Source: a virus
Length of the DNA stretch: 64,000 nt
Strand: one strand, 5' to 3'
IMG/VR virus record: IMGVR_UViG_3300040801_004314
Span: 1-64,000 of that record
Shown here: one piece after another, positions 1 through 64,000 of the stretch
How positions within the stretch are numbered: the stretch's first letter is position 1
Layout: each line of letters opens with the position of its first letter
Notes under the pieces: generated by a model
The model's input: the letters and a program-made list of their open reading frames with translations, nothing else
What the model was told of the DNA's origin: nothing
Database searches by the model: none
Position numbers and translations under genes: made by a program

Positions 1-441
1 AGTTCTTTGTGATGATAGAAATTTAGAGTTCTCTCTAACTTGTCCAATTGTTTGGTTAACAACTTCATGCATTCTTGCAGAGTTGTCACCATTATCAACT
101 TGTTTTAATTGATTGAGAAAGTTTTTTCTTGTCATCTTAGCTAAGAATATTGCCTCAGAGTATACCATGGCATCTTCCTTCATTTTATTCTTTATATATG
201 GATGTTCTTTTAATTGTGGCACATCACTTAGATATAGGTCAATTAAAGAGCCTAGAACGTCTAAGGATTGCTCTTTTGATATGGTTAAGTCTGCATCATA
301 ATCATAAATACTGATTTCACCTAAATCTGGAAGATCCTCTGGATCAGCTAAGTGTTTAGATATATCAAAATCACTATTTTCAGATTGAATTTTATCAAAC
401 TCATCTTGTATTCTATTCTTTTCTTTATCTGTTTTTGACAT
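1..441 (-). CDS. Probable terminase small subunit (T4 gp16-like); runs off the left edge of the window
   Basis: Not in the ORF track. ATG at 441 opens MSKTDKEKNRIQDEF...QVDNGDNSARMHEVVNQTIGQ with no stop before position 1. SARMHEV resembles the gp16 PR(M/A)YEV motif, and the gene lies next to the large terminase. Confidence 0.5.
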   Translation of the reverse strand, partial: MSKTDKEKNRIQDEFDKIQSENSDFDISKHLADPEDLPDLGEISIYDYDADLTISKEQSLDVLGSLIDLYLSDVPQLKEHPYIKNKMKEDAMVYSEAIFLAKMTRKNFLNQLKQVDNGDNSARMHEVVNQTIGQVRENSKFLSSQRT

Positions 442-448
442 AATATTT

Positions 449-592
449 TTATTTTTTAGAACTATCCAAAAAGTCTTTTATTAACTTATTAACAAGCTTT
501 GACTTATTTATAGCTTTTATTTCACAATATTCGTAAAATTCTTTTCTTACTGGTGTGTCTATCGAAAATCCGACTTTTGATTTAGTTTTCAT
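449..592 (-). CDS. Small ribbon-helix-helix (CopG/Arc-like) DNA-binding protein
   Basis: From the ATG at 592: MKTKSKVGFSIDTPVRKEFYEYCEIKAINKSKLVNKLIKDFL, an alternating beta strand, helix, and NKSKLV..LI second helix. The track start at 691 is probably over-extended. Confidence 0.6.
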   Translation of the reverse strand: MKTKSKVGFSIDTPVRKEFYEYCEIKAINKSKLVNKLIKDFLDSSKK

Positions 593-654
593 AATGTATA
601 TATAAATTAGAAAAATCAACTTTTTACTAATTGTTAAAAATAATATATAATAGT

Positions 655-1287
655 ATGGGAAGAAAAAGACATCAAGATGCTGAGTATGCATTTATTCATA
701 TACCTAAAACTGCTGGCACATCGTTCAAAGATGAAATTGAAAGCATAACAAAAATAGAGTTTCACGGACATGGGGTATTGTTCAGATATGTCAAAGGTTT
801 AAAGCAAATCATAGTATTGAGAGATCCCATAGACAGATTTACCTCAGCTTTCTTTTATATTAAGAAAAATACTAAATCAAAGTCTAGATTATACGAAACA
901 CCCGAGGAATTAATACAGGGCTTAATAAAATTCAGTCCTGATGGCTACAGGTTCATTAGAGATACCAGAGATGTGAATGGTGTTAAAATATTTACTAACT
1001 GGGTATTTCATCCGCAAATTGGATGGGTTGATGATCCTTATAGAGTATTATTGTTTGAAAACTTGAACCAAGAAGTTGATATGTTAAACAATGAGTTGGA
1101 TATTTCTATTGACTTACCTAAGAAAAATGTGTCAGAAAGAAATGAGTTCGAGTATTCTGATAAAAGTATAGAATACCTAAAAGTTATATATAAAGAAGAT
1201 TTTAAATTGTATGACGAAATAAGCAAATATGAGTACAATAAAAGAAACCACGAATTAAAACAGGGACTCATTAAAAAAATTATATAG
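655..1287 (+). CDS. Sulfotransferase family 2 protein
   Basis: 5'-PSB motif FIHIPKTAGTS and 3'-PB motif LRDPIDRFTSAF. The likely start is the ATG at 655, after a TAATATATA box. Confidence 0.8.
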   Translation: MGRKRHQDAEYAFIHIPKTAGTSFKDEIESITKIEFHGHGVLFRYVKGLKQIIVLRDPIDRFTSAFFYIKKNTKSKSRLYETPEELIQGLIKFSPDGYRFIRDTRDVNGVKIFTNWVFHPQIGWVDDPYRVLLFENLNQEVDMLNNELDISIDLPKKNVSERNEFEYSDKSIEYLKVIYKEDFKLYDEISKYEYNKRNHELKQGLIKKII

Positions 1288-1290
1288 ATT

Positions 1291-1800
1291 ATGGCTAAAG
1301 AAAAGAAAATGGTTTTTACCTCTAAGATTGTAGAGGAAATGACAAATAAGATAAATGATGGTATCTTGGTTAAGAGATTCGAAAACCCTTGGTTAAAAGG
1401 TGAAGTTGGTGTTAGAAGAAGTGGGGTGGCATTTAAAATGACCAATGATGAACAACAAGAATATGTAAAATGTGCTTTAGATATACATTATTTTATTGAG
1501 AAATATTGTAAAGTTAAAAGAGAAGATGGATCAACTGGACATATAAAACTAAGAGATTACCAATCAGATATATTAGATGATTTTGTAGAGAATAGATTCA
1601 ATATATTAATGGCTAGCCGTCAGGTTGGAAAATGTGTATCTTTTAACACCATTATATCGATTGAGAAAGATAATTATCAATATGATATTAGATTGGGTAA
1701 GCTATACTATAAAATGCTCTCTAAAGAAAGAAAATTGACCTTTTTAGAAAGGTTAAAGGTTAAATTATATGATTTCCTTTATTATCTTGAAGAGAATTAG
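1291..1800 (+). CDS. terL: Terminase large subunit N-terminal extein (114 aa) fused to split-intein N-fragment (55 aa)
   Basis: T4 gp17-like LRDYQ adenine-binding motif and Walker A SRQVGK, followed immediately by intein block A CVSFNTIISI beginning at nt 1633. Confidence 0.9.
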   Translation: MAKEKKMVFTSKIVEEMTNKINDGILVKRFENPWLKGEVGVRRSGVAFKMTNDEQQEYVKCALDIHYFIEKYCKVKREDGSTGHIKLRDYQSDILDDFVENRFNILMASRQVGKCVSFNTIISIEKDNYQYDIRLGKLYYKMLSKERKLTFLERLKVKLYDFLYYLEEN

Positions 1801-3527
1801 GTAATCTTTCTTTCAAATTTAATTTTCCCACAATCCCAGACTTTTAATAAATTTAATTCATTTTCTGAAATACCAGTTTTTGACTTTTTGAAATTAGATT
1901 TATGAATCCTTTTAGCATCTAGTATATACTTATAATCAGGTCTTGTATCATATAATTTATCAAATCCTAGCTTTGTGTATAACCTACCATTAGACCAATC
2001 TTTATCAGCATAACTTATAACCCTTTCCACGTTAACACTTTTGACAAAAAAAGATAGCATTTTAGAAGCACCACCAACAATATTAGTATTTGTTAAATTA
2101 CAAAATCTAGACAAGTTCCAATTACCATCGCTCATCCTTTTTCTACCCTCTAAGTTAGTGAATGTCATTACAGAAACAAGTAAGCCGTTGTAATATAGAC
2201 CAATTTTTTTACTAGAAGGTGATTTACCCTGTATATGATTTTCATCTAAAAATTTATTAACTATTTTAGAATTATTTATAAACTTAACTTCACATTTTCT
2301 AGCCCATATCTTATCGGATATACCTAACCAATTATTTATTTGTGACTTTATTATATTATTCCTATGAATCCAATCATCTTCCCAGATGTGTATTATTCTA
2401 ATTCCCTTGTCTTTAAAATAGTTAGTTTTGTTTATATGGTAATTTTTATCCTTGAATTTATCAGAGTGGAAATATAATCCATTGAATTCAAAGCCTATTT
2501 TCAATTCTGGTAGATAAACATCAATCTCTAAGTTATCTCTGTATGATTTTATTATTTTTCCTTTATAAACACTTTCTATATGCTCTAATAGTTCTTTTTC
2601 TTTTATAGAAACTAATTCACCTATTGGATTACATACGGTACATATTGGTATATTTGCATTTTTCCTCTTTAGATAGTTATCAGATTTTATTTTGAAAACA
2701 CAACCAGACTTACACTTGAACTTATGTGTCTTGTTTCCTTCATAAGAAATATGATTTATATCACTTCCTATTATAGTATCTACTAAGCTATTACTTGTTT
2801 TTTTATAATTATCAACACCCCATTTTTTGATATTATCTTCTTTTACTTTTTTCTTACATTCATCACTTTTTGAATAAGAAGATACACCCCATTTACTTAA
2901 GCTTGTTTTAGTTACCTTTTTTTTATAGTTATCTGTTTTTGAAAAATTATCAACACCGTATTTATTCAGAAGGGTTTCTTTAATTTTAATCTTAACATCA
3001 TCTAATTTGAATGGATTATCAACACCGTACTTGTGCATAACAGTTTCTTTGAATTTGGTTTTATATTCATCTGTTTTGGAATAGTGTTCAACACCCCATT
3101 TATCTATTGCTGTTTGTTTTATTTTTTCTTTATATTCATCTGTTTTAGAATAATGTTCAACACCCCATTTATCTTTTATAGATGATCTTAAGTTAGCTTT
3201 TATTTTATCACTTTTCATAGGATTATCAACGCCATAGTTACTTATATTTGTTTCTTTCCGTTTTTCTATGATACATCTTTTCTCAGAGCAACAGTCTTTA
3301 CTACCATCTTTTTTAATTTTTCTATACTTTCTCCACTCAGTAGAATATTCTTTATTGCAAAAATCACATTTAACATCAACTTTATATCCAGATCCATCAG
3401 GTAGTAACTCTATGGGCAAATGTAAAATTTCATCTAATTCTATGTCTATCTTATCACCATAAGACTTTAATAACTTTTTGTAGTTATAGGATGTGACTTT
3501 AATTTTAGAATAACTTGATAGTAACAT
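1797..3527 (-). CDS. Free-standing homing endonuclease (Vsr/PD-(D/E)XK, Hef-like) inserted antisense between the terminase halves
   Basis: CxxC motifs, tandem KYGVDN/KWGVEH repeats, EIDVYLPELKIGFEFNGLYFHS and IIHIWEDDW nuclease motifs, and a C-terminal SRFC...GGASK...SYAD domain. Confidence 0.75.
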   Translation of the reverse strand: MLLSSYSKIKVTSYNYKKLLKSYGDKIDIELDEILHLPIELLPDGSGYKVDVKCDFCNKEYSTEWRKYRKIKKDGSKDCCSEKRCIIEKRKETNISNYGVDNPMKSDKIKANLRSSIKDKWGVEHYSKTDEYKEKIKQTAIDKWGVEHYSKTDEYKTKFKETVMHKYGVDNPFKLDDVKIKIKETLLNKYGVDNFSKTDNYKKKVTKTSLSKWGVSSYSKSDECKKKVKEDNIKKWGVDNYKKTSNSLVDTIIGSDINHISYEGNKTHKFKCKSGCVFKIKSDNYLKRKNANIPICTVCNPIGELVSIKEKELLEHIESVYKGKIIKSYRDNLEIDVYLPELKIGFEFNGLYFHSDKFKDKNYHINKTNYFKDKGIRIIHIWEDDWIHRNNIIKSQINNWLGISDKIWARKCEVKFINNSKIVNKFLDENHIQGKSPSSKKIGLYYNGLLVSVMTFTNLEGRKRMSDGNWNLSRFCNLTNTNIVGGASKMLSFFVKSVNVERVISYADKDWSNGRLYTKLGFDKLYDTRPDYKYILDAKRIHKSNFKKSKTGISENELNLLKVWDCGKIKFERKIT

Positions 3528-3579
3528 ATTGTATATATAAATTCGAAAAATTATACTTATTATATTTTATATATACATT

Positions 3580-5829
3580 ATGAATAAAGTTTTGATAAGT
3601 TTCTTAATAAGAGCAACACGTAAGTTAATAAGATTTTTAGAATGGATAGAGTATATAAATTTAAAATTAGATGAAAATGATGTATCTAAGAAAATAATTA
3701 ATAGTATAAAACTCTCAAATATAAAAGTAAAAACTGATACTGGCTTACAACCAATTTCCGATTTACATATAACACAGCCTTATAAACATTATATTTTAAA
3801 AACAAAGAGTTATGAATTAAAATGTGCAGACAACCATATTGTTTTTGATAAGGATTTAAATCAAGTTTTTGTTAGAGATATTAAGAACGGTGATTATATA
3901 CAAACAGATAATGGTTTAGAAATAGTAGAAAATATATCAAAAACAAGATTTAAAGCATCTATGTTTGATACTACAGTAGACCATCCAAATCACAGGTATT
4001 ACACTAATGGAATATTATCACATAATACTATTTCTTCGTCTATTTTTATACTGCACTTTTTATTATTTAATAATGATAAAAACGTTATGATTATTGCTAA
4101 TAAAGGCGATACTGTGGTCGAGATTGTTGACAAAATAAAATCTATTTATACATTACTGCCATTTTTCCTAAAGAACGGAGTTAAGGTTTGGAATCAAAAA
4201 TCTATAACATTTGAAAATGGATGTAGGATAAAAACATCTGCAAGAACAAAAACACCTGCGGTTGGTTTTACCATTGACCTTTTGTACCTTGATGAGTTTG
4301 CACACATACCATCGAATATTATAAATGCCTTTTATACAGCAGCCTATCCAACTGTATCAGCTATTCAAAACTCTAAAATAATAATAACCTCAACACCTAA
4401 TGGTATGAATTTATTTCATAAGCTTCTTACTGATGCTGAGAGACCTGATGGTGATCCACAGAAAAACAACTATAACCCAATAAGAGTATATTGGTATCAA
4501 GTTCCTGGTAGGTTTGTAACGTATGTAAGGTTAAATGATCATAAACTATACGAACAAAAGTTAGAAGCTGATTATGTTTATGATAAGGTATATGAAGAAT
4601 TCGGTGACAAGACAAAAGTGGAAATGTATTGGAATAATGACATGCAAAAAAATGTTATTGATGTTCATAATAACGAATCGTGTGAAGATTCTGATGTTAA
4701 GAGTTTCAATTTTACAAAGCCAGATGGTAAACAAGTTTCACTTATGGAAGTTGCAGAACTTACAACGTGGAAGGAAGAAGCTATAAAAGATATTGGTGGA
4801 GAAGATGCTTTTAACCAAGAGTATGGTCTTAGGTTTGTGAATGCTAGTAAATCGTTATTAAATGAGAATATAATTGATCATTTACTTAATAATAAAATAA
4901 ACTACGAATGGCAAGAAATATATGAATTTGAAGATAAGCTTCCATTTTCCTATGATGGGTTAACATGGGTTGATGATCATGATATATTTAATCCGATAAA
5001 AAGAAAGGAATATAAGATAATCATGTCCGTTGATTTAGCAGAGGGGTTAGGTCAGGATTATTCTGTTATAAATATATTTAGGATAAATAACAAAGATAAA
5101 GAGTTAATTGAATCTCAAAAGGAAAAATATGATTCCATTACTGACTTCTTTAAATTGCAACAAATTGGGATATATAGAAGTAATATAATTTCCTTAAAGC
5201 AATTAGCTGAGGTTCTTTATATTCTATGTTTTGATTACTTTAATCCCGACAATTTAAAAGTGGTTTTGGAGCTTAATAATTATGGAAATACTTTACTTGC
5301 GGAATTGCCACACGTATTTGATGGGATGAACGATTATGGTTCATTTATATTCACTAGGTATAAACATAGAGTGGATTCGGAAGAAAAGAAAGTGGGATTA
5401 AAAGTTGGATCTAATAAAAACTTAATCGTCAAAGATTATCAAGATTTGATGCTTAGTAAATCATTTGATATAACACATGAAGATACTATAAGAGAAATAA
5501 CAACTTTTGTGAAGCACACTACAAGCTCTGGTAACATAAGATATGCGGCAGATTCAGGTAATGACGATTGCGTTATGACAATTGTTAATGCTAGTTCAAT
5601 GTTTGATAAGGAGGAATTCTCAGAAATGGTAAACGAGTGGATGTCTAAATATATGGACAAAGAAATGTCTGAGTATATAAATAACTGTATGAAAAATTCG
5701 GAATACATAGAACCAGTAGATTACGGACATTTCCTTAGTGTTAAAAGAAATACATTAGGTAGTAAATCTACTGGTTATGGTACAAGTAGGGGTTATGGTA
5801 ATAAAGGTACTGATTGGTTCAAAAGATAA
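3580..5829 (+). CDS. terL: Split-intein C-fragment (149 aa) fused to terminase large subunit C-terminal extein
   Basis: Intein block B-like CADNHIV and blocks F/G YYTNGILSHN|T (HN ends at nt 4026, +1 Thr). Then Walker B LLYLDEFAH, coupling motif ITSTPNG, and nuclease motifs SVDLAEGLGQDYS and DDCVM. Confidence 0.9.
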   Translation: MNKVLISFLIRATRKLIRFLEWIEYINLKLDENDVSKKIINSIKLSNIKVKTDTGLQPISDLHITQPYKHYILKTKSYELKCADNHIVFDKDLNQVFVRDIKNGDYIQTDNGLEIVENISKTRFKASMFDTTVDHPNHRYYTNGILSHNTISSSIFILHFLLFNNDKNVMIIANKGDTVVEIVDKIKSIYTLLPFFLKNGVKVWNQKSITFENGCRIKTSARTKTPAVGFTIDLLYLDEFAHIPSNIINAFYTAAYPTVSAIQNSKIIITSTPNGMNLFHKLLTDAERPDGDPQKNNYNPIRVYWYQVPGRFVTYVRLNDHKLYEQKLEADYVYDKVYEEFGDKTKVEMYWNNDMQKNVIDVHNNESCEDSDVKSFNFTKPDGKQVSLMEVAELTTWKEEAIKDIGGEDAFNQEYGLRFVNASKSLLNENIIDHLLNNKINYEWQEIYEFEDKLPFSYDGLTWVDDHDIFNPIKRKEYKIIMSVDLAEGLGQDYSVINIFRINNKDKELIESQKEKYDSITDFFKLQQIGIYRSNIISLKQLAEVLYILCFDYFNPDNLKVVLELNNYGNTLLAELPHVFDGMNDYGSFIFTRYKHRVDSEEKKVGLKVGSNKNLIVKDYQDLMLSKSFDITHEDTIREITTFVKHTTSSGNIRYAADSGNDDCVMTIVNASSMFDKEEFSEMVNEWMSKYMDKEMSEYINNCMKNSEYIEPVDYGHFLSVKRNTLGSKSTGYGTSRGYGNKGTDWFKR

Positions 5830-6114
5830 TTAACCATTCTTTTCCATGGTCACGCTAAGTCCTTCATTAGAAAGCTTTTCTTTCATTTCTGAAATTGTTT
5901 CAAAATCTCCATACTTAACATCACACACACCTTTAAAGTGAACAATGTGCGCACATTGGTTTGCCTGTTCAGACTCATGACCACATATACTAATTAGACA
6001 TTTAATCACGTGATCAAAAGAATTATGGTCGTCATTGTGTAAGTCTAACCTATAAGGTTTTGATAGAATTTCTTCTACTTCTGTTTTTGTTTGTTCTTCT
6101 GTAATTGTTGACAT
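5830..6114 (-). CDS. clpS: ATP-dependent Clp protease adaptor ClpS
   Basis: YRLDLHNDDHNSFDHVIKCL...ANQCAHIVHFKG matches the ClpS NDD..(T/S)F..V and VH..G motifs. Confidence 0.85.
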   Translation of the reverse strand: MSTITEEQTKTEVEEILSKPYRLDLHNDDHNSFDHVIKCLISICGHESEQANQCAHIVHFKGVCDVKYGDFETISEMKEKLSNEGLSVTMEKNG

Positions 6115-6118
6115 AATT

Positions 6119-6640
6119 TTATTTATTAAATTGTTTTTCAGTTTTGTTTATAACATCTATTATTGTTATTGGTAAAGACTGTTGTTTAGCCCATTCTTCA
6201 AATTTAACTAAATGTTCATGTCTGTCATCGTACATAACAAATTCTTTACACTTAGTTTTATTTATTAAACTTTCAAATAGACTTATCTTAAACCTATATG
6301 TATCACCTTTGTTATTTAGATGTATTTCATCAAATTCCATATTATGCATTCTAAGGATGGACTCAACATTTCTTCTCATGTTTTTGACTTTATCAAGCCT
6401 ACCTGTTGCTAAAATAACATATGAATTAGAATCAGCCTGAGCATCTAAGTAGTGCTTATAAACCCATTCATTTTTAGGAACATAAAATATATCTGGATCT
6501 AGTGTTTCAGCTTTACCCCACCACCCATTGTACATCCAATCAGTGTTGGTTTTTTCTTTCCAAACTTTTTTCCCCTCAATTGGCTCTGGTGAAAAGCATA
6601 AAGTTTTATCGAAGTCAAAGCTGTATAATTTATCAATCAT
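6119..6640 (-). CDS. HAD-superfamily phosphatase (Swiss-army-knife RNA-repair-like HAD)
   Basis: Motif I FDFDKTL, WW motif, motif II LATGR, motif IV MYDDR. Confidence 0.7.
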   Translation of the reverse strand: MIDKLYSFDFDKTLCFSPEPIEGKKVWKEKTNTDWMYNGWWGKAETLDPDIFYVPKNEWVYKHYLDAQADSNSYVILATGRLDKVKNMRRNVESILRMHNMEFDEIHLNNKGDTYRFKISLFESLINKTKCKEFVMYDDRHEHLVKFEEWAKQQSLPITIIDVINKTEKQFNK

Positions 6641-6678
6641 AATTTAATATTTCTGCAAATATACACTTTAAATGTAAA

Positions 6679-7065
6679 TTATGAAAACATTTCTATAAAA
6701 TCTTCTGAAAAGTTTCCCTTTTCATCAAAGACCTCTGCTTCGTTGTATTCATCATCCACTATATATAGGGGGAAATTAGACTTTGAATTATATTTGGAAT
6801 ATACTAAATATTCTTCACCATTTACTTCAACAGTATAGTTACTAACACATAAACCATCATGTTCTTCCTGTCTTTCTATTTCAAAAGGTTGACCTGTCTC
6901 TGGGATTTCTATCACTATACCTTCAGGTGTCAAATCATCTAAAATCTTTAAAGCTAATACACCCATACATTTAAGTAGTTTGGCTTCGTTAAAGAAATCC
7001 CTGGGTATTTCTCTTTGGTAAGAATTTGAGTATGATTCGAATAGCTTTATTCTTTTATTTTTCAT
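6679..7065 (-). CDS. Hypothetical protein with N-terminal IKLFESY motif
   Basis: ORF track; late-type TAATATATA box upstream on the minus strand. Confidence 0.6.
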   Translation of the reverse strand: MKNKRIKLFESYSNSYQREIPRDFFNEAKLLKCMGVLALKILDDLTPEGIVIEIPETGQPFEIERQEEHDGLCVSNYTVEVNGEEYLVYSKYNSKSNFPLYIVDDEYNEAEVFDEKGNFSEDFIEMFS

Positions 7066-7107
7066 GGACTGTGTTTTTTTATATATATTAAAAATAAAAT
7101 ATTAAGT

Positions 7108-7536
7108 ATGAATATAAATATGAGTATGAAAAATATAATAATATTAGTTTTGTTCGCCTTAGTTATCTTTTTTGGTTATAAGTCTTTTTTTGATATTGAT
7201 GATTCTTACAAAGACGAAATTGAACTTTTAAAAGAAGATAATAGAAAACTGATTAAAAAAAGAGATTCTTTAAATAAAAACATAAGAACACTTGAAGAAG
7301 ATTTGGTTGATATCAAATCAAGAGATAGTATACTTCTATTGGATATTGATAAAACCAGAGACTCTATTGATAATGCTAAAAATATTGCTGATAGAACTAA
7401 AAAAGAATTAGATTCTATTAGAACTAAAATAAGTAAAGGTAGAAATAAAATAGATAGCTTAATAGATAATCCACCAAATAAGTCGGATAGTCTATTATTA
7501 CAGTCTTTAAAAATAAAATTGAATGATGTTAAATAA
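7108..7536 (+). CDS. Membrane-anchored coiled-coil protein
   Basis: N-terminal hydrophobic helix IIILVLFALVIFFG followed by a long heptad-rich region. Confidence 0.55.
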   Translation: MNINMSMKNIIILVLFALVIFFGYKSFFDIDDSYKDEIELLKEDNRKLIKKRDSLNKNIRTLEEDLVDIKSRDSILLLDIDKTRDSIDNAKNIADRTKKELDSIRTKISKGRNKIDSLIDNPPNKSDSLLLQSLKIKLNDVK

Positions 7537-8026
7537 AATAATAATTACGGTACTTTTTGTCTTGTTTTCCACAGTAGCACATGGGCAAGAAAGTTTCCCA
7601 CGTTTTGAAAAAGATTCCTTAGGGAATAAGTATGTAGCTATTTCTATGGAACAAGCTAGGTATGTTGACAACAAACTAGATATATTAAAACTTATGCAGG
7701 AAAATGAAATGTTAGGGTTTGGTTTAGATTCACTTAATGTAAAAGTGGTTAATGATCTAGAAAATGTTATTGCCACTCAATCTATACAAATAGATAATCT
7801 TTCACAGTTAGTTGATAACAAAGATGAACAAATCTATAATTTACAAAGCCAAATAGCAAATTACATGTTAAGTGAGGTTACCTACGAGTCACAGATAACT
7901 AATTTAAATAAAAAGGTTGATATATATGATGAGCAAGTTAAAAGGTTAGAGAGAAAAGTATTTTGGGGTGGCGTTGGTGGAGTCATACTTATAATAGGTG
8001 CTGTATTGATTGGTGGGGCATTGTAA
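7523..8026 (+). CDS. Exported coiled-coil protein with C-terminal transmembrane helix
   Basis: Signal peptide ending AHG|QE, a coiled coil, and C-terminal VFWGGVGGVILIIGAVLIGG. Overlaps the upstream gene. Confidence 0.55.
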   Translation: MMLNKIIITVLFVLFSTVAHGQESFPRFEKDSLGNKYVAISMEQARYVDNKLDILKLMQENEMLGFGLDSLNVKVVNDLENVIATQSIQIDNLSQLVDNKDEQIYNLQSQIANYMLSEVTYESQITNLNKKVDIYDEQVKRLERKVFWGGVGGVILIIGAVLIGGAL

Positions 8027-8076
8027 AAAGAGACTTTTGACAATTAATATATAATGTATAAAAAATAATTAAAAAT

Positions 8077-8586
8077 ATGAAACGTATTCAAAATTTTGAA
8101 GCCCATAGAGGTAATAAAGTACAAGAAACTAAAGCACAAGAAACTAAAGTACAGGAAGCTGTAATTGAGGTTGAAGATACTTATAAAGTAAGAACAAGTA
8201 TTGATGTTCCTAAGAGCTTTGTAAATGCTTACATAAAAAAGGTTAAGGATGAGACTGGTGAAGATATCAGCCAATTGTTTGGTGATTTTGATATTGCAGA
8301 AGAACTAGTAAAACATGTAACTGATAAATATCTCGATAATGATATTATTTCTGCTAGAGCTTTAACTGGTGGTGAAGAAGAGGAAGAGGAAGAGGAAGAA
8401 GAAGTTCAACCTGAAATGAAAGAAGAAGAGGAAGCACAGGCACAAGAGGAAGAACAGGAAGAAGAACAGGAAGAAGAACAGGAAGAAAAAGCTGAAATGG
8501 AAGAAGAAGCACAAGAAGAAGGTGATGATGATTTCGAAGATGTTCAGGACTTAGACGAAGAAGAAGATGAAGATCTTCCTATCTAA
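8077..8586 (+). CDS. Highly acidic protein, possible prohead core/internal protein
   Basis: Poly-Glu C-terminal half, N-terminal MKRIQNFE motif, and a late-type promoter at about 8044. Confidence 0.55.
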   Translation: MKRIQNFEAHRGNKVQETKAQETKVQEAVIEVEDTYKVRTSIDVPKSFVNAYIKKVKDETGEDISQLFGDFDIAEELVKHVTDKYLDNDIISARALTGGEEEEEEEEEEVQPEMKEEEEAQAQEEEQEEEQEEEQEEKAEMEEEAQEEGDDDFEDVQDLDEEEDEDLPI

Positions 8587-8612
8587 AAATAAAAACAAAT
8601 AAACATATATAA

Positions 8613-8647
8613 TAAAAAAATCCAGATAATTTATCTGGATTTTTTTT
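8613..8647. terminator. Bidirectional rho-independent terminator
   Basis: AAAAAAATCCAGATAA-T-TTATCTGGATTTTTTT between convergent genes. Confidence 0.75.
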
Positions 8648-8681
8648 GTCTTTACTTTAAATATTATAATTAATTTAAAGG

Positions 8682-8984
8682 CTATTCCTTAAGCTTTTCT
8701 ATTTTTCTATCTATATCCTTTATAGAAAATTCTACCCATTCAGGTATATTAATCTCATCAAAAGATGGTAAGTCACTTGGATAATCTTTTGATAAGAATT
8801 CATTCAAGTCAACGTCATTCATGTAGTCTTCAGCCCACGTTGATTTTAGATTTCGATAAGCTACATCAAATTCAATAAGGTGTTTTTTTGTTTTCTGTAG
8901 AAAATTAATTTCATCTTGGTTAGTAGCTTCCCCACCTAAATCCTCGTTTACATTTGTGTATTCTTTAAATAGTTTAATTGCCAT
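8682..8984 (-). CDS. Hypothetical protein (MAIKLFKEY N-terminus)
   Basis: ORF track; late-type box upstream. Confidence 0.6.
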   Translation of the reverse strand: MAIKLFKEYTNVNEDLGGEATNQDEINFLQKTKKHLIEFDVAYRNLKSTWAEDYMNDVDLNEFLSKDYPSDLPSFDEINIPEWVEFSIKDIDRKIEKLKE

Positions 8985-9031
8985 ATTATTATTTCTTTTT
9001 TATTATATATTAAATATTTTTCATAGAAAAC

Positions 9032-9063
9032 CTTGTGAGAACTATTTATTTGTTTTATATTTG
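9032..9063 (+). promoter_or_regulatory. Bacteroidota sigma-A type promoter driving the tracrRNA/CRISPR locus
   Basis: (C)TTG at 9032-9035, a 20-nt spacer, then TATATTTG (TAnnTTTG -7 box) at 9056-9063, just upstream of the anti-repeat. Confidence 0.7.
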
Positions 9064-9067
9064 CAGT

Positions 9068-9199
9068 GTATTAATTGATTACCTTAACACAACCAACGAT
9101 AGCTTAGGCTATCGGGAGTGAATTTCAGTAGATTAAGTAGAGCAAGACATACATTGGCTCGATATACAGTAACTCCACTAACCTACACTAGTAGGATTT
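9068..9199 (+). ncRNA. tracrRNA copy 1 (stand-alone)
   Basis: Anti-repeat GTATTAATTGATTACCTTAACACAAC (9068-9093) is complementary to the first ~26 nt of the CRISPR repeat with a bulge. It is followed by hairpins CGATAGC-TTAG-GCTATCG, GGAGT...ACTCC and CCTAC-ACTA-GTAGG. Confidence 0.85.
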
Positions 9200-9300
9200 A
9201 AAAATTAAGGTAAAAGTTCTTTTTTTATTGATTAAAAAATGATTTCTAATAGTCATTAATGTGGTTAACTTACTAACAACCAATTATTTATAAGAGGTAG

Positions 9301-9645
9301 GTTGTGAAAGGTAATCATATTAGTACTATTCACAACGGTATTTAATAAACTAGCTATGGATGTTATGTTGTGAAAGGTAATCATATTAGTACTATTCACA
9401 ACTATGGAAATCCCGACCCGAACAAGCCAGAGGTTGTGAAAGGTAATCATATTAGTACTATTCACAACAAAATGCAAGATATACTAACTAGAGAGCTAGT
9501 TGTGAAAGGTAATCATATTAGTACTATTCACAACATAATAGAAATGTAAAGTCCACCTCATATAGTTGTGAAAGGTAATCATATTAGTACTATTCACAAC
9601 AAATTTAATAATTGATTGCAGTGATTGTCTGTTGTGAAAGGTAAT
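9301..9645 (+). CRISPR. Type II CRISPR array: five identical 36-bp repeats, a truncated sixth, and five 30-nt spacers
   Basis: Repeat GTTGTGAAAGGTAATCATATTAGTACTATTCACAAC at 9301, 9367, 9433, 9499 and 9565; partial GTTGTGAAAGGTAAT at 9631. Spacers at 9337-9366, 9403-9432, 9469-9498, 9535-9564 and 9601-9630. Orientation is inferred from the anti-repeat pairing. Confidence 0.97.
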
Positions 9646-9770
9646 ATAATAATACCTTAACACAACCAACGATAACTTATGTTATCGGGAGTGAATTTCA
9701 GTAGATTAAGTAGAGCAAGACATACATTAGCTCGATTTAGTAACTCCACTAACCTACTTTGGTAGGATCT
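9601..9770 (+). ncRNA. Putative natural single-guide RNA (spacer 5 + truncated repeat + loop + tracrRNA copy 2)
   Basis: GTTGTG-A-AAGGTA (9631-9643), a 9-nt loop ATATAATAA, TACCTT-AA-CACAAC (9653-9666), then a near-identical copy of the tracrRNA 3' hairpins ending CCTAC-TTTG-GTAGG (9753-9766). Confidence 0.8.
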
Positions 9771-9790
9771 AAAAATAAATACATATTATA

Positions 9791-9821
9791 CTTGTTATAT
9801 TAATAAATAGTGTTATATTTG
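9791..9821 (+). promoter_or_regulatory. Bacteroidota sigma-A type promoter upstream of cas9
   Basis: CTTG at 9791-9794, a 19-nt spacer, then TATATTTG at 9814-9821. Confidence 0.65.
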
Positions 9822-9854
9822 TCAAAAATAAATAATAACTAAAAATAAAATATT

Positions 9855-12800
9855 TTGTCAAGTAACAACTCACTTCTGGATAATTTTTTAAAAAATAAAA
9901 ATATTGATAACATCATGGGCATTGATGTTAATAAAAATAACTACGTCTCTTATTTAGTTATTGATGGTGAGCATAATCAATACTTCAAAATATTTAATGA
10001 AAAGAAAAAAACTACTGTCAGTAACACACTGAAAAATAAAAAGAAAAGAAAAGAAAACTTTTTCGACACCTCTAGCAAAATATTAAAATCCAGTCACACA
10101 AAACTTCATAAACACCGAAAAGAATTAAAGGGAGATTATAAATTCAACCCAGTGTATTTAGCTCATTGCCTAGTTAATAAAAATGAGCTTCCTAAAATGA
10201 ACTTAACTGTTGATGGGGTCTCTTACTCAGATGAAGATGTTGCATTCTATATTATATCTTTGTGGATGTTGAACAGCAGGGGCGCACAATCTCAAAAGTC
10301 AAAAATAAAATTAAGTAAAGAAGATCAAAAAGTAACAAAGAAACTTTCTAAAAAGGGTGTAAAAGCAATAGGTAAAAGAAAGTTAGAAGATATTATAAAA
10401 TCAATACCAAATGATTTAGAAGATCACAAGGTTAGTTATTATCCTACTATCAGGTCTAATAAGATAAATATGATGTTTAGCCCTAATGATTTAAGTTTTT
10501 TTAATCAAAATGATAACAAAGAGTTTTATATTGATATCATAAGTAAATTAGGTGGTAAATATTCTAGGAATGCTAGAAAATTAGCTAACATTATATTTTA
10601 CAATAAAAACCAGAATGAGAGAAAAAATGAAAAGAGAGGTGACTGTTCTTTTTTGAATCATAAAAAAGAATCACATAAAAGGGGTGATAAAAATAATCCT
10701 TATCAAGAATTAAGAATTACTCACTTGAAATTAAACACCTCTAACGAAAAAGATATTAAAGAACTCAATGATGAGTATAAAGATAAGTTTATAAAAAAGC
10801 TTACAGATAAGTCAAATAATGGGTTTATCAATAGTGTTATCATAGATATCTTAAAGTATGATCCGTTTTTTGATAACGATGAGCTATTTTTTAAAAAGGG
10901 TAAAAATAGCATTTTGAACATAGATAATGTAGCAGATATATTTTCTTCAATTTACAATTCTTACGAGACAGGCAAGCCATTAAAGTCATTTAAAGAGTTT
11001 AATTTGACAGCATCCAAGAAAGATTCAATATTAGAATATTTTGAAGAAAGTGGTAGTGTGGTGAGTGATGTTTCTGATAAATTTGCCAAGATATACTCTA
11101 ACTTTTTATTTAAGGGCAGAATCAATAGAACAGGCAATATGCTTAACTTATTAGTCTTGAATAAGGTCTATTCTACTGATGAGGGATATGATAAAAATAG
11201 AGCATGTATATCTAATAAGAAAATCAATGATGTTAAATCTTTTATGGAGAAAGATCTAGGTCTTCTAAAGATTAGCGAAATAGATAATATAATAAATGAT
11301 AAGAGCATTAGGTTTAGGTCTAATGGTTTGGAAGCTAAATTAAAGTTCGAAATTCAGAATTATATAAACAGTGTTTTGAAAAAAAAATGGACTGATCCTA
11401 ACGTACAACAAAAAATGTTTTTAATGGTAGATAATATAATGAATGTTATATTTTCGGATAATCCAAAAAACAGAACTCAACTCATACAAGGAATTGAAAA
11501 AATAAGAAATATAGATTATGTTATAGAATCTACTAGAGCTAAGTCTAACAAGGAAGAGAATGCATTCGAACATATTTTCAATAGAGTGATTAAAAATGTG
11601 TCTCTAAATAAATATCCTTCTAATAATTATAGTAGGTCTAGAATCTTATATGAAAGTGGTGGCATTGATGTTTATGACGGTAACCCTTTATCACTTGAAG
11701 ATACTGATAAAGACCATGTTGTTCCACGCAGTTGGGTAACTTCATATGGTAATAATATATCCAATTTAGTTCCGTGTAAACATTCATTAAACAAGGAAAA
11801 GGATAATAACCTTCCTTTATCTAGTGACTTAAATTTGAACAAGTCTGGATTTAAAAAGCAATTGAATAATATCTATGGAACATCCAGAATTGATGATATT
11901 TGTGAGGATATTTCTATTTATATAGAAGAAGAACACGGAGGTAAACTTTATAATAATGACGTTTGTTATATTGATAGCCATTTGGACTTTTACCATAAAG
12001 AAACTGATAAAAAAGGCAATATAAAGACTAATGGCATATTTAAAAAAATAGACAAATATGACCTTAGAAGACATTTAGTATCATATTTTAATAAAAAAAT
12101 GAACATTTTGTTAATGGAATCGAGTAAAGATGAGTTAGAGATGGAGTTTGGATCTTCTCTACTGTCTAATATTTCTCACTCGGTCTCTGCACTAACTGAT
12201 ATCCTAACTGATGTTTTCGGTGTTGATAGAAGTAGAATAAGCTACACACCAAGACAATTTTCTTATATAGGGAAAATTAGAGGTAAGAGAATATTAGATT
12301 TACCAAAAGATAGAGATTGGAATCATCATCACATGGTAGACTGCTTTTTGTTATTATTGTTAAAACATAGAAAGAATGTATTCCACTCAAAGTCTACTAG
12401 GGAAACTAAATATAAACCTAACTTAAATGATGTTAGTGATATGTATAATTATTTTAAAGAGATGGATATTTATATAAATGACGATAAGGATATTGAGGAT
12501 ATAATAAATGTTCTTAAAATGGTCGAAAATAATACTAAGCCTACATTTAAAAAGGTTAGATCTTTTAAAAAGAGAGTTTCCGTAGATGATAATGGTAAAA
12601 AAACAACTACTATGTCACCACGTGGTAAAATGTTCGGGGATACAATATACGGTTCTTATAAAAAGGATGGCGTTGTGATGTCTAAAGGGTATGAGGTCAA
12701 GGGAATTGTTTTGGATAAGGATAAAGATGGGAAGGATATAAAACAGGACAATGTAATAGTTAAGAATCCAAACACTGGTGAAGACTTCATTTTAGATAAG

Positions 12801-13355
12801 AAGGATAAAAAAAATAGTAATTTACGTAAAATGCCTGAAGGTGCTTATATTGAAAACACTACTAATAAAGAGGAAAATTTATACTTGGGAAAGAAAGTCT
12901 CAAAAAATAAATATCATTCAAAAAAGAAGGGAAGTAATGCATCTCATTCAGTATATTTTCATTTAAATGATAAAGGGAAAGCTGTATCAAAAGTGGTAAA
13001 TAAGTTTAGTATGATAGCAAAAAAAGATGAGAATGGGAATGTTGGCGTTAAGTGCAGTGAAGAAATAAAACGTGAAAATAATATCCCAAGTGATGCTATT
13101 AGAATATCAAAAAAGGATGTATTTAATTTTAGTGGGTATATACATAATTTTAAGGGAGTTGATTATAAGATGAACTCTCTTTATAAAATAAATGCTATAA
13201 ACAAAAATATAATAGTAACTGAAATAAGTACTAATTTAAGCTATAAAACCAAAGAAGAGGAAGCTGAGTTTCTAGTTAGTAATAAAATTGCATTTAGTAT
13301 TTCTTATGAGAAATTCTATAAACATTTTGGTAAAACCATTCATTTAGTAAAATAA
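9855..13355 (+). CDS. cas9: Divergent Cas9 (type II-C-like), 1166 aa; start uncertain (TTG at 9855 or ATG at 9915)
   Basis: RuvC-I IMGIDVNKN; REC motifs RG.QSQK and IIFY...RGDCSF...KRGDKNNPYQELRI; DPNVQQ; RuvC-II YVIESTR; HNH DVYDG...DKDHVVPRS...NLVPC...LNKEKDNNLP; RuvC-III KDRDWNHHHMVDCFL. Adjacent to the array and tracrRNA. Confidence 0.9.
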   Translation: MSSNNSLLDNFLKNKNIDNIMGIDVNKNNYVSYLVIDGEHNQYFKIFNEKKKTTVSNTLKNKKKRKENFFDTSSKILKSSHTKLHKHRKELKGDYKFNPVYLAHCLVNKNELPKMNLTVDGVSYSDEDVAFYIISLWMLNSRGAQSQKSKIKLSKEDQKVTKKLSKKGVKAIGKRKLEDIIKSIPNDLEDHKVSYYPTIRSNKINMMFSPNDLSFFNQNDNKEFYIDIISKLGGKYSRNARKLANIIFYNKNQNERKNEKRGDCSFLNHKKESHKRGDKNNPYQELRITHLKLNTSNEKDIKELNDEYKDKFIKKLTDKSNNGFINSVIIDILKYDPFFDNDELFFKKGKNSILNIDNVADIFSSIYNSYETGKPLKSFKEFNLTASKKDSILEYFEESGSVVSDVSDKFAKIYSNFLFKGRINRTGNMLNLLVLNKVYSTDEGYDKNRACISNKKINDVKSFMEKDLGLLKISEIDNIINDKSIRFRSNGLEAKLKFEIQNYINSVLKKKWTDPNVQQKMFLMVDNIMNVIFSDNPKNRTQLIQGIEKIRNIDYVIESTRAKSNKEENAFEHIFNRVIKNVSLNKYPSNNYSRSRILYESGGIDVYDGNPLSLEDTDKDHVVPRSWVTSYGNNISNLVPCKHSLNKEKDNNLPLSSDLNLNKSGFKKQLNNIYGTSRIDDICEDISIYIEEEHGGKLYNNDVCYIDSHLDFYHKETDKKGNIKTNGIFKKIDKYDLRRHLVSYFNKKMNILLMESSKDELEMEFGSSLLSNISHSVSALTDILTDVFGVDRSRISYTPRQFSYIGKIRGKRILDLPKDRDWNHHHMVDCFLLLLLKHRKNVFHSKSTRETKYKPNLNDVSDMYNYFKEMDIYINDDKDIEDIINVLKMVENNTKPTFKKVRSFKKRVSVDDNGKKTTTMSPRGKMFGDTIYGSYKKDGVVMSKGYEVKGIVLDKDKDGKDIKQDNVIVKNPNTGEDFILDKKDKKNSNLRKMPEGAYIENTTNKEENLYLGKKVSKNKYHSKKKGSNASHSVYFHLNDKGKAVSKVVNKFSMIAKKDENGNVGVKCSEEIKRENNIPSDAIRISKKDVFNFSGYIHNFKGVDYKMNSLYKINAINKNIIVTEISTNLSYKTKEEEAEFLVSNKIAFSISYEKFYKHFGKTIHLVK

Positions 13356-13361
13356 AAAAAT

Positions 13362-13559
13362 ATGATAAACTGGAAAAAAGATAATGTTCATAATACAGAA
13401 GAAGGTTGGGTTGGTGATACTATGTATTTCGATATCGAAAGACTAAATGGTACAGAAGAAGTAATAATATACCAAATGAAAAAACCATTGGGTAATCAAT
13501 TAAAAATAAAAAGCATGGAAGATGCTAAGAAGTATTGTGAGAAAATAATTAATTTTTAA
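13362..13559 (+). CDS. Small hypothetical protein
   Basis: ORF track; starts 6 nt after the cas9 stop. Confidence 0.55.
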   Translation: MINWKKDNVHNTEEGWVGDTMYFDIERLNGTEEVIIYQMKKPLGNQLKIKSMEDAKKYCEKIINF

Positions 13560-13569
13560 ATATAGATAA

Positions 13570-13827
13570 ATGAAAAGAAAAGAAGTTTACAAAGCAATTG
13601 ACACTGAACTAGATTATGTTCAAAAGCAAGAGAAAATCCAAAAATCACATGTGGTAGAAGATTTCCCTCTATCATCAGGATTGGAAGCAATTAGGTACAA
13701 CCTTGATAAAGCTAACAAGGAATGGTATACCGAACAAGATCCATATCCTAACACGATGGAATATATGAGAAAAATAGCTGGTATATGTGTTAAAATGGGT
13801 ATTAAATATGATATGCCTGATAGGTGA
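13570..13827 (+). CDS. Small hypothetical helical protein
   Basis: ORF track; tightly packed with neighbours. Confidence 0.6.
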   Translation: MKRKEVYKAIDTELDYVQKQEKIQKSHVVEDFPLSSGLEAIRYNLDKANKEWYTEQDPYPNTMEYMRKIAGICVKMGIKYDMPDR

Positions 13828-13885
13828 TTAGGTAGATATAAATTTATTTTGTATATTTGCCTATAATAATTTTTAAACATACAAA

Positions 13886-14095
13886 ATGTACCACTCAGTA
13901 AAAGAAATAGGTAAAAGGTATTCTAAACTTTCTCAAAAAAGAAATGATCTTAAATTATTTAAGTCTGATGGCTTTTTCAATTTTGCCAAAAGCAATATTA
14001 AGAAATATTCACTTATAGAGGAAGGTGATGATATTTTAGTCAGCACATGGGATTGTAATGATCTCATTTCTGATTACAGGAAAACAATTATTTGA
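13886..14095 (+). CDS. Small hypothetical protein (early-type promoter)
   Basis: TATATTTG at 13852-13859 upstream. Confidence 0.55.
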   Translation: MYHSVKEIGKRYSKLSQKRNDLKLFKSDGFFNFAKSNIKKYSLIEEGDDILVSTWDCNDLISDYRKTII

Positions 14096-14148
14096 TTTTA
14101 CTTGTGTAATCTAATACATTATCTTATATTTGTATAAAACTAAACACT

Positions 14149-14376
14149 ATGGAAAATACATTGAAATCAGTAAAGAGAGAACTGTCAGGAAATCAATATG
14201 TTCAAAGCATTTTTGACCCTGTTCAAACACATGCCATTTATGGTATATCTTCTAGTCAAGAAGTATCTGAGTTGAAGATTAAGATTAAAAATAGTGGACT
14301 AGGGAATAGGTTTAGACAGATTAAGAACCGTTTTGGAAATTATATTCTTTGTTTCAAATTAATTAATAAAAAGTAA
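14149..14376 (+). CDS. Small hypothetical protein (early-type promoter)
   Basis: CTTG-N20-TATATTTG at 14101-14132 upstream. Confidence 0.55.
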   Translation: MENTLKSVKRELSGNQYVQSIFDPVQTHAIYGISSSQEVSELKIKIKNSGLGNRFRQIKNRFGNYILCFKLINKK

Positions 14377-14381
14377 AAGCT

Positions 14382-14555
14382 ATGGAATGGATTAAAATAG
14401 ATCCTAAGATAAAAGATTCGATACCAAACGAACCTGTGTGGGTTTACACAATTAAAACCAAAAAAGTTGTATTTGTTCCTAAGGATGAACACATCCCTTT
14501 TAACTTTTGTAGCCATTATAGATTATTGGATAAGCCAGAACCCCCTAAAGATTAA
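14382..14555 (+). CDS. DUF551-like small protein (57 aa, below the track cut-off)
   Basis: MEWIKID...P.EPVWV...SHYRLLDKPEPPKD, the W...H(W/Y)..P.PP pattern. Confidence 0.5.
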   Translation: MEWIKIDPKIKDSIPNEPVWVYTIKTKKVVFVPKDEHIPFNFCSHYRLLDKPEPPKD

Positions 14556-14556
14556 T

Positions 14557-14730
14557 ATGTTCAAAGAATCAAAAAATAGTACTAAAAACCTATTGAGGAA
14601 AAAAGGCATCTTAGTAGATAGTAAAAGAAAAAGAGGTATTAAAACAATGCTCACTAAAGATGGAGTTGATTTAGGTTACTACGATGCTGATGAAGCTCAT
14701 GATAAATTTTTGAAAAATAAATATGCATAA
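14557..14730 (+). CDS. Small hypothetical protein
   Basis: ATG at 14557 within track ORF 14467..14730, directly after the preceding stop. Confidence 0.45.
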   Translation: MFKESKNSTKNLLRKKGILVDSKRKRGIKTMLTKDGVDLGYYDADEAHDKFLKNKYA

Positions 14731-14857
14731 CACAGTTAATTTTACATTAGAAGATGCAAAGGAAATTATAAAATCTAAGGATATAGATTGGGATACTTTC
14801 TGTGGTTTTTCATTTAGTAAGCAAAGACACATTCTTAATAGTCATTAATAATGATAT

Positions 14858-15070
14858 ATGAAGTTTAAAATACAGAAGATAGTAGATAAATACAATGAAG
14901 GTGAATTATCATCTTCTAAAATGCAAAATGAGATAATGAAATTATCTATTGTCAAAAAGAATGATATTAAAGTATGTAGGATATGCGAAAAACATATACT
15001 TATGCTTGATGGAACTTGTCCTAAATGCACTATTTCTTTATCTACCTCATTAGAAGCAAGTGATTTATAA
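14858..15070 (+). CDS. Small zinc-ribbon protein
   Basis: CRIC...CPKC. Confidence 0.5.
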   Translation: MKFKIQKIVDKYNEGELSSSKMQNEIMKLSIVKKNDIKVCRICEKHILMLDGTCPKCTISLSTSLEASDL

Positions 15071-15074
15071 TATT

Positions 15075-15413
15075 ATGATGGGTAATAGAATAGAGGATAC
15101 AGTTTGTTATAAAGGTTTTAGGTTTTGTAAACATAGCGTTGAAATAATAAAAACGCAATTATCTAATTTTGAATTTGCCTACATTGCAAAAGATGGTAGA
15201 CATAGCAGAATTCATATGGCTACAGGATATGACGATGAGAGACATGAAGGCATCATACTTGAAATAACTAACCGTGGTATAGATATAAATGCTGCATTTT
15301 CTACTAAGGCAGAACCTAGAATAGAAACAATGACTAAAGATTGGGAAAAACTCCTTAGTACACATATAAAAAAATCTAAAGAGGTCTGGATTTTTTGTGA
15401 TGAAAATATATAA
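15075..15413 (+). CDS. Hypothetical protein
   Basis: ORF track 15060..15413; ATG at 15075. Confidence 0.55.
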   Translation: MMGNRIEDTVCYKGFRFCKHSVEIIKTQLSNFEFAYIAKDGRHSRIHMATGYDDERHEGIILEITNRGIDINAAFSTKAEPRIETMTKDWEKLLSTHIKKSKEVWIFCDENI

Positions 15414-15430
15414 CTTTAAAATAATATAAA

Positions 15431-15643
15431 ATGTGTGAAATTGAAATGGATAAGGAATTCTGGAAAATAGAGTATATATCCTGCGAGGGAAATTATAGAT
15501 GGGCTACTGCAAGAAGCCCAAAAGGCTGGGATGAGCAAGAAGTGAAAAGTGCCATACCAAAGGGATCTATGGGTGACGATGTAAGTTTTATTACCGAAGT
15601 CTCTCCATCACTTGATAACGATTTCTTTTGGGATTTAGAGTAA
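15431..15643 (+). CDS. Small hypothetical protein
   Basis: ORF track. Confidence 0.5.
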   Translation: MCEIEMDKEFWKIEYISCEGNYRWATARSPKGWDEQEVKSAIPKGSMGDDVSFITEVSPSLDNDFFWDLE

Positions 15644-15660
15644 TATTTAATATTTACAAA

Positions 15661-15966
15661 ATGGAAGATGTAAACAAAAAGATAAAAGATTTAAAAAAGT
15701 TTATTAAAGATAAAACTGACCAAGGAACAGCAAATTATGTAGGTAAAGAAATTAGAGAAATTTGTGGGTTGGTGGAGTCTGAATCAAGAAAAGGCGGTGA
15801 TGTTATAGATGAGTGGATTCCTTTTAATCAAGAAAACTATAACCTATACGCTAAACTTGTTATGGAAAATAATTGCCTTATAAAATATGATAATGGTGAT
15901 ATACAGAAATATCAAGATAAAGAACAACCTTTTGCAACAATAACACATTTTAAAACGATAAAATAA
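15661..15966 (+). CDS. Hypothetical protein
   Basis: ORF track 15628..15966; ATG at 15661. Confidence 0.55.
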   Translation: MEDVNKKIKDLKKFIKDKTDQGTANYVGKEIREICGLVESESRKGGDVIDEWIPFNQENYNLYAKLVMENNCLIKYDNGDIQKYQDKEQPFATITHFKTIK

Positions 15967-16212
15967 ATGGTAGAAAGAAAAAAGTGGGAAGAATTTAGAA
16001 ATACTGGGCTAGTGGTTATCATTAATCAAATCCTCCATGCATTTGGATGGGCAATAGTTTTCGAAGTAGAAAATGACCAAATAAAAGATGTATACCCAGC
16101 CCGAGTTAAATTTAGAGGTTTCAGTAATGATAGAACTGATAAAGCATATAAAAAAATAGGTAAATACTTAAAAGACAATATTGAAGACCTTTATAATGAA
16201 AGTAATCAATAA
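15967..16212 (+). CDS. Small hypothetical phage protein
   Basis: ORF track; abuts the previous stop. Confidence 0.6.
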   Translation: MVERKKWEEFRNTGLVVIINQILHAFGWAIVFEVENDQIKDVYPARVKFRGFSNDRTDKAYKKIGKYLKDNIEDLYNESNQ

Positions 16213-16256
16213 TGCGTAAAACCTTTACATATTAAAATATTTTAATATATAAAGGC

Positions 16257-16871
16257 ATGAATCATATCAAAACCTTTGAGAGCTATAAAGATTCGTCTAT
16301 ACTTATAATTGTAGATGTGCAAAAGAGTTTTAAAAAATATTTCACTGATAACTACCTAAATCAGTTAAAAGAGTATTGTAAAGAATTCGATGAAGTGTTC
16401 CAAATATGGGATAACCATATAAATGGTAGAGTAAGTTCCGAATATTTATTTGATGATGAGCCAGATATCTTATTAGAGGAAGATTTATACCACTTTCCGA
16501 ACCAAACAGAAATAATTGAAAAGAGATACAATTATGATGTTGATGTTGATTTTTATAAAAAAATACTTGATAAAACTGTTCATAAAGACATCAAAAGTAA
16601 ACAAGAAGATGGAACGTTAAAGAAAGGTGATGCCTTTGAAACTACGAATGGAACTGTTATAGTTTATATAGGAAATAAGCATAAATGGCATCATGTAAGT
16701 AAAAAACTATACAATAGAATAATAAAAAACAAGCATAGAAAATTTGTAATAGTAGGTGGATCAGATAAAGAGTGTTTAGAAGATGTTTATATTTCTTGTA
16801 AATCTTTAGGTGCTGATGTGTCAAAAGATAAAAGGTATATTTACTCTGGTAAAAACTGTCCTATTAAATAA
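16257..16871 (+). CDS. Isochorismatase/cysteine-hydrolase-like protein
   Basis: ILIIVDVQ..F at the N-terminus, a central K, and VIVGG.DKECL with a putative catalytic Cys. Confidence 0.6.
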   Translation: MNHIKTFESYKDSSILIIVDVQKSFKKYFTDNYLNQLKEYCKEFDEVFQIWDNHINGRVSSEYLFDDEPDILLEEDLYHFPNQTEIIEKRYNYDVDVDFYKKILDKTVHKDIKSKQEDGTLKKGDAFETTNGTVIVYIGNKHKWHHVSKKLYNRIIKNKHRKFVIVGGSDKECLEDVYISCKSLGADVSKDKRYIYSGKNCPIK

Positions 16872-17249
16872 TTAAAATACCGAAGCAAAAACTTCTATAT
16901 CCCTTATTTTGAATCCTATAACCATATATTCTTGAAACCTTTCGGGATCATCAAAAAACTCAACTTTTAACTCATAGTCTATATTATCAACCTCTGGTAT
17001 ATAGTCAGCTATTTGTGCTTTTATATCACCTTCTATAAATTCAGCAGATAATTTTGTTTCATATAGTAAGTTGGGTAAATCAGCACCGAAATTGGGATCG
17101 CCTAATAACTCCCCTTTATTTGTGAATAGTACCATTTCGTATTTTTGAACAATTACACGTATTATATCATCCTCTATTAATTCAACCTTGTTGAAACTAG
17201 GGTGTCCAGGATATTTGATATACATATCTATAAAATTAGGTGTAGCCAT
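16872..17249 (-). CDS. Baseplate wedge/sheath initiator, T4 gp25-like
   Basis: LFTNKGE..GDPNFGADL..LLYE motif; 125 aa. Confidence 0.8.
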   Translation of the reverse strand: MATPNFIDMYIKYPGHPSFNKVELIEDDIIRVIVQKYEMVLFTNKGELLGDPNFGADLPNLLYETKLSAEFIEGDIKAQIADYIPEVDNIDYELKVEFFDDPERFQEYMVIGFKIRDIEVFASVF

Positions 17250-17297
17250 AGAGTATATATAATTTTTTTGTATCTTTGCTATTATAATATATAGAAC

Positions 17298-17900
17298 ATG
17301 AAAGTATTAGAAAGTTATAAAGAATTTACTTCTAAAATAAGGGCTAAGTATTTTGGTTATGAAATAGTGAAAACTGAACCTATTGAAAACTTATACAAAT
17401 ATAAAGATCACAGAAGGTTACAAACATTTTACCACAAAGGTTTAAAGTGTGTTGAATGTGGTAGAGAAGCTACACAGATAGGTCATGGTTTGGATAAAAT
17501 GGGGGATATACATATTGATGTTTATACAGATGACTTTTTTCCTTTAAATGTTGATCACATAATACCAAAGTCAAAAGGTGGATCTAATACACTTGAAAAT
17601 TATCAGCCTATGTGTGTTAAGTGTAACCAAGAAAAGGGAAATGGAGATGATAATACTGGTAGACCTAAAAAAACTAAGAGGCAAATAAGAAAAGAAATTA
17701 AAAAATGGATTGGTGAAAATCCTGAAAGTAGGGATATAGAAGTTGGTGATGTTGTTTACAAATCTACATATGGTGATAAACTTGGTGAGGTTGAGCATAT
17801 ATTAGAACACCCATTCCAAAAAGGTAGAATGGGCGTTAAAATAAAGGGAAATAAAACCTCAATATATTCTATGAATCAAGTATTTAAAAAGTTAGATTAA
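17298..17900 (+). CDS. HNH endonuclease
   Basis: CVECG...NVDHIIPKSKGGSNTLENYQPMCVKCNQEKG. Confidence 0.85.
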   Translation: MKVLESYKEFTSKIRAKYFGYEIVKTEPIENLYKYKDHRRLQTFYHKGLKCVECGREATQIGHGLDKMGDIHIDVYTDDFFPLNVDHIIPKSKGGSNTLENYQPMCVKCNQEKGNGDDNTGRPKKTKRQIRKEIKKWIGENPESRDIEVGDVVYKSTYGDKLGEVEHILEHPFQKGRMGVKIKGNKTSIYSMNQVFKKLD

Positions 17901-18857
17901 TATATTTCTTAACTTTCCAATGATTGTTAAGCCCAGTACAATTGGATCTGTTGAATTCTCTAATTTATCTGAGTAGTCTGATATGATAAAGTTGCACTCA
18001 AATAAATGATCAACGTTTTTATTATTCTTTATTGACCAATCTATGAATGGTTTACCTAAAAACTTTATCATTACATCTATTTGTTCAGCACCAAAGTTAT
18101 TCATTAAAAAATGATAAATATCTTCGTATGATAGTTCTTCATCGTACAACACATCATATAATTTAAGCTTTACTTGGTTAGATACATTAGATGATTCTGT
18201 TACACCACCATCAGTCCTTATATAGTTCTTAACTTCCTCTATAGTACTTCTAAAGTCTGGAAACTTCTTAGTAACTATTTTAATTAGGTTTTCTTTTTTT
18301 ATTGTATAGTTTTCGCTTGGAAGAATTTCATTTTGTATTTTCTTAAATATTTCCTTTTTAAGGTACTTTTCTTCCTCTATATTCTTACAATCAAAGTCTA
18401 TTTGGGGAATTCTTGACTTTATCCCATCTGATATTTTGCTAATATGGTTTGTAGTTATTATGAACCTTACACCATTTCTACTATACTTTTCTATAAATGC
18501 TTTGAATCCATCTTGGAATTCTGCTGATGTTCTTTCAAACTCATCTAAAAACACATACTTTATGCCATCATCAGCTTGGATCATGGGTGTGAATTTACAA
18601 AAGTCTTCTATTTCATTTCTTAGTACATCAATAGAGGTATATAGAGAACTGTTTATTTCTAAAAATGGTCTATCTTTAGTATACTTCCCTATGAGTATCC
18701 TAGCTAAAGAAGTCTTTCCTGTTCCATAGTGACCATAAAATATATAATTACCATCTAAGCCATTTTCGAAGTTCTCTCTGATTCTTGGTAAAAGTATCAT
18801 ATCTTCTAATGTTTTAGGTCTCCATTTTTCCCAAAGTAGTAATTTATTCACACTCAT
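17892..18857 (-). CDS. Sliding-clamp loader large subunit (T4 gp44/RFC-like)
   Basis: WEKWRPKTLED, Walker A GHYGTGKTS, Walker B FLDEFE, and FIITTN...IKSR. Confidence 0.9.
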   Translation of the reverse strand: MSVNKLLLWEKWRPKTLEDMILLPRIRENFENGLDGNYIFYGHYGTGKTSLARILIGKYTKDRPFLEINSSLYTSIDVLRNEIEDFCKFTPMIQADDGIKYVFLDEFERTSAEFQDGFKAFIEKYSRNGVRFIITTNHISKISDGIKSRIPQIDFDCKNIEEEKYLKKEIFKKIQNEILPSENYTIKKENLIKIVTKKFPDFRSTIEEVKNYIRTDGGVTESSNVSNQVKLKLYDVLYDEELSYEDIYHFLMNNFGAEQIDVMIKFLGKPFIDWSIKNNKNVDHLFECNFIISDYSDKLENSTDPIVLGLTIIGKLRNILI

Positions 18858-18910
18858 AATATATCTTTTTTATTTATAGAGTCAAAGATAGTAAATGTTT
18901 AGAAGAAAGG

Positions 18911-18988
18911 TAAATTTTATATATACTTTATGAATAACAGAAAACTAAATTTTATATATACTTTATGAATAACAGGAAACTAAATTTT
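18911..18988 (+). repeat. 35-bp tandem duplication of a promoter plus start codon
   Basis: TAAATTTTATATATACTTTATGAATAACAG(A/G)AAAC at 18911-18945 and 18946-18980, then TAAATTTT. Confidence 0.9.
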
Positions 18989-19894
18989 GACGATACCTTC
19001 TATAGAGATTTAACAGTATGTGTATTAGATACACTTGAGGGTAGTATAAGGTGGGTTAATAGATTCACATCTGGTGATTATGCAGTAGATGTTCCTTTTT
19101 TTTACTCTTTAACTGGTGATGAAAGATTCCTTTTGGATAGTTTTCAAGATGATATAGTCACTGGGGAAAGAAGCTCGGAATTAAACACTGATATAAAGCC
19201 AAGGGGTCACATAACACTTAGATCTTTTAATACGGTATCAGATGAGTTTGCAAACCCTAATGTGTGGCTTAAAACAGTCGTAGAGAACGAAGTAGAGGTT
19301 AGGAATATACTCTCAAAGGTTAGGGCTATCCCAATTGTAGCAAACTATGATTTAGAAATAACGCTAGAAAGTGAATTAGATACTTTTAAATGTAGTCAAG
19401 CACTTATGGACACTTTGTGGATGTATAGGTTTATGTACTTTGAATATAACTACATGAATATAGATGCGGTGATAATGATGCCTGATGATACATCTATTGA
19501 GATAAACAGAGAGAAAAAGATGGACTCTTCTAATGATATAAAAATGACAGTTTCATTCCAAGTTAAAACATATTACCCTGCGATAAGAAAGGATAAGATA
19601 AATACACCAGGATATACTAAGAAAGGTGAAGGTATGACAGATCAAAATGGATATCAGACTACTGGTGGTTTTTCCGATTACTTTTCACCCGAACAAGATT
19701 TTGTTGGTAACCCAGGTGGGGAAGGTAGCTTCACTGATAAGAGTAGTTATCCATACATATCTGATAATGGTGGATATAATGTTGCTCCTAAGAAAACCAA
19801 GTGGTATGGTAACATACTAAGAGCTAGGGAAAGAAATAGTATACCTGTTAATAATCCAAATGGTGATAAGCCGAATAAAGATAATAACAAATAA
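18965..19894 (+). CDS. Tail completion/sheath stabiliser, T4 gp15-like
   Basis: F.D.FYR.L.V, VPFFY...ERFL and PRGHI pattern resembling gp15. Confidence 0.6.
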   Translation: MNNRKLNFDDTFYRDLTVCVLDTLEGSIRWVNRFTSGDYAVDVPFFYSLTGDERFLLDSFQDDIVTGERSSELNTDIKPRGHITLRSFNTVSDEFANPNVWLKTVVENEVEVRNILSKVRAIPIVANYDLEITLESELDTFKCSQALMDTLWMYRFMYFEYNYMNIDAVIMMPDDTSIEINREKKMDSSNDIKMTVSFQVKTYYPAIRKDKINTPGYTKKGEGMTDQNGYQTTGGFSDYFSPEQDFVGNPGGEGSFTDKSSYPYISDNGGYNVAPKKTKWYGNILRARERNSIPVNNPNGDKPNKDNNK

Positions 19895-19955
19895 TAGAAA
19901 AAAAGCACTTTTTAGTGTTAATATATAGTATATAGAAAAAAATAAAATTTAACAC

Positions 19956-21239
19956 ATGAAGAATCTTAAACTAGAACTGTTTAATTTCAAAAAAGACCTT
20001 TCGATGGATCAAGAAGAAATCTTTAATATTATTGAAGGACATATGAACGTATGTAATGAAGAATCCGAGAAAAACATAATTGTTTCTCTTAATGAAAGAT
20101 TGAAGCCTTATACTTATGATAAAGAAGTTAAAGGTTTGTTAGAGGGTTTGAATACAGACATGGAAGAATATAAATTGTTATATGAATTGAAAAACTTATA
20201 TAACGTATTGAATAAAAAGAATCAAGGCGAATTATATAGACAACCAATAAATGTATTGTTAGAAACTATAAATTTACAATCTGATCAAGACAGAATGTCT
20301 AAAGTTCTTAATGAGCTATCAGTTTATGATTGGGTCCCTGAAATAAAGCTATTTGTACATAACCTTACAACTTCACCAGAGAAGAAAGCTAACCTACTTA
20401 GCGGTGGTCAAGCTGAATCTGTTCACACTATCGTTGAACAAGTTGAAGAAGGTCATATTGCACTAGTTAAAGATTCTTGGTTTCTTTTAAAAGAAGATTC
20501 AGTCGATAAAGCACTTTTAGAAGAGCATATAACTGATGAGAACGAGCTAAGAAAATTAAGGCTTATCGAATCAGCAATGAAATATGCACAAGTTGAAGAT
20601 GATAGAGTTAACTTTAGAATTTCTGAAAACCTTACTATTGGATTAGGTGTTGATAACAAATCTTTATACATCAATGAAGATGAGCTAAATACAGAAACAA
20701 CTTTAGAATCTTTATTTAACTCACCAATAATTCCTATCGTTAATAAGAACTTTTACCCTGTGTTATTAGAAGTTTCTCAAAACATGGATAAATTCGTTGA
20801 ACTAGATGTAGTTAAAAAAGTAGAAAACATGGTAAATCCTTACTTAGAGTGCTATGCATTTAATTACAAAGATGCAACATTCTTATACAGGTGCGATGAG
20901 AGATATGGTAATAGCTTCTTTAAGTTTGAATCAGCTATCGAATTAGTAAATGAAGTTAGAAATGAGTTAAACTATGATTTAACATATTTTTACGAAAACA
21001 AGTTAGGGAAAGAGACAATGGTTAAGAGAAGACTAGAAGATAAAGAAAGAGAAATCACACTTAAATTAGAAAGTGTTTCCTTTAATATTGATAAAGTAAA
21101 AGGTTCTATCAAGATGTTAGGTGAATCAGAAGTATTATCAAAAGCATTGACTAACTTAGAGAAAAGACATAGCAACCTAAAAGCTGAATTAGATGGTGTT
21201 AAAGAAGTTCAATATAACGAGAAAATTAAATTGAAATAA
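19956..21239 (+). CDS. Hypothetical (probably structural, late) protein with C-terminal coiled coil
   Basis: 427-aa ORF, late-type promoter at about 19918, terminator downstream. Confidence 0.6.
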   Translation: MKNLKLELFNFKKDLSMDQEEIFNIIEGHMNVCNEESEKNIIVSLNERLKPYTYDKEVKGLLEGLNTDMEEYKLLYELKNLYNVLNKKNQGELYRQPINVLLETINLQSDQDRMSKVLNELSVYDWVPEIKLFVHNLTTSPEKKANLLSGGQAESVHTIVEQVEEGHIALVKDSWFLLKEDSVDKALLEEHITDENELRKLRLIESAMKYAQVEDDRVNFRISENLTIGLGVDNKSLYINEDELNTETTLESLFNSPIIPIVNKNFYPVLLEVSQNMDKFVELDVVKKVENMVNPYLECYAFNYKDATFLYRCDERYGNSFFKFESAIELVNEVRNELNYDLTYFYENKLGKETMVKRRLEDKEREITLKLESVSFNIDKVKGSIKMLGESEVLSKALTNLEKRHSNLKAELDGVKEVQYNEKIKLK

Positions 21240-21262
21240 TTAAAATAATTAAAATAATAATT

Positions 21263-21290
21263 AAAAAAGTCCTTAATAGGGACTTTTTTT
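21263..21290 (+). terminator. Rho-independent terminator
   Basis: AAAAAAGTCCT-TAAT-AGGGACTTTTTT. Confidence 0.7.
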
Positions 21291-21331
21291 GTTTAAACTT
21301 AATCATTTAAATCATATATAATATATACTTT

Positions 21332-23083
21332 ATGATAAAATATAACTTAATACCAATAGAAACGAAGGGATGTAGAAAAATAAAACATTACGAATCCTTG
21401 GGTTATGACATTAATAAAGATGTCATGATGGTTAAAGTAGAACATGTAACAAAGGGTTCACGTAAAAAGGTTGCTGTTATATGTGATTACTGTAACAAGG
21501 AAAGTATTACAACATTAAAGCAATATTTTCTAAATATATCAAATGGTGATAAATATGCATGTTGCCAAAAGTGCGGATCTATGAAGTCAAAAGAAACTTT
21601 ATTGGAGAGGTATGGTGTAACACATCATATGAAATTAGATGAAGTTAAAGAAAATGTCAAAAATACAAATCTAAGAAAATACGGAGTTGAATATTTACAA
21701 CAATCTGATGAATTTAAAAATAAATCAAAAGAAACTCTTCTTAATAAATATGGTGTTGACCATATTTCAAAATCAGAAATATATAAAGATAAGTTTAAAA
21801 AGACTTGTCTTATAAATCATGGTGTTGAGTATCCTATGATGTCAGATAAAATAAGAAATAAATCTAAAACCACTTCACTTAAAAAATATAAAGTAGATAA
21901 TCCAGCAAAATCTAATATTGTTAAAGGAAAAGTAAAAGAAACGAATCTAAAAAAATATGGAAATGTTAATTATCTAAAAACAGAAGATTATAAACACAAG
22001 AATAAAATAACATTGAATAAAAAGTGGAATAGTGACAACATAATGAAATCTGATACTTTTAGATATGGTAAATTTAGCATATCTAAAGATAAAGGTTATA
22101 TAAAATATTTAGGTGATAGACACTCACTAATGGAATGTGATAATGGTCATCATTTTAAAATACACATAGACAACTTTATAAAAAGAAAGATTAGCGAAAT
22201 ACCTGTTTGTACTATCTGTAATCCAATAGGGGATACAAAGTCATTTAAAGAAATAGAAATCTTCGATTATATAAACTCCGTATATAGTGGTGAAATAATA
22301 CAATCATACAGAGATGGATATGAAATAGATATTTATTTACCAGAGTTAAATTTAGGTTTTGAATTTAATGGATTGTATTTTCACTCTGAGAAATTTAAAG
22401 ATAAAAATTATCATATAAATAAGACTGACTATTTTAAAGACAGGGGGGTTAGAATAATACATATATGGGAAGATGATTGGATTCATAGAAATAATATAAT
22501 AAAATCCCAGATAAATAATTGGTTAGGGATTTCTAATAAGTTATGGGCTAGAAAATGTGAAGTTAAAATTATTAAAAATAATAAACATGTGTCTAATTTT
22601 TTGAATAATAATCACATACAAGGAAATGGTAGATCCTCTGTTAAAATTGGATTGTTTTATAATAAAGAAATAGTAAGTATAATGACTTTTAATCACTTAG
22701 AGGGTAGAAATAAAATGTCTTCTAATCATTGGAACATAAATAGGTTCTGTAATAAAAAGGATGTATCTGTTATTGGTGGTGCAAGTAAAATATTAAAATA
22801 CTTTATAAAAGAATACTCACCAAATAGAATAATAAGTTATGCTGATAATGATTGGTCTAATGGTAATATGTACAATAAGTTAGGATTTAGTATATCTAAA
22901 ACACCAAAGCCAGACTATAAGTATATTGTAGGTGGTAAAAGAATACATAAATCAAATTTTAAAAAATCAAAATTAAAAACGAATTTAACTGAGAACAAAC
23001 ATATGAAAAATATGAATGTTCTCAGAATTTGGGACTGTGGTAAAATAAAATTTGAGCTTATACTAAATAAAATCATCAGTTAA
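21332..23083 (+). CDS. Homing endonuclease paralog (Vsr/PD-(D/E)XK, Hef-like)
   Basis: Same architecture as 1797..3527; EIDIYLPELNLGFEFNGLYFHS. Confidence 0.75.
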   Translation: MIKYNLIPIETKGCRKIKHYESLGYDINKDVMMVKVEHVTKGSRKKVAVICDYCNKESITTLKQYFLNISNGDKYACCQKCGSMKSKETLLERYGVTHHMKLDEVKENVKNTNLRKYGVEYLQQSDEFKNKSKETLLNKYGVDHISKSEIYKDKFKKTCLINHGVEYPMMSDKIRNKSKTTSLKKYKVDNPAKSNIVKGKVKETNLKKYGNVNYLKTEDYKHKNKITLNKKWNSDNIMKSDTFRYGKFSISKDKGYIKYLGDRHSLMECDNGHHFKIHIDNFIKRKISEIPVCTICNPIGDTKSFKEIEIFDYINSVYSGEIIQSYRDGYEIDIYLPELNLGFEFNGLYFHSEKFKDKNYHINKTDYFKDRGVRIIHIWEDDWIHRNNIIKSQINNWLGISNKLWARKCEVKIIKNNKHVSNFLNNNHIQGNGRSSVKIGLFYNKEIVSIMTFNHLEGRNKMSSNHWNINRFCNKKDVSVIGGASKILKYFIKEYSPNRIISYADNDWSNGNMYNKLGFSISKTPKPDYKYIVGGKRIHKSNFKKSKLKTNLTENKHMKNMNVLRIWDCGKIKFELILNKIIS

Positions 23084-23995
23084 AAACTCCGATACATGTA
23101 TGGGATTCATATCTAAATCTCTTACTTTTTCTAATGTAGAATGAGTATCTTCTATTAAACAAACGTCTTGCTTATCTAGTTTAAATTTAAGCCTAAGGTT
23201 TTCTAACATTTCTGCTTTATGTTTTCCAGAATTTACAAAAAACCTTTTACTCTTATCGATATTAAAATGCTCATCTAACCAAGTATTCTTATCAATGTAA
23301 GAAAATGAATTAGGTATGGCAGATAAGATATAAATGTTTCTACCATCTTTTTTAAGCTTATTTAGTTTATCAATAACTGGCTGAACTGGTTTTAGGATCT
23401 TATAAATTTCATTATTTACGAAATCAACTTTACCCTCATATGTTGGTAATAAAGATAACCCAGCAATCACCCCATCCATATCAACGAATATATGCTTGTT
23501 ACTAAAATGGTTAATGATGGTTATATCATCGCATAGCTTAGATACTCTCTCAAACTGTATTCTTTCTTTAGCAGCTTTTTGGATAATATCTATGTGGGGT
23601 ACTTTTCTTTCTCTTATCTCATTCCTTTTAAGACAGACCTGCAATGGTGTTCTAACGTGTATGAGTTCAACTTCATAACCTTTACCTTTTAGCATGTTGA
23701 TTATTCTAACTGTGTAGCTGTTATTTATACCACCACCATCCATAACTATTTTAGGTGTATTTTTATTTGCAAAATCAATCATCTTTTCTTCTGCTTTTCT
23801 AGTACTCCATAAATGAACGTGTTTAGGCACATTATGTTCATAATCTGGGTGTGTTAGCTTAATATCATCGGCTGATACAATTTTAGCATCTCTCCAATCT
23901 TTTGATAATCTATCGTTCATACATTTAGATTTACCAGAAAGTGGTAGACCCATAAAGATAAAAGCTTTTTTCATAATTGTTTTATTTTGATGCAA
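23063..23995 (-). CDS. Polynucleotide-kinase-like P-loop kinase fused to a HAD 5'(3')-nucleotidase-like domain
   Basis: Walker A GLPLSGKS, lid motif CLKRN..RERKVP, and HAD motif FVDMDGV. Confidence 0.75.
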   Translation of the reverse strand: MHQNKTIMKKAFIFMGLPLSGKSKCMNDRLSKDWRDAKIVSADDIKLTHPDYEHNVPKHVHLWSTRKAEEKMIDFANKNTPKIVMDGGGINNSYTVRIINMLKGKGYEVELIHVRTPLQVCLKRNEIRERKVPHIDIIQKAAKERIQFERVSKLCDDITIINHFSNKHIFVDMDGVIAGLSLLPTYEGKVDFVNNEIYKILKPVQPVIDKLNKLKKDGRNIYILSAIPNSFSYIDKNTWLDEHFNIDKSKRFFVNSGKHKAEMLENLRLKFKLDKQDVCLIEDTHSTLEKVRDLDMNPIHVSEFLTDDFI

Positions 23996-24180
23996 ATATA
24001 AGCAATTATTTAATTACTTTTAAATAAATGTTGTTAATGTTAATTTTATTTTCCTATTTTATTCTTATTAATAATTGTTATAGTCGATGTTGTGTTTGAG
24101 CTTTGTGTTAATCTCTAATGTAACACTCTTCTTATTTTTTTTGACGATCCAATTTCTTTTTGACGATCATCAGTTCTTTG

Positions 24181-24531
24181 TTAATCTTCCATATACTCTA
24201 ATTCCTCAACAATCATTGCTTTCAAGTTTCTTAGTGTGTAAGCCTCAAATTCTTGTCCGTTGAAATTAATAACATATGCACCTTGATACACAGATGGTTT
24301 TTGTTCCTTGACTTCAATCATTTCGCCATTTACAATTAAATATCTAGTTAATTGCTTTTTAGTTGATTTGATTTTTGATACATCATAAGAAGAGTATTCT
24401 TCATTTTCTTCTTGTCTCTGTCTTGCGATTGATGTTGATTCGTGGTTTAGCATCTCATTTAATAAGTTTGGTGAAACTACTTTGTTTTCCTCATCATATT
24501 TAAAGTTCTCAAATTTTTTAATTCTGACCAT
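24181..24531 (-). CDS. Hypothetical protein (MVRIKKFENF N-terminus)
   Basis: ORF track. Confidence 0.6.
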   Translation of the reverse strand: MVRIKKFENFKYDEENKVVSPNLLNEMLNHESTSIARQRQEENEEYSSYDVSKIKSTKKQLTRYLIVNGEMIEVKEQKPSVYQGAYVINFNGQEFEAYTLRNLKAMIVEELEYMED

Positions 24532-24888
24532 TTAAAAATATTTTTAATATATATATTTATTTTTGATAATGGAAAACTATACATAGCAATTTTTATAAGT
24601 AATAGCCCTGTTAAGTGGTCTTATTATTGATTTTGGTCAATATTGTTAAAAAATTATTCTGTTCTTTTAACTATCATTGATGACAAAACATTCATAATAT
24701 CATTTTTTGATAATATTATATGTGGTTCTTCCTTTGATTTATAATTATTAATAACATGTTAAAGTTTTGTCTTCAATTCCTCCTTTGATCTAAACCTTTG
24801 CAGTTCTTTAATGTCTTTCATTTTTTTTTATTTAAGTACACAAATATATGAAAAAAAAACAATATTAAGGATAATGATATATAAAATA

Positions 24889-25767
24889 ATGAAGAAAGTA
24901 GATTTCAATAGAGTAATAGAAAATTTAGTTAATTATGACTTCAGTGAATATGAATATAAAAATAATTATACCAAATCAACAATTCGTTGCAAAAAACATC
25001 AAAAAAATTTTAAAAAAACTTTAAAAGAAATAAGAAATGGGAATATATGTGACTTGTGCAGTAAAAAAGCATCTTCATTGGACTCATTTATAGTAAAGTC
25101 TAAGGAAATATGGGGAAGTGATAAGTGGGAATATGATAAAACTAAATACACAAATTCAAGATCAAAACTAATAGTAGGATGTAAAGTTCACAATTATTCT
25201 TTTAGTGTATATCCTACCCAACACTTAAAGGGACAAAAAGACTGTAAATATTGTGTGGAAGATGGTAAAACTGAAAAGTTCATTAATAATTCTAAAGAAA
25301 TATGGGGAAGTAATACTTTTGATTATTCAAGAGTTAAATATAAAAATAACAAAACAGAAGTAGAGCTAATATGCCTTAAGCATGGTAGTTTCTTCCAAAG
25401 ACCAGATAACCATTTGTATTTAAATAATGGATGTCCGATGTGTAGCCAGTCAAAAGGAGAAAATATGATAAGTGACATTTTGGATAAAAATGACATAATC
25501 TATGAAACACAAAAAAAGTTTGAAGGATGCAAATACAAATATTTACTTAGATTTGATTTCTATCTTCCTGATTATAACATATGTATTGAATATAATGGTG
25601 AGCAACATTATGAATCAGTTAAATACTTCGGTGGTGATGAAACATTAAAGTATAACCAAGTAAAAGATAAGATAAAAGTGGATTTCTGTGAAAAAAATAA
25701 AATAAATCTTATAACTATACGTTATGATGAAAATGTTAAAAATAAGTTAAACTTATTTTTAAAATAA
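24889..25767 (+). CDS. Putative homing endonuclease with repeated C..H/CxxC modules and a DUF559/Vsr-like domain (second family)
   Basis: Three YDYS/Y.N..C.(K/V)H..F...HL..C..C repeats, then RFDFYLPDYNICIEYNGEQHY. Track start 24811; likely ATG 24889. Confidence 0.7.
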   Translation: MKKVDFNRVIENLVNYDFSEYEYKNNYTKSTIRCKKHQKNFKKTLKEIRNGNICDLCSKKASSLDSFIVKSKEIWGSDKWEYDKTKYTNSRSKLIVGCKVHNYSFSVYPTQHLKGQKDCKYCVEDGKTEKFINNSKEIWGSNTFDYSRVKYKNNKTEVELICLKHGSFFQRPDNHLYLNNGCPMCSQSKGENMISDILDKNDIIYETQKKFEGCKYKYLLRFDFYLPDYNICIEYNGEQHYESVKYFGGDETLKYNQVKDKIKVDFCEKNKINLITIRYDENVKNKLNLFLK

Positions 25768-25794
25768 TATATAATAATAAAGAAAAAATTATTA

Positions 25795-26160
25795 ATGTAT
25801 TTAAATAACAAAGAATTATATGTAGAGATAATAGTCTCGAAGGCACAGGGTAAACTTACTAGAAAAGCTGAGAAAATGTTAGAACTTCTTGGGAATAAAA
25901 CAATTAAGAAAATGAGATATTGGAGCAATGACGACAAACTTGATTGCTATCAATCGGGGCTTTTAGATATGTACCAAAATTGGTATAATTTTAACGAAGA
26001 AAAATCTGTGAATGCTTTTGCTTACTTCACCGAAATATTCAAGCGAGGCTTAGCCAAAGGATTTAATGAGCTATATAAGAAAAAAGGTGATAGTGATAAT
26101 CTCATAAAAGTACTGTCAATAGAGGGATCCAACGATGGTAATGGGCTTCATTCTCTATAA
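25795..26160 (+). CDS. Late-transcription sigma factor, T4 gp55-like
   Basis: YLNNKELY and FNEEKS.NAFAYFTEI motifs. Confidence 0.85.
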   Translation: MYLNNKELYVEIIVSKAQGKLTRKAEKMLELLGNKTIKKMRYWSNDDKLDCYQSGLLDMYQNWYNFNEEKSVNAFAYFTEIFKRGLAKGFNELYKKKGDSDNLIKVLSIEGSNDGNGLHSL

Positions 26161-26207
26161 TATAAGCACTTTTGTTAAACTCTTCTAGTAAAAGTTATAT
26201 AACAAAT

Positions 26208-27767
26208 ATGATAAAAGAGAAAACATTAGAGGTAAAGGGACATTCAAGAAATATAAAATACTATTCTTCTAAAGGATATGATATAAAGGTAGGCAAAGTC
26301 ATTGAAGTTAAAATAGAAGATTTGTCTAAAGGGACTACTTTTAAAGTATCATGTCTATGTGATAAATGTGAAGCCGAAACAATAAAAGAATTCAGGGAAT
26401 ATTACAACTACACTAAGGGATTAACAGAAAGCTATTACTGTAAAAAATGCAAAAGTATAAAATCTGAGAAAACTAATCTAAGTAAATATGGTGTTAAGAA
26501 TCCAATGCAAAACCAAGAAATAAAGGACAAGCTCAAAAATTCATTGATGGATAAATACGGTGTTGATCACTATTCTAAAACAGAGGAATATAAAACAAAA
26601 TTTAAGCAAACATCTATTAAAAATTGGGGTGTTGATAACCCTTCTAAAAATGCAGATATAGTAAATAAGATAAGTAAGAAAAATACAAACAGGATCAAAT
26701 CTGAATCTTTCCGAAAAGAATCTAAAAATACAAAGCAAAGGAATACTTGGATGAGATATGCAGAAAAGTTACCAAGTGGATATAATGCTTTGGGCTACAG
26801 TGATAATGTCTTTAAAATAAAGCATGATAAATGTGGCAATGAATTTGACATAACTAAGTTTCTGTTATACAATAGGCAGAGAAGTGAGACTATTATATGC
26901 TTAAAGTGTAATCCAATAACAATATACAGATCATCTTTTGAGGTAGAAATAGGAGAATACTTAAACACACTAGGTGTTCAATATGAACAGAGAAATAGAT
27001 CTATCCTTAACGGACAAGAGTTAGACTATCTAATACCAGAACATAACATAGCTATTGAATGTAATGGATTATATTGGCATTCAGAAGCATTCAAAAGCAA
27101 AAGCTACCACAAAAACAAAACAATGATGTGTCAAGAGAAGGGAATCACTCTTCTACATATTTGGGAAGATGATTGGGCTAATAAAAGAGAAATTATAAAG
27201 TCGGTAATAAAGTATAAGCTTGGTATTATTGACAGTAAGATATGGGCAAGAAAGTGTGATATAAGGAATGTAGATACAAAAGAGTATAAAGATTTTTTAA
27301 ACAATAACCATATACAGGGATATGCACCATCTTCTATAAATATTGGATTGTATCACAATGAAGAATTAGTAAGCCTTATGACCTTTGGGTGGAGGCGAAC
27401 TAATAATAAAAGAGAATATGAACTTATAAGGTTTTGTAATAAAATAGGCACAACTGTAATTGGTGGTGCATCAAGGTTGTTTAAATATTTTATAAATAAT
27501 AATGAGGTAGAAGAAATTATTTCTTATGCAGATATATCATTATTCGAGGGTGGGCTTTATAAAAGTCTAGGTTTTGAAAAAGTAAATGTATCAGATCCCA
27601 ATTATTTCTGGGTAGTTGATGGTGTTAAAAGACATAGATACAACTACTCTAAGAGAAAATTAGTTAACCAAGGATATGACTCGAATAAAACAGAGGTAGA
27701 AATAATGAATGATAGAGGTTATTATAGAATTTTTTCAACTGGTCAAGAAAAATACTCATATAAGTAA
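26208..27767 (+). CDS. Homing endonuclease paralog (Vsr/PD-(D/E)XK, Hef-like)
   Basis: KYGVKN repeats, ELDYLIPEHNIAIECNGLYWHS and HIWEDDW. Track start 26172; ATG at 26208. Confidence 0.75.
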   Translation: MIKEKTLEVKGHSRNIKYYSSKGYDIKVGKVIEVKIEDLSKGTTFKVSCLCDKCEAETIKEFREYYNYTKGLTESYYCKKCKSIKSEKTNLSKYGVKNPMQNQEIKDKLKNSLMDKYGVDHYSKTEEYKTKFKQTSIKNWGVDNPSKNADIVNKISKKNTNRIKSESFRKESKNTKQRNTWMRYAEKLPSGYNALGYSDNVFKIKHDKCGNEFDITKFLLYNRQRSETIICLKCNPITIYRSSFEVEIGEYLNTLGVQYEQRNRSILNGQELDYLIPEHNIAIECNGLYWHSEAFKSKSYHKNKTMMCQEKGITLLHIWEDDWANKREIIKSVIKYKLGIIDSKIWARKCDIRNVDTKEYKDFLNNNHIQGYAPSSINIGLYHNEELVSLMTFGWRRTNNKREYELIRFCNKIGTTVIGGASRLFKYFINNNEVEEIISYADISLFEGGLYKSLGFEKVNVSDPNYFWVVDGVKRHRYNYSKRKLVNQGYDSNKTEVEIMNDRGYYRIFSTGQEKYSYK

Positions 27768-27806
27768 ACTTTTGATACTCTTATAATATAATTAAAAACG
27801 AAAAAT

Positions 27807-28091
27807 ATGTTGACAAAAGCAGTCCTTCAATTATGGGAAGAAAGTGAAAGAGGTGTTGGAGCTAGACCTTCAGGTGCTACCCTACACATAGATGTTAATT
27901 CGAGAGAAAAGTACATTAAAAGAATATACAGTAATAGGGATAAAGTTCCTGAATATTACGAAAAGGCTATTGGTGAGCCAGTAGATGTTTTACTTAAAAA
28001 TAACTTATTAAAAAACTCTGATGTTACTAAGCTAATGAGGCATGAATTGAATAATTTACTGAATATGAATGAAATATATGTTATATCTTAA
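27807..28091 (+). CDS. Hypothetical protein
   Basis: ORF track. Confidence 0.6.
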   Translation: MLTKAVLQLWEESERGVGARPSGATLHIDVNSREKYIKRIYSNRDKVPEYYEKAIGEPVDVLLKNNLLKNSDVTKLMRHELNNLLNMNEIYVIS

Positions 28092-28609
28092 ACATTAAAT
28101 TTTTTAAGGTGTTCCTCTGTTATTATGATAAACTTATAACCTTTTTTATTACACCATTTTATCATAGCATCCCATTTACATTTATTTTTGTAGGCTTCTT
28201 TTAGATCATATTCGAAGTTTTTTAGTTTTTTAAGACCTTTCTCTGGGACTTTTAATTTTTTCTCTCTTAACATTTGAACCATTTTGTAATCTTTCATAGG
28301 TTTAACTTCTACAACAACTTGTTTTAAAACCCCTTGGTCATCTCTCAATTCATAATAGAAGTCAGGATAATAAGTATGGTTTTTTATTCCATCACCATTA
28401 AGATTTTGTCTTTGGTAATTAACTTTCATACATTCTGCTCCCCATCTAGTTATTTTTTCATTATGATCAAGATAAAGCATTAGTCTTTTCTCTAACGAAC
28501 TTCTAAAATATACGCCCCCTTGTGAATTTAATTTTACTAATTTGTCTTTATATTTAGGTATGTAATTACCTTGGTTGTATTTGCTATTGTTTGGTGCTGA
28601 GTTTAACAT
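28088..28609 (-). CDS. Head completion nuclease, T4 gp4-like
   Basis: FRSSLE, HTYYPDFY, VEVKP and N..KW.A...WC...G.KFIIITE. Confidence 0.85.
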   Translation of the reverse strand: MLNSAPNNSKYNQGNYIPKYKDKLVKLNSQGGVYFRSSLEKRLMLYLDHNEKITRWGAECMKVNYQRQNLNGDGIKNHTYYPDFYYELRDDQGVLKQVVVEVKPMKDYKMVQMLREKKLKVPEKGLKKLKNFEYDLKEAYKNKCKWDAMIKWCNKKGYKFIIITEEHLKKFNV

Positions 28610-28648
28610 ACCATATATATTAAATTATCATCTTTTAATATATACACT

Positions 28649-29338
28649 ATGGCAGAATTATATGAAAGGGTAAAACTTAATTTATTAGTACATGGTAATA
28701 GCATATCTGATAATTTCAAAAAAAATAGTTTATTTTTCTATGAAAATTATAGTAAATCTACTGATGAGTTTAAAAATGTACCAGTGTCTAAATTAGCAGT
28801 TGGTGGATTTTATTTTTTACACTATCAAGATGAATCTAACTGGTTAAAATATTCCCCTATATTTTTAGCAGAGTATAGAAAAATGGGAAATAAAATAATA
28901 GCTTTTGGTGTGAACATGAATATGATACCACTTGAGGTAAGAGTCCTTTTATTTGATAAGTTCATAAGTGAGAAAGACTTTGAAAATGATAACCTCTTGA
29001 AAGTTGATTTACAAGGTATATATGACGAGTTAAGAAAGCTAGGCTTTGAGTATGCTCTTATGGAATATGATGCTAATAGAATAAAATTAGTTCATAAAGT
29101 ATCTTTAAGCTTACTTCCTAGGTTTTTATACCACCAACATCCAATAAATAAATATGATCCCAATAAGCTTATGCAAATATGGGAAACCAAACTAGCAAAA
29201 CGTGAACAGAGACACAAAGAGATGACTTTATCTCTTTTAAGTGATTTCTATGATATAAATTCTGAAATATCAGAAAAGTATGATGTTTTAAAAGGACACA
29301 TAAAAAGGCTTCAGCGTAATGTTAGGAAATACGGATAG
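28649..29338 (+). CDS. DNA end-protector protein, T4 gp2-like
   Basis: G.FYFL.Y...Y.PIF...GVN.N.IP...R..L pattern; divergent from gp4. Confidence 0.6.
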   Translation: MAELYERVKLNLLVHGNSISDNFKKNSLFFYENYSKSTDEFKNVPVSKLAVGGFYFLHYQDESNWLKYSPIFLAEYRKMGNKIIAFGVNMNMIPLEVRVLLFDKFISEKDFENDNLLKVDLQGIYDELRKLGFEYALMEYDANRIKLVHKVSLSLLPRFLYHQHPINKYDPNKLMQIWETKLAKREQRHKEMTLSLLSDFYDINSEISEKYDVLKGHIKRLQRNVRKYG

Positions 29339-29401
29339 CCTATATACAGTGTATTAAAGGGGGAGATGAAAGTTAATATATAATGTAAATACAAATTATA
29401 A

Positions 29402-31117
29402 ATGGCTACATATAATCAATTCAATGGATCAGGCTCTGGGTCTGATTTCGCAATAAATAATTCAGCAATTGAAAATAAAGGTATTTTCAGTAGAATACTT
29501 AGAAACCTATCTAACTATGGGATGAATTATAATGATATGATTATAAGAAACCAAGTTGGTATTGGTGTTAATGAAGATCCGTATTCATCTAAAGGTAATT
29601 CGATGTATGATTTCTTTAGCCAAAGGGCTGTCTCGTCTGTATTAAACAGAAAATCAATACCTTATTTAGATAAATCTTATGGTGATAAAAGAAGAATATT
29701 AAGAGAATATTCTATAAAAGATGAAATAAGGGATTTTGTTTCTTCTATCTGTGATGAGTGCATTGTTTATAACGATGAGAGTGATTTTTGCTCACCTAAG
29801 AAACTATCTAATGAATATTCACAAGAAATACAAGATAAATATCTTGAATACTTTAATAAAATATACTCCAAGTTTGGCTTTTCGGATAATATAACAGCTT
29901 GGAACATGATGAAAGATTTTTTAATTGATGGATATTTATCAGCCGAAATAATATATGATGATAAGAAAAAAAATATAATTGGATTTAATGCATTAAGACC
30001 CGATACTTTAGTACCTGCTTATGAACCAAATGTAGGACATTTGTGGATACAATATCCAGAAGATCCACAACTTAGAAGAATATTCTTAGACTCTCAGATA
30101 GTATATATTTCATATTCGTCACAAAATGATTACTCAGAGACTTCTTATGTAGAGGGTCTTATAAAACCATATAACCAATTAAAAATATTGGAACAAACCA
30201 GAATAATGTTTAATGTTCTTAATGCTCAGGTTTATCAAAAATTCACAGTTCCTATTAAAGGTATGTCAAGGCAGAGAGCTGAAGAGCAAATAGGTCAATT
30301 AATTCATGACTATTCGGAAGAAGTAGAATTTGACGAAGATTTGGGTACACTGTCTATGAACGGTTCTAAACATCTACATTATAATAAACAAATATGGTTT
30401 CCCGAAGGCGATGCTGGTACGCCAAATATGGAGCTTGTTAAACAAGAAGGACACGACCTTAATGATGAAACTATGCTTAACTACTTTTATAAGTCTCTTA
30501 AAAGAGCTTCTAAAATACCAATACAAAGGTTTGAAGCTGAGAATGGAGGTGGTAACTTATTCACTGATGCATCCGAAATGACCAGAGATGAAATAAAATT
30601 TCATAATTTTATAAGTAGACTTAGAGCAAATTTTAAGGAAATCATCGTTAAGCCACTTAGACTACAGATGCTTATAGAGTTCCCTGAGTTGAAAGATGAT
30701 GAGAGAATCATCAATCAGATGGATATTTATTTTTACTCTAATCAAATATTTGAAGATTGGAAAAAAATAAACAATATGTCTAAACGTGCAGAAGTAGTTA
30801 GTACGTTATTAGGTGTTATGAGAACAGATGAACAACCATACTTCCACATAGAATGGATAATGGATAATATATTCAAACTCACACCTGAGGAAAAGGCTGA
30901 AAATGAAAGATATTGGGCTAGGGATAAATCAGGCTCTATGGGTTCTGCTGATGATATTGAGGGTGATAGTGGGATGGATTCTGGTATGAGTGATAGTAGT
31001 GTTGACTTAGATACTAGTAGTGATCTAGATACTGGTGATGACACGGGTGGTCTAGATATGGGTGGTCCTGATGAAGCTGGTGGTGCAGATACTGGTGGTG
31101 ACGAATTTGAATTCTAA
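29402..31117 (+). CDS. Portal protein, T4 gp20-like
   Basis: I.DECIVY, F.IDG, SY....IKPYNQLKILE, YF.K.L.RASKIP..R and EMTRDEIKF..FI.RLR. Confidence 0.92.
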   Translation: MATYNQFNGSGSGSDFAINNSAIENKGIFSRILRNLSNYGMNYNDMIIRNQVGIGVNEDPYSSKGNSMYDFFSQRAVSSVLNRKSIPYLDKSYGDKRRILREYSIKDEIRDFVSSICDECIVYNDESDFCSPKKLSNEYSQEIQDKYLEYFNKIYSKFGFSDNITAWNMMKDFLIDGYLSAEIIYDDKKKNIIGFNALRPDTLVPAYEPNVGHLWIQYPEDPQLRRIFLDSQIVYISYSSQNDYSETSYVEGLIKPYNQLKILEQTRIMFNVLNAQVYQKFTVPIKGMSRQRAEEQIGQLIHDYSEEVEFDEDLGTLSMNGSKHLHYNKQIWFPEGDAGTPNMELVKQEGHDLNDETMLNYFYKSLKRASKIPIQRFEAENGGGNLFTDASEMTRDEIKFHNFISRLRANFKEIIVKPLRLQMLIEFPELKDDERIINQMDIYFYSNQIFEDWKKINNMSKRAEVVSTLLGVMRTDEQPYFHIEWIMDNIFKLTPEEKAENERYWARDKSGSMGSADDIEGDSGMDSGMSDSSVDLDTSSDLDTGDDTGGLDMGGPDEAGGADTGGDEFEF

Positions 31118-31548
31118 TAAATAGCTAAAGACAAATTGGTGATTTTCTCATCACCAATTGTCTTAATATGTAGATTATAACCATTTTTTACCATCTCATT
31201 CACTATTTTACCATAGTACGTAGCTATATTATTGAAAAAAACTTCTATTGTTTTAACAAAAACATTTCCATTATCCATTTCAAGACACAGGTTAATTTTA
31301 TTAATTACACCACATGATTTGTTACTACTTTCTGATAATATAATAATGTTTGGGGCATCTTCTAAAGACAATGTTGATGACTTACACATATCTACTGTTT
31401 CATAAGACAGCTTTATAGTATTATTATTTTCTAGTATGTTTTCTATTTTTAGCTTTCTTAAATTCTCTTTATAGTTATCATATCTGGATAATAACTTATC
31501 ATATTTAGTGAAATCTTTATTAAAATCATTTACAAATGCTCTTATCAA
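31114..31548 (-). CDS. Hypothetical protein
   Basis: ORF track; overlaps the rnr stop. Confidence 0.5.
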   Translation of the reverse strand: MIRAFVNDFNKDFTKYDKLLSRYDNYKENLRKLKIENILENNNTIKLSYETVDMCKSSTLSLEDAPNIIILSESSNKSCGVINKINLCLEMDNGNVFVKTIEVFFNNIATYYGKIVNEMVKNGYNLHIKTIGDEKITNLSLAIY

Positions 31549-33407
31549 AATTTAGTGAAATTTATTTGCTTTTTATCAAGATCAACATTGTTAACAACTA
31601 TTTTTATGTCATCACCTAATGTTATCTTATCCCCTTGTTTATTATATGCGGTGTATTTAGAAGTGTCTATTTTCCATTTACCAGGTAAAGATTTTGGATT
31701 GATCATTCCCTCACATTTATTTTCAGAAATTTCAACATATATACCCCAATCAGTTATACCTGTCACAACACCATCATACACCTTACCTATTTTATCTAAT
31801 AAAAACTCAACTTGTTTATATTTAATAGAGTCCCTTTGTGCTTTAGAAGCTATTATCTCTCTCTGTGAACACCATTCACAATCTTCTTCAATTGATATTG
31901 GATTTCCTTTCGGTTTAGTTTCTAATAAATCAAACAATAATCTGTGTGTTATTAAATCGGGATATCTTCTTATTGGGCTTGTGAAATGGGAATAGTGAGT
32001 AAAGCCTAAACCATAGTGTCCTATGTTTTTAGTTGAATAATAAGCCTTTGACATTGATCTAACTACTAAAGCTTGTATCATGTTTTCCTCTGGTGTGTCT
32101 TTTATATCTAGTAGTAATTTATTTAGTTCTTTTTTTAAATTAGTGCCAGAATCTAAATTAAAGTCGTAGCCAAATGATTTACATATACCACTTAAAGATT
32201 CTAGTTTATCGTCACTGGGTGTATCATGGACTCTGTATACATTAGGTCTTTGTGCTTTAGATAGTTTTTTAGCAACAGCTTTATTTGCCAATAACATGAA
32301 TTCCTCTATTAATTTGTTAGCTTCCTTTTGGACTTTATAATATACCCCAATTGGCTTTTTGTTATCAGGAGCAAGTTTAAATTTTATTTCTACACCACCC
32401 ATTTCAATAGATCCATCACCAATTCTCTTTTTTCTTATGTCCTTAGCAATGTTATTTAGAAATAATACCTCTTTCATCAGTGCGTGGTCACTACCTTCTA
32501 TTATCTTCTGGGCATCATCATATGTGAAACGTGTATTCGAATTTATAATAGTTTTACCAAACCATTCATTTACAACTTTACCATTTTCATTAACAGTCAA
32601 GATGACTGAAAATGCTAGTCTATCAACATTTGGCTTTAGTGAGCATATCCCATTACTTAAAACTTCTGGTAACATAGGAACTACCCTATCGACTAAGTAC
32701 ACAGATGTAGCTCTTTTTATAGCCTCATCATCTAATAATGTTCCTTTCTTAACATAATGTCCTACATCAGCTATGTGTATTCCCACCTCAACATTCCCAC
32801 CATCTAGGAAATTAACAGATAATGCATCATCAAAATCTTTAGCAGTTTTTGGATCAATGGTAAATGTTGGTATGTCTCTTATATCTAATCTTTTATCTAT
32901 CTCATCATTACTTATTTCTTGGGATATTTTATTTGCTTCCCTTTCCACACTCTCTGGGAATTCATTAGGTAAGCCATATTCATACATTATTGAGTTTATT
33001 TCAGCATTATTATCCCCAGCCTCACCTAATATTTCAATTATCTTAGCTTGTGGTGATTTTGTAGAATCCCATTTAGTGAGTTCTACAAGAACTTTTTGAC
33101 CATTTTCACACTTTAAGCCACCTTTTATATAAAAATCTGATGGCATTTTATTGTCATCAGGTATAACAAAGGTACTTTTTTTACCAACTTGTGCTTTTCC
33201 CACAAATTGGATTCTGTGTCTTTTAATAACGTTTACTACCTCACCCTCTATTCTGGATTTTTTTCTATATGTAATTACCTCTACTTCGTCTTTGTCTAAA
33301 GCATTTAATGTTTTTGATTTATGGATAAATACTTTTTTATCATCAACCATAATAGATGCATTCCCATTTACTGAAAATGATATTTTAGATATTATTTTTT
33401 CTTTCAT
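31545..33407 (-). CDS. rnr: Ribonuclease R (RNB family)
   Basis: TIDPKTAKDFDDALS, GIHIADV, RATSVYL...PMLP, LIEEFMLLAN, GHYGL...YSHFTSPIRRYPDL, plus cold-shock and S1 domains. Confidence 0.95.
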   Translation of the reverse strand: MKEKIISKISFSVNGNASIMVDDKKVFIHKSKTLNALDKDEVEVITYRKKSRIEGEVVNVIKRHRIQFVGKAQVGKKSTFVIPDDNKMPSDFYIKGGLKCENGQKVLVELTKWDSTKSPQAKIIEILGEAGDNNAEINSIMYEYGLPNEFPESVEREANKISQEISNDEIDKRLDIRDIPTFTIDPKTAKDFDDALSVNFLDGGNVEVGIHIADVGHYVKKGTLLDDEAIKRATSVYLVDRVVPMLPEVLSNGICSLKPNVDRLAFSVILTVNENGKVVNEWFGKTIINSNTRFTYDDAQKIIEGSDHALMKEVLFLNNIAKDIRKKRIGDGSIEMGGVEIKFKLAPDNKKPIGVYYKVQKEANKLIEEFMLLANKAVAKKLSKAQRPNVYRVHDTPSDDKLESLSGICKSFGYDFNLDSGTNLKKELNKLLLDIKDTPEENMIQALVVRSMSKAYYSTKNIGHYGLGFTHYSHFTSPIRRYPDLITHRLLFDLLETKPKGNPISIEEDCEWCSQREIIASKAQRDSIKYKQVEFLLDKIGKVYDGVVTGITDWGIYVEISENKCEGMINPKSLPGKWKIDTSKYTAYNKQGDKITLGDDIKIVVNNVDLDKKQINFTKF

Positions 33408-33408
33408 T

Positions 33409-33765
33409 TTACTTTTTCTGTTTGTTGTTAATTGTTTTAAGAATTTTCCCCTTTAGCATTTCGTTCTGCACGGGATAATCTACACCATAGTTTTTTCTAA
33501 GTGTTTTCTTTCTCTTAGATTCCGAGCATTTTCTACAATAGTATTCACCCCAAGGATTATCGTATTTTACATAGTTTTTATATAATACCTTTTTTTCTGT
33601 TCCACATTTGTCACACTTACACAGTATCTTAAAATGTGAACCTTTTGATAAGAGGTCAATTGGTATTGTTATTTTTTCACCTAAAGTTACTTCATATCCT
33701 AAATTATCAAAGTAGCTAAAATTAGCTTCTGAAATTTTTACTTCTGCAACTTTTGTCAATATCAT
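33409..33765 (-). CDS. Stand-alone N-terminal zinc-binding module of the homing-endonuclease family (no nuclease domain)
   Basis: LGY.....I.I..LSKGS...CKCDKC...YYCRKC...NYGVDYP, homologous to the N-termini of 26208 and 21332. Confidence 0.6.
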   Translation of the reverse strand: MILTKVAEVKISEANFSYFDNLGYEVTLGEKITIPIDLLSKGSHFKILCKCDKCGTEKKVLYKNYVKYDNPWGEYYCRKCSESKRKKTLRKNYGVDYPVQNEMLKGKILKTINNKQKK

Positions 33766-33902
33766 AAAAAACCATTAATTTTAAAGTATATATTAACATT
33801 GGGTAGCTTCTCAACATATATCATATAACTATTTTTTAAATAAAAATGTGATAGCATAGATATATTTTAAAAATTATCTTATATTTGTATAAAACTTAAA
33901 TT

Positions 33903-34178
33903 ATGGAAACTAAGCAGAAATTTGTTAATGATATAAGAAATGAAATGAAAGATTTCTATGGTGTTGATTTAACAGAAGAACAGGTCAGAGAGCGAATAGA
34001 AGATAAAGACCTAGATGTATTTGACACACATGAAAGAAGTTGCTATATACAATATATTGCTAGAGAAATAACAGGAATGGATTATCCTTGTAATGGTGAT
34101 AGTCATGAATATTCTAGAATTTTTTGGGATAAGCTTAAAAATAATCATAAAGACAAAGGATACGAATGGGGACTCTAA
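33903..34178 (+). CDS. Small hypothetical protein (early-type promoter)
   Basis: TATATTTG at 33880-33887. Confidence 0.55.
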   Translation: METKQKFVNDIRNEMKDFYGVDLTEEQVRERIEDKDLDVFDTHERSCYIQYIAREITGMDYPCNGDSHEYSRIFWDKLKNNHKDKGYEWGL

Positions 34179-34441
34179 ATGGATTTTCAAGTAGAAACAA
34201 ACCACAAAATAAGTGTGATGATATATCTAAGGAACATGACTCTATAAAAATCACTGATTATGAATGTCCAGAATGTGGAACAGAACCCTGTGATGAAAAC
34301 TACAAAGTTGGCGAAGACACTTATCCTAAAATATTTAATAATTATTTTTCTGCTAGTGATTTAGGACATTTTTATTATTGGGATGAATTGCACGTGTGTA
34401 AGGAATGTGGTACTAGATTTTGGTTTGAATCAGGTAATTAA
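34166..34441 (+). CDS. Small zinc-ribbon protein
   Basis: CPECG...CKECG. Confidence 0.55.
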   Translation: MGTLNGFSSRNKPQNKCDDISKEHDSIKITDYECPECGTEPCDENYKVGEDTYPKIFNNYFSASDLGHFYYWDELHVCKECGTRFWFESGN

Positions 34442-34451
34442 TCTATAACAT

Positions 34452-36002
34452 TTACACTTTCATTTCGAACAGGAATGAACCAGTGTCATATACTCTATAG
34501 TAGCCACGACCATTCATTATTTGATGCTCGGACTTGCCTTTGTCATACCCCTCTTTAACCAGTACATCTTTCCTAAAGTTAAACCTGTTTATTCTTAACC
34601 CCTCGTCTTTGTGAAAATAGAAATAATTAGGAACTGTTTCTTTTATCTTATTAAATCCTATCTTTTCGTACAAATTACCTGTAGACCAATCTTTACTAGC
34701 ATATGATATTATTTTACTAGGCTGATATGTTCTTATAAAATATTTAAGTAGCTTTGAAGATCCCCCTACAACGTTTGTGTTTAATTTACTACAAAATCTA
34801 AGTAATTCGAAAACATCTTCATCGGTATTCTTATATCCTAAATTTCTTCTAGTTTTAGAAAAAGAAATAACAGAAACTAACTCATTATAAAAATACAAAC
34901 CTATCTTATGTTTACTAGGAGCATATCCCTGTAAATGGTTTTCATTAACAAATTTCTTATATGTAGGAGGTGTTAACTCTTTTATCTCACATTTTCTAGC
35001 CCATATTTTCCTAGTGTTATTCCCCAGTAAATTAGATATTCTACTTTTTATTATATCTCTTTTGAATTTCCAATCATCTTCCCATATATGAATTATTTGA
35101 ATTCCCTTGGATTCAAAAAACTTATTTTTTTCCTTATGGTAATTATTTTCTTTATACCTTTCACTGTCCCACCATAAGCCATTACATTCGAAGCCTATAT
35201 TTAATTCGGGTAGGTATATATCTATTTCATATTTTTTAAACTCTCTACACTTATCTTTTATAACACCATCATAGTTATTTTTCACAAAGTCCAGAACACT
35301 ACTTTCAAAAAAGGAATCATTGTTATTCGGGTTACATAATAAACAAGGATCTATATCAAATCTATTTCTCTGGTTAAATAAGGTGCTTGAAATATTAAAT
35401 TCCTTTTTACACTTAGGGCATATAAGCTTAAAATTGCTATCCTTTATCCCTATTACATCGTATCCTAAGTCAGTAATTCTTTTTTTAGTTTTCTCTAACC
35501 TAATATTTGGTAAGACTTCTTTTAATCTTTTACTTATTTTGTCTTTTGTTTCTTTAGCTTTAGAGATATTATCAACACCCCACGATTTTCTTACTGTGCT
35601 TTCCCTTTTAATGTTTATATTTTCTTTCTTCTTATCAGAGAACTTAGACTTAGTGAGGTTTGCTTTTCTAGTCATCTCACTTCTCATTTCTTTATCAGCA
35701 TTGCACTTTTTTATTTCTGCTAACCTACTTTTTTTAATGTTGATGTCTTTGTGTGTATGCTTTGCTGAGCATTTCTTACTACAGTACTTTCTATATCCTT
35801 TATAGAATTTTATAAATGACACTTTGTTATCACAGTTTAAACATTTAGGCTTTTCAGAGAAACCATTTTGATACAACCAAATTTTTTCAGATAGATTTAA
35901 TACATCATCTTCTTTGATAAAGTTGTTCATCTTCTCATAATATAAAGGATGCTCATTCTTCAATTTACTCTCTGTGAGTCCCCTAGTTGTCTTAAATACC
36001 AT
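34452..36002 (-). CDS. Homing endonuclease paralog (Vsr/PD-(D/E)XK, Hef-like)
   Basis: EIDIYLPELNIGFECNGLWW, HIWEDDW and ELLRFC...GGSSKLL. Confidence 0.75.
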   Translation of the reverse strand: MVFKTTRGLTESKLKNEHPLYYEKMNNFIKEDDVLNLSEKIWLYQNGFSEKPKCLNCDNKVSFIKFYKGYRKYCSKKCSAKHTHKDINIKKSRLAEIKKCNADKEMRSEMTRKANLTKSKFSDKKKENINIKRESTVRKSWGVDNISKAKETKDKISKRLKEVLPNIRLEKTKKRITDLGYDVIGIKDSNFKLICPKCKKEFNISSTLFNQRNRFDIDPCLLCNPNNNDSFFESSVLDFVKNNYDGVIKDKCREFKKYEIDIYLPELNIGFECNGLWWDSERYKENNYHKEKNKFFESKGIQIIHIWEDDWKFKRDIIKSRISNLLGNNTRKIWARKCEIKELTPPTYKKFVNENHLQGYAPSKHKIGLYFYNELVSVISFSKTRRNLGYKNTDEDVFELLRFCSKLNTNVVGGSSKLLKYFIRTYQPSKIISYASKDWSTGNLYEKIGFNKIKETVPNYFYFHKDEGLRINRFNFRKDVLVKEGYDKGKSEHQIMNGRGYYRVYDTGSFLFEMKV

Positions 36003-36139
36003 TATTTATTATATATAATTTTTATATAAAGTTCCCAAATATAACTATTTAGTCTAACATAAGTATAAAAAATCCACCTTTTTTATTTGGGAAAAAATAT
36101 CCATTATATATATGATATAGGAAAAATAATATAAAATAA

Positions 36140-38251
36140 ATGAAACCAGTATTAATAGTAGAAAATTCGACTAACTCACTGATTAAAGAATCTGCGAATT
36201 CTAAGAAAGGTGATTATGTTATGAATGGTACTTTCACTGAATTCGGAGTTAAAAATCGAAATGATAGAGTTTATTCAGCAGATAAGTTTCTTCCTGCGCT
36301 TGGAGAACTTAACGAAAGAATGACAAATCTTGGAGTGGTCTACGGAGAATTTGACCATCCAGATGTATTTGATACGTCTCTATCAAGAGCTTCACACATA
36401 ATCACTAAAGCTGATTATGTGCAAGAAAAAAATTCTGTTGAAGGTGAAATTAAGCTTTTAAGTACCTATTGGGGTAAAGAAGCAAAATCTTTAGTAGATG
36501 ATGGTTGTCCTGTTTTTGTATCATCAAGAGCAGCAGGGATTACAGAATCAGATGGTTCAGTATCTCTTAAAAAACTATTTACCTACGACATTGTAGCCGA
36601 TCCTGGATTTGCATCAGCTAAAATGAATGTTAAAGTACTTAATGAATCATTAGGGTTTAACGACAGCAAATCTAACTTTAGGATATATGAAATGTCCGAT
36701 GAATCAAAAATAAATGAACTATTCAACATGAACAAAAATGAATTTGTAACAAAAAAACAATTGACTGATTACTCACAGTATTTAGTTAAAGAGCTTAACG
36801 AAACTAAGAAAGGCGTTAAGGAAGCAGTTTCAAAGGGACAAATGGACCCAGCGAAATTAGAGAAGTTATTAGAGTATTATGAAGAACTTAATGCTACTAA
36901 CGAAAAAGTTGTTGGTTACCTAGATTACTTAGCTGAAAAAGTACAAGTAGTAGTTAACGAAAACAAAACTTTAAAAGAGACAACAGGTAAGTTGACAAAA
37001 CACAATGATTATCTAGCTGAAAACCTAGAAAAAGCAATCAATTATTCTGAGTATGTTGCTGAGAACTTAGACAAGAATATTAATTATTCTGAATATTTAG
37101 CAGAGAACTTAGACAAAAACATTGCTTATTCTGAGTATGTTGCTGAGAACTTAGACAAGAACATTTCTTACTCTGAATATTTAGCTGAAAACCTAGATAA
37201 GAATATTGATTATTCTGAATATTTAGCAGAGAACTTAGACAAGAACATTGCTTATTCAGAATACATCGCAGAGAACTTAGATAAAAACATTGACTATTCA
37301 GAATACATTGCTGAAAACGTTGACAATTCTATTTCTTATGCTGAGTATTTAGCAGAACACGTTGAGGGTAATATTGCTTACTCTGAATATATCGCTGAAA
37401 ACTTAGATGATAACATTGCTTACTCTGAATATGTTGCAGAGAACTTAGATAAATCTATTGATTACCAAGCTATGATCGTTGAAAAATTAAACGGAACTAG
37501 TTTAAACGAATCAACTGAGGATAAATTACCAACACCTGAAATGGCAGGATTTGGAATTGAAGAATCTAAAGAGGAAAAAGAAGAAGTAAAAGAAGTAGAA
37601 GAATCTAAAGAAGATAAAGAAGAATGTGCAACTAACGAAGATGCACACCAAGAAGAGCATGAAGAAGAAGCTAAAGAAGTGGAAGCTCATGAAGAAGAGG
37701 AAGAGGAAGAAGTTCAACCATCAGGAGAATATGATGATGAATTATCTGAATCTATTGATAAATTAATCGAAGAAGCTAAAAAACGAAAAGTTTCTGAGAC
37801 AAGTGATTTGAATTTTTTAAAGTTCTTAAACAAATCACAAGTAGATAGCTATTATGCTTTAACAAATGAGGAACAAGAGGATATTAAACTACACATAAAC
37901 GAAAGTAGTTACTTCACACAAAAAGATGTTCTTAATTTAATAAGCGAAACTCTATCAAAAAAGAACGAGACTCTTGAACAAAGAGTTGTCAGATTGATGC
38001 CTGACTCTGTTAAGCCAATCTGGGAGCAGTTAAATGAATCTTCTAAAAAGTCTGTGCTTTCACAAGCTAGATTATATCCAGAAGATAATATGATGACTGA
38101 GAATCAAGTTGAACATTTCTGGGATACTAGAAATTTCAAAGTGAACGAATCTACTACTAAGAAATTAGTTTCAGAAGATAAGTTAATCCAAGAGGACAAT
38201 TTATCAGATGATGAAACTAACGCAATATTAGAAAGATTCAAAAATCTATAA
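36140..38251 (+). CDS. Prohead protease (T4 gp21-like) fused to a scaffold/core coiled-coil domain
   Basis: KNRNDRVY, GEFDHP, VSSRAAG and TYDIVADPGF..A protease motifs, followed by 14-aa repeats and an acidic tract. Immediately upstream of the major capsid gene. Confidence 0.88.
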   Translation: MKPVLIVENSTNSLIKESANSKKGDYVMNGTFTEFGVKNRNDRVYSADKFLPALGELNERMTNLGVVYGEFDHPDVFDTSLSRASHIITKADYVQEKNSVEGEIKLLSTYWGKEAKSLVDDGCPVFVSSRAAGITESDGSVSLKKLFTYDIVADPGFASAKMNVKVLNESLGFNDSKSNFRIYEMSDESKINELFNMNKNEFVTKKQLTDYSQYLVKELNETKKGVKEAVSKGQMDPAKLEKLLEYYEELNATNEKVVGYLDYLAEKVQVVVNENKTLKETTGKLTKHNDYLAENLEKAINYSEYVAENLDKNINYSEYLAENLDKNIAYSEYVAENLDKNISYSEYLAENLDKNIDYSEYLAENLDKNIAYSEYIAENLDKNIDYSEYIAENVDNSISYAEYLAEHVEGNIAYSEYIAENLDDNIAYSEYVAENLDKSIDYQAMIVEKLNGTSLNESTEDKLPTPEMAGFGIEESKEEKEEVKEVEESKEDKEECATNEDAHQEEHEEEAKEVEAHEEEEEEEVQPSGEYDDELSESIDKLIEEAKKRKVSETSDLNFLKFLNKSQVDSYYALTNEEQEDIKLHINESSYFTQKDVLNLISETLSKKNETLEQRVVRLMPDSVKPIWEQLNESSKKSVLSQARLYPEDNMMTENQVEHFWDTRNFKVNESTTKKLVSEDKLIQEDNLSDDETNAILERFKNL
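37001..37462 (+). repeat. Eleven tandem 42-bp (14-aa) repeats, consensus YSEY(L/V/I)AENLDKNI(A/D/S)
   Basis: Visible directly in DNA and protein: ten clear units from 37043 plus one degenerate unit from 37001. Confidence 0.9.
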
Positions 38252-38330
38252 AAAATCCACGTTTGAAAAAAGTAGTAAAATAAGGGTTTATATATAGACT
38301 ATACAAAAATAAAAAAAAATAAATTAAATT

Positions 38331-40028
38331 ATGTCACACATTAGAATAGACAATCAAAAAGCCAAGAAGAAATGGTCACCAGTTCTTGAGAACATGGGGG
38401 TTACTGGCGAAAGAGTTGACTGGATGAGCGAATATGCAGAATTCCACTCAATCAACGAGAATGCTTACGCAAACGCATCTAACGTATCAGGTATGGGAGG
38501 TGTTGTTGCAGCACAACCATCAACATTATCAGGTTCAACAGTTGGTAATGCATTTACACAAGGTGGATCAGAAGGATCAGGTGATGTAGGTCAAAACCTA
38601 TTACCTGTTGCTATGAAAATTGCAGCACAAACAATCGGTTTAGACCTTGTTGCTGTTAAGCCATCTCCAGGTCCAAAAATCGATTTACTTTATGTAGATT
38701 TTCGTTATGACGATACTCATACAGGTGATGCTGATGAGAGACCACAAGTTTTCAAATTGAATGCTGATAACTTAACTGATATCAAAGATTCTATTAAAAG
38801 AGAATTAGCTTCAAGAGGTCTTACTGAATCACAAGGTGGATTACAAAATGGACAACTTTTCGTAAACATTGCTGATGGATCATTCCTAGCTGATGCGCCA
38901 AGTAACAAAGAAGGTATCGTAGAATTCTTAGGATTCTCTCGTATCGATGGTTTCCCAATGTTCAGAGCTTACAGACAAGCTAACACAGCACATGGTGTTG
39001 TAGGTGGAACTGCTGGAACTGCATTTGGTTTTGACCAAACAAGAAACACTTTTGATGCAACAACTGCAATGACAGATCAAATTGAGCAAATCGGTAACGA
39101 TGGTGCTGGAACTCCTGTCGCAATTGATGTAACTGCACCAAAAGTAGAGCTAGTTTCTGCACTTGAAGACCACATCCCAGGATTTTCTGCTAACTGGAAT
39201 TCAAGCGAAAACGGTTTCTCTGGAAACTATCCAATGGATAGAGAGCAAGACGATAAAAGATACTCTGGTATCATCGGACCAAAGATTTCTTCTAAAACAG
39301 TTGCAGTTGGTACTATCGAAGTATCTTCAGCTCTAAGAAGAACAGAAATTGAAGATATCAAAGCTAACACAGGTATGGATATCGTTCAAAAAATGGAAAG
39401 CATTCTTGTTAATGAACTTTCTCAAACAATCTCTAAGCAAATTGTTGCTAAGATTTTTGAAATGGGTGAACTTAACAGAGCATCTGCTCCAACAAGAACA
39501 GGTGGTGCTTCATTATTTGACCTTAACACAGACTACGTTACAAGTGGACCAGGTGGTGAGACAACTCACGCAGTGCAAAGAAAACTTATTACTAAGATTA
39601 TGCACGCATCTAACTTCATTGCAACAGAAGGACGTGTTGGACCAGCACAGTACTTAGTTACTAATGGTGGATTGGCAGCAGCTTTATCAGACGTTTCAGG
39701 TTATACTATTAACCCAGTAAAATCTAAACTAAATGGAGCAGGTCAACTTTATCCAGTAGGTTCTATCGGAGATATTTCAATATATGTTGATCCATATATG
39801 AAGTATGATGATAACAGAATTGTACTTGGTAGAAAGAACAACCCAGACCAACCAGGTGTTATCTTCGTGCCTTATTTAATGGCACAATCAATCAGCGTAA
39901 TATCTGAGGCTACATTCGCACCTAGAATGCTTCTAAGAAGCCGTTATGCTGTGGCAGAAGTAGGTTGGTATCCACAAAAGCAATTCATGACTCTTAGAGT
40001 TACTGATGAAGCTGGATTACTAAACTAG
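38331..40028 (+). CDS. Major capsid protein, T4 gp23-like
   Basis: KKWSPVLE, LLP.A..IAAQTIGLDLV.V.P, E...ILVNEL...I.K.I, VDPY and G..F.PY...SRYA; codon usage typical of a highly expressed gene. Confidence 0.93.
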   Translation: MSHIRIDNQKAKKKWSPVLENMGVTGERVDWMSEYAEFHSINENAYANASNVSGMGGVVAAQPSTLSGSTVGNAFTQGGSEGSGDVGQNLLPVAMKIAAQTIGLDLVAVKPSPGPKIDLLYVDFRYDDTHTGDADERPQVFKLNADNLTDIKDSIKRELASRGLTESQGGLQNGQLFVNIADGSFLADAPSNKEGIVEFLGFSRIDGFPMFRAYRQANTAHGVVGGTAGTAFGFDQTRNTFDATTAMTDQIEQIGNDGAGTPVAIDVTAPKVELVSALEDHIPGFSANWNSSENGFSGNYPMDREQDDKRYSGIIGPKISSKTVAVGTIEVSSALRRTEIEDIKANTGMDIVQKMESILVNELSQTISKQIVAKIFEMGELNRASAPTRTGGASLFDLNTDYVTSGPGGETTHAVQRKLITKIMHASNFIATEGRVGPAQYLVTNGGLAAALSDVSGYTINPVKSKLNGAGQLYPVGSIGDISIYVDPYMKYDDNRIVLGRKNNPDQPGVIFVPYLMAQSISVISEATFAPRMLLRSRYAVAEVGWYPQKQFMTLRVTDEAGLLN

Positions 40029-40046
40029 TAGTAACTAGACAATAAT

Positions 40047-40079
40047 AAAAAAGAGGAGCATCTATGTTCCTCTTTTTTT
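40047..40079 (+). terminator. Rho-independent terminator after the capsid gene
   Basis: AAAAAAGAGGAGCAT-CT-ATGTTCCTCTTTTTT. Confidence 0.75.
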
Positions 40080-40138
40080 ATGTCAAAACTTTTGAGTATA
40101 TTTACATATAATTATAAGATAAAATACCTAATTATTAA

Positions 40139-41767
40139 ATGAATAAACAAAGATTTAAAATAATAAATGATATACTTCAAGAAAAGCCTACTAGATTAAG
40201 AGAGTCGTATTTTATTAAAAACTATAATGATGTCTATAATAAAATAGTAAAATATACTGAAGGCATAGATTTACCTTTTAAACAAAGAATGTGGCACTGG
40301 ATAAATGAACTACCGACTATTTATGTCTGTAAGTGTGGTAAACCTACTAGTTTCTATAAGAATTGGAAACATGGATATAGGAGTGCATGTTCACCAAAGT
40401 GCGCACAAACAAATGATAAAACCAAGGAAAAAAGAAGAAAAACTACATTAGAAAAATATGGCGTAGATAATATTGCTAAATTGGAAGAAATTAAAAAAAA
40501 GCAAGAGGAAACTAACATACAAAAGTATGGTCATAAATCTACATTTCAAAACGAAGAAGTTCAGAAAAAATGGAGAAAAACTATCGAAGATAGATATAGT
40601 GTAGATCATTATTTTAAAACTAATGAGTTTAAGAAAAAGGCTAAGAAAACATCTAAAAAAAAATACGGGAAAGAACATTACGTACAATCAAAATCATACA
40701 AAGAAAAACTTAAAGAAATTGGATTCAATGATATATTGAAACAAATAAATATCAATAAACATCTTAGGAAATATGATAATATAGGTTTAGAATTTATAGA
40801 TTTAAGCGATAGAATATTAACATTAAAAGGTGAATGCGGACATCAATTTGAAATACATTATGATTCTTTAAAACGAAGAATAGAGAATTCTTATGATTAT
40901 TGCACTATATGTAATCCAGTTAATTCAGTACAATCACAAGATGAGAAAGTACTAATAAAGTGGTTAATGGAAAAAAATATAGATCTCGTAGAGAAGGATC
41001 GAAGCTTAGGTATTGAGCTAGATATATTAATACCTTCCAAGAAAATAGCAATAGAGTTTAATGGATTATATTGGCATTCTGAATTATTTAAAAATAACAA
41101 TTACCATTTAGACAAAACTACAATATGTAGAAACAATGATATAAGATTAATACACATATGGGAAGATGATTGGAAATACAATAAAACAATTGTAAAATCT
41201 ATTATTTTGAATAGCCTTGGGCTGATTGAGAAAAAAGTATATTCTAGAAAATGTGAAATAACTACCTTAAGTAACAAAGAAAAAAACTTATTTTTAGAAA
41301 AAAATCACATACAAGGGAAGTGTGTATCAAGTGTTAATTTGGCACTTATGTATAATAATGAAGTAGTCTCTGTTATGACATTTGGGAAACGCAAAATGAG
41401 TAATAAAAACGAATTTGAGTTAATAAGGTTTTGTAATAAAGTAAACAATGTAGTAATCGGTGGGGCTTCAAGATTATTTAACTATTTCATTAACAATTAC
41501 CAAAGTGATCATATAATTTCTTTTGCTGATATATCTCATTTTGAAGGTGGTGTATATAAGAAATTGGGATTTAAATTTGTACACAGGACTATCCCAAATT
41601 ATTGGTGGGTAGTTAGTGGTATTAGGTTTCACCGCTTCACCTATAATAAAAAAAGGTTAGTGAAAGAAGGTGCTGATCCTAATAAAACCGAAGTTCAAAT
41701 AATGTATGATAAAGGATATTTTAGAATATTTGGTTGTGGTCAAGATAAGTACGTTTATCATAGGTAA
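40139..41767 (+). CDS. Homing endonuclease paralog (Vsr/PD-(D/E)XK, Hef-like)
   Basis: KYGVDN repeats, ELDILIPSKKIAIEFNGLYWHS and HIWEDDW. Confidence 0.75.
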   Translation: MNKQRFKIINDILQEKPTRLRESYFIKNYNDVYNKIVKYTEGIDLPFKQRMWHWINELPTIYVCKCGKPTSFYKNWKHGYRSACSPKCAQTNDKTKEKRRKTTLEKYGVDNIAKLEEIKKKQEETNIQKYGHKSTFQNEEVQKKWRKTIEDRYSVDHYFKTNEFKKKAKKTSKKKYGKEHYVQSKSYKEKLKEIGFNDILKQININKHLRKYDNIGLEFIDLSDRILTLKGECGHQFEIHYDSLKRRIENSYDYCTICNPVNSVQSQDEKVLIKWLMEKNIDLVEKDRSLGIELDILIPSKKIAIEFNGLYWHSELFKNNNYHLDKTTICRNNDIRLIHIWEDDWKYNKTIVKSIILNSLGLIEKKVYSRKCEITTLSNKEKNLFLEKNHIQGKCVSSVNLALMYNNEVVSVMTFGKRKMSNKNEFELIRFCNKVNNVVIGGASRLFNYFINNYQSDHIISFADISHFEGGVYKKLGFKFVHRTIPNYWWVVSGIRFHRFTYNKKRLVKEGADPNKTEVQIMYDKGYFRIFGCGQDKYVYHR

Positions 41768-41794
41768 TTAATATCTATATTTAATATATACCAC

Positions 41795-42583
41795 ATGAAC
41801 ATCAAAGATACTTTTCTTAAATTAGTTGATAAGACACATCCACATGGAACAGAACATCAATTATTAGAATCCTTACCAGAATTAAGCAAAGATAGTTTCG
41901 GGAATTACTATAGGATTATAGGCACTAATCCAACCATTATGTTTAATTCTCATTTAGACAATTATGCTAAAGAACAAACCTCAACTAATGTATACACTAA
42001 ATATATAGAAAATGAAGAATATGTATTCAGTGATAATGGAATATTAGGTGCTGATGATAAGGCAGGTGTGTCACTTATGCTTTATATGATTTCTAAAGAA
42101 ATAGATGGGTTGTATTACTTCTTTACTGGGGAAGAAGTAGGTACTATTGGATCTTCATCTTTAGCATCCAAATTTGAAGATATTCCTTATTTAAAAAACA
42201 TTACAAAATGTATATCTTTTGATAGAAGAGGTGAAAGTTCTATAGTAACTCATCAATCTGGTAAAAGGTGTTGCTCTGACGTATTTGCACACAGTCTAAT
42301 GGAAGAACTATCTGATAATGACATGGAATATCAACTAGATACAACAGGTGTTTATAGCGACTCTGCTAGCTTCATAGGCAATATTAGAGAAGTGACTAAC
42401 ATATCGGTTGGGTATTATGATGAGCATACATCAAAAGAATCACAGAATTTAACATTTTTAGAAAAGCTATCCAAGGCATTAGTTTCTATAGAATGGGATA
42501 ATTTAATTGTTCATAGAAAGGTTAAAACACCTAATGGACATTTATTAACTTTTGAGTCTTTTAGGTATAAATTAGTAAACTAA
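41795..42583 (+). CDS. M28/M20-family zinc peptidase
   Basis: SHLD, LGADDKAG, GEEVG, ISFDRRG, SDS and GYYDEHT motifs. Confidence 0.8.
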   Translation: MNIKDTFLKLVDKTHPHGTEHQLLESLPELSKDSFGNYYRIIGTNPTIMFNSHLDNYAKEQTSTNVYTKYIENEEYVFSDNGILGADDKAGVSLMLYMISKEIDGLYYFFTGEEVGTIGSSSLASKFEDIPYLKNITKCISFDRRGESSIVTHQSGKRCCSDVFAHSLMEELSDNDMEYQLDTTGVYSDSASFIGNIREVTNISVGYYDEHTSKESQNLTFLEKLSKALVSIEWDNLIVHRKVKTPNGHLLTFESFRYKLVN

Positions 42584-42655
42584 AATTATATTAGCTCTGA
42601 TATTAAGATAGGTGATATTTATGATGAAGCAGATATTTATTCTTATGTACAAAGA

Positions 42656-42940
42656 ATGCACCACACATACGATGATTTTATAGAAGGTGATTTAGGAGAT
42701 AGAATAGAGGAGTATAATAAATATAAAGTTTGGAAGGTTGATATAAAAGAAATAGATATAGATGAATTTACATTAGACTATGATCTCATAGAAGATTATA
42801 AAGAAACTTTATTAAGCAATGATAAATACCCACCAGTTGTTTTGAATAGCGATTATGATATAATAGATGGGAGTCACCGTTTGAATGCATTAGATGAGCT
42901 AGCTCATACGAAGGTTATAGCTTTTGTTGGGATAGAATAA
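42656..42940 (+). CDS. ParB/Srx-like domain protein; in frame with the upstream peptidase across a single TAA
   Basis: PPVVL...IIDGSHRL.A motif; the frame is open back to 42584. Confidence 0.65.
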   Translation: MHHTYDDFIEGDLGDRIEEYNKYKVWKVDIKEIDIDEFTLDYDLIEDYKETLLSNDKYPPVVLNSDYDIIDGSHRLNALDELAHTKVIAFVGIE

Positions 42941-42979
42941 GAATATGTGGATTTAATATATAAAAGAAAATAAAAGAAT

Positions 42980-43357
42980 ATGAAACACTTAAAACTGTGG
43001 GAGAATTTAAACGAAAATGGCGACTTTTATAGCAAATTTTGGATAGAGGCACTATCGGAAAAGTACGGAACTTGTGAGATAGACGAATACAAACCAATTA
43101 AGCCATTATATGGTGGTGGTAAATTCTCACAAATAGGATATTTATGTAATGTAGAAGATAAAGATGTGTCGAAATTTATATTAGAGGGTATTACAAATAA
43201 TGGTAAATTTATACACTCAAGTATAATTACATTAGACCAAAATGGTGATGCACTATCACACGGCACTATTTATATAGATAATACTAAAGGAGATACATAT
43301 TCAGATAATATACTTAAAGTGGTTGATGAAATCGATAAATATATAGAAAATATGTAA
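42980..43357 (+). CDS. Hypothetical protein (MKHLKLWEN N-terminus)
   Basis: ORF track; late-type box at about 42953. Confidence 0.6.
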   Translation: MKHLKLWENLNENGDFYSKFWIEALSEKYGTCEIDEYKPIKPLYGGGKFSQIGYLCNVEDKDVSKFILEGITNNGKFIHSSIITLDQNGDALSHGTIYIDNTKGDTYSDNILKVVDEIDKYIENM

Positions 43358-43415
43358 AAATATATAAACATTTTTCATAATTCATATATAATATATATAT
43401 TTGCAAGATAACCAT

Positions 43416-43784
43416 GGGGAAGTTTAGAATAGATTTATGGTGAATTAGTAATTATGCAAGTATCGGATTGTTTTTTAACCGATTAATAAATTAAGTAACA
43501 ATTTTTTTAAGCGGAAACGTAACAGAAGTAGGAACTCGTGAAGATGTAGTAGCGACTCTACAAAACAACATGATCCAAGTAGAGGATCTAGCAACTGCCT
43601 AACAGTAGTTACTAAAAAATCTACAGTTGATCTACACAATTAAAAATGTAGGATGGTTTTTTATATTTTTAGAGTTTGTCAAAAAATTATATATTTTGTT
43701 TGTTTAGAAAAATAAACTAAACTTGTAAACGATTAGTTATTGATTACTGTTGAAGACAAGGTGGGCGGTACACCTTCTTCTCCA
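43416..43784 (+). ncRNA. ssrA: tmRNA (transfer-messenger RNA)
   Basis: Acceptor stem GGGGAAG (43416) / CTTCTCC-A (43777-43784) with a G3:U70 Ala determinant; helix GCAAGT/ACTTGT; T-stem AAGGTG/CACCTT; internal tag ORF 43513-43602 ending LATA-stop; 369 nt long; TATATTTG promoter at 43396. Confidence 0.88.
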
Positions 43785-43790
43785 CAAAAC

Positions 43791-43817
43791 AAAAACCCAC
43801 CAAAAGGTGGGTTTTTT
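43791..43817 (+). terminator. Rho-independent terminator after tmRNA
   Basis: AAAACCCACC-AAAA-GGTGGGTTTT. Confidence 0.8.
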
Positions 43818-43958
43818 ATAAACTTCAAAAATTATAAAATGAAAATATTAATATGTAAGCTATTTCATAAAAAATATCATAAAAGAGAATGGTATGGATG
43901 TGAGGGTGCAGAAGGAGCAAAAGATTATTATATAACATGCAGTAAATGCAATTAAACT

Positions 43959-44255
43959 ATGAATACAGAACAAAAGCAACCAAGATGGATCAGAAAGGCA
44001 TGGAGTATAGCCAATGTTATGCGATGGCTTTCTCGTAAAAGTGAACGAACCATTGAGGTTGAAATACCAAAAGGGTTTATGAATTGTGGAGTTTGCATTT
44101 GTAACCATTTTATAGCCGACACAAACAATAGTGCAAATTGGGATACGATTAAATTCCCATTACCCAAACCTAAATACAAGTGGAATATTAAATGCTACAC
44201 AGGTGATATTGATAAACCCGAAAAGCAAAGAGTAGTGCTGATTGATAAGTACTAG
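43959..44255 (+). CDS. Small hypothetical protein
   Basis: ORF track. Confidence 0.5.
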   Translation: MNTEQKQPRWIRKAWSIANVMRWLSRKSERTIEVEIPKGFMNCGVCICNHFIADTNNSANWDTIKFPLPKPKYKWNIKCYTGDIDKPEKQRVVLIDKY

Positions 44256-44624
44256 CTTGTGCATAACATATTGTGTATGAACCTGTAAATTATAAAAAAT
44301 GAATTGGATTAAACGATTATTTAGTAAAAAAGAAACTACTAAGCAATGTGATACACACGTTATTGTGAGTAGTGCTTGTGAATGTGGTAGACAAAAAAAT
44401 GCGGTGTAAGAAGTGGGTTGTGTTTAAAAACAGGTATATGGTACACTTAGCATTACTTACAACGGTTTGGATATGTACTGCATCCCGTAGGGTATAGCAT
44501 ATAGGTAATGTTATACCCTTTTTTTTGAGCGTTTGAAAAATAATTTACAGAAAATTGTATTTTATCTGGTAGTTAATACAGAAAGCTGTATATTTGAAGT
44601 ATAATAATTAAAACAAAAGAAATT

Positions 44625-44858
44625 ATGATAGTAATTTGCATACAAAATTTATATAAGTCAACATACGAATGTGATGTTTTTACAGAAGGCAACGAATATG
44701 AAATAATTGAAGAATATAAAAATAGAAGTAAAAATAAAATGTGTAGAGTGAAATCAGATATTATTTTAGGTGATGGTGGTTTAGACTTTTATTTTGATGA
44801 GGGTGATAGCTTTCCTTATTATAACTTCAAGGATTATTTTAAAATAATATCTGATTAA
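44625..44858 (+). CDS. Small hypothetical (cassette) protein
   Basis: ORF track; own TATATTTG promoter at 44589. Confidence 0.55.
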   Translation: MIVICIQNLYKSTYECDVFTEGNEYEIIEEYKNRSKNKMCRVKSDIILGDGGLDFYFDEGDSFPYYNFKDYFKIISD

Positions 44859-44996
44859 CTGTTTATAGGGGTTGAGTGTATGATCAGTAGCCTACACGAA
44901 CATTTGATAAATGAACAAAACTTTAAATTAATAACCGAGCAATAGTAAAAACGCCTAACGGCTATTGCTTATGCACATTGTTAGGCAACGTTTATT

Positions 44997-45209
44997 ATGA
45001 AATATAAAATAGGTGATAAAGTTTGGATAAAACCAATAGATGCTGGTGATTTAGAAGGTGTAGTAATAGGTTTTCAAAAGGTAGAACCTTATAATCCAAT
45101 TATTGAGTTTGAATATTGCGGTGAAAAGAAAAGCAATGCCTTTGATTTAAATAGAATTAATCCTTTTGGTGATGGTAAGGTTAAGCCTGTGTATGTTAGG
45201 GTTATTTAA
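44997..45209 (+). CDS. Small SH3/KOW-like (cassette) protein
   Basis: MKYKIGDKVWIK...GVVIG pattern; flanked by GTTAGGC and ACCTAAC. Confidence 0.55.
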   Translation: MKYKIGDKVWIKPIDAGDLEGVVIGFQKVEPYNPIIEFEYCGEKKSNAFDLNRINPFGDGKVKPVYVRVI

Positions 45210-45362
45210 TGTTACCTAACGTTAAAATATAAGAACAGTAGCGTGTTCACAAAAACAGACTGTTCAGGTTACGTGAACATTAGTAAATAATGAACAAAGT
45301 AATAGTTAAACACTGCCTAGCTATTATTTTTATATAGTGTTGGCAGTAGTTAATTTTTAATT

Positions 45363-45581
45363 ATGAAAAAATTTTTATTAGTAAAGCTGAAAGAAGAAAT
45401 ACGTGTTAGTGGTGGTTGTTCTCCAGATGACCCTGAATTTGCTTATGTAGTAGGCGATTGTTTTAAAAGCACAGGGAAGTATTTTGCAGATAAGAAAGAA
45501 GCTCTTAAAGAAGCAAAAGCAAAAACTTTAAAAAACCAAGAAACAGAAGTGTTTGGTGTAATTAAAATAGATATGCCTTAA
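45363..45581 (+). CDS. Small hypothetical (cassette) protein
   Basis: ORF track; flanked by 16-bp inverted repeats. Confidence 0.55.
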   Translation: MKKFLLVKLKEEIRVSGGCSPDDPEFAYVVGDCFKSTGKYFADKKEALKEAKAKTLKNQETEVFGVIKIDMP

Positions 45582-45788
45582 TTACTGCCAACAATATTAT
45601 ATACACACCTTTTATATAAATTATTCATAACCAGCTAATTAATATTATTAAAACAAAAGGGTTATAAATATTTGTGTTTAAAAGTTTATATTCTTAATTA
45701 TGATCCAAGTATAAATGTATCATATTTATACTACATCAATAAACTTCACAAAAAATACACCTATAAGACCAAAAGGCTTTTTATTCAT

Positions 45789-46118
45789 ATGAGTAAACAT
45801 AATAACATACATTGGATAAAACAAAGGGAATATTATAGATTAGAAAAATACTCTCAATATACTACTGATTTTGAATATTTAACTGGTAATTTTTTAATTA
45901 CCTCATCAGAATACGCAGAAGTATCGAAAAAATTAAATGTTCTGTTTTATGATAAAAAGTGTAGGTGTGAAAACTATTCAAAAGCACCTAAATATTTTAG
46001 AAAAAAATTAAATCGAACACAGAGATATAAATCAAAAAGAAATATTAGAAAAATATTAAATGGAGAAAATGATAAACTTACACCTAGGTATAAAGGCGCA
46101 GATTACGATTGGTGGTAA
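45789..46118 (+). CDS. Basic hypothetical protein
   Basis: Track ORF 45672..46118; likely ATG 45789. Confidence 0.5.
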   Translation: MSKHNNIHWIKQREYYRLEKYSQYTTDFEYLTGNFLITSSEYAEVSKKLNVLFYDKKCRCENYSKAPKYFRKKLNRTQRYKSKRNIRKILNGENDKLTPRYKGADYDWW

Positions 46119-46133
46119 AAACATATACAAATT

Positions 46134-46640
46134 ATGATTGGTGTTTTTAGGGGCGAAAATCACTTCTTATCTAATTTCTACCCATGTGTTATAAACCATG
46201 ATGGGATTAGATATCCAAGTGTAGAACACTATTATATAGCATTAAAGGCAAATAGTAAATTGGTTAAGTTTAATGGCAAGGATTATAAATTAAGAGACTT
46301 TAGGTTAATGGTTTCTGGTTTAGATAATCCAGGACTTGCTAAAAAAGTTGGAAAAGAAATAATAGCTAGAAAAGATTGGGATGAGCATAGGATGATAGTG
46401 TTAAAGGATGGTATATACGAAAAGTTTAAAGATCCTGTTCTTAGAAAGAAACTCATAGATACTGGTAAACAAGAATTAGTTGAGGGTAACTGGTGGCATG
46501 ATAATAATTTTGGATCATGCTTTTGTGATAAATGTAAAGATAAGAAAGGAAAGAATAAATTAGGGAAGATAATAATGAAAGTGCGTGATGAGATAACAGG
46601 TAATGGTAAAAGAGGTTTAGAGCAAATATTTTTTAAATAA
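46134..46640 (+). CDS. NADAR (YbiA-like) family protein
   Basis: FLSNFYP, YPSVEHYY.A.K, KF....LR.KL..TG..ELVEGN.W.D and GKNKLG.IIM.VR. Confidence 0.88.
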   Translation: MIGVFRGENHFLSNFYPCVINHDGIRYPSVEHYYIALKANSKLVKFNGKDYKLRDFRLMVSGLDNPGLAKKVGKEIIARKDWDEHRMIVLKDGIYEKFKDPVLRKKLIDTGKQELVEGNWWHDNNFGSCFCDKCKDKKGKNKLGKIIMKVRDEITGNGKRGLEQIFFK

Positions 46641-46700
46641 TTGTGTTAAATTTAACAACAAAACACATTTAAAGCTATATAAATAAAAAATAATTTTTAT

Positions 46701-47909
46701 ATGGCAAAGAAAAAAAGTAAAGAATTTGAATTTAGTAAAGTAGGTACTATATTAGATAATATATCCAAAAAAGTTCCAATTCGAATAGAAAAAGAAGTAA
46801 CCAAGAGAACGTTTATTTCAACTGGTGTTTACTTACTAGATGCAGCACTATCTGCACATATGTTAGAGGGTGGTATCCCAACTAATAGAATATCAGCTTT
46901 TGCTGGGGAATCAGGAAGTGGTAAATCATTTTTAGCATACTCAGTTGTTAAGAACGCACAGGCTAAGGGATATTCGTGTATTTATATTGATACAGAGCAA
47001 TCAATTGACTTAGAAGATCTACCAAACTATGGTATTGACACTGACTTGAACAAGTTTAGATTAATTCGCTCCAACAAAGTAGAGGATATAAACATTACCT
47101 TAACTCAGTTAGTTGATGATTTGAAAGAGCAAAAATTAGCAGGTGTTAAATTACCAAAAATATTACTTGTCTTAGACTCACTAGGTCAGATGGCATCTAA
47201 TAAAGAAAAAGAAGACTTGCTAAAAGGTGATATTAAGCAAGATATGACTAAAGCAAAAGCACTTAGCTCTATGTTTAGAAGTTTAAATATGGATTTAGGG
47301 TTATTGGATATTCCTTTCTTAGTGATAAACCAAACTTATAAAACTCTTGATATGTTTCCTAAGGAAATGCTAAGGGGTGGTAACGGTCTTTTATATTCTG
47401 CTTCTGTTATTGGGTTCTTATCAAAATCAAAACTTAAGACAGGCAATGAAGATGATATGGACTTAGGCTCATCGGGTATTAATGTTCTATTTAAAACTTC
47501 TAAAAACAGACTTGCTAAACCTAAAAAGATAAGATTCGATATATCATTTGTTGAAGGCATGAATCCTTACTCAGGTCTAGAAGGCTTCTGTAGACCTGAA
47601 TTCTTTGATCAGATTGGGATAGCAAAGGGTAAAATGGAAGTAGATAAAGAAACTGGTGAGATGAAATTTAAGCCAGGTGGTAATAAGTATTATGTTAGGC
47701 ATTTAGATAAGTCCTTTTTCTTAAAGAAGCTACACAAACCCGAAATTTTCACACAGGAAGTTTTAGAAAATATGTGTCCTATTGTTAATGATTACTTTAG
47801 GTTTAAATCAACTGATGAGTTAGAAGAACTTGATAAAGAGTTTGAAGAAAAGCTTGATGAGGTAGATAACTTCACAGACTCTACTGATGCAGAAGATTTA
47901 TTTGATTAA
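46701..47909 (+). CDS. uvsX: RecA-like recombinase (T4 UvsX-like)
   Basis: ISTGVYLLDAALS, Walker A GESGSGKS, YIDTE, VLDSLG and GG.GL.YSAS. Confidence 0.9.
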   Translation: MAKKKSKEFEFSKVGTILDNISKKVPIRIEKEVTKRTFISTGVYLLDAALSAHMLEGGIPTNRISAFAGESGSGKSFLAYSVVKNAQAKGYSCIYIDTEQSIDLEDLPNYGIDTDLNKFRLIRSNKVEDINITLTQLVDDLKEQKLAGVKLPKILLVLDSLGQMASNKEKEDLLKGDIKQDMTKAKALSSMFRSLNMDLGLLDIPFLVINQTYKTLDMFPKEMLRGGNGLLYSASVIGFLSKSKLKTGNEDDMDLGSSGINVLFKTSKNRLAKPKKIRFDISFVEGMNPYSGLEGFCRPEFFDQIGIAKGKMEVDKETGEMKFKPGGNKYYVRHLDKSFFLKKLHKPEIFTQEVLENMCPIVNDYFRFKSTDELEELDKEFEEKLDEVDNFTDSTDAEDLFD

Positions 47910-47976
47910 TATAAAGTTTACTTAACTTAGTAAACTGGTGGATGTCGGACAAAAGTCAGACCCTAAAAAGGCTCTA

Positions 47977-48474
47977 TTATTTAGAGCCTTTTTTTATGGA
48001 TATTAATTTCTTTTTATGATTTATGAGTGTAATGGATACAAAGTTGTAAAAGAAAAATGCTATTAATAATGTATTTTCAAACATTATAATTGTTGTTGTA
48101 ATGGAAATTATAAATGTACCGCTTAACAAATCTATCAGCTTATTAGTTATTTTAGGATCAGTGTTTAAGTCATTACATATATCATCTATTTTTTCTAATA
48201 AACTTCTATTTTTTCCTGCATCTATCTTGTTTAATTTGTCCAATCTTCTACATTTATTACACATAGTTAGTCCATATCCTTCTATATTAGATAAATATTT
48301 CTCAAAAGACTCATATATATAACTATCACATTTAAAGCATATCTGACCCATAATTTTTTTAGAACTGGTGATCCTATTTTTCTTAAACCAGTGTTTAAAT
48401 ATTGATATACCAATTATAAGAAAAACATATAGTATAAAAGGTATTATTACAAATGTTATAAATGAGTAGTCCAT
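47977..48474 (-). CDS. Hypothetical membrane protein with CxxC motifs
   Basis: N- and C-terminal hydrophobic helices; minus-strand TATATTTG promoter at 48483-48490. Confidence 0.5.
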   Translation of the reverse strand: MDYSFITFVIIPFILYVFLIIGISIFKHWFKKNRITSSKKIMGQICFKCDSYIYESFEKYLSNIEGYGLTMCNKCRRLDKLNKIDAGKNRSLLEKIDDICNDLNTDPKITNKLIDLLSGTFIISITTTIIMFENTLLIAFFFYNFVSITLINHKKKLISIKKGSK

Positions 48475-48531
48475 TTTTTAGCCAAATATACTATTATATA
48501 CACAGGGAATGTTATTTTTAATATATATTTA

Positions 48532-49254
48532 ATGAATTATGTAGGAATAGACCCCAGTTTAATATCAACTGCATTAGTTGTATCAAATGAAGATAGCTTT
48601 AAAATATACAATTATGCTAGAGAAAAAGATATATATGGAAAGAAAAGTATGAAGAAGTGGTTTAAAATGGCTGAAGAACACGTTGTGTATAGATATATTT
48701 CTTATAGAGATTTTAAAGATTATTCAGAAGGTGAGCTAACTAAGCTAAAAGATTATGATGCTATAACAGATATGATAATTTCAGATATATTAGAAAACAT
48801 AGATATCAACGAACCTACAAAAGTGGGAATCGAAGGGTATAACTTTGGATCACAAGTTGGTGATCTGGTAGATTTGGTAGCATTTTCTACTCTACTTCGA
48901 AAAAAATTATATGACGAAGTAACAACCAATATAGAAGTTATGTCACCAAGCACATTAAAGCTTGAATCTTGTAAGCTAACATATGTTCCCGAAGTAAAAG
49001 AAATAGGTGGTAAGAACCCAAGGAAAGAATATAAATGGAGAAATAACATAGGTATTTCAGGTGGTAAATTTATGAAACCAGATATGTTACTAGCAATTGT
49101 AGAGAATGATAATTTTGATGACTACTGGTTTAATCATTGTATTTCAGTTAAAAGTGATTTATTGTCTGTAAAAACAGTTAATAAACCATATGAAGATTGC
49201 AATGATGCTTATTTAATATACCAAGTACTAAAAAAACAAAAAGCCCACAATTAA
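48532..49254 (+). CDS. RuvC-like Holliday junction resolvase
   Basis: YVGIDPSLISTA, VGIEGY.FGS, P..LK, K..M and D..DAY motifs. Confidence 0.75.
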   Translation: MNYVGIDPSLISTALVVSNEDSFKIYNYAREKDIYGKKSMKKWFKMAEEHVVYRYISYRDFKDYSEGELTKLKDYDAITDMIISDILENIDINEPTKVGIEGYNFGSQVGDLVDLVAFSTLLRKKLYDEVTTNIEVMSPSTLKLESCKLTYVPEVKEIGGKNPRKEYKWRNNIGISGGKFMKPDMLLAIVENDNFDDYWFNHCISVKSDLLSVKTVNKPYEDCNDAYLIYQVLKKQKAHN

Positions 49255-49285
49255 TGTGAGCTTTTTTTTATTTATACAATTTTAC

Positions 49286-50707
49286 TTACCTATTTATATT
49301 TAGTTCCTTTAAGTAAATTCTAGCTGTTAAGCTCTCATTATGGAATTCACTTAAAGCATTGCCTATCTCTTGCATCCTTTTCCTGTCCCCAGAATCTAAA
49401 GCATCATCCATAAGTATTCTTAACTCTCTTTCAGACATTTTGGAAAGGTCTTCCTCGTCCACAACATCATCCACGGTTGATACACCTAGGCTATCATCAT
49501 CGTGACCAATCACTTCACCTAATTCATATGATTTAATTTCATCTACTATTTCATCTACTATACTATCAACCTTAGTCCTAGCTTCATCAGTTTTGTTAAG
49601 AATGCCTCTGAATAAAGCAAGAAACTCTTTTTCTGACATATATTCTGGATCTAATATCTTACCATAAACATATAATCTCATAATACTACTGTAATTAGCA
49701 TTAGGGCTATCATTTATAAAATCTCTTAAATCTGATGCGATTTGAGGTCCTGTTCTAAAATCTTCGGCTTCATCTTCCATTGAAGAAACATTTATTTTAA
49801 CAGTTTTAGCATCTTCTATTTCTTTGGGACTAGATCCTTCCTTTGGCTGATAAACAGAAGCAACTAGTTCCATTATACCTTTTACCGCTTCGTGTAAAAG
49901 CATAGGGAAGTCAATACCCCTTGCTTTTATTACTGGTGTGTAGGAAACTTCCTGTTCAGTCTCATCACCTTGGGAATCTGTTTCTACTTCGTATTCTTTT
50001 TCATCTTCTACTTTATACTCTTTCCAGTCTATTTTGACAGCACCTGCTAAACCATCTGGTTTTTTTCTAATCATATCAGCTTTCACATTTATTGGGATAA
50101 CCCAATCAGCTTGATTTGCTATTTCAGTTATTTTATTCCACGTCTCAATGGAATCTTCGAAATCATCCCTCATAACTCCCTTAAGCAAATCTATTGAAAA
50201 AGTTGAATTTAGTATTAACTTTGTGTTTTTGGCTTCACCTTGTATTAGATTATTAGCTAATTTAGCTTTGTGTATTTTGTTCTTAAGAACTTCATCTTTT
50301 ATATTTTCATATTCTATACTTTCATCTTCACCATCTTCATCATCTTCGTTAAGCATTTTAGAAATCTTAGTTCCATCTTTTTCAAACTTGATGTCTAATT
50401 CAACACCATCCAATATTTCACCAAACTCATTGAGTATTATTTCTTCTGCTATTTTTTCTAATTCTTCTTCTCTTCCACTTATATATGATTCAGATTTTTT
50501 GATCAAGTTCATGAAATTTCTACCAATGTGATTAGTTGGAATAAAATTACCATCTGGCATTTTTCTAACACTGTAGTCTCTTTGGGCTTTATTTTCTAAG
50601 TCATTTAGATAGTCTCTATCATTGGAATTTCTCTCACCCTCATTTGGTATTCCAGGGTTGCCCTTAATAGTTACTTCTTCTAGGAATTTATTAAATTTTT
50701 TTATCAT
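49286..50707 (-). CDS. Hypothetical acidic protein, probably virion-internal
   Basis: 473-aa ORF with N-terminal MIKKFNKFLEE motif. Confidence 0.6.
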   Translation of the reverse strand: MIKKFNKFLEEVTIKGNPGIPNEGERNSNDRDYLNDLENKAQRDYSVRKMPDGNFIPTNHIGRNFMNLIKKSESYISGREEELEKIAEEIILNEFGEILDGVELDIKFEKDGTKISKMLNEDDEDGEDESIEYENIKDEVLKNKIHKAKLANNLIQGEAKNTKLILNSTFSIDLLKGVMRDDFEDSIETWNKITEIANQADWVIPINVKADMIRKKPDGLAGAVKIDWKEYKVEDEKEYEVETDSQGDETEQEVSYTPVIKARGIDFPMLLHEAVKGIMELVASVYQPKEGSSPKEIEDAKTVKINVSSMEDEAEDFRTGPQIASDLRDFINDSPNANYSSIMRLYVYGKILDPEYMSEKEFLALFRGILNKTDEARTKVDSIVDEIVDEIKSYELGEVIGHDDDSLGVSTVDDVVDEEDLSKMSERELRILMDDALDSGDRKRMQEIGNALSEFHNESLTARIYLKELNINR

Positions 50708-50714
50708 TTTATAA

Positions 50715-50939
50715 TTATTTTTGTTTAGTTATAGCTTTAAACTTGTTTATAACATCTTCGACAGATGCTTTCTTAGGCTCTTTTTCAGCCTTTGGAGCAG
50801 GTTTTACTGCTGGTTTATCCCTTCTTATAGGTGAGGGTCTATTAGGTTTTCTAGTAGGCTTTGTACCAGGATGCACTAAAGGCTCTCTTTGTGGGGAATT
50901 TTCTTCTAAGAATAACTTAAAATCTTTTACTTTTTTCAT
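50715..50939 (-). CDS. Small Pro/Lys-rich protein
   Basis: MKKVKDFKLFLEE N-terminus; co-oriented with 49286. Confidence 0.55.
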   Translation of the reverse strand: MKKVKDFKLFLEENSPQREPLVHPGTKPTRKPNRPSPIRRDKPAVKPAPKAEKEPKKASVEDVINKFKAITKQK

Positions 50940-51020
50940 ATTTTTATTTAATTTAAGATATATAATATATATTAAAATAAAACTTTACATTTGTGGGTAT
51001 GTGAAAATAATATATAACAT

Positions 51021-51656
51021 ATGAGAAAATTTAGTAAAATACAAGAATCAAATAAAGAAAATGAGTATGTAGTAAAGGCTACTATAGAATTGGTTGTGAA
51101 AGCTGAAAACGAGGGTGAGGCTGGATATATTGCTGATGATACATTAGGTGGTTTAGAAAATGTTGACACATACGACATAATAAACATTGACAAGAAAACA
51201 ATAGGATTAAAAGAGAGTAGAAAAGCTGACTTGACACCTAGACAATGGAGAATAAAATATGATAACAAACCAATATATTCTTATATTTTTATAATTGAAG
51301 ATCCAATGGGTAACCAACAAAGGTATATAGTTCATTTGAAATACCAACATACACTAAAAGGTGATGAGATATATTTTAAAGAATCTTTAGTAAACGGAGC
51401 AGAGGGTAATGGTGCTAGGCTTAGTATGTCAAACCTACAAAATACACCTACAAATCTATTTAATCCACAAGAAAGAGACATTTATAAAAATCCTGTAGAT
51501 TTTGATGAAGAAATCATAAATAATGATAATTTAAAAGAAAGCCTAGATAATATGATTACTGAACACAGAGGTCAGTCTATTCCTACACTTGTTACAAAGT
51601 GGATGGAAAAGGGTGTTTATAAGTTAATAAACTATACTGAAAAAAAACAATTTTAA
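51021..51656 (+). CDS. Hypothetical protein
   Basis: ORF track. Confidence 0.55.
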   Translation: MRKFSKIQESNKENEYVVKATIELVVKAENEGEAGYIADDTLGGLENVDTYDIINIDKKTIGLKESRKADLTPRQWRIKYDNKPIYSYIFIIEDPMGNQQRYIVHLKYQHTLKGDEIYFKESLVNGAEGNGARLSMSNLQNTPTNLFNPQERDIYKNPVDFDEEIINNDNLKESLDNMITEHRGQSIPTLVTKWMEKGVYKLINYTEKKQF

Positions 51657-51658
51657 TA

Positions 51659-52165
51659 ATGAAAAAATTCACACAAATTAAAAAAACAGCTAAAACAGCT
51701 AGAATAGATAGAATAGTAGAAGATACAACCAATGAGTTGAGACCAGAACAAAAAACAGATGAATTAGTAGAAGTTGGTCAAAAAGATAGTAATGTTGTAA
51801 AGTTCTTCTCTAAGCTTTTTGAGTCTAAAGAAATGGCTCATGTTTATCATTTACAAGTAAAAGGCGAAGAAGGATCATATGCAGCACATAAAGCACTAGA
51901 AGATTATTATGAAGATATGCTAGAGCTATTAGATGATACCATTGAGGTTTACCAAGGACAATATGGCGTGATAGAAGGATATGATATAATAGATACTGAT
52001 GATACCAAAGATAAAGACTTCGTATCTTATTTTGAAGAAATAGCAGAATTTGTTAAAGTCTCAAAGAAATGTATACCAGAGGAAGATACACATACACATA
52101 GTCTTATAGATGATATAGTATGCCTAATTTACAAAACACTATATAAGCTTAAGTTTCTTAAGTAA
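51659..52165 (+). CDS. Ferritin/Dps-like four-helix protein
   Basis: AHVYHLQV.G..SYAAHKALEDYYE...LLD..IE.YQG...YKLKFL. Confidence 0.65.
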   Translation: MKKFTQIKKTAKTARIDRIVEDTTNELRPEQKTDELVEVGQKDSNVVKFFSKLFESKEMAHVYHLQVKGEEGSYAAHKALEDYYEDMLELLDDTIEVYQGQYGVIEGYDIIDTDDTKDKDFVSYFEEIAEFVKVSKKCIPEEDTHTHSLIDDIVCLIYKTLYKLKFLK

Positions 52166-52483
52166 TTAGTCAGAAGTATATAAAAAATCTCTACCATTTT
52201 CATTATAATTTAATAAGTTATTAATTATAGTATCTATTTTATCAATAGATTCATTATTATTTTTAACAACAATTTCTAATGCAGATATTGAATCGTCAAT
52301 TTGATCATTGCCTTTCTTAGACGAACTTTTGTAGTTAGATAACTCATTTGTGTATGATTTTACCTTTTTATTTTTGTCCTCTAAATTAGCAACTATTTCT
52401 CTTAAATCTTCTATTATTTCATTCACTCTATCACCTGATATATCTATTGAATCAAAGCTTTCATTAAATTTTTTTATTTTCAT
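52166..52483 (-). CDS. Hypothetical coiled-coil protein (MKIKKFNESF N-terminus)
   Basis: ORF track. Confidence 0.55.
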   Translation of the reverse strand: MKIKKFNESFDSIDISGDRVNEIIEDLREIVANLEDKNKKVKSYTNELSNYKSSSKKGNDQIDDSISALEIVVKNNNESIDKIDTIINNLLNYNENGRDFLYTSD

Positions 52484-52500
52484 AATTGACGTTTCTATTT

Positions 52501-52514
52501 TTAATATATATTAA
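52501..52514. promoter_or_regulatory. Palindromic bidirectional late-type promoter (representative of the TTAATATATA box)
   Basis: TTAATATATATTAA lies between divergent genes. The same box precedes genes at 8077, 16257, 19956, 28649, 29402, 41795, 42980 and 48532. Confidence 0.6.
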
Positions 52515-52516
52515 AT

Positions 52517-53197
52517 ATGGGAAGACGTAATAAATTAATATTAGAATTCACAGAGTTTAACGTACAACGTTTCAATTCTGACTCGGTTAGACCTGCTATG
52601 CATGTAGATAACCCACAATTGTCAACAAATGCATTTGATAAGCACCAAGATGGTTTAAGACAGGCAATGGCTAGAATAGATAGTATACTATTTAAATTAA
52701 AAGGAACATCTGCGTATTCATCTTTAAGGAGCAAATTAGCTATTGAAGACCAAGATATCCAGAGTATGAAAGTACTTAGAATAGTGAGAAGTAATAGTGT
52801 TCATTATGATGTTTTCATAACCTTTGTAATAGGTGAAGAAGAGTATTGGGGTAAGGTAGAAGATATTTTAGGTGTAAACCCTACGCTATCATCCGAAGTT
52901 TTTAAAGACTATGACCTTTATCAACCTAAAGAATGGGTTATAAAAATAAAAGGTTTAGTCATAAAAACTATCAAAGAGTGGCTTAAGCCACAGCCTGGTG
53001 AATACAAACTCTTAAAAGATGAAATAATATGCTACTCTAGTGAAAGCGGTAAACAAATTAGAATAAAAGAGGGAACTGAGATAACGTTAGTTAGATCTCA
53101 TGATGATAAGATAATAATAAAATACCAAAGTGATTATTTCAACCTAGTAGATGATAATTATATTTATTTCAACTGGTGGTTTGAAAGGGTAAACTAG
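52517..53197 (+). CDS. Hypothetical protein
   Basis: ORF track. Confidence 0.6.
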   Translation: MGRRNKLILEFTEFNVQRFNSDSVRPAMHVDNPQLSTNAFDKHQDGLRQAMARIDSILFKLKGTSAYSSLRSKLAIEDQDIQSMKVLRIVRSNSVHYDVFITFVIGEEEYWGKVEDILGVNPTLSSEVFKDYDLYQPKEWVIKIKGLVIKTIKEWLKPQPGEYKLLKDEIICYSSESGKQIRIKEGTEITLVRSHDDKIIIKYQSDYFNLVDDNYIYFNWWFERVN

Positions 53198-55722
53198 ATA
53201 AGGTCAAATGAACCACCGCCGTCAACAGGATTTATTACAGGGGGCAATTCTTCTGGATCACCCGAACCTGGATTTGGTGTAAGACCACCACCGTTGTCAA
53301 ACCCACCAGTATCTCTACCTAATTGTGTGAATGATCTTATTTCTACTTCACCATTTGGTATATCTTGAACAAACCTTAGAGTCACAAATCTTGATGCAGT
53401 GCTAGGATTGCTACTTATTGAAAATATAAGATTTACACCTCCTGTATCACCAATTTCATCGGAATTTTGTATATTTACATATGTACTATAATTTCCTAAG
53501 TTTGATATTGTCCAAGGCGCAGTAGAATCAACGAATAGTGTAAATGCCCCTCCTCTACTCAAAATATCATTTGGTGGTATTTCAGCAACAGTAAACACAT
53601 TATTAGGTGCTGCTGCCTGTGTTATTCTAACTGAGTCAGTATCATTATCAACGTTTGTAAAGCCTATTCTCGCAGCTCTTAGTGTTGTTAGTGGGTTCTG
53701 TGTAAATGTAATAGTAACTTGTGTAGCCCCACTACCAGATGATGCTGGCGATACACTAGTTACGTATGTGGAGTCTATATCACCTGAGTCAACTATCCAA
53801 CTAGAAGTACTATTCACAGTTACTGTGGTGCTAGTAGCAGTGTTTGTTACGTTAGAATTTTCAGGTGTTACTGTGATGTTAGATGGATCTGGTTCTGGTT
53901 CTGGCACAGTGATAGGGTTATCGTCTCGCCCCCCACCGCTAGGTGGGGGGGTACTAAAATCCCCGACACCAACATATATTATGTAAGCTAATGCATAATA
54001 GGGTGGTAGGTTTCTATTTGTACCTGAAACACCAGTAGTGTTCACATTATGTGAGTGTGAACCCCCAAATACATTTTTATTCCAAGTTCTATTAACTGGG
54101 TTATTATCAGATGCTGATGGTATACTTTTAGTTTCTGATTCACCATTACCACCTAATTCTTGAGATATTGAGTGAGAGTGTGATCCACTATTAGAAATAG
54201 TATGACTGTGAGATACTACAACAGAATCGGTATATCCACCAGTTTGGTTAGCATTATATTTATCACCTCTACCAACTATAAATCTATTTACAAGGTTAGG
54301 TATTTCGATCCCATTAACTGTTCCACCTTGGCACAGCCTCCACCCCTCAGGAATTTGTGAATTACTACCAGAAAACATAACAATAGTCCTTAACGGTACA
54401 GAGCTTCCTACTTCTTCCTCTTCTTCATTTCTAGGATTAGAGTTAAAACCAACTTTTATTACTTTTTCTGTCCAAGGTTGATCTGTAACATCTACATCAT
54501 TCACATAACTCATGTATATTTCTGGCTCAGATGTTAAATTACCTATTAGTGAGTAAACTGCTGTTGTGTAGTTAGTTTTTACTTTCTGGTAAAAATATAT
54601 TCTTCCTTGTGAGTCACTACCCTCTCTTACTATCCTAAAGTCGTCTTCAACAAAATGAGAAGTTCCGTAATTACAAATATTTGCATATATTCTATTGGCT
54701 TCTGTTTGGGATTTAAAAGCAATATGTAGATCAGTGTTATGTGCATCATTTTCTATACTACCACTGCTGTTAATAGATAACTTAAATCCAAAAAAACTAA
54801 AAGTACTAAATGGTAAGCTAAATAATTTAATCCATTGCCCCACTCTGTTATTTGAAGAACTAGGTGATTTGAAATTATAATACCCTCTAGTTGCTCTTAT
54901 ATTACCAACTACATCTAACCTTTCTGTGGATGATGATTTACCTAATGATAAATTCCCATCAACAAAAGCAGAGCTACCAACTCTGAATAAGCCATCACCT
55001 CTCAATTGTATAAACCTATCACTTACTTCGTTTTTTATAGTAAAATCACTATTAGCAGAAGTACCAAATCCTATGTATGCTTGTCTAGTCGAGCCATTAT
55101 TTTCATAGAAAGGGATAAATAAAACATTAGAATTACCACTTGAGCTACCATAAAGTCTTAAAGGAACAGAACCTCTAAATATACCGCTACCATTTACATC
55201 TAATCTCTGTGAAGGTGATGTTACCCCTATACCAACATTACCATTAGGATTAACCCTAAATCTTATAGCATTATTAGTAACCATCTCAATGGTATCATTT
55301 GCTGGGAATCTAATTATTGTATCACCATCGCCTATATGTCTTATTTCAGAATCTATGTATAATCTTTGTCTAACATTAACTTCGCCATTCACATCTAGTG
55401 TTCTAGATGGGTTAGGGATATTAATACCTATATTTCCATTATTTTGATAAACCACAGAATTAGATACTGTATTTGCGCTTGAAAATAAAGCTAATCTGTT
55501 TGGTGTACCATTAACAAAACCAGTTGATTGGTTTTCCTCCACCCATTCATCACCATCCCAATAAAAAGAATTTGATGCATCTTTATCCCACACTCTTAAT
55601 CCTTCGTACTTATGTGTTATGCTATTTTTTGTCTCATAAAACTCACCAGCACCAACAACAAACCTATTATCTATTGGTTTTGCTGTATTTACTTCAAAGT
55701 TATCTATTAATGGTGTTGACAT
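53194..55722 (-). CDS. Tail fibre protein with tail-collar domain and C-terminal BACON-like domains
   Basis: GNIGI..PS..LDVNG fibre repeats; collar VP..TIVMFSG...IPEGWRLC.G...PNL..RFIVG and NLPPYYALAYI; SHSH metal-binding motifs; two V.S...W...SG.G...N.....R BACON-like units. Confidence 0.75.
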   Translation of the reverse strand: MSTPLIDNFEVNTAKPIDNRFVVGAGEFYETKNSITHKYEGLRVWDKDASNSFYWDGDEWVEENQSTGFVNGTPNRLALFSSANTVSNSVVYQNNGNIGINIPNPSRTLDVNGEVNVRQRLYIDSEIRHIGDGDTIIRFPANDTIEMVTNNAIRFRVNPNGNVGIGVTSPSQRLDVNGSGIFRGSVPLRLYGSSSGNSNVLFIPFYENNGSTRQAYIGFGTSANSDFTIKNEVSDRFIQLRGDGLFRVGSSAFVDGNLSLGKSSSTERLDVVGNIRATRGYYNFKSPSSSNNRVGQWIKLFSLPFSTFSFFGFKLSINSSGSIENDAHNTDLHIAFKSQTEANRIYANICNYGTSHFVEDDFRIVREGSDSQGRIYFYQKVKTNYTTAVYSLIGNLTSEPEIYMSYVNDVDVTDQPWTEKVIKVGFNSNPRNEEEEEVGSSVPLRTIVMFSGSNSQIPEGWRLCQGGTVNGIEIPNLVNRFIVGRGDKYNANQTGGYTDSVVVSHSHTISNSGSHSHSISQELGGNGESETKSIPSASDNNPVNRTWNKNVFGGSHSHNVNTTGVSGTNRNLPPYYALAYIIYVGVGDFSTPPPSGGGRDDNPITVPEPEPDPSNITVTPENSNVTNTATSTTVTVNSTSSWIVDSGDIDSTYVTSVSPASSGSGATQVTITFTQNPLTTLRAARIGFTNVDNDTDSVRITQAAAPNNVFTVAEIPPNDILSRGGAFTLFVDSTAPWTISNLGNYSTYVNIQNSDEIGDTGGVNLIFSISSNPSTASRFVTLRFVQDIPNGEVEIRSFTQLGRDTGGFDNGGGLTPNPGSGDPEELPPVINPVDGGGSFDLI

Positions 55723-55748
55723 GTATTATATATTATTTTTTTGCTCTC

Positions 55749-57206
55749 CTATGTTATATTAAAAGTAAATTTTGTAGGTATTTCTAGGTTAAATGAATTT
55801 ACCGAAGAATATAAATAATATTCCTTGGATGCCCAATATCCTTCTGGTGAGGAATAGCTTATTGTTTGCATATCTGTATTGATTACATTACCATCCTTAT
55901 CCTCAACATTATCCAACTCCCCATATTCTATTGGGTATAGTAAAAATATCTTACCTTCACCAATGAATTCAATAGTTTTGCTACCTTTATCTTCTACAAT
56001 TTTAGATAAGAATGATAAGTTAGAGTTGCTTATATTAGGTGGATTACCCACACCAAAAAAGTAAGGATATACACCTTTTATACTAACGCTATCAGTTGAT
56101 GTAGAAGTCCCATCGCTAACCTCTATTGTATAGGTTTGTGTAGTTGTAGTTATAGGGGATATAACAATCGCATCTGCTATATCTACTATTGTTTTATAAG
56201 GTATACCACCTATAGGCTCGTAAAAGCTAGGATTCATATTTCTAAGTATTGTACCAACAGTTGGGTTAGTTTTTTTAACTATTGTATATTGTATTTTTGG
56301 ATTAGGAAATGTACCCACCTCAGCAAAGCCTTTATCAAATGGTGGTAACATTTCTAATGATCCATCAGGTGCTTGATTAGGATACACTATTCTTTTAAGT
56401 AGTTCCGATATACTATTTGCACCAAAAGTCTCACCTTGTATAAGCCCACCAATATTTACTGGGAGTTTTCTGTCATCAGTGAAATCCAATGGGAATCCGT
56501 TTACATTTACTCTACCTAACATGTTAAGCTCTTCATCTTCATCTCCTATATTATCTAAGGTAACAACAAAGTTGCCCCAATCTAATTCATTTGATGAATT
56601 GTTGTATATCAAAATTTTATTGTTTATGTCCTCACTTTCGCTATCCTCGGTATTTGGGAACTTTATATTATTGACAGTGGTGTTACTATCAGATTTAAAT
56701 GAAATCGAATCATTAGCCACTATACTCATTGATAATGCTTCTACATCACTTATAAACTGTGACGATATATAAGGTGCATCAGCATATAGATCACTATCTG
56801 TTCCAGCTAAGAAAGATAACTTTGTTGTGTTCTGATCTTCAAGATCTTCTTTAGTATTAAAAAAGTATATATCTGTATCATTTGATATGAGTGTTTCGTC
56901 TAAAATATCTACATTATCAAAGCTTCTTTTACCAAATAACATTTTGAGCTTTAAATCTTTATTGGGTTTTGAAGGATTTAAAGTATCTATACCAATATAT
57001 CTTTTGCTCCCTACATAAGTCTCTTTAAATGCATTATTAGCCCATGCAGTTATCATTGCATCTCTTATTGGCTTAGGCTCTATAAATCCATCAGTGTTAT
57101 CTTTTAAACGTTGTAGGAAAGAGTTTAGTGCTGTATTATTGGCAATTTCAAAACTATCGCCCTCTTGTACTGTATTAGGATTTAATTTAAATTCTAAATT
57201 GCTCAT
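55749..57206 (-). CDS. Virion structural protein (tail/baseplate-associated), paralog of 57208..58851
   Basis: Shares L.DNT...I.P...RDA..T.WAN..FK, YIGIDT.NP and NGFPL.F motifs with the neighbour. Confidence 0.55.
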   Translation of the reverse strand: MSNLEFKLNPNTVQEGDSFEIANNTALNSFLQRLKDNTDGFIEPKPIRDAMITAWANNAFKETYVGSKRYIGIDTLNPSKPNKDLKLKMLFGKRSFDNVDILDETLISNDTDIYFFNTKEDLEDQNTTKLSFLAGTDSDLYADAPYISSQFISDVEALSMSIVANDSISFKSDSNTTVNNIKFPNTEDSESEDINNKILIYNNSSNELDWGNFVVTLDNIGDEDEELNMLGRVNVNGFPLDFTDDRKLPVNIGGLIQGETFGANSISELLKRIVYPNQAPDGSLEMLPPFDKGFAEVGTFPNPKIQYTIVKKTNPTVGTILRNMNPSFYEPIGGIPYKTIVDIADAIVISPITTTTQTYTIEVSDGTSTSTDSVSIKGVYPYFFGVGNPPNISNSNLSFLSKIVEDKGSKTIEFIGEGKIFLLYPIEYGELDNVEDKDGNVINTDMQTISYSSPEGYWASKEYYLYSSVNSFNLEIPTKFTFNIT

Positions 57207-57207
57207 A

Positions 57208-58851
57208 CTAATAAATTATTTCTATTTTAAAATTACCATCTACGGTAACCCTTAATTTACTTTTATATAATCTATAACCTCCTAAAAAGTTATTTGGGGA
57301 ACTAGGTGTTATACTATTAGACACCTCGAAAGAGCTTAATCCTGATTCATTTTTGTCATATATAACAAAGCCATTTGTGTCTTTTATTCTTGATACTTCT
57401 GGATAATTGACTGGTTGAGCAAAATATATATAACCACCACCACTACTAATAGTAAATTCTAAAGATTCGCCAACATTTGGCATAGCCTTTATTATCTTAC
57501 CAGTATTAGGTGAGGTTATTATACTATTCAAACCGCCACCAGTAAGTGTGTGATTTATATCAATAAAAGAATGTATAATAGGTCTAACATATTCTATACT
57601 GTCTTTAATCCTAAAATCAAAGCCAAATAAACTGCTACTAGGCACTAATGTTATATCGTTGTTGTTAGATGCTAACAACTCAAATTCTAATGTTCTAGGG
57701 GTAGTTATGTTACCTGGTATATTATAATTGACACTTCCATTAAACACGTCACCAGGATTATTAGACAGTGGTCCACCCTCTGCTATTATGTTCCAAGTTG
57801 TTTCAGTATCAGCATTATTTCTCAAAAACCATTTAGCAACAACCTCATCATCTTTTCTAGGGAAACTTTTTATAGAATATGAAAAGGATAAAGTTGTAGG
57901 TTTACCTACCTCAGCATACTTTATGTTTCCTGGTGCTGCAACACTTAATGTTAATTCGGGTGCTACTTCTGGATATATAACTTTTCTTAATACCTCACCT
58001 AATGCCCAATCTTGACCATCATTAGCACTCGTATAATTACCATTTTGATCCATACTATTGGATTCAAATGTATCTCCTTGTTTTACACCACCTATATCCA
58101 CAGGCACTACATCATCTTCTACAAATTCAAGGGGGAATCCATTTAAATTAACTGGATCACCGTATATATTAGTTTCAGAGCCAGTTGATCCAATATTAAA
58201 ATCACTAGTATCTAACTCAGACCATTCTAAACCACCAAAAGGAAATGTTCCTACATATTTTAATATCTTATCTTCTCCTACATTATCTAATGTTTCTTGT
58301 ATCGTAGGAAAGGATATACCATTTATATTGACTACATCATCATTTGATGATATATTAAGACTACCACCAGGACTTGGATTTATTATGTTAAAGTCTATAA
58401 TAGATTCACCATCTACTTTTTCACTTTCTAAATATGGTGAGTTTATATACAAATTTCGACTTGTCCCTGCTAATAAAGATACTTTTGTTTTATTTTGGTC
58501 AGCATCATCGGGTTTGGTATTATAAAAGAATACATCGGTATCACTAGTATTTAAAAGGGATTCGCTCATTATATCAAAAGATCCTACACTTCTTTTACCA
58601 AGTAGCATTTTAGCTTTAACATCTTTGTCATTAGGATTACCAGTGTCTATGCCTATGTATTGTGTATCACCACTAGTTGATGTTAGCTTAAAAGTTGAAT
58701 TTGCCCATGTTGTTAAGAAAGCATCCCTTACGTCTCTTGGTCTTATTAACTTTTGTGTGTTGTCAGGTAAAAATTCCAGTAGACCAAACAAATCTGCCTT
58801 ACTACTACTTTCTACAACTTGACCTGTGAATATGCTATAACTATTTGGCAT
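57208..58851 (-). CDS. Virion structural protein (tail/baseplate-associated), paralog of 55749..57206
   Basis: Same shared motifs; first gene of the fibre operon, with a late-type box upstream. Confidence 0.55.
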   Translation of the reverse strand: MPNSYSIFTGQVVESSSKADLFGLLEFLPDNTQKLIRPRDVRDAFLTTWANSTFKLTSTSGDTQYIGIDTGNPNDKDVKAKMLLGKRSVGSFDIMSESLLNTSDTDVFFYNTKPDDADQNKTKVSLLAGTSRNLYINSPYLESEKVDGESIIDFNIINPSPGGSLNISSNDDVVNINGISFPTIQETLDNVGEDKILKYVGTFPFGGLEWSELDTSDFNIGSTGSETNIYGDPVNLNGFPLEFVEDDVVPVDIGGVKQGDTFESNSMDQNGNYTSANDGQDWALGEVLRKVIYPEVAPELTLSVAAPGNIKYAEVGKPTTLSFSYSIKSFPRKDDEVVAKWFLRNNADTETTWNIIAEGGPLSNNPGDVFNGSVNYNIPGNITTPRTLEFELLASNNNDITLVPSSSLFGFDFRIKDSIEYVRPIIHSFIDINHTLTGGGLNSIITSPNTGKIIKAMPNVGESLEFTISSGGGYIYFAQPVNYPEVSRIKDTNGFVIYDKNESGLSSFEVSNSITPSSPNNFLGGYRLYKSKLRVTVDGNFKIEIIY

Positions 58852-58907
58852 TTATGAACTATTTTTTATTATATATTAAAATATTTATGCCATATATTAA
58901 AAAACAT

Positions 58908-58933
58908 TGAAAGCCCCCTATGGGGCTTTCAAT
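58908..58933. terminator. Stem-loop terminator
   Basis: TTGAAAGCCCC-CTAT-GGGGCTTTCAA. Confidence 0.7.
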
Positions 58934-58952
58934 TAAAAAAAAAGATACTCAT

Positions 58953-59354
58953 TTACTCAAACAAGAATTCAAGTTTCATAAGGTTTTTAACTTTAGCAGT
59001 TTTCAAACCTAAATCATCGAATTTGAGTTTATCAAATTCTAATTTATTTTCTAATTCTGATAATTCTTTCATTTCCTTAGTGAACTCTTTGGGATCTTTA
59101 AGTTCTACTGATCCTTCTATAACCTCACCCTTTTCGTTTTTTCCTGAAATAGGCTCGCCATCTTTATCACGATTTACCCATTTTTCTAAGATTTTCTTTT
59201 CTAATTTAGTCTTATCATCAACTATAGATGATAAGTCTTTTACTATTCGCATAAGTTTAAATGCAGTGGATGCATTTATATCTTCCTCAATTAGAGTATT
59301 TAAAGCTTCAATTGTTTCTGCGTTTAGCTCTTTATTTTTAACTATTATTGCCAT
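58953..59354 (-). CDS. Hypothetical helical protein
   Basis: ORF track. Confidence 0.55.
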   Translation of the reverse strand: MAIIVKNKELNAETIEALNTLIEEDINASTAFKLMRIVKDLSSIVDDKTKLEKKILEKWVNRDKDGEPISGKNEKGEVIEGSVELKDPKEFTKEMKELSELENKLEFDKLKFDDLGLKTAKVKNLMKLEFLFE

Positions 59355-59435
59355 AAGTATTTTTATTTTAATATTATATACATATTATTCTTTTTGTTTA
59401 ATTAAAAAGTCGTATTTTTGAAAAAAAAAATATAC

Positions 59436-60206
59436 ATGAGTTTAATAGATTTCACTAAAAATATGTTTAGTAAAGAAAAAGTGCTAGATTTAGAAAAATT
59501 ACCCTCGATGGGTTTGTTTTATCCAGATGATTTTCACGTAAAAATTAAGAAGGCTAGAAAAGAGGATATAATATTCTATGAGCATGGATTCAATAAAGAT
59601 GATATATCACTTACTATATCAAAACTTAAAGAGGTAGTTAGTAATAATATCACCTTTTCAAAAGGTTACGACTTTGATGATCTAGTTAGTGTAGATATAG
59701 TTTATATTTTTATAGAAATAGTAAAGTTAACCACTAATAAAAAGATAGGCTTCGAGTACTTTGATAAAGAAAAAATTAAGACCAAATTCATAGAGTTTGC
59801 TCCTGAAAATTTTAATTATTTAGAAATAGATAGTAAGCTAAAAAAAGCTTACGATGATAAACAAAAAGTATTTATTATAGACAATTATAAATATTCACTT
59901 CCTAAGATAGGTGTTGAGAATTCTTTAAGTGATTTTTTAGTAACTAAAACATTAGAGGGTGTTGGAAATGAATATGCGGATAAGTTTATGGGATTTACAT
60001 ATTTTGTTTCACATAAAAAGCATTTAACTACTAGTGAAATAGAAAATTTAATTAAAATATTCAATGAAGATATCGAAGAAAGTGAGATTGAGAAAGTCAA
60101 AGCAATACTTGATAAGTTTTCAAAATTCCAGTCTTATTCTTTATTAAGAAATGGTGAAAAAATAGAACTAAAGGGTAGAATAGATCTTGAAAATATTTGG
60201 AGATAA
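59436..60206 (+). CDS. Baseplate hub protein, T4 gp26-like
   Basis: LPS.GLFYP and DL...D..YIF..I motifs. Track start 59418; ATG at 59436. Confidence 0.55.
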   Translation: MSLIDFTKNMFSKEKVLDLEKLPSMGLFYPDDFHVKIKKARKEDIIFYEHGFNKDDISLTISKLKEVVSNNITFSKGYDFDDLVSVDIVYIFIEIVKLTTNKKIGFEYFDKEKIKTKFIEFAPENFNYLEIDSKLKKAYDDKQKVFIIDNYKYSLPKIGVENSLSDFLVTKTLEGVGNEYADKFMGFTYFVSHKKHLTTSEIENLIKIFNEDIEESEIEKVKAILDKFSKFQSYSLLRNGEKIELKGRIDLENIWR

Positions 60207-60207
60207 T

Positions 60208-60244
60208 AAAAAAGGGGGATAATTTAATTATCCCCCCTTTTTTT
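60208..60244. terminator. Bidirectional rho-independent terminator
   Basis: AAAAAAGGGGGATAAT...ATTATCCCCCCTTTTTT between convergent genes. Confidence 0.75.
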
Positions 60245-60260
60245 ATTTACTAAAATAGTA

Positions 60261-62837
60261 TTAAGAACCACACATTAGGCAATCATCATCATCTTGTGCA
60301 TTTCTAGAAGATTCCACCATTTTTCTAAAATCTTCTGGTGACATTTCTTCGTCTTTAGACTCTTCTTTTTCTTTCTCTTGCTGTACTGTAAACTTAACAG
60401 CATCAGAAGCTCCTTTATTTCTTAAATAGTAAATACCTGTCTTTAAGCTATTTCTTTTATCTCTATAAAATTTAGGATTTCCTTCCTCGTCATAAACAAC
60501 TTCTACATTCTCACCTGTTGGGATAACGTTTTCACCATTTTCATCTTTGATAAACTTTCTCTTACCCCATCCATAGAAATGCATTGCTGTTAATTTACCA
60601 AAATTAGGCGAGTCCATAAATATATTCATTGACTGTGTTTGGTCAACAAAAGCACCCCTTTCAGCACACATGTCAATAACATCTTTTTGCTTAATCTCAT
60701 AAACTGTTTTAAATATTTCTTTTAAATCGGTTGGTATTTCTGGAACATTTTGAACAGAACCATTTTCAGAAATTATTTTCTTTCTAACAGTATCATCCCA
60801 AATTCCTCTTTTAACAAGCTCTTTTACTAGATACTTATTAACCATTATAAAAGAACCAGATAGTGTTCCACGAGAATACATATTTGATGTTTGTGCTTCA
60901 TAAGAAGCTTCATTACCAAGTATATTAGCAGTAGATGCTGTAGGCATAACACAAGTGGTTAGTGAGTTTCTAACACCATGCTCCATAACTTTTTCTCTAA
61001 GCTTTTCCCAATCCCATCTATCAGTTGGTTTAGCACCCCATAAATCATATTGAAATTTACCTTCTGATAAAGGAGAACCTTTAAAGGTTGTATAAGCACC
61101 TTCTTCTTTTGCTAAGTCACAAGATGCAGAAATAGATGCATAGTATATAGTTTCAAATATTTCTTTATTCAATTCTTTAGCTTGGTCAGAATCATAAGGA
61201 ATCCCAACTAGAAAGAAAACATCAGCAAGTCCTTGAACACCTAACCCAATTGGTCTATGTAAAATGTTAGAAAATTTAGCTGACTCTGATGGATAATAAT
61301 TATTATCAATAACTTTATTTAGATTAACAGTAGCTTGATAGGCTGTTTTATATAACTTTTTATGGTTATAAGTCTTATTTTTATTTACAAACTTAGATAA
61401 CGCAATAGAAGCTAGGTTACAAACTGCTGTTTCATTTACACTATCCCTACCATAAAATTCGCCTAAGTCTAAACTTTCTAATAATTCTTTATCTTTCAAG
61501 ATTTCTTTTTGGACTTTAGTGACACCTGTTGCTTCTACAATTTCAGCACAAAGGTTAGAACTTTTTACCACACCAATATTTTTTTGGTTTGATCTTTCAT
61601 TAATAGTATCTTTATATAAAATATAAGGTGTGCCAGTTTCTATTTGTGATTCTAATATTTTATTCCAAACCTCTCTAGCTTTTACTACTTTTTTATACTT
61701 TCCTTCTTTTTCATATCTAGTATAAATTTCTCTAAACTCATCTCCATATGTACCTTCCAGATCTTTACACTCATTAGGACACATTAAAGCCCAATCTTGA
61801 TTAAGGTCTACACGTTCCATGAATAAATCGTTCATCCACATAGCTAAAAATAAATCCCTTGCTCTCATTTCTTCTTTTCCTTGGTTTTTCCTTAGGTCTA
61901 AGAATGCCATAATATCAGCATGCCATGGTTCAATATACATAGCAATAGATCCTTTTCTTTTACCACCACCTTGGTCAACTGCCCTTGCTGTTTCATTGTA
62001 AATTTTAAGGAATGGGATAATACCATTAGAAGTTCCATTAGTACCTGCAATGTAGCTTCCTGTTGCTCTAACTTTATTGAAGTTTATACCTATTCCACCT
62101 GCATTTTTAGATATTTGAGCAGATTCTTTAAGTGTATTGAATATTCCCTCGATAGAATCACTTTCAGTATCTAAAAGGAAGCAAGAACTTAACTGTGGTC
62201 TTCTTGTTCCTGAATTAAATAAAGTTGGTGTTGCGTGTGTGTAATATCCCTCTGATAAAGTGTTGTATGTATCAATTACTTTTTCTATATCATTTCCATG
62301 TATTTGAATAGCTGTTCTCATGTACATGTATTGAGGTCTTTCTGCAACCACACCATCTATCTTAAGAAGATATGATTTTTCTAAAGTTTTAAAACCAAAG
62401 TAGTCAAAGTTATGGTCTCTGGAATGTATAATAGCGGAGTCTAATTCATCAGCATTTTCTTTTACGATGTTATAAAAATCTTTTGAAACTATAGGTGCTT
62501 TTTTACCAGTTTTTGGGTTTACGTACTTATATAATTTCTTAGCAGTTTCTGAAAAAGACTTATTGGTGTCTTTATGTAAGGCTGTAATAGCCAATCTAGC
62601 TGCTAAGATAGAATAGTCTGGATGTTTTGTTGTTAAAGAGGCTGCTGTTTCCACTGCTAACTGATCCAGTGTTGAGGTTTTTATATCAGGTGCTAATCCT
62701 GCAATTACCTTTTGAGCAACATCTATTGGCTCAACCCATTTTCTATCTAGTCCATAAGTTTGTTGTTTTACTCTATCTAGAATTTTGTCTAAGATAGCTG
62801 GTTCTTTTTTACCATTTCTTTTTACTACTTTAATCAT
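60261..62837 (-). CDS. nrdA: Ribonucleoside-diphosphate reductase alpha subunit (class Ia)
   Basis: ATP-cone VVKRNG, ERPQ, ATPTLFNSG, LSSCF, SNLCAEI, VCNL, MPTAS, DQTQS, GIYYLR and C-terminal CLMC. Confidence 0.97.
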   Translation of the reverse strand: MIKVVKRNGKKEPAILDKILDRVKQQTYGLDRKWVEPIDVAQKVIAGLAPDIKTSTLDQLAVETAASLTTKHPDYSILAARLAITALHKDTNKSFSETAKKLYKYVNPKTGKKAPIVSKDFYNIVKENADELDSAIIHSRDHNFDYFGFKTLEKSYLLKIDGVVAERPQYMYMRTAIQIHGNDIEKVIDTYNTLSEGYYTHATPTLFNSGTRRPQLSSCFLLDTESDSIEGIFNTLKESAQISKNAGGIGINFNKVRATGSYIAGTNGTSNGIIPFLKIYNETARAVDQGGGKRKGSIAMYIEPWHADIMAFLDLRKNQGKEEMRARDLFLAMWMNDLFMERVDLNQDWALMCPNECKDLEGTYGDEFREIYTRYEKEGKYKKVVKAREVWNKILESQIETGTPYILYKDTINERSNQKNIGVVKSSNLCAEIVEATGVTKVQKEILKDKELLESLDLGEFYGRDSVNETAVCNLASIALSKFVNKNKTYNHKKLYKTAYQATVNLNKVIDNNYYPSESAKFSNILHRPIGLGVQGLADVFFLVGIPYDSDQAKELNKEIFETIYYASISASCDLAKEEGAYTTFKGSPLSEGKFQYDLWGAKPTDRWDWEKLREKVMEHGVRNSLTTCVMPTASTANILGNEASYEAQTSNMYSRGTLSGSFIMVNKYLVKELVKRGIWDDTVRKKIISENGSVQNVPEIPTDLKEIFKTVYEIKQKDVIDMCAERGAFVDQTQSMNIFMDSPNFGKLTAMHFYGWGKRKFIKDENGENVIPTGENVEVVYDEEGNPKFYRDKRNSLKTGIYYLRNKGASDAVKFTVQQEKEKEESKDEEMSPEDFRKMVESSRNAQDDDDCLMCGS

Positions 62838-62950
62838 ATTTTTCTTATTTTTTTTTATTTATTCGTTTTTTATATATCTAATAATTTTAATTCCATAAAT
62901 CGCCAAATGACTTTTTTTGGCGGTTTTTTACACACGCTTTGGTAAACCAA

Positions 62951-63832
62951 TTATAGAAAATCTATATGGTCTAATTTGTTTAAGTTATACTTAAACTTAG
63001 TGTTATTGAGTATTTTTGTAACATCCTCTAATTTAACCATATACTCGTTTTCATAGGAGTTAACTTTAAATATCGAGTCGTCATAATCTACTTCTAAAAC
63101 TACACCTGTATAAAGTTTCAGTTCATTATTATTGGTTACTTTAAATTCAATTTCAGTACCCTCATATATGTTTCTATTACTAACTTCTTTTGAGTTACCA
63201 CCTTTACCAATATGCTCCTGTAGTTCTTCAATTATATAATTTCTCCACTTATTATCTAATAATTTAAACATATTGAATAGATTGTCTGAAAAATAAACAG
63301 AAAGCTCGTTAAATAATTCTACATTGGTAAAATTCTCATCTTTCAATTCTTTTTTAAGAAGTCTATAATATTTGTTAAAATCAACTTTAGATGGTTTTCT
63401 TCTATTCGCAGTAAAGCTTAGGGTAGTTTTATTTTTTAAAATATCATAAACTTTCTCTTTAACTTTCTTTTCCCTTACATAGGCTTCGTGATCCCTTGAT
63501 TGTTTATAATATGAAGAAGTCTTATCTACTTCTATAGTATCTTTAAAGAGTTCTGATATATTACCTGGTTCTTCTTCTGTTACAGGATCTTCTTTCTTGC
63601 CTTTAAATATAGAATCATATTTTAGAGAGTGTTTACCCTCGCTTTTATGCTTAGATAGTGTGACTTTATCATCTTCATTTGAATCATCTTCATCATCTTC
63701 ATCATCATTGGAAATAATATAATCATCTTCTTCTATCTCGATTGATATATCTAAATTATCATCATCCTCTTCACTTAAAAAATCAAATTTCTTATTTTCT
63801 AAGTTTTCCTCTTTTATTTTTTTATCACTCAT
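62951..63832 (-). CDS. Hypothetical protein with acidic N-terminus
   Basis: ORF track. Confidence 0.6.
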   Translation of the reverse strand: MSDKKIKEENLENKKFDFLSEEDDDNLDISIEIEEDDYIISNDDEDDEDDSNEDDKVTLSKHKSEGKHSLKYDSIFKGKKEDPVTEEEPGNISELFKDTIEVDKTSSYYKQSRDHEAYVREKKVKEKVYDILKNKTTLSFTANRRKPSKVDFNKYYRLLKKELKDENFTNVELFNELSVYFSDNLFNMFKLLDNKWRNYIIEELQEHIGKGGNSKEVSNRNIYEGTEIEFKVTNNNELKLYTGVVLEVDYDDSIFKVNSYENEYMVKLEDVTKILNNTKFKYNLNKLDHIDFL

Positions 63833-63849
63833 GTCTTTTATTTTTATTT

Positions 63850-63999
63850 TTATTGTTCTACAAACATATCATCTTCTAATGTAAGATAAGTTGTATTTAA
63901 ATTTAATCTAACTTGTGATTTTAAGAAATCACCATCTCTTTGTTTTAATAATTTAAATCTAAATAAGTTTTGCCTTTTCATTTCCTCGGTTCTTATAAT
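63850..63999 (-). CDS. C-terminal end of a probable replicative helicase (T4 gp41/DnaB-like), truncated by the window edge
   Basis: Reads IIRTEEMKRQNLFRFKLLKQRDGDFLKSQVRL...VEQ-stop; resembles the gp41 TEEL...K..KSRYGD motif. Confidence 0.5.
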   Translation of the reverse strand: MIRTEEMKRQNLFRFKLLKQRDGDFLKSQVRLNLNTTYLTLEDDMFVEQ

Positions 64000-64000
64000 A

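Follow-up and report, generated by a model that had tools for sequence, protein, structure and literature searches.

Two tracrRNA copies flank the array of a putative phage CRISPR-Cas9 locus, one of them in a form suited to a natural single guide

The type II-A system of Streptococcus pyogenes includes a natural single-guide RNA, tracr-L (Workman et al., bioRxiv 10.1101/2020.05.21.102756). It is the long isoform of one tracrRNA gene and a repressor, with an 11-nt guide to the cas9 promoter (bioRxiv 10.1101/2020.05.21.102756), and in its architecture a segment resembling the repeat folds back on the anti-repeat, with a complete scaffold following (bioRxiv 10.1101/2020.05.21.102756; 10.1101/2023.03.03.530964). 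Phages encode vsgRNAs, mimics of the host guide that inhibit the Cas9 of the host and are encoded next to anti-CRISPR genes (Feussner et al., bioRxiv 10.64898/2026.06.01.729453). Predictions place alternative tracrRNAs close to the array end or beside cas9 (Dooley et al., bioRxiv 10.1101/2020.09.02.279885; Faure et al., PMC6546382), and the anti-repeat is held to derive from the repeat, with recombination between the two resetting it (Faure et al., PMC6546382).

The locus described here lies in a fragment of a very large phage (IMG/VR record IMGVR_UViG_3300040801_004314; 100,664 bp, metagenome-assembled, linear and incomplete), which covers only about 22% of the phage genome; the window is the first 64,000 nucleotides of this record. 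The order on the plus strand is tracrRNA-1, leader, five repeats and five spacers, a modified terminal repeat that runs into tracrRNA-2, and cas9. Read from left to right on that strand, the locus is probably a minimal phage-borne type II CRISPR-Cas9 system. Its features are:

9033 to 9061, plus strand: promoter-like site (TTGTGA, 17 nt, TATATT; 9 of 12 positions matching), which would start copy 1 near 9068
9068 to 9093, plus strand: long anti-repeat of copy 1, pairing with repeat positions 1-25
9080 to 9197, plus strand: tracrRNA copy 1 (duplicated segment), from BLAST and folding; scaffold MFE -26.1 kcal/mol, z -2.68
9097-9103/9108-9114 (P1), 9115-9119/9172-9176 (P2), 9140-9143/9157-9160 (P2b) and 9182-9186/9191-9195 (P3), plus strand: helices of copy 1
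9247 to 9283, plus strand: leader stretch that looks like a third, degenerate anti-repeat; its end, ...AACAACCAA, resembles the tracrRNA start
9301 to 9600, plus strand: CRISPR array, five identical 36-nt repeats with four 30-nt spacers between them
9601 to 9630, plus strand: spacer 5, guide of the putative single-guide RNA; 30 nt, 23% G+C
9631 to 9666, plus strand: chimeric terminal repeat, a sixth in-register unit of 36 nt, 26 of 36 positions identical to the consensus
9653 to 9768, plus strand: tracrRNA copy 2, running on from the terminal repeat; scaffold MFE -26.7 kcal/mol, z -3.28
9670-9676/9681-9687 (P1), 9688-9692/9743-9747 (P2), 9713-9716/9730-9733 (P2b) and 9753-9757/9762-9766 (P3), plus strand: helices of copy 2
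9915 to 13355, plus strand: highly divergent Cas9-like effector gene; 1146 aa from the ATG at 9915, open frame from 9855

Three of the characters by which type II tracrRNAs are recognised are present: an anti-repeat on the same strand, a structured 3' tail (predicted) and an adjacent Cas9-like effector. The locus shares with canonical type II dual guides the pairing between a 5' anti-repeat and the first part of the repeat (lower stem, bulge, upper stem), the nexus-like and 3' hairpins that come after it, and the placing of the RNA beside cas9 and the array. Unlike those systems, this one has its tracrRNA twice, hairpin repeats, no U-tract terminator and an effector beyond the curated Cas9 models. 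No cas1 was found in the 100-kb record, and Rfam gave no family at E up to 1 in 8500-10500, two chance-level hits aside. Copy 2 resembles tracr-L in being a genome-encoded single guide whose repeat-derived segment folds in cis and runs into the scaffold, but it is a separate second gene copy at the array end and carries a full 30-nt spacer. It shares with vsgRNAs the form of a phage-encoded compact natural single guide with a Cas9 scaffold, whereas it matches the phage's own repeats and lies next to the phage's own Cas9, with a second, trans copy present. In CRISPR-associated IscB, too, the last spacer and repeat continue into the effector scaffold (there an omega-RNA) and give a ready-made single guide; IscB, however, has 400-500 aa and no recognition lobe, whereas the present effector has 1146 aa and a separate trans-acting copy accompanies the fused one. 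The position of the second copy, near the array end and cas9, is that of the alternative-tracrRNA loci, from which the locus differs in that both copies have one scaffold (92% identity) and one anti-repeat occupies the 3' half of the terminal repeat slot.

A BLAST comparison within the 100,664-bp record placed the duplicated segment (116-118 nt) in two places only, at 92% identity (E 1e-43), and a repeat finder recovered it as 87 nt at 94% plus 41 nt at 88%. The initial annotation of this DNA had reported a segment of about 115 nt on both sides of the array, at 9080-9197 and 9653-9768, and the positions, the shared strand and the kinship are borne out. Homology between the copies begins exactly at the shared anti-repeat and stops about 12 nt past the last hairpin. 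Both copies are predicted to form a 7-bp nexus-like hairpin 3 nt past the anti-repeat, a domain closed by GGAGU/ACUCC and a terminal 5-bp hairpin, and the four core helices recur in separate MFE folds of each copy. The individual elements had also been read correctly: hairpin 1 reads CGATAGC-TTAG-GCTATCG at 9097-9114 (copy 1) and CGATAAC-TTAT-GTTATCG at 9670-9687 (copy 2), the last hairpin keeps its CCTAC/GTAGG stem with a loop of ACTA in copy 1 and TTTG in copy 2, and GGAGT/ACTCC and GAGC/GCTC are the same in both.

Aligning the copies, a check that the annotation had proposed, gave nine substitutions and one 2-nt indel over 119 columns, with the four helices intact. None of the 21 core pairs is broken and none of the substitutions falls in the 14-nt anti-repeat; the sixth pair of hairpin 1 changes from G:C to A:T (A:U in RNA), the one compensatory pair, which had been noted as such. 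A central block of 43 nt is identical in the two copies, predicted loops included. The differences had been described as mostly structure-preserving, and for the core helices this is accurate, but the A-to-T change at 9164 and the 2-nt indel at 9166-9167 remodel the inner fold, and copy 2 has a 7-bp AUUAAGU/AUUUAGU extension that copy 1 lacks.

The pattern was compared with random placement of the nine substitutions, or of six independent events when clustered changes were merged. The substitutions significantly avoid the shared helices: an unbroken 21-pair core together with an untouched 14-nt anti-repeat has P = 0.008 (nine substitutions) or 0.04 (six events), at least one compensatory pair has P = 0.045 or 0.02, respectively, and the joint P is about 0.001 (nine substitutions) or 0.002 (six events), for a structure that was itself derived from these same two sequences. 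This structure-preserving pattern means that both sequences descend from functional RNAs, without showing selection of both in this genome. Selection on both copies as RNA, as the annotation claimed, is therefore upheld only in part; the helices are avoided and one pair is compensatory, but two sequences are too few for covariation statistics, the indel remodels an inner helix, and the differences may have built up in separate lineages before the copies came together. Copy 2 might once have served a related phage as its only tracrRNA and have entered this locus by recombination, and for the identical 43-nt block gene conversion or contacts with protein would be as good an explanation as RNA pairing.

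The copies differ in their anti-repeats, which, as annotated, measure about 26 nt in copy 1 and, in copy 2, the last 14 nt of that sequence. The duplex of copy 1 with the repeat counts 24 bp in about 26 nt, with a 1x2 internal loop between the first 6 bp and the next 10 bp and a 1-nt bulge before the last 8 bp. Pairing with the repeat in trans was calculated at -26.6 kcal/mol for copy 1 versus -15.0 kcal/mol for copy 2 by duplexfold, and at -54.4 versus -43.0 kcal/mol by cofold; in cis, the anti-repeat of copy 2 forms 12 bp. On the cas9 strand, the partner of either anti-repeat is the 5' part of the repeat, which gives the order 5'-spacer-repeat:anti-repeat-scaffold-3', as in all Cas9 guides. 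Strand assignment from folding energy was dropped, as the minus strand folds nearly as well (z -2.9) as the plus strand (-2.7 to -3.3), and the choice of strand was consequently made from Cas9 guide geometry alone.

The repeats start at 9301, 9367, 9433, 9499 and 9565, a period of 66 with 30-nt spacers, and each forms a hairpin with complementary ends (8 bp, a 1x1 loop and 4 bp; -10.3 kcal/mol). Hairpin repeats with complementary ends are unusual for type II systems. The repeat and the anti-repeat have CACAAC ends in common. The terminal unit at 9631-9666 matches the repeat over its 5' 15 nt and the anti-repeat over its 3' 14 nt, and folds on itself into two 6-bp helices, separated by a 1x2 loop and capped by a 9-nt loop (-10.2 kcal/mol). 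The annotation had given copy 2 only the 14 nt needed for a cis duplex; that length is right, but the terminal unit is a full 36-nt in-register repeat and not simply truncated. The location of the copy 2 anti-repeat within an in-register chimeric terminal repeat is newly recognised here, as are the hairpin form of the repeats and the leader stretch described next. The predicted fold of 9631-9772 is this hairpin followed by the scaffold (MFE -37.7 kcal/mol, centroid equal to the MFE structure, z -4.20).

The leader stretch at 9247-9283 aligns locally with the reverse complement of the repeat (shuffle p about 0.007) and with the 5' end of copy 1 (shuffle p about 0.01), forms a duplex with the repeat at -22.3 kcal/mol and folds onto repeat 1. 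From these alignments it appears to be a decayed third anti-repeat. Another anti-repeat-like site, at 90871-90906 of the record (duplex with the repeat -29.0 kcal/mol), was taken as chance because it lies inside a 422-aa ORF with no scaffold after it. Kinship between spacer 5 and the 5' flank of copy 1 was likewise rejected; they have two 8-mers in common, and their local alignment falls within the shuffles (p = 0.2).

Signals for transcription were also sought. The region holds 13 promoter-like sites versus 7.9 +/- 3.1 in shuffles, and the site at 9033-9061 is accordingly weak evidence for a start of copy 1. Its distance upstream of copy 1 is suitable for such a start. The sole promoter-like site near copy 2 (9625-9653) would place the start inside the copy 2 anti-repeat, which fits expression of this copy by read-through from the array. 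A terminator scan of 8900-10000 found none on the plus strand. Past its last hairpin copy 1 continues with AUUUAAAAAUU and copy 2 with AUCUAAAAAUA, and neither 3' end can be recognised as a rho-independent terminator with its U-tract. A very large phage may terminate transcription via other signals. Minus-strand 'terminators' at hairpin 1 were read as a by-product of hairpin 1 itself.

The effector gene starts 147 nt downstream of copy 2, and its product is a predicted Cas9 with a recognition lobe, RuvC-I, RuvC-II, RuvC-III and HNH. Pfam HNH_4 was matched in all six family members, the catalytic residues D4, E538, H601, N626, H805, H806 and D809 are invariant in the family, and about 530 residues separate the RuvC-I Asp (D4) from the RuvC-II Glu (E538). 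The nearest clusters in a protein atlas are all Cas9 or Csx12 (scores 0.96-0.97). The top 13 Foldseek matches are all Cas9 chains (best 8jft_A, E 1.5e-5), obtained with a poor AlphaFold model (pLDDT 51.7) that served only for ranking them. No NCBIfam or PADLOC model and no PDB sequence matched the effector, which is too divergent for curated Cas9 models. Small ORFs neighbouring the locus had no family matches.

Relatives of this Cas9 are few. The family comprises six clusters among 1.84 billion representative proteins, and only five to six relatives were found: P0002 at 84% identity, P0003 at 47-49% and P0004 to P0006 at 32-38%, with P0008 as a cluster member, all on short Logan or ENA contigs. 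Protein-based scans found no relatives in IMG/VR or in GTDB genomes, and tblastn and blastn found none in GenBank phages. A scan of JGI metagenomes returned one locus, L003, with a Cas9 41% identical; the 1161 bp upstream of its cas9 hold no array or tracrRNA, so the layout is not conserved across the family. The repeat-end pattern gave 60 single hairpin matches and no arrays in IMG/VR, and no sequence matched the tracrRNA core exactly.

No target was found for any of the five spacers in the databases searched. The spacers have no self-match in the 100-kb record and nothing credible in GenBank phages (best E = 3); spacers 5 and 2 are absent from IMG/VR, and spacer 2 from GTDB genomes. The 3' (seed) end of spacer 5 has no match of at least 10 nt in the 100,664 bp, or about 22% of the genome; its seed matches of 8-9 nt are at chance level, with none near the locus, and within the same portion of the genome there is no partial seed-end match of the tracr-L type to the cas9 promoter. 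Spacer 5 is the leader-distal spacer and is AT-rich, as is the phage itself.

The reading that we favour, and consider rather likely, is that the two copies divide the work, copy 1 acting in trans and copy 2 in cis as a natural single-guide RNA. Copy 1 would be transcribed as a free-standing trans-acting tracrRNA that pairs with the 5' part of each full repeat. The 24-bp duplex should be long enough for host RNase III, whose activity would be needed since no RNase III gene was found in the 100-kb record, and through this processing copy 1 would mature the guides of spacers 1-4 and load them onto Cas9. Copy 2 would be transcribed as the 3' end of the array. Its last repeat has retained the first 15 nt while the 3' 14 nt have turned into an anti-repeat, and the transcript would fold back on itself in a form that mirrors the lower part of the trans duplex, where 6 bp lead through a 1x2 internal loop into a helix, and then continue into the scaffold. 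Spacer 5 would thereby head a hard-wired single-guide RNA, independent of copy 1 and of RNase III, and both copies would be in present use.

One copy, likelier copy 2, might instead be a non-functional or redundant relic, the second tracrRNA having been gained by recombination with a related phage locus or between repeat and anti-repeat, and the structure-preserving changes dating from a time when the copies served separate lineages, each as the only functional tracrRNA. The shared CACAAC ends and the in-register chimeric terminal repeat do resemble a recombination product, the apparent decayed third anti-repeat in the leader would show turnover of such pieces, repeat/anti-repeat recombination has been proposed as common (Faure et al., PMC6546382), and the identical 43-nt core could come from gene conversion. 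Copy 2, however, retains every core helix and the exact geometry of the guide-duplex base, read-through from the array into it would yield a complete single guide, and at least one disruptive change would be expected among nine substitutions in a relic (P of none 0.008-0.04), and we regard this origin as unlikely. The architecture of 9631-9772 is that of tracr-L and also invites a regulatory role of the tracr-L, scaRNA or vsgRNA kind, in which Cas9 would bind a partially matching site without cutting it and repress its own promoter or a host gene. Phages do carry compact single guides (bioRxiv 10.64898/2026.06.01.729453), and spacer 5 is fixed in its leader-distal place and AT-rich like the phage. 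Such a role seems decidedly unlikely given that no seed-end match of at least 10 nt occurs in the 100-kb record (about 22% of the genome), that the guide keeps the register of the array and its full spacer length of 30 nt and is not a short one of 11-15 nt, and that a phage with its own Cas9 has no need to sequester that of the host.

The contig is metagenome-assembled and incomplete, and repeats together with strain variation classically cause mis-joins, so that the arrangement might be a chimera in which two strain versions of a single tracrRNA-array locus were joined. Collapse or duplication by an assembler would, however, yield identical copies, and these diverge by 8%. Their left junctions are specific, a long anti-repeat behind a promoter-like site in one case and a precise in-register fusion to the array in the other, and unique sequence flanks both sides. 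An artefact is therefore very improbable, and the initial annotation, which had argued against misassembly, was right to do so: the 8% divergence and the ending of the homology close to the RNA boundaries make an assembler-made duplicate unlikely.

The division of labour between the copies can be carried further, albeit tentatively, to a reading that we hold to be rather doubtful: this rare phage Cas9 lineage would be a living intermediate between omega-RNA-like single-RNA guides and dual-RNA guides, with one Cas9 using both copies. Hairpin repeats may let the terminal repeat serve as repeat and anti-repeat with the scaffold in cis, and a duplicated scaffold with an extended anti-repeat may have taken over the trans role for the other spacers. 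An unprocessed single guide might start from a promoter-like TTGTGA-16-TACTAT in the penultimate repeat. If true, this would be the first natural system that operates with single and dual guides at the same time.

The anti-repeat in the terminal repeat is a direct example of what had been inferred from phylogeny. Should copy 2 prove to be a relic and no more, the locus would remain a clear record of repeat/anti-repeat recombination. If both RNAs are used, it would be a natural Cas9 system with a hard-wired single guide beside a conventional dual guide, and would show anti-repeats arising from or merging with the terminal repeat, so far inferred from comparative genomics. It would also provide a secondary-structure model and two natural scaffold variants for a nearly unknown Cas9 family, and extend the finding of compact single guides in phages to a phage that pairs one with its own nuclease.

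The initial annotation had placed two copies of a tracrRNA-like segment on either side of the CRISPR array, and BLAST, a repeat search and a pairwise alignment all show both copies. When copy 2 was queried against the whole 100,664-bp record by BLAST, only two places matched (92% identity, E = 1e-43), and the repeat search split the duplication into two stretches, of 87 nt (94%) and 41 nt (88%). The duplicated segment is 116-118 nt long, both copies are on the + strand, and they differ by nine substitutions and one 2-nt indel over 119 aligned columns. The record, a virus contig from IMG/VR, is linear, ~22% complete (CheckV) and ~29% G+C. The features of the locus are as follows.

Features of the CRISPR locus
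9068-9093, + strand: anti-repeat of copy 1, pairing with repeat positions 1-25
9080-9197, + strand: tracrRNA copy 1 (duplicated segment)
9247-9283, + strand: decayed third anti-repeat-like stretch in the leader (alignment, duplex energy)
9301-9600, + strand: CRISPR array, five identical 36-nt repeats with 30-nt spacers, period 66
9601-9630, + strand: spacer 5, guide of the putative single guide
9631-9666, + strand: sixth repeat unit, in register
9653-9768, + strand: tracrRNA copy 2 (duplicated segment)
9855-13355, + strand: open frame of the Cas9-like gene (1146 aa), likely ATG at 9915, starting 147 nt past copy 2
P1: 7-bp hairpin, 3 nt past the anti-repeat (predicted fold)
P2: GGAGU/ACUCC, closing the central domain (predicted fold)
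P2b: GAGC/GCUC, within the central domain (predicted fold)
P3: CCUAC/GUAGG (predicted fold)

Just upstream, at 8077-8586, is a 169-aa ORF with a long Glu-rich low-complexity tail (GAA/GAG repeats, 8377-8566) and no family match in Pfam or PHROGs.

The only Pfam domain in the Cas9-like protein is HNH_4 (Cas9-type), which is present in all six members of its family. The family is tiny: 1.84 billion cluster representatives yield six proteins at E up to 1e-3. No match was obtained in NCBIfam, PADLOC, PHROGs or PDB sequence/profile searches. In the six-member alignment the residues expected for RuvC-I (D4), RuvC-II (E538), HNH (H601 and N626) and RuvC-III (H805, H806 and D809) are invariant and follow the Cas9 order, with ~530 residues separating RuvC-I and RuvC-II. 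The nearest ten protein-atlas clusters are all Cas9, Csx12 or Cas9d families (scores 0.96-0.97). The AlphaFold model is poor (pLDDT 51.7), and with this model the top 13 Foldseek matches in the PDB were Cas9 chains (best SaCas9 8jft_A, E = 1.5e-5). On the HNH_4 domain, the alignment, the atlas and Foldseek, we take the protein to be a very divergent Cas9. Genes for Cas1 and RNase III were not found in the 100-kb record. Between copy 2 and cas9 (9797-9861) are two strong minus-strand promoter-like sites directed towards copy 2 and the array, TTGACA-18-TATTAT (11/12) and TTGACA-17-TAATAT (10/12), which could produce antisense transcripts or be chance occurrences in palindromic TTGTCAA motifs.

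Folding energy does not separate the + and - strands at the tracrRNA copies, and the strand assignment therefore rests on guide geometry: the + strand layout, 5'-spacer-repeat paired to 5'-anti-repeat-scaffold-3', is that of all Cas9 guides. When the two scaffolds were folded separately, four helices (P1, P2, P2b and P3) were common to both. The anti-repeats have the lengths first proposed, copy 1 carrying the full stretch at 9068-9093 and copy 2 only its last 14 nt. That of copy 1 pairs with the repeat in three helices of 6, 10 and 8 bp, the first two separated by a 1x2 internal loop and the last two by a 1-nt bulge (cofold -54.4 kcal/mol; duplex -26.6 kcal/mol). A promoter-like TTGTGA-17-TATATT ending at 9061 is correctly spaced for a copy 1 start near 9068, and lends this start weak support, as AT-rich DNA like this holds many sites of the kind. 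The copy 2 anti-repeat pairs poorly with the repeat in trans (duplex -15.0 kcal/mol). In cis, its 14 nt fold back on the 15 nt at the 5' end of the terminal repeat, giving a hairpin in which a 1x2 loop separates two 6-bp helices and a 9-nt loop closes the end. The predicted fold of 9631-9772 is this hairpin followed by the scaffold (centroid identical to MFE, -37.7 kcal/mol, z -4.20), and spacer 5, terminal repeat and copy 2 follow one another as the parts of an engineered single-guide RNA do.

In copy 2, the lengths of the truncated repeat, the loop and the anti-repeat add up to exactly 36 nt. This terminal unit begins GTTGTG and ends CACAAC, as all the repeats do, lies in the 66-nt register and is identical to the repeat consensus at 26 of 36 positions. 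By sequence it is therefore a chimeric repeat, with its 5' 15 nt repeat-derived and its 3' 14 nt identical to the copy 1 anti-repeat. Hairpin repeats with complementary ends are unusual for type II systems. Here the ends of each repeat (9301-9600) are complementary (GTTGTGAA...TTCACAAC) and the consensus folds into a hairpin whose 8-bp and 4-bp helices flank a 1x1 loop (-10.3 kcal/mol). As the repeat is a hairpin, repeat and anti-repeat end alike, which makes recombination or interconversion between the two easy. Such recombination has been proposed for anti-repeat origin and 'reset' (Faure et al., PMC6546382). Each repeat also holds a promoter-like TTGTGA-16-TACTAT (8/12 match), whose -35 hexamer is also that of the site ahead of copy 1. 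Transcripts could start at each spacer, as in type II-C, although these sites are weak evidence in AT-rich DNA.

The leader stretch at 9247-9283 sits 17-20 nt ahead of the first repeat and ends ...AACAACCAA, like the tracrRNA start (shuffle p ~0.007-0.01). It can fold onto repeat 1 (duplex with the repeat -22.3 kcal/mol), and may be what is left of the 5' end of a third tracrRNA, or may act in cis to mask the unused first repeat. Beyond the locus, no site of the record is a better complement to the repeat than G000:C1:90871-90906 (L064:2872-2907 in a stretch of that record outside the window; duplex -29.0 kcal/mol). It lies within a 422-aa minus-strand ORF with no tracrRNA scaffold after it, and is probably a chance match.

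The differences between the copies are mostly structure-preserving. As initially annotated, the sixth pair of P1 is G:C in copy 1 and A:T in copy 2, with TTAG and TTAT as the respective loops; the last hairpin has the stem CCTAC/GTAGG in both copies, with the loop ACTA in copy 1 and TTTG in copy 2; and GGAGT/ACTCC and GAGC/GCTC are the same in both. Two of the nine substitutions form the compensatory P1 pair, four fall in hairpin loops (one in P1, three in P3), one is at the bulge beside GCUC, one is past P3, and the last, at 9164, shares the 3' strand of the central domain with the indel. All 21 core pairs stay intact, and the 14-nt anti-repeat has no substitutions. In a simulation whose helices were defined on the same two sequences, nine randomly placed substitutions gave no damage with P = 0.008, at least one compensatory pair with P = 0.045, and both with P = 0.001; with clustered changes counted as six events, the values were 0.04, 0.02 and 0.002. 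The change at 9164 and the indel at 9166-9167 alter the predicted inner fold, giving copy 2 a 7-bp P2b extension that is out of reach for copy 1. A central block of 43 nt, predicted loops included, is the same in both copies, which speaks for protein contacts or gene conversion and not for pairing.

The proposal that both copies are selected as RNA is supported in part. The spared core helices and the compensatory pair (P = 0.001-0.002) favor it, but the inner fold is altered, and the pattern proves descent of both copies from functional RNAs, not present selection on both in one genome. That one copy is a relic or a xenologous tracrRNA we consider doubtful. An assembly chimera is highly improbable.

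Spacer 5 might instead be a regulatory guide. In an autoregulator like tracr-L, a known natural single guide, the seed end of the guide is expected to match a site close to a promoter. The 10-12 nt at the 3' end of spacer 5 have no other occurrence in the 100,664-bp record, and its 8-9-nt seed-end matches there are at chance level and far from the locus, making this reading unlikely. Spacer 5 (9609-9623) shares two 8-mers, TAATTGAT and TTGCAGTG, with positions 9061-9079 in the 5' flank and the distal anti-repeat of copy 1, in swapped order and with a local alignment not above shuffles (p = 0.2); these may be chance, or could hint that spacer 5 is a non-acquired spacer. No spacer matches the rest of the record, the best match in GenBank phages has E = 3, spacers 5 and 2 have no match in IMG/VR, and spacer 2 has none in GTDB genomes. 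With 53% G+C against 29% in the phage, spacer 2 (9403-9432) probably targets something other than a close relative of the phage; spacer 5 has 23%. The explanation we favor, and judge moderately probable, is that the tracrRNA was duplicated and the copies divided the work: one would act in trans through its long anti-repeat, and the other would be a natural single guide, in cis with spacer 5.

Relatives of the Cas9, 84% to 32% identical, are on short contigs from Logan or ENA; no relative came from the scans of IMG/VR, GTDB genomes and GenBank phages. In the one relative from JGI metagenomes (L003, Ga0222708_1003185; 41% identity), the 1161 bp upstream of cas9 (L003:1-1161) hold ordinary small ORFs and neither an array nor a tracrRNA. 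Not every member of the family thus shares the layout, and the RNA genes of that relative must lie elsewhere.

Arrays that continue into the scaffold are known from IscB. Natural single guides include tracr-L in type II-A hosts (bioRxiv 10.1101/2020.05.21.102756) and the phage vsgRNAs that disarm host Cas9 (bioRxiv 10.64898/2026.06.01.729453); repeat-like regulators are widespread (bioRxiv 10.1101/2023.03.03.530964), and second, alternative tracrRNAs have been predicted near the array end (bioRxiv 10.1101/2020.09.02.279885). This locus differs from all of these in combining three features: a Cas9 that the phage itself encodes and that looks catalytically intact; an in-register chimeric repeat linking a full-length spacer in cis to one of the scaffold copies; and the other scaffold copy, 92% identical to the first, whose long anti-repeat would serve trans action. 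Taken together, the chimeric terminal repeat, the hairpin repeats and the decayed leader anti-repeat suggest that the locus turns over by repeat/anti-repeat recombination.

Follow-up and report, generated by a model that had tools for sequence, protein, structure and literature searches.

The stretch of viral DNA analysed here (64,000 nucleotides, hereafter the window) comes from an IMG/VR virus record consisting of a single contig of 100,664 bp, with 29% GC, which is classed as linear and for which CheckV estimates a completeness of ~22%. The genes on the record include those for a terminase, a portal, a protease, a major head protein, tail proteins and a ribonucleotide reductase, together with several HNH homing endonucleases. 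Since the relatives of its TerL (55-70% identity) include contigs of 240-508 kb, and in view of the estimated completeness and the phage gene set, the record is taken to be a fragment of a jumbo phage. Three of the large HNH homing endonucleases are paralogous (phrog_3339; 1797-3527 on the minus strand, 21332-23083 and 40139-41767 on the plus strand), one of them located between the pieces of the terminase gene and another lying directly after the major head protein gene.

This fragment carries a compact type II locus, every part of which is encoded on the plus strand, in the order tracrRNA copy 1, leader, CRISPR array, a repeat-like sixth unit (unit 6), a second scaffold copy and a cas9 open reading frame. 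The first tracrRNA copy (9066-9208), delimited by its duplex with the repeat and by a consensus structure, is composed of a long anti-repeat (9066-9093), a CAA linker, a nexus hairpin (9097-9114), a large hairpin (9115-9176) and a terminal hairpin (9182-9195), and it is separated from the first repeat by a leader of 92 nt (9209-9300). The array proper (9301-9600), found by repeat search, is formed by five identical 36-nt repeats, GTTGTGAAAGGTAATCATATTAGTACTATTCACAAC, starting at 9301, 9367, 9433, 9499 and 9565, each of them followed by a spacer of exactly 30 nt: spacers 1-4 within the array and, following its register, spacer 5 at 9601-9630. Thus, the identical repeats and uniform spacers expected of a type II module are present, as is a tracrRNA that lies on the crRNA strand and runs from anti-repeat to hairpins (copy 1). 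Cas1 (PF01867) is encoded nowhere in the 100-kb record, which covers ~22% of the genome, and no family could be assigned to the small ORFs located 3' of cas9. A further ORF without family, of 169 aa (8077-8586), is found just upstream of the CRISPR locus and ends in a long, Glu-rich, low-complexity tail built of imperfect repeats rich in GAA and GAG.

The effector gene (9855-13355, plus strand) encodes a protein of 1166 aa whose only Pfam match is HNH_4; no Cas9 family of Pfam, NCBIfam or PADLOC recognizes it and no PDB chain was retrieved by sequence profile. A profile search against 1.84 billion cluster representatives returned six proteins, and the family amounts to ~8 members (P0002, 84% identical, and P0008 among them), all encoded on short Logan/ENA/IMG contigs. 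In the six-sequence alignment, residues D24, E558, H621, N646, H825/H826 and D829 are invariant and correspond, in the order found in Cas9, to the RuvC-I Asp, the RuvC-II Glu, the HNH His and Asn, and the RuvC-III His/Asp. Although AlphaFold produced a weak model (pLDDT 54), its top Foldseek hits are all Cas9 proteins (E down to 1e-8), and so are the top VIA-align hits (Z 10-12.7, with ~300 aligned residues across 16-933). From this predicted fold and these motifs, by which alone it can be recognized, we conclude that the protein is an extremely divergent Cas9 with intact catalytic residues. Its bridge-helix region is rich in Lys. Used as a query, either as a single sequence or as an alignment, the Cas9 found no match in viral, metagenome or genome contigs, and a tblastn search against the INPHARED phages was empty. 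The repeat pattern was likewise absent from viral and metagenome contigs, and the scaffold core from viral contigs, while 53 jumbo-phage loci related by TerL contained no Cas9, scaffold or repeat.

Between the array and cas9 lies the fused part of the locus. Unit 6 (9631-9666) keeps the 66-nt register of the array and has the 36 nt of an ordinary repeat, and it reads GTTGTGAAAGGTAAT, the first 15 bases of the repeat, followed by a loop segment, ATAATAA, and by the cut-back anti-repeat TACCTTAACACAAC. It continues without interruption into scaffold copy 2 (9667-9779, plus strand), which comprises the linker, the nexus, the large hairpin, the terminal hairpin and a conserved AUYUAAAAAU tail. The block 9653-9779 is homologous to 9080-9208 (91% identity over 127 nt, or 94% over 87 nt and 88% over 41 nt when taken as separate segments), and at both of its edges the similarity ends, the flanks being unrelated. 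A duplicate of 127 nt whose substitutions are patterned by the RNA structure (see below) goes well past what chance would produce. If unit 6 is aligned instead with the repeat over its whole length, allowing one gap, ~81% of the positions are identical (by eye), with the switch to tracrRNA homology at TAC. A sequence-only reading of the window had proposed that the sixth repeat diverges and runs through a 9-nt loop into a second tracrRNA copy, and that a separate tracrRNA is encoded upstream; both the sequence and the homology bear out the former, and the latter is what is seen at ~9066-9208, with its long anti-repeat.

The same reading had described a fold with the topology of an engineered Cas9 single-guide RNA (sgRNA), and RNAfold, run on 9601-9775, reproduces its stems, bulge, loop and 3' hairpins exactly. 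A lower stem of 6 bp (GUUGUG:CACAAC), an A/AA bulge, an upper stem of 6 bp (AAGGUA:UACCUU) and a loop of 9 nt are followed downstream by the three scaffold hairpins, with a minimum free energy of -38.7 kcal/mol (z = -2.7 against shuffled sequences). The predicted folds therefore place on one strand a guide, a lower stem, a bulge, a short upper stem with its loop, a nexus and hairpins, and the unit 6 hairpin matches the module that is kept in engineered sgRNAs. It also matches part of the trans pairing of the same system. In the duplex between the repeat and the copy 1 anti-repeat (-25.8 kcal/mol), 6 bp form the lower stem and 10+8 bp the upper one, and the bulge that parts them has 1 nt in the repeat and 2 nt in the tracrRNA. 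Unit 6 reproduces this lower stem and this bulge in cis, together with the initial 6 bp of the upper stem (-10.2 kcal/mol).

How stable this hairpin is depends on what else the RNA contains. It survives cofolding with tracrRNA copy 1. In the full-length precursor at equilibrium, repeat 5 takes up unit 6 and the second anti-repeat as partners, which leaves the hairpin a probability of just 2-10%. When folding of the whole precursor is kept local (pair span <=60 nt), the probability rises to 0.89-0.96, and it is 0.96 for RNAs whose 5' end lies at or inside spacer 5, and 0.60-0.74 if remnants of repeat 5 are still attached. The single-guide fold thus needs either co-transcriptional folding or 5' processing; according to these models, processing of the duplex between repeat 5 and tracrRNA copy 1 would supply the necessary 5' trimming.

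Taking all this into account, we favour, albeit with modest confidence, a functional cis-folded guide for spacer 5 that works beside a trans-acting tracrRNA serving spacers 1-4. The locus would then be a phage-borne type II effector module (without adaptation genes in the sequenced fragment) whose guides are encoded in two formats, on one strand and just upstream of cas9. Spacers 1-4 would give rise to ordinary crRNAs, the repeats downstream of them pairing in trans with the ~28-nt anti-repeat of tracrRNA copy 1. In the case of spacer 5, the pairing would take place in cis, the first 15 nt of the repeat bending back across the loop of 9 nt to meet the proximal anti-repeat of copy 2, which is 14 nt long. 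Once its 5' side is freed, either by processing of the repeat 5:tracrRNA 1 duplex followed by trimming, or by a transcription start inside repeat 5, a single-guide RNA of ~150-165 nt would result, with the order spacer 5, lower stem, bulge, upper stem, loop, nexus and hairpins. We infer that the unit would be transcribed as one RNA, processed, and loaded by Cas9 with no need of trans pairing or RNase III, and that the complex would be able to cleave. On this view spacer 5 would be hard-wired and might stay constant as spacers 1-4 change. As for its origin, the most economical scenario would be a single crossover between the terminal repeat (broken between ..AGTAC and TATTCACAAC) and the tracrRNA anti-repeat (broken between ..GATTAC and CTTAACACAAC), which would create the hairpin in one step, the stems being kept and the loop drifting thereafter.

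The transcription signals recognizable in the region are weak. A promoter-like site for tracrRNA copy 1 (TTGTGA-17-TATATT, 9033-9061, plus strand; 9 of 12 matches, by consensus only) ends 6-8 nt before the predicted start at ~9067-9069, which is where the complementarity to the repeat begins. A possible array promoter was noticed by eye at 9266-9294 on the plus strand (TTAACT-17-TATAAG, the last base of its -10 hexamer being G). Promoter-like sites are not enriched in number, 15 having been found versus 10.2 +/- 3.3 in shuffled sequences. Each of the repeats also holds TTGTGA-16-TACTAT (9302-9329 in the first of them), again a match to the consensus only. Repeat-borne promoters are known in the type II-C arrays of Neisseria and Campylobacter. 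By analogy, the repeats of this locus may carry their own promoters; the fused guide would then be transcribed straight from repeat 5. At the other end, there is no recognizable intrinsic terminator 3' of either scaffold copy. Two other options were considered and discarded: a start from an internal promoter in the loop (TTGTCT-17-AATAAT) would fall inside the lower stem and yield a tracrRNA with no usable anti-repeat, so it was rejected as the main reading, and transcription of the array from the minus strand was rejected because that orientation has no anti-repeat. The two best σ70-like matches of the region (TTGACA-18-TATTAT and TTGACA-17-TAATAT, 9797-9861) lie on the minus strand. They face left, away from the cas9 start, and run antisense to the array and to scaffold copy 2.

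Could the fused unit be a mere by-product of recombination? On this account, a degenerate terminal repeat happens to adjoin a duplicated tracrRNA gene and the cis hairpin is incidental; copy 2 would be either a redundant trans-acting tracrRNA with a short anti-repeat or idle, and spacer 5 would be served, if ever, by pairing of tracrRNA copy 1 with the 15 retained repeat bases. We see in it a real possibility, though not a probable one. Terminal repeats are commonly mutated, and type II loci with two anti-repeats, or with a degenerate distal repeat near the tracrRNA, are on record (PMC3737331). The repeat is itself quasi-palindromic and forms a hairpin of its own (-10.3 kcal/mol), so that the crossover yields a hairpin without any selection; the identity between unit 6 and the repeat over the full length points in the same direction, and neither a terminator nor a strong promoter sets off a separate sgRNA gene. 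What speaks against it is, in the first place, the substitution pattern in the copy 2 scaffold and in both stems of unit 6. Copies 1 and 2 differ by one compensatory change of a G-C to an A-U pair (GAUAGC..GCUAUC versus GAUAAC..GUUAUC), and the eight further events between the scaffolds are all located at unpaired positions of the consensus structure (p ~0.007 for all eight doing so by chance), a test that is supportive and not decisive because that structure was predicted from the same two sequences. Compared with the repeat and with copy 1, unit 6 shows no change in its stems (0 of 27) and three in the loop (3 of 10; Fisher p 0.015). In the second place, copy 2 would be a poor partner in trans, since the sequence upstream of its TACCTT has no complementarity to repeat positions 14-26. 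Its anti-repeat is cut back to 14 nt, just those that find a partner in the retained half of the repeat and that are already occupied in cis, and it reaches ~-10 kcal/mol versus -25.8 kcal/mol for copy 1. Finally, the homology between the copies stops exactly at the limits of the functional RNA, with unrelated flanks, which fits a long-term maintenance of both copies. Altogether, the compensatory pair, the intact stems and the shortened anti-repeat argue for a fused copy that is maintained by selection and not decaying.

A second alternative accepts the cis-folded guide and assigns it another task, namely a regulatory one such as that of tracr-L or of scaRNA, in which Cas9 binds without cutting at a partially matching site, either in its own promoter or in a host or phage gene, and tunes expression with no destruction of DNA. 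This is the sole role demonstrated experimentally for a natural Cas9 single guide (10.1101/2020.05.21.102756), and the unit is placed directly upstream of cas9. Moreover, spacer 5 is the only spacer that has words in common with the locus: tracrRNA copy 1, in the region of its 5' end and anti-repeat (9061-9080), contains TAATAATTGATT (11 of 12 positions) and TTGCAGTG of this spacer in swapped order, and spacers 1-4 have no 7-mer in common with that region (p ~0.006-0.012). Those words, however, do not run collinearly, and the seed end is not among them; they may be the relic of a rearranged anti-repeat or, alternatively, spacer 5 may have been acquired from the tracrRNA locus of a related phage. 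Spacer 5 is, besides, a full 30-nt spacer in the array register and no short pseudo-spacer. It has no second copy in the 100-kb record at <=8 mismatches and no seed match of >=10 nt, its PAM-proximal 10-14 nt (the 3' end) being unique in the record, so that the available 22% of the genome shows no self-repression target like that of tracr-L, though one may lie in the remainder or in the host; a search of viral and genome contigs for an exact copy of its 3' 22 nt was also empty. A regulatory role is, in our opinion, quite improbable. As for a mis-joining of the array to a tracrRNA copy by the metagenomic assembler, the fragmentary origin of the record and the difficulty of assembling arrays and duplicated RNA genes would favour it, but we regard it as highly improbable, given that the loop at the junction and the ~10 differences private to copy 2, the compensatory pair included, are unique sequence (which speaks against the joining of repeated k-mers), that unit 6 sits in the exact 66-nt register, and that repeat and anti-repeat share no long k-mer in the same orientation.

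Several known systems resemble this one in part. The natural analogues, i.e., the long-form tracrRNA of S. pyogenes and the IscB omegaRNAs, had been thought in the sequence-only reading to be arranged differently. This holds for the former, but the closest precedent, CRISPR-associated IscB, has the same layout and had been overlooked. In these systems (DelIscB), the guiding ncRNA upstream of the ORF contains an array as well as repeat and anti-repeat regions (Altae-Tran et al. 2021, according to PMC12660989), and the latter paper considers that they might stand midway between IscB and Cas9 (PMC12660989). As in DelIscB, array, repeat/anti-repeat hairpin and scaffold are contiguous here (9301-9779), directly upstream of the nuclease ORF (9855) and on the same strand, and the last spacer appears to be encoded as a ready-made single guide. 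The arrangement is thus less unprecedented than had been held, because DelIscB already has this array-scaffold-ORF layout. Nevertheless, there are clear differences. The effector is a full-size protein of 1166 aa with a predicted Cas9 fold, aligned to Cas9 structures across residues 16-933, whereas IscB is compact and has no REC lobe. An Rfam scan matched the scaffold to no family, none of the weak hits being a tracrRNA or HEARO, and gave no HEARO/omegaRNA match at E values up to 10. Lastly, this locus has an additional, stand-alone tracrRNA with a long anti-repeat.

In the tracr-L of S. pyogenes, a repeat-like segment folds in cis on the anti-repeat, giving a natural single guide (Workman et al., 10.1101/2020.05.21.102756). 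It is a 5'-extended tracrRNA with its own promoter, its short guide has an 11-bp match in the cas9 promoter, and it represses transcription (10.1101/2020.05.21.102756). The present unit shares with it the condition of a genome-encoded Cas9 RNA whose repeat-like part is predicted to fold in cis on an anti-repeat. In contrast, the repeat half is here the array's own terminal repeat, the guide is a regular 30-nt spacer, and for spacer 5 no promoter match was found in the 100-kb record. As for a promoter of its own, the unit shows weak consensus matches only. With regard to engineered sgRNAs, which keep lower stem and bulge plus the first part of the upper stem (design of Jinek et al. 2012; Faure et al., PMC6546382), unit 6 corresponds to precisely the stem and bulge module that they retain, but its loop is a natural AT loop of 9 nt in place of the GAAA tetraloop, and the candidate guide sits at the natural end of an array. 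Duplicated anti-repeats or a degenerate distal repeat by the tracrRNA have been reported in the type II loci of L. gasseri and L. coryniformis (Chylinski et al. 2013, PMC3737331), where a degenerate last repeat was proposed as the source of the tracrRNA anti-repeat (Chylinski et al. 2013, PMC3737331). The two anti-repeats within one locus are common to those cases and to this one; that paper, however, describes no complete second scaffold joined to a repeat/anti-repeat hairpin that folds in cis. A phage type II-C Cas9 has also been reported whose RuvC is dead and which comes with a tracrRNA though without an array; the suggestion is that it makes use of crRNAs hijacked from the host (Altae-Tran et al. 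2023, PMC10910872). Here too a phage carries a Cas9 and a tracrRNA, yet the catalytic residues are intact and the array and guides are its own. In the open-access literature, no paper was found that reports, for a full-size Cas9 with a stand-alone tracrRNA, an array ending in a repeat fused to a second and complete tracrRNA scaffold.

Should the fused RNA be produced and prove active, a full-size Cas9 would for the first time be seen with a natural single guide of the interference type, and the design of the sgRNA (lower stem, bulge, short upper stem and loop) would have arisen in nature as well. It would also provide a concrete case for the relation of tracrRNA and array to the single omegaRNA of IscB, and would imply that a phage can keep one guide independent of the host RNase III and of its own trans-acting tracrRNA. 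In addition, the PAM and guide requirements of the 1166-aa Cas9 would be new, because its family of ~8 proteins is missed by the standard HMMs. One might go further and suppose that the array-terminal cis guide, far from being a recent accident, is a maintained feature of a deep phage Cas9 lineage to which the standard Cas9 models are blind, and that this lineage runs single-RNA guiding (IscB-like, in the order guide, scaffold, ORF) together with dual-RNA guiding (array plus trans-acting tracrRNA), either as a living intermediate of the splitting of an omegaRNA into crRNA and tracrRNA or as an RNase III-independent guide for any host; this extension strikes us as distinctly unlikely.

What the remaining guides are directed against can be approached through the spacer sequences. 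None of the spacers 1-5 has a match elsewhere in the 100-kb record, and blastn of the array against a phage collection gave matches at chance level only. The 3' 21 nt of spacer 2 (9403-9432) match exactly a 52% GC contig of IMG/VR (L001:6818-6838), the 5' 9 nt being different; as a target this was rejected, since a match of that length is probably due to chance at this database size. For spacer 1 (9337-9366), 23 of the 30 positions match an ORF of 948 aa, to which no function is assigned, in four related jumbo-phage contigs (L014:5802-5831, and also L013, L015 and L036), and the encoded peptide carries conservative replacements (I[KT]SI[SA]S[IL]L..). Such similarity suggests that the real target of spacer 1 may be a homologue of that ORF in a competing related phage and, with it, a case of phage-versus-phage targeting.

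Follow-up and report, generated by a model that had tools for sequence, protein, structure and literature searches.

Type II CRISPR systems built on Cas9 have been described on huge phages (Al-Shayeb et al. 2020, Nature 578:425, PMC7162821), where the catalytic residues are conserved, most systems are without Cas1, Cas2 and Cas4, and the median array has six repeats. Cas9 loci without adaptation genes have thus been on record for huge phages since 2020, and a system of this type is not novel. The locus presented here lies in IMG/VR virus record IMGVR_UViG_3300040801_004314, a linear fragment of 100,664 bp without terminal repeats that is about 22% complete (CheckV). The window, the whole stretch of DNA that was analysed, comprises positions 1 to 64,000 of that record (64,000 nucleotides). 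Like the published systems, the locus resides on a very large phage, conserves the catalytic residues, has a compact array (six repeats) and has no Cas1, Cas2 or Cas4 in view. Unlike those systems, compared by description, it includes two copies of the tracrRNA, one of which is fused to the terminal repeat.

Around the locus, the window holds genes for terminase, portal, prohead protease, major capsid protein, UvsX, clamp loader, RNR and tail (tail fibre) proteins, together with many homing endonucleases. These hallmark genes agree with an earlier reading of the DNA (the sequence-only reading), which had described the flanks as ordinary phage genes. It is extremely improbable that the contig is instead a bacterial or plasmid fragment carrying an ordinary cellular type II locus. 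A linear, 22% complete contig without terminal repeats would suit such a fragment, but terminase, portal, protease, capsid, UvsX, tail fibre and homing endonuclease genes surround the locus, and neither the protein nor the repeat has relatives in 185,579 prokaryote species genomes.

The tracrRNA, the array and the repeat-tracr fusion are located directly upstream of cas9, on the same strand and in canonical order. The features are as follows (aa, residues of the encoded protein; SpCas9 equivalents from hhalign).

9032..9063, plus strand: promoter-like motif 1, CTTGTG..TTATATTTG, sigma-70-like (TTGTGA-17-TATATT)
9068..9208, plus strand: tracrRNA copy 1, with three 3' hairpins after its anti-repeat (about 26 nt), ends putative
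9301..9630, plus strand: CRISPR array with five spacers of 30 nt and five repeats of 36 nt, all identical (GTTGTGAAAGGTAAT...CACAAC)
9631..9779, plus strand: repeat-tracr fusion, with a truncated sixth repeat (15 nt), a short loop, a second anti-repeat and tracrRNA copy 2
9791..9821, plus strand: promoter-like motif 2, TTGTTA-16-TATATT with TG, about 30 nt upstream of cas9, function putative
9855..13355, plus strand: cas9, an intact open frame of 1166 codons, TTG start favoured
9906..10004, plus strand: RuvC-I (aa 18-50), catalytic D24 equivalent to SpCas9 D10
10020..10094, plus strand: bridge helix (aa 56-80), Lys-rich, R65 equivalent to SpCas9 R74
10095..11474, plus strand: REC lobe (aa about 81-540), modelled as mostly helical, boundaries approximate
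11502..11549, plus strand: RuvC-II (aa 550-565), catalytic E558 equivalent to SpCas9 E762 and Ilyobacter Cas9 E502
11640..11834, plus strand: HNH domain (aa 596-660), Pfam HNH_4, with D620, H621, N637 and N646
12147..12404, plus strand: RuvC-III (aa 765-850), H825/H826 equivalent to SpCas9 H982/H983 and D829 to D986
12537..13352, plus strand: C-terminal WED/PAM-interacting region (aa 895-1166), assigned by fold matches

Judged by its aligned sequence and its modelled fold, ORF 9855-13355 (plus strand) is a genuine Cas9. The TTG start at 9855 is favoured over the ATG at 9915 because at least eight residues precede the RuvC-I Asp in every homologue and the three closest homologues share the NFLK at positions 10-13; the ATG start would leave just 3 residues ahead of that Asp. 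No Shine-Dalgarno usage was detected in the phage. The protein of 1166 aa falls between the II-C (1015-1100 aa) and II-A (1334-1368 aa) references used, so the epithet “compact” in the sequence-only reading is unfitting.

The domain order is that of Cas9: RuvC is split into segments I, II and III in sequence, HNH is inserted between RuvC-II and RuvC-III, and the stretch between RuvC-I and RuvC-II holds a basic bridge helix and then a large helical lobe. In the AF2 model, RuvC-I contains beta-strands at 20-24, 29-36 and 39-46, and the bridge helix is predicted as a helix at 61-77; the REC lobe is co-linear with SpCas9 about 104-720 (hhalign). The complete catalytic set claimed beforehand is present, as D24, E558, D620/H621, N637, N646, H825/H826 and D829 all pair with SpCas9 residues (in HNH, D620/H621 with D839/H840, N637 with N854 and N646 with N863); the HNH residues also pair when hhalign is run with SpCas9 alone (E 1.1e-4). 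The motifs named in the sequence-only reading are invariant in the six members of the protein's family (32-84% identity), excepting D620, which is replaced by Glu in one member (P0003). The same reading correctly described the bridge helix as Lys-rich: in LKNKKKRKENFF, compared with ARRRYTRRKNRI of SpCas9, Lys replaces most Arg and a single Arg is retained (R65, at SpCas9 R74). This composition fits the overall make-up of the protein (K 14.3%, R 3.4%) and the 29% GC content of the DNA.

The Cas9 assignment rests on a shallow family alignment (six sequences, Neff 2.4), which hhalign matches to a profile of 11 database Cas9s with a probability of 97.3% and E 2.8e-11, in a single same-order alignment of 943 columns (14-1145 against 4-1067 of 1091). 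The reference Cas9 sequences for both profile and tree are database records; a truncated Pasteurella ORF is part of the hhalign reference profile and was left out of the tree, and a 66-residue SpCas9 HNH stretch, which matched SpCas9 on cloning plasmids at 100%, served solely as bait. The full-length AF2 model is poor (pLDDT 53.7, pTM 0.33; HNH region below 40). In Foldseek searches of the PDB, the best 50 matches are all Cas9 (best E 1.4e-8). VIA-align places model residues 16-895 over RuvC-I to RuvC-III of Sp, St1, Sa and Cj Cas9 (Z 10-12.7), and 10/10 of the nearest ESM Atlas clusters are HNH_4 + RuvC_III Cas9/Csx12 families. A separate model of the C-terminal region has pLDDT 73-94 over roughly its last 140 residues. 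The best matches to this model (895-1166) among 48,161 PDB chains are the PAM-interacting (PI) regions of AnaCas9, CdCas9 and AceCas9 (Z 6.4-6.7); against the PI regions of Ana, Cd, Ace, St1 and Sa Cas9 the Z scores are modest (5.3-6.7, over 112-133 residues), and Cas9 chains also rank best when Foldseek is run with the domain. The C-terminus was earlier considered unrecognisable by eye; by fold, it is recognisable as a Cas9 PAM-interacting domain. The fold searches returned Cas9 structures almost exclusively, and they and the full-length profile-profile alignment agree with the original proposal of a divergent Cas9 on a phage.

The suggested check by HMM search succeeded in part. Pfam HNH_4 matches at 611-654 (E 2.2e-6) and does so in 6/6 family members, whereas the Cas9-specific models TIGR01865, RuvC_III, Cas9_RuvC and Csx12 give no match, even scored on the record alone at E up to 10. 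The Pfam Csx12 model gave no match in the control either. No Cas9 model was matched in NCBIfam, PADLOC and PHROGs searches of the protein. The failure of curated models gauges divergence and does not bear on structure or mechanism.

Among 1.84 billion representatives, searched exhaustively, there are five full-length relatives, making a family of six. With HNH_4 as the sole Pfam match, so small a family is in keeping with the high divergence claimed at the outset. Family members were found in none of the 185,579 prokaryote species genomes and in no GenBank phages or plasmids. Whole-protein tblastn (E up to 1) detected no similarity in 50,697 GenBank phage records, and plasmids were likewise empty; phmmer and the family profile found nothing among PDB sequences. 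Nothing beyond the family was found with the nuclease lobe of one member (P0004) in 5.8 billion clusters, or in searches for related loci in IMG/VR and the 185,579 prokaryote genomes. The GenBank phage set includes at least one 635-kb uncultured-phage record, LR745206.1, in which a weak HNH match is a free-standing 157-aa HNH gene, not a Cas9. At one metagenome locus (41% identity), the sequence stops within the gene and there is no array across 1.1 kb upstream. In a quick tree that samples II-A and seven II-C-type references, the family falls outside both sets, and its branch is about 3 substitutions per site long. The family is a tiny, previously unplaced Cas9 branch that standard Cas9 detectors miss.

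The array and the tracrRNA adjoin cas9, and the anti-repeat of the tracrRNA complements the repeat in its 5' part. Copy 1 is conserved in a seawater relative, and between copies 1 and 2 the first stem differs by a compensatory G:C to A:U change. Copy 2 spans 9646-9779; through its fusion to the truncated repeat, it forms a preassembled single guide with spacer 5 (9601-9779). The fusion is also conserved in the seawater relative, with a compensatory pair of changes (9675 A>G / 9682 T>C). That relative keeps the repeat and has unrelated sequence in place of spacer 1. The promoter-like motif (31-32 nt) is found at 9032, 9791 and 14101, and also on other mat metagenome contigs with unlike flanks; to judge from its sequence, the motif at 9032..9063 would start tracrRNA copy 1. 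Searches of the locus with Rfam gave sub-threshold miRNA noise only, and no sequence of the mat metatranscriptome was matched to it. The repeat and the tracr core are absent elsewhere in IMG/VR, and the repeat, searched by its ends, occurs in 0/185,579 prokaryote species genomes.

A convincing protospacer was found for none of the five spacers in the record, GenBank phages or IMG/VR, and no PAM was derived; the use against competing phages or the host and the novel PAM put forward in the sequence-only reading are therefore conjectural. In the 100-kb record, self-targets (allowing 8 mismatches) and seeds of 11-14 nt are both absent, GenBank phages gave nothing significant, and IMG/VR 20-mer scans were empty for spacers 1, 3, 4 and 5. 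The 3' 21 nt of spacer 2 match a GC-rich viral contig, yet 3/10 of the 5' nt agree; this match is taken as chance because exactly that 20-mer was the query in a very large collection. In principle, the protein could be a relic: a Cas9 once captured from bacteria, now inactive or in decay and uncoupled from the array. The extreme divergence, the spacers without targets and the adaptation genes missing from view in the 100-kb record would all be in line with decay, but the frame of 1166 codons is intact and the five other full-length members retain the catalytic residues (with the D620 replacement in P0003). The repeats are also identical, the tracr helices show covariation, and relatives carry different spacers, so a relic is very unlikely.

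The fixed guide at 9601-9779 bears on another explanation, in which Cas9 is mainly a programmable repressor, led by the spacer 5 guide to a partially matching phage or host site, and array-guided cleavage is secondary. This guide is genome-encoded, non-exchangeable and conserved in the seawater relative, and there is a precedent for a natural single guide that represses cas9 in S. pyogenes, where the long tracrRNA form acts at the cas9 promoter (bioRxiv 10.1101/2020.05.21.102756). Mainly repressive use is nevertheless unlikely, as spacer 5 has neither a match (up to 8 mismatches) nor an 11-14 nt seed in the 100-kb record, and nuclease residues that are invariant across the family argue for selection on cutting. 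A target for spacer 5 could lie in the roughly 78% of the phage genome that is unseen, or in the host.

A divergent phage Cas9 with a complete catalytic set and an adjoining guide-RNA apparatus makes an active RNA-guided nuclease the most likely, predicted reading. ORF 9855-13355 very probably encodes a working Cas9 that is the sole effector of a type II interference module on a very large phage. As to expression, RNA processing, cleavage, PAM and biological role, we infer the following. Each repeat would pair through its 5' part with the tracrRNA anti-repeat; for the last spacer, the fused copy would supply this pairing in cis. RNA processing would presumably depend on RNase III from the host, since no RNase III gene was found in the 100 kb. 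Cas9 would bind the repeat:anti-repeat duplex and the 3' hairpins, find spacer-complementary DNA beside a PAM read by the C-terminal domain, and cut both strands, the target strand by HNH and the other by RuvC. The most likely role would be to attack rival phages, or other DNA present in the infected cell, as has been proposed for CRISPR systems of other huge phages.

Profiles of Cas1, Cas2, Cas4 and Csn2 have no match throughout the 100,664-bp record. Because the record is about 22% complete, this absence holds for about a fifth of the genome; the earlier statement that there are no adaptation genes is accurate for the record and does not extend to the whole genome, about 78% of which is unseen. 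The further suggestion that Cas1-Cas2 are borrowed from the host is without support, since the repeat is absent from all 185,579 prokaryote species genomes and the unseen 78% could hold adaptation genes of its own. Although adaptation genes are missing from view, array content differs between the mat phage and its seawater relative, and this prompts the question of how such phages acquire new spacers. A broader proposal, possible but on the doubtful side, is that the six-member family represents a phage-restricted type II branch at the level of a subtype, which left the cellular Cas9 lineages earlier than the II-A/II-C divergence or independently of it, employs a single guide encoded in the genome beside conventional crRNA:tracrRNA, and renews its spacers without linked Cas1-Cas2.

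Real Cas9 effectors thus exist past the reach of the profile models used in annotation. Here a generic HNH was the sole domain detected, so surveys of viral type II systems probably undercount. As a remote outlier, the family is informative for reconstructions of Cas9 evolution, and it bears on whether huge phages keep long-lived effector lineages or borrow repeatedly from hosts. Its RNA parts are already defined, including a naturally fused single guide, and its modelled PAM-reading domain, remotely like characterised ones, could recognise a new PAM.

Among known systems, IscB and other OMEGA effectors are about 400-500 aa in length, have no REC lobe, and use an omega RNA in place of a CRISPR array. 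Unlike IscB, the protein described here has 1166 aa, a helical lobe of about 460 residues, and an adjoining CRISPR array and tracrRNA. Type II-D effectors (Cas9d) are characterised by Zn-ribbon motifs in REC and near RuvC-II and by a large guide RNA. At 1166 aa, the phage protein exceeds the II-D size range of about 600-1050 aa (PMC9755519), and the II-D structures 9lgi, 9auf and 8w2z rank below II-A and II-C chains among its fold matches. As to a possible relation to II-B, which has cas4 in the locus and a Csx12-type Cas9, several of the nearest ESM Atlas clusters carry Pfam Csx12 (two of them with viral members); the record has no Cas4 match, and the Csx12 model is silent, as in the control.

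The comparison with II-A (SpCas9, Listeria, Nicoliella) is closer, in that the catalytic residues align, the repeat is 36 nt and the spacers 30 nt, and pairing is via the 5' part of the repeat. Identity to II-A is about 15% over aligned columns (131/871), and the protein has roughly 200 fewer residues and a smaller REC lobe. There is no Csn2 in the 100-kb record (22% of the genome), and in the tree the II-A clade does not include the family. With II-C Cas9 (Ilyobacter polytropus, Bacillus thuringiensis, a Limnohabitans plasmid; 1015-1100 aa), the protein shares a similar size and the same domain order, and as in II-C loci neither csn2 nor cas4 lies beside cas9. The II-C profile match is weaker than that of the II-A set (E 1.1e-5 vs 2.3e-8). 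Whereas II-C loci normally have cas1-cas2 adjoining cas9, the record contains neither gene, and the family falls outside the II-C clade (seven references). The best structural matches of the C-terminal domain are nonetheless II-C PI domains (among the Ana, Cd, Ace, Nme and Cj Cas9 structures); as the modelled PI-domain fold is closest to II-C structures, the family may have a distant II-C origin.

The open reading frame at 9855-13355 (+) is open for 1166 codons, and its product is barely detectable as Cas9 by ordinary sequence tools. The sole Pfam match is HNH_4 (residues 611-654, E 2.2e-6), a match common to all six family members (the protein and five full-length homologues). Searches of NCBIfam, PADLOC, PHROGs and PDB sequences returned no match, nor did the TIGR01865, RuvC_III, Cas9_RuvC and Csx12 models, even with the record scored alone and E values up to 10. 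Two relatives (84% and 47% identity) came out of a word-indexed search over 5.8 billion clusters; an exhaustive HMMER profile search over 1.84 billion representatives gave five full-length members plus a single fragment, with conventional Cas9 absent among the matches. Relatives are absent from IMG/VR, 185,579 prokaryote species genomes, GenBank phages and PLSDB plasmids; one partial relative lies on a 3.6-kb metagenome contig.

The protein is nonetheless a real Cas9 by three independent lines: profile-profile comparison, fold, and language-model look-alikes. For the first, an alignment of the six family members was compared by hhalign with 11 Cas9 genes taken from database records. Eight are annotated as Cas9 (Listeria, Nicoliella, Ilyobacter, Bacillus thuringiensis, Pontibacillus, Limnohabitans, Pseudosulfitobacter and Pasteurella); the other three, each taken as the long ORF beneath a tblastn match, are SpCas9 from a cloning plasmid, Subdoligranulum, and the GenBank fragment MT837457. 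All 11 together give a single co-linear alignment of 943 columns (14-1145 against 4-1067 of 1091; probability 97.3%, E 2.8e-11). The II-A subset (probability 95.3%, E 2.3e-8, query 16-1141) and the II-C subset (probability 81.9%, E 1.1e-5, query 11-1147) are matched over similar spans. The sequence-only reading had proposed a highly divergent Cas9 with all catalytic residues retained, and it is borne out on both counts: curated Cas9 models are silent where profile-profile comparison, which runs the full length, and fold establish the identity, and every catalytic residue is paired with SpCas9 in the hhalign alignment:

RuvC-I: D24 with SpCas9 D10
RuvC-II: E558 with SpCas9 E762
HNH: D620 and H621 with SpCas9 D839 and H840
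HNH: N637 with SpCas9 N854
HNH: N646 with SpCas9 N863
RuvC-III: H825 and H826 with SpCas9 H982 and H983
RuvC-III: D829 with SpCas9 D986

These equivalences are unchanged in the Ilyobacter Cas9 alignment, and the residues are identical in all six family members, with one exception: a single member has Glu at D620. This Cas9 is probably active. The bridge helix is Lys-rich, as had been read by eye: LKNKKKRKENFF aligns to SpCas9 ARRRYTRRKNRI with one Arg kept (R65, paired with R74), three replaced by Lys and three lost. This is in keeping with the Lys-over-Arg bias of the entire protein (Lys 14.3%, Asn 10.7%, Ile 8.3%, Arg 3.4%), which goes with its AT-rich DNA (28-30% G+C).

AlphaFold gives a poor model of the full-length protein (pLDDT 53.7, pTM 0.33). 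Even so, Cas9 structures make up all 50 of the model's best PDB matches in Foldseek (best E 1.4e-8), and in VIA-align (Z 10-12.7) model residues 16-895 cover RuvC-I to the end of RuvC-III of the Sp, St1, Sa and Cj Cas9s. The C-terminal 272 residues were modelled separately, and the last ~140 are confident (pLDDT 73-94). Among 48,161 chains scanned independently of Foldseek, this model best matches the C-terminal PAM-interacting regions of AnaCas9, CdCas9 and AceCas9 (Z 6.4-6.7), followed by YnpsCas9, an IscB TID domain, St1Cas9 and SaCas9. Despite modest Z-scores, nine of the best 10 chains come from the C-terminus of a Cas9 or an IscB, which makes this region, earlier called unrecognisable, a Cas9-type PI domain by fold. 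In the ESM Atlas, the nearest 10 clusters are without exception HNH_4 plus RuvC_III families that bear the Cas9 name or include Csx12, with viral members in two of the top three; as a lead only, these look-alikes would support Cas9 kinship.

Two start codons, TTG 9855 and ATG 9915, are in frame. A Shine-Dalgarno sequence is absent upstream of all 18 start codons checked in the window, where upstream regions are A/T-rich, so this signal cannot choose between them. At least eight residues precede the RuvC-I Asp in all five homologues, NFLK at positions 10-13 is common to the three closest, and ATG 9915 would leave only three residues before that Asp, which favours TTG 9855 as the predicted start. 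The missing signal may point to a host that initiates translation without Shine-Dalgarno pairing (e.g., Bacteroidota).

In a quick, unrooted maximum-likelihood tree (LG+C20 by PMSF; 16 sequences, with II-A and II-C references and none from II-B or II-D), the six family proteins form a single clade with support of 100. The clade lies outside both II-A and II-C, on a branch of ~3 substitutions per site against ~2.3 for the II-A to II-C split, composition bias being flagged for most rows. There is a weak pointer to II-B-like families from the ESM Atlas matches and an equally slight one to II-C from the PI fold. This Cas9 belongs to a deep, rare branch so far found only in viruses and metagenomes. 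Among 50,697 GenBank phage records, a II-C Cas9 query has one full-length match, MT837457.1 ('UNVERIFIED: Bacteriophage sp.', 6.8 kb), whose II-C-type Cas9 of 1100 aa groups with the Subdoligranulum plasmid Cas9; the DNA in this record may be bacterial and wrongly deposited as phage. The closest GenBank-phage match to the HNH domain (38.8% over 48 residues, E 0.6) lies at 5740-6213 of LR745206.1, a 635-kb uncultured phage, and was rejected as Cas9, being a 157-aa HNH endonuclease encoded on its own.

A type II RNA apparatus adjoins the cas9 frame directly upstream on the same strand:

9068 (about) to 9208 (about), +, tracrRNA copy 1: anti-repeat, then three hairpins
~90 bp between tracrRNA copy 1 and the array, +, leader
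9301-9630, +, CRISPR array: five identical 36-nt repeats and five 30-nt spacers
9631-9779, +, the 15 nt left of repeat 6, a short loop, a second anti-repeat and tracrRNA copy 2

The fold of the fused repeat/tracr form is a repeat:anti-repeat stem with three hairpins after it, and this form would pair without RNase III processing. Between the two tracr copies, the first stem shows a compensatory G:C to A:U change. A relative in a seawater run retains tracr copy 1, leader, repeat 1 and the fused copy 2, the last carrying 9675 A>G / 9682 T>C, which compensate each other; the identical fragments in two microbial-mat runs probably originate from the source sample. A 31-32-nt motif, CTTGT[GT]...TTATATTTG, with sigma-70-like hexamers stands before tracr copy 1 (9032-9063), cas9 (9791-9821) and a gene at 14101 (14101-14132). 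The motif suggests a shared promoter class and probably serves this phage as a recurrent regulatory element; its copy at 9032-9065 also occurs in other mat-metagenome contigs with unrelated flanks. The 100-kb record contains no RNase III gene, so guide-RNA processing would rely on the host or on an unseen part of the genome. Immediately 5' of the locus, a 169-aa ORF (8077-8586, +) that matches no family has a long acidic, Glu-rich tail encoded by GAA repeats; phage proteins of such strong acidity can act as DNA mimics.

The contig is phage. Within the window lie genes for a large terminase, portal, prohead protease, major capsid protein, UvsX-like recombinase, clamp loader, ribonucleotide reductase and tail fibre proteins. 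Dispersed between structural and replication genes are five paralogous HNH homing endonucleases of 516-583 aa (phrog_3339 / phrog_559, E down to 1e-122), a burden of selfish nucleases that is unusually high:

1797-3527, -, HNH homing endonuclease
21332-23083, +, HNH homing endonuclease
26172-27767, +, HNH homing endonuclease
34452-36002, -, HNH homing endonuclease
40139-41767, +, HNH homing endonuclease

The record (IMGVR_UViG_3300040801_004314; 100,664 bp, linear) has an estimated completeness of only 22%, which implies a full genome of several hundred kilobases. Profiles of Cas1, Cas2, Cas4 and Csn2 have zero matches across the 100-kb record, and small ORFs flanking the locus match no family. 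The reported lack of adaptation genes therefore stands for the record and is not established for the phage, since with ~78% of the genome unseen they may lie elsewhere. Borrowing of host Cas1-Cas2 finds no support, because none of 185,579 prokaryote species genomes contains the repeat (searched with fixed ends and a free middle). At the place of spacer 1 (9337-9364), the seawater relative has a wholly different sequence beside the same repeat and leader. Array content thus turns over in this lineage, with no adaptation genes in view, and a source of adaptation exists or existed somewhere.

None of the five spacers matches its own record, whether with up to 8 mismatches allowed or through 3' seeds of 11-14 nt, and none has a significant match in GenBank phages; four are without a match in 20-mer scans of IMG/VR. 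The 3' 21 nt of spacer 2 occur exactly in a GC-rich viral contig (IMGVR_UViG_3300037133_000058, 6817-6837, -). Mature Cas9 guides often use just the 3' 20 nt of a spacer. Only three of the 5' 10 nt agree, and the match, stopping short of these, is probably most simply due to chance.

As a whole, the earlier observation of a divergent phage Cas9 is confirmed and its interpretation upheld only in part; at 1166 aa, the supposedly compact nuclease is mid-sized. The family is of moderate interest for Cas9 evolution and for estimates of viral CRISPR prevalence, and could possibly be a source of new PAM specificity. Cas9-based type II systems have been found on huge phages, with catalytic residues kept in most effectors, Cas1, Cas2 and Cas4 missing from almost all systems, and compact arrays (median six repeats) (Al-Shayeb et al. 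2020, PMC7162821). The locus matches this description exactly. The novelty lies in how divergent and how isolated the family is (curated models blind, six known members, outside the sampled II-A and II-C), to which the unusual RNA layout adds.
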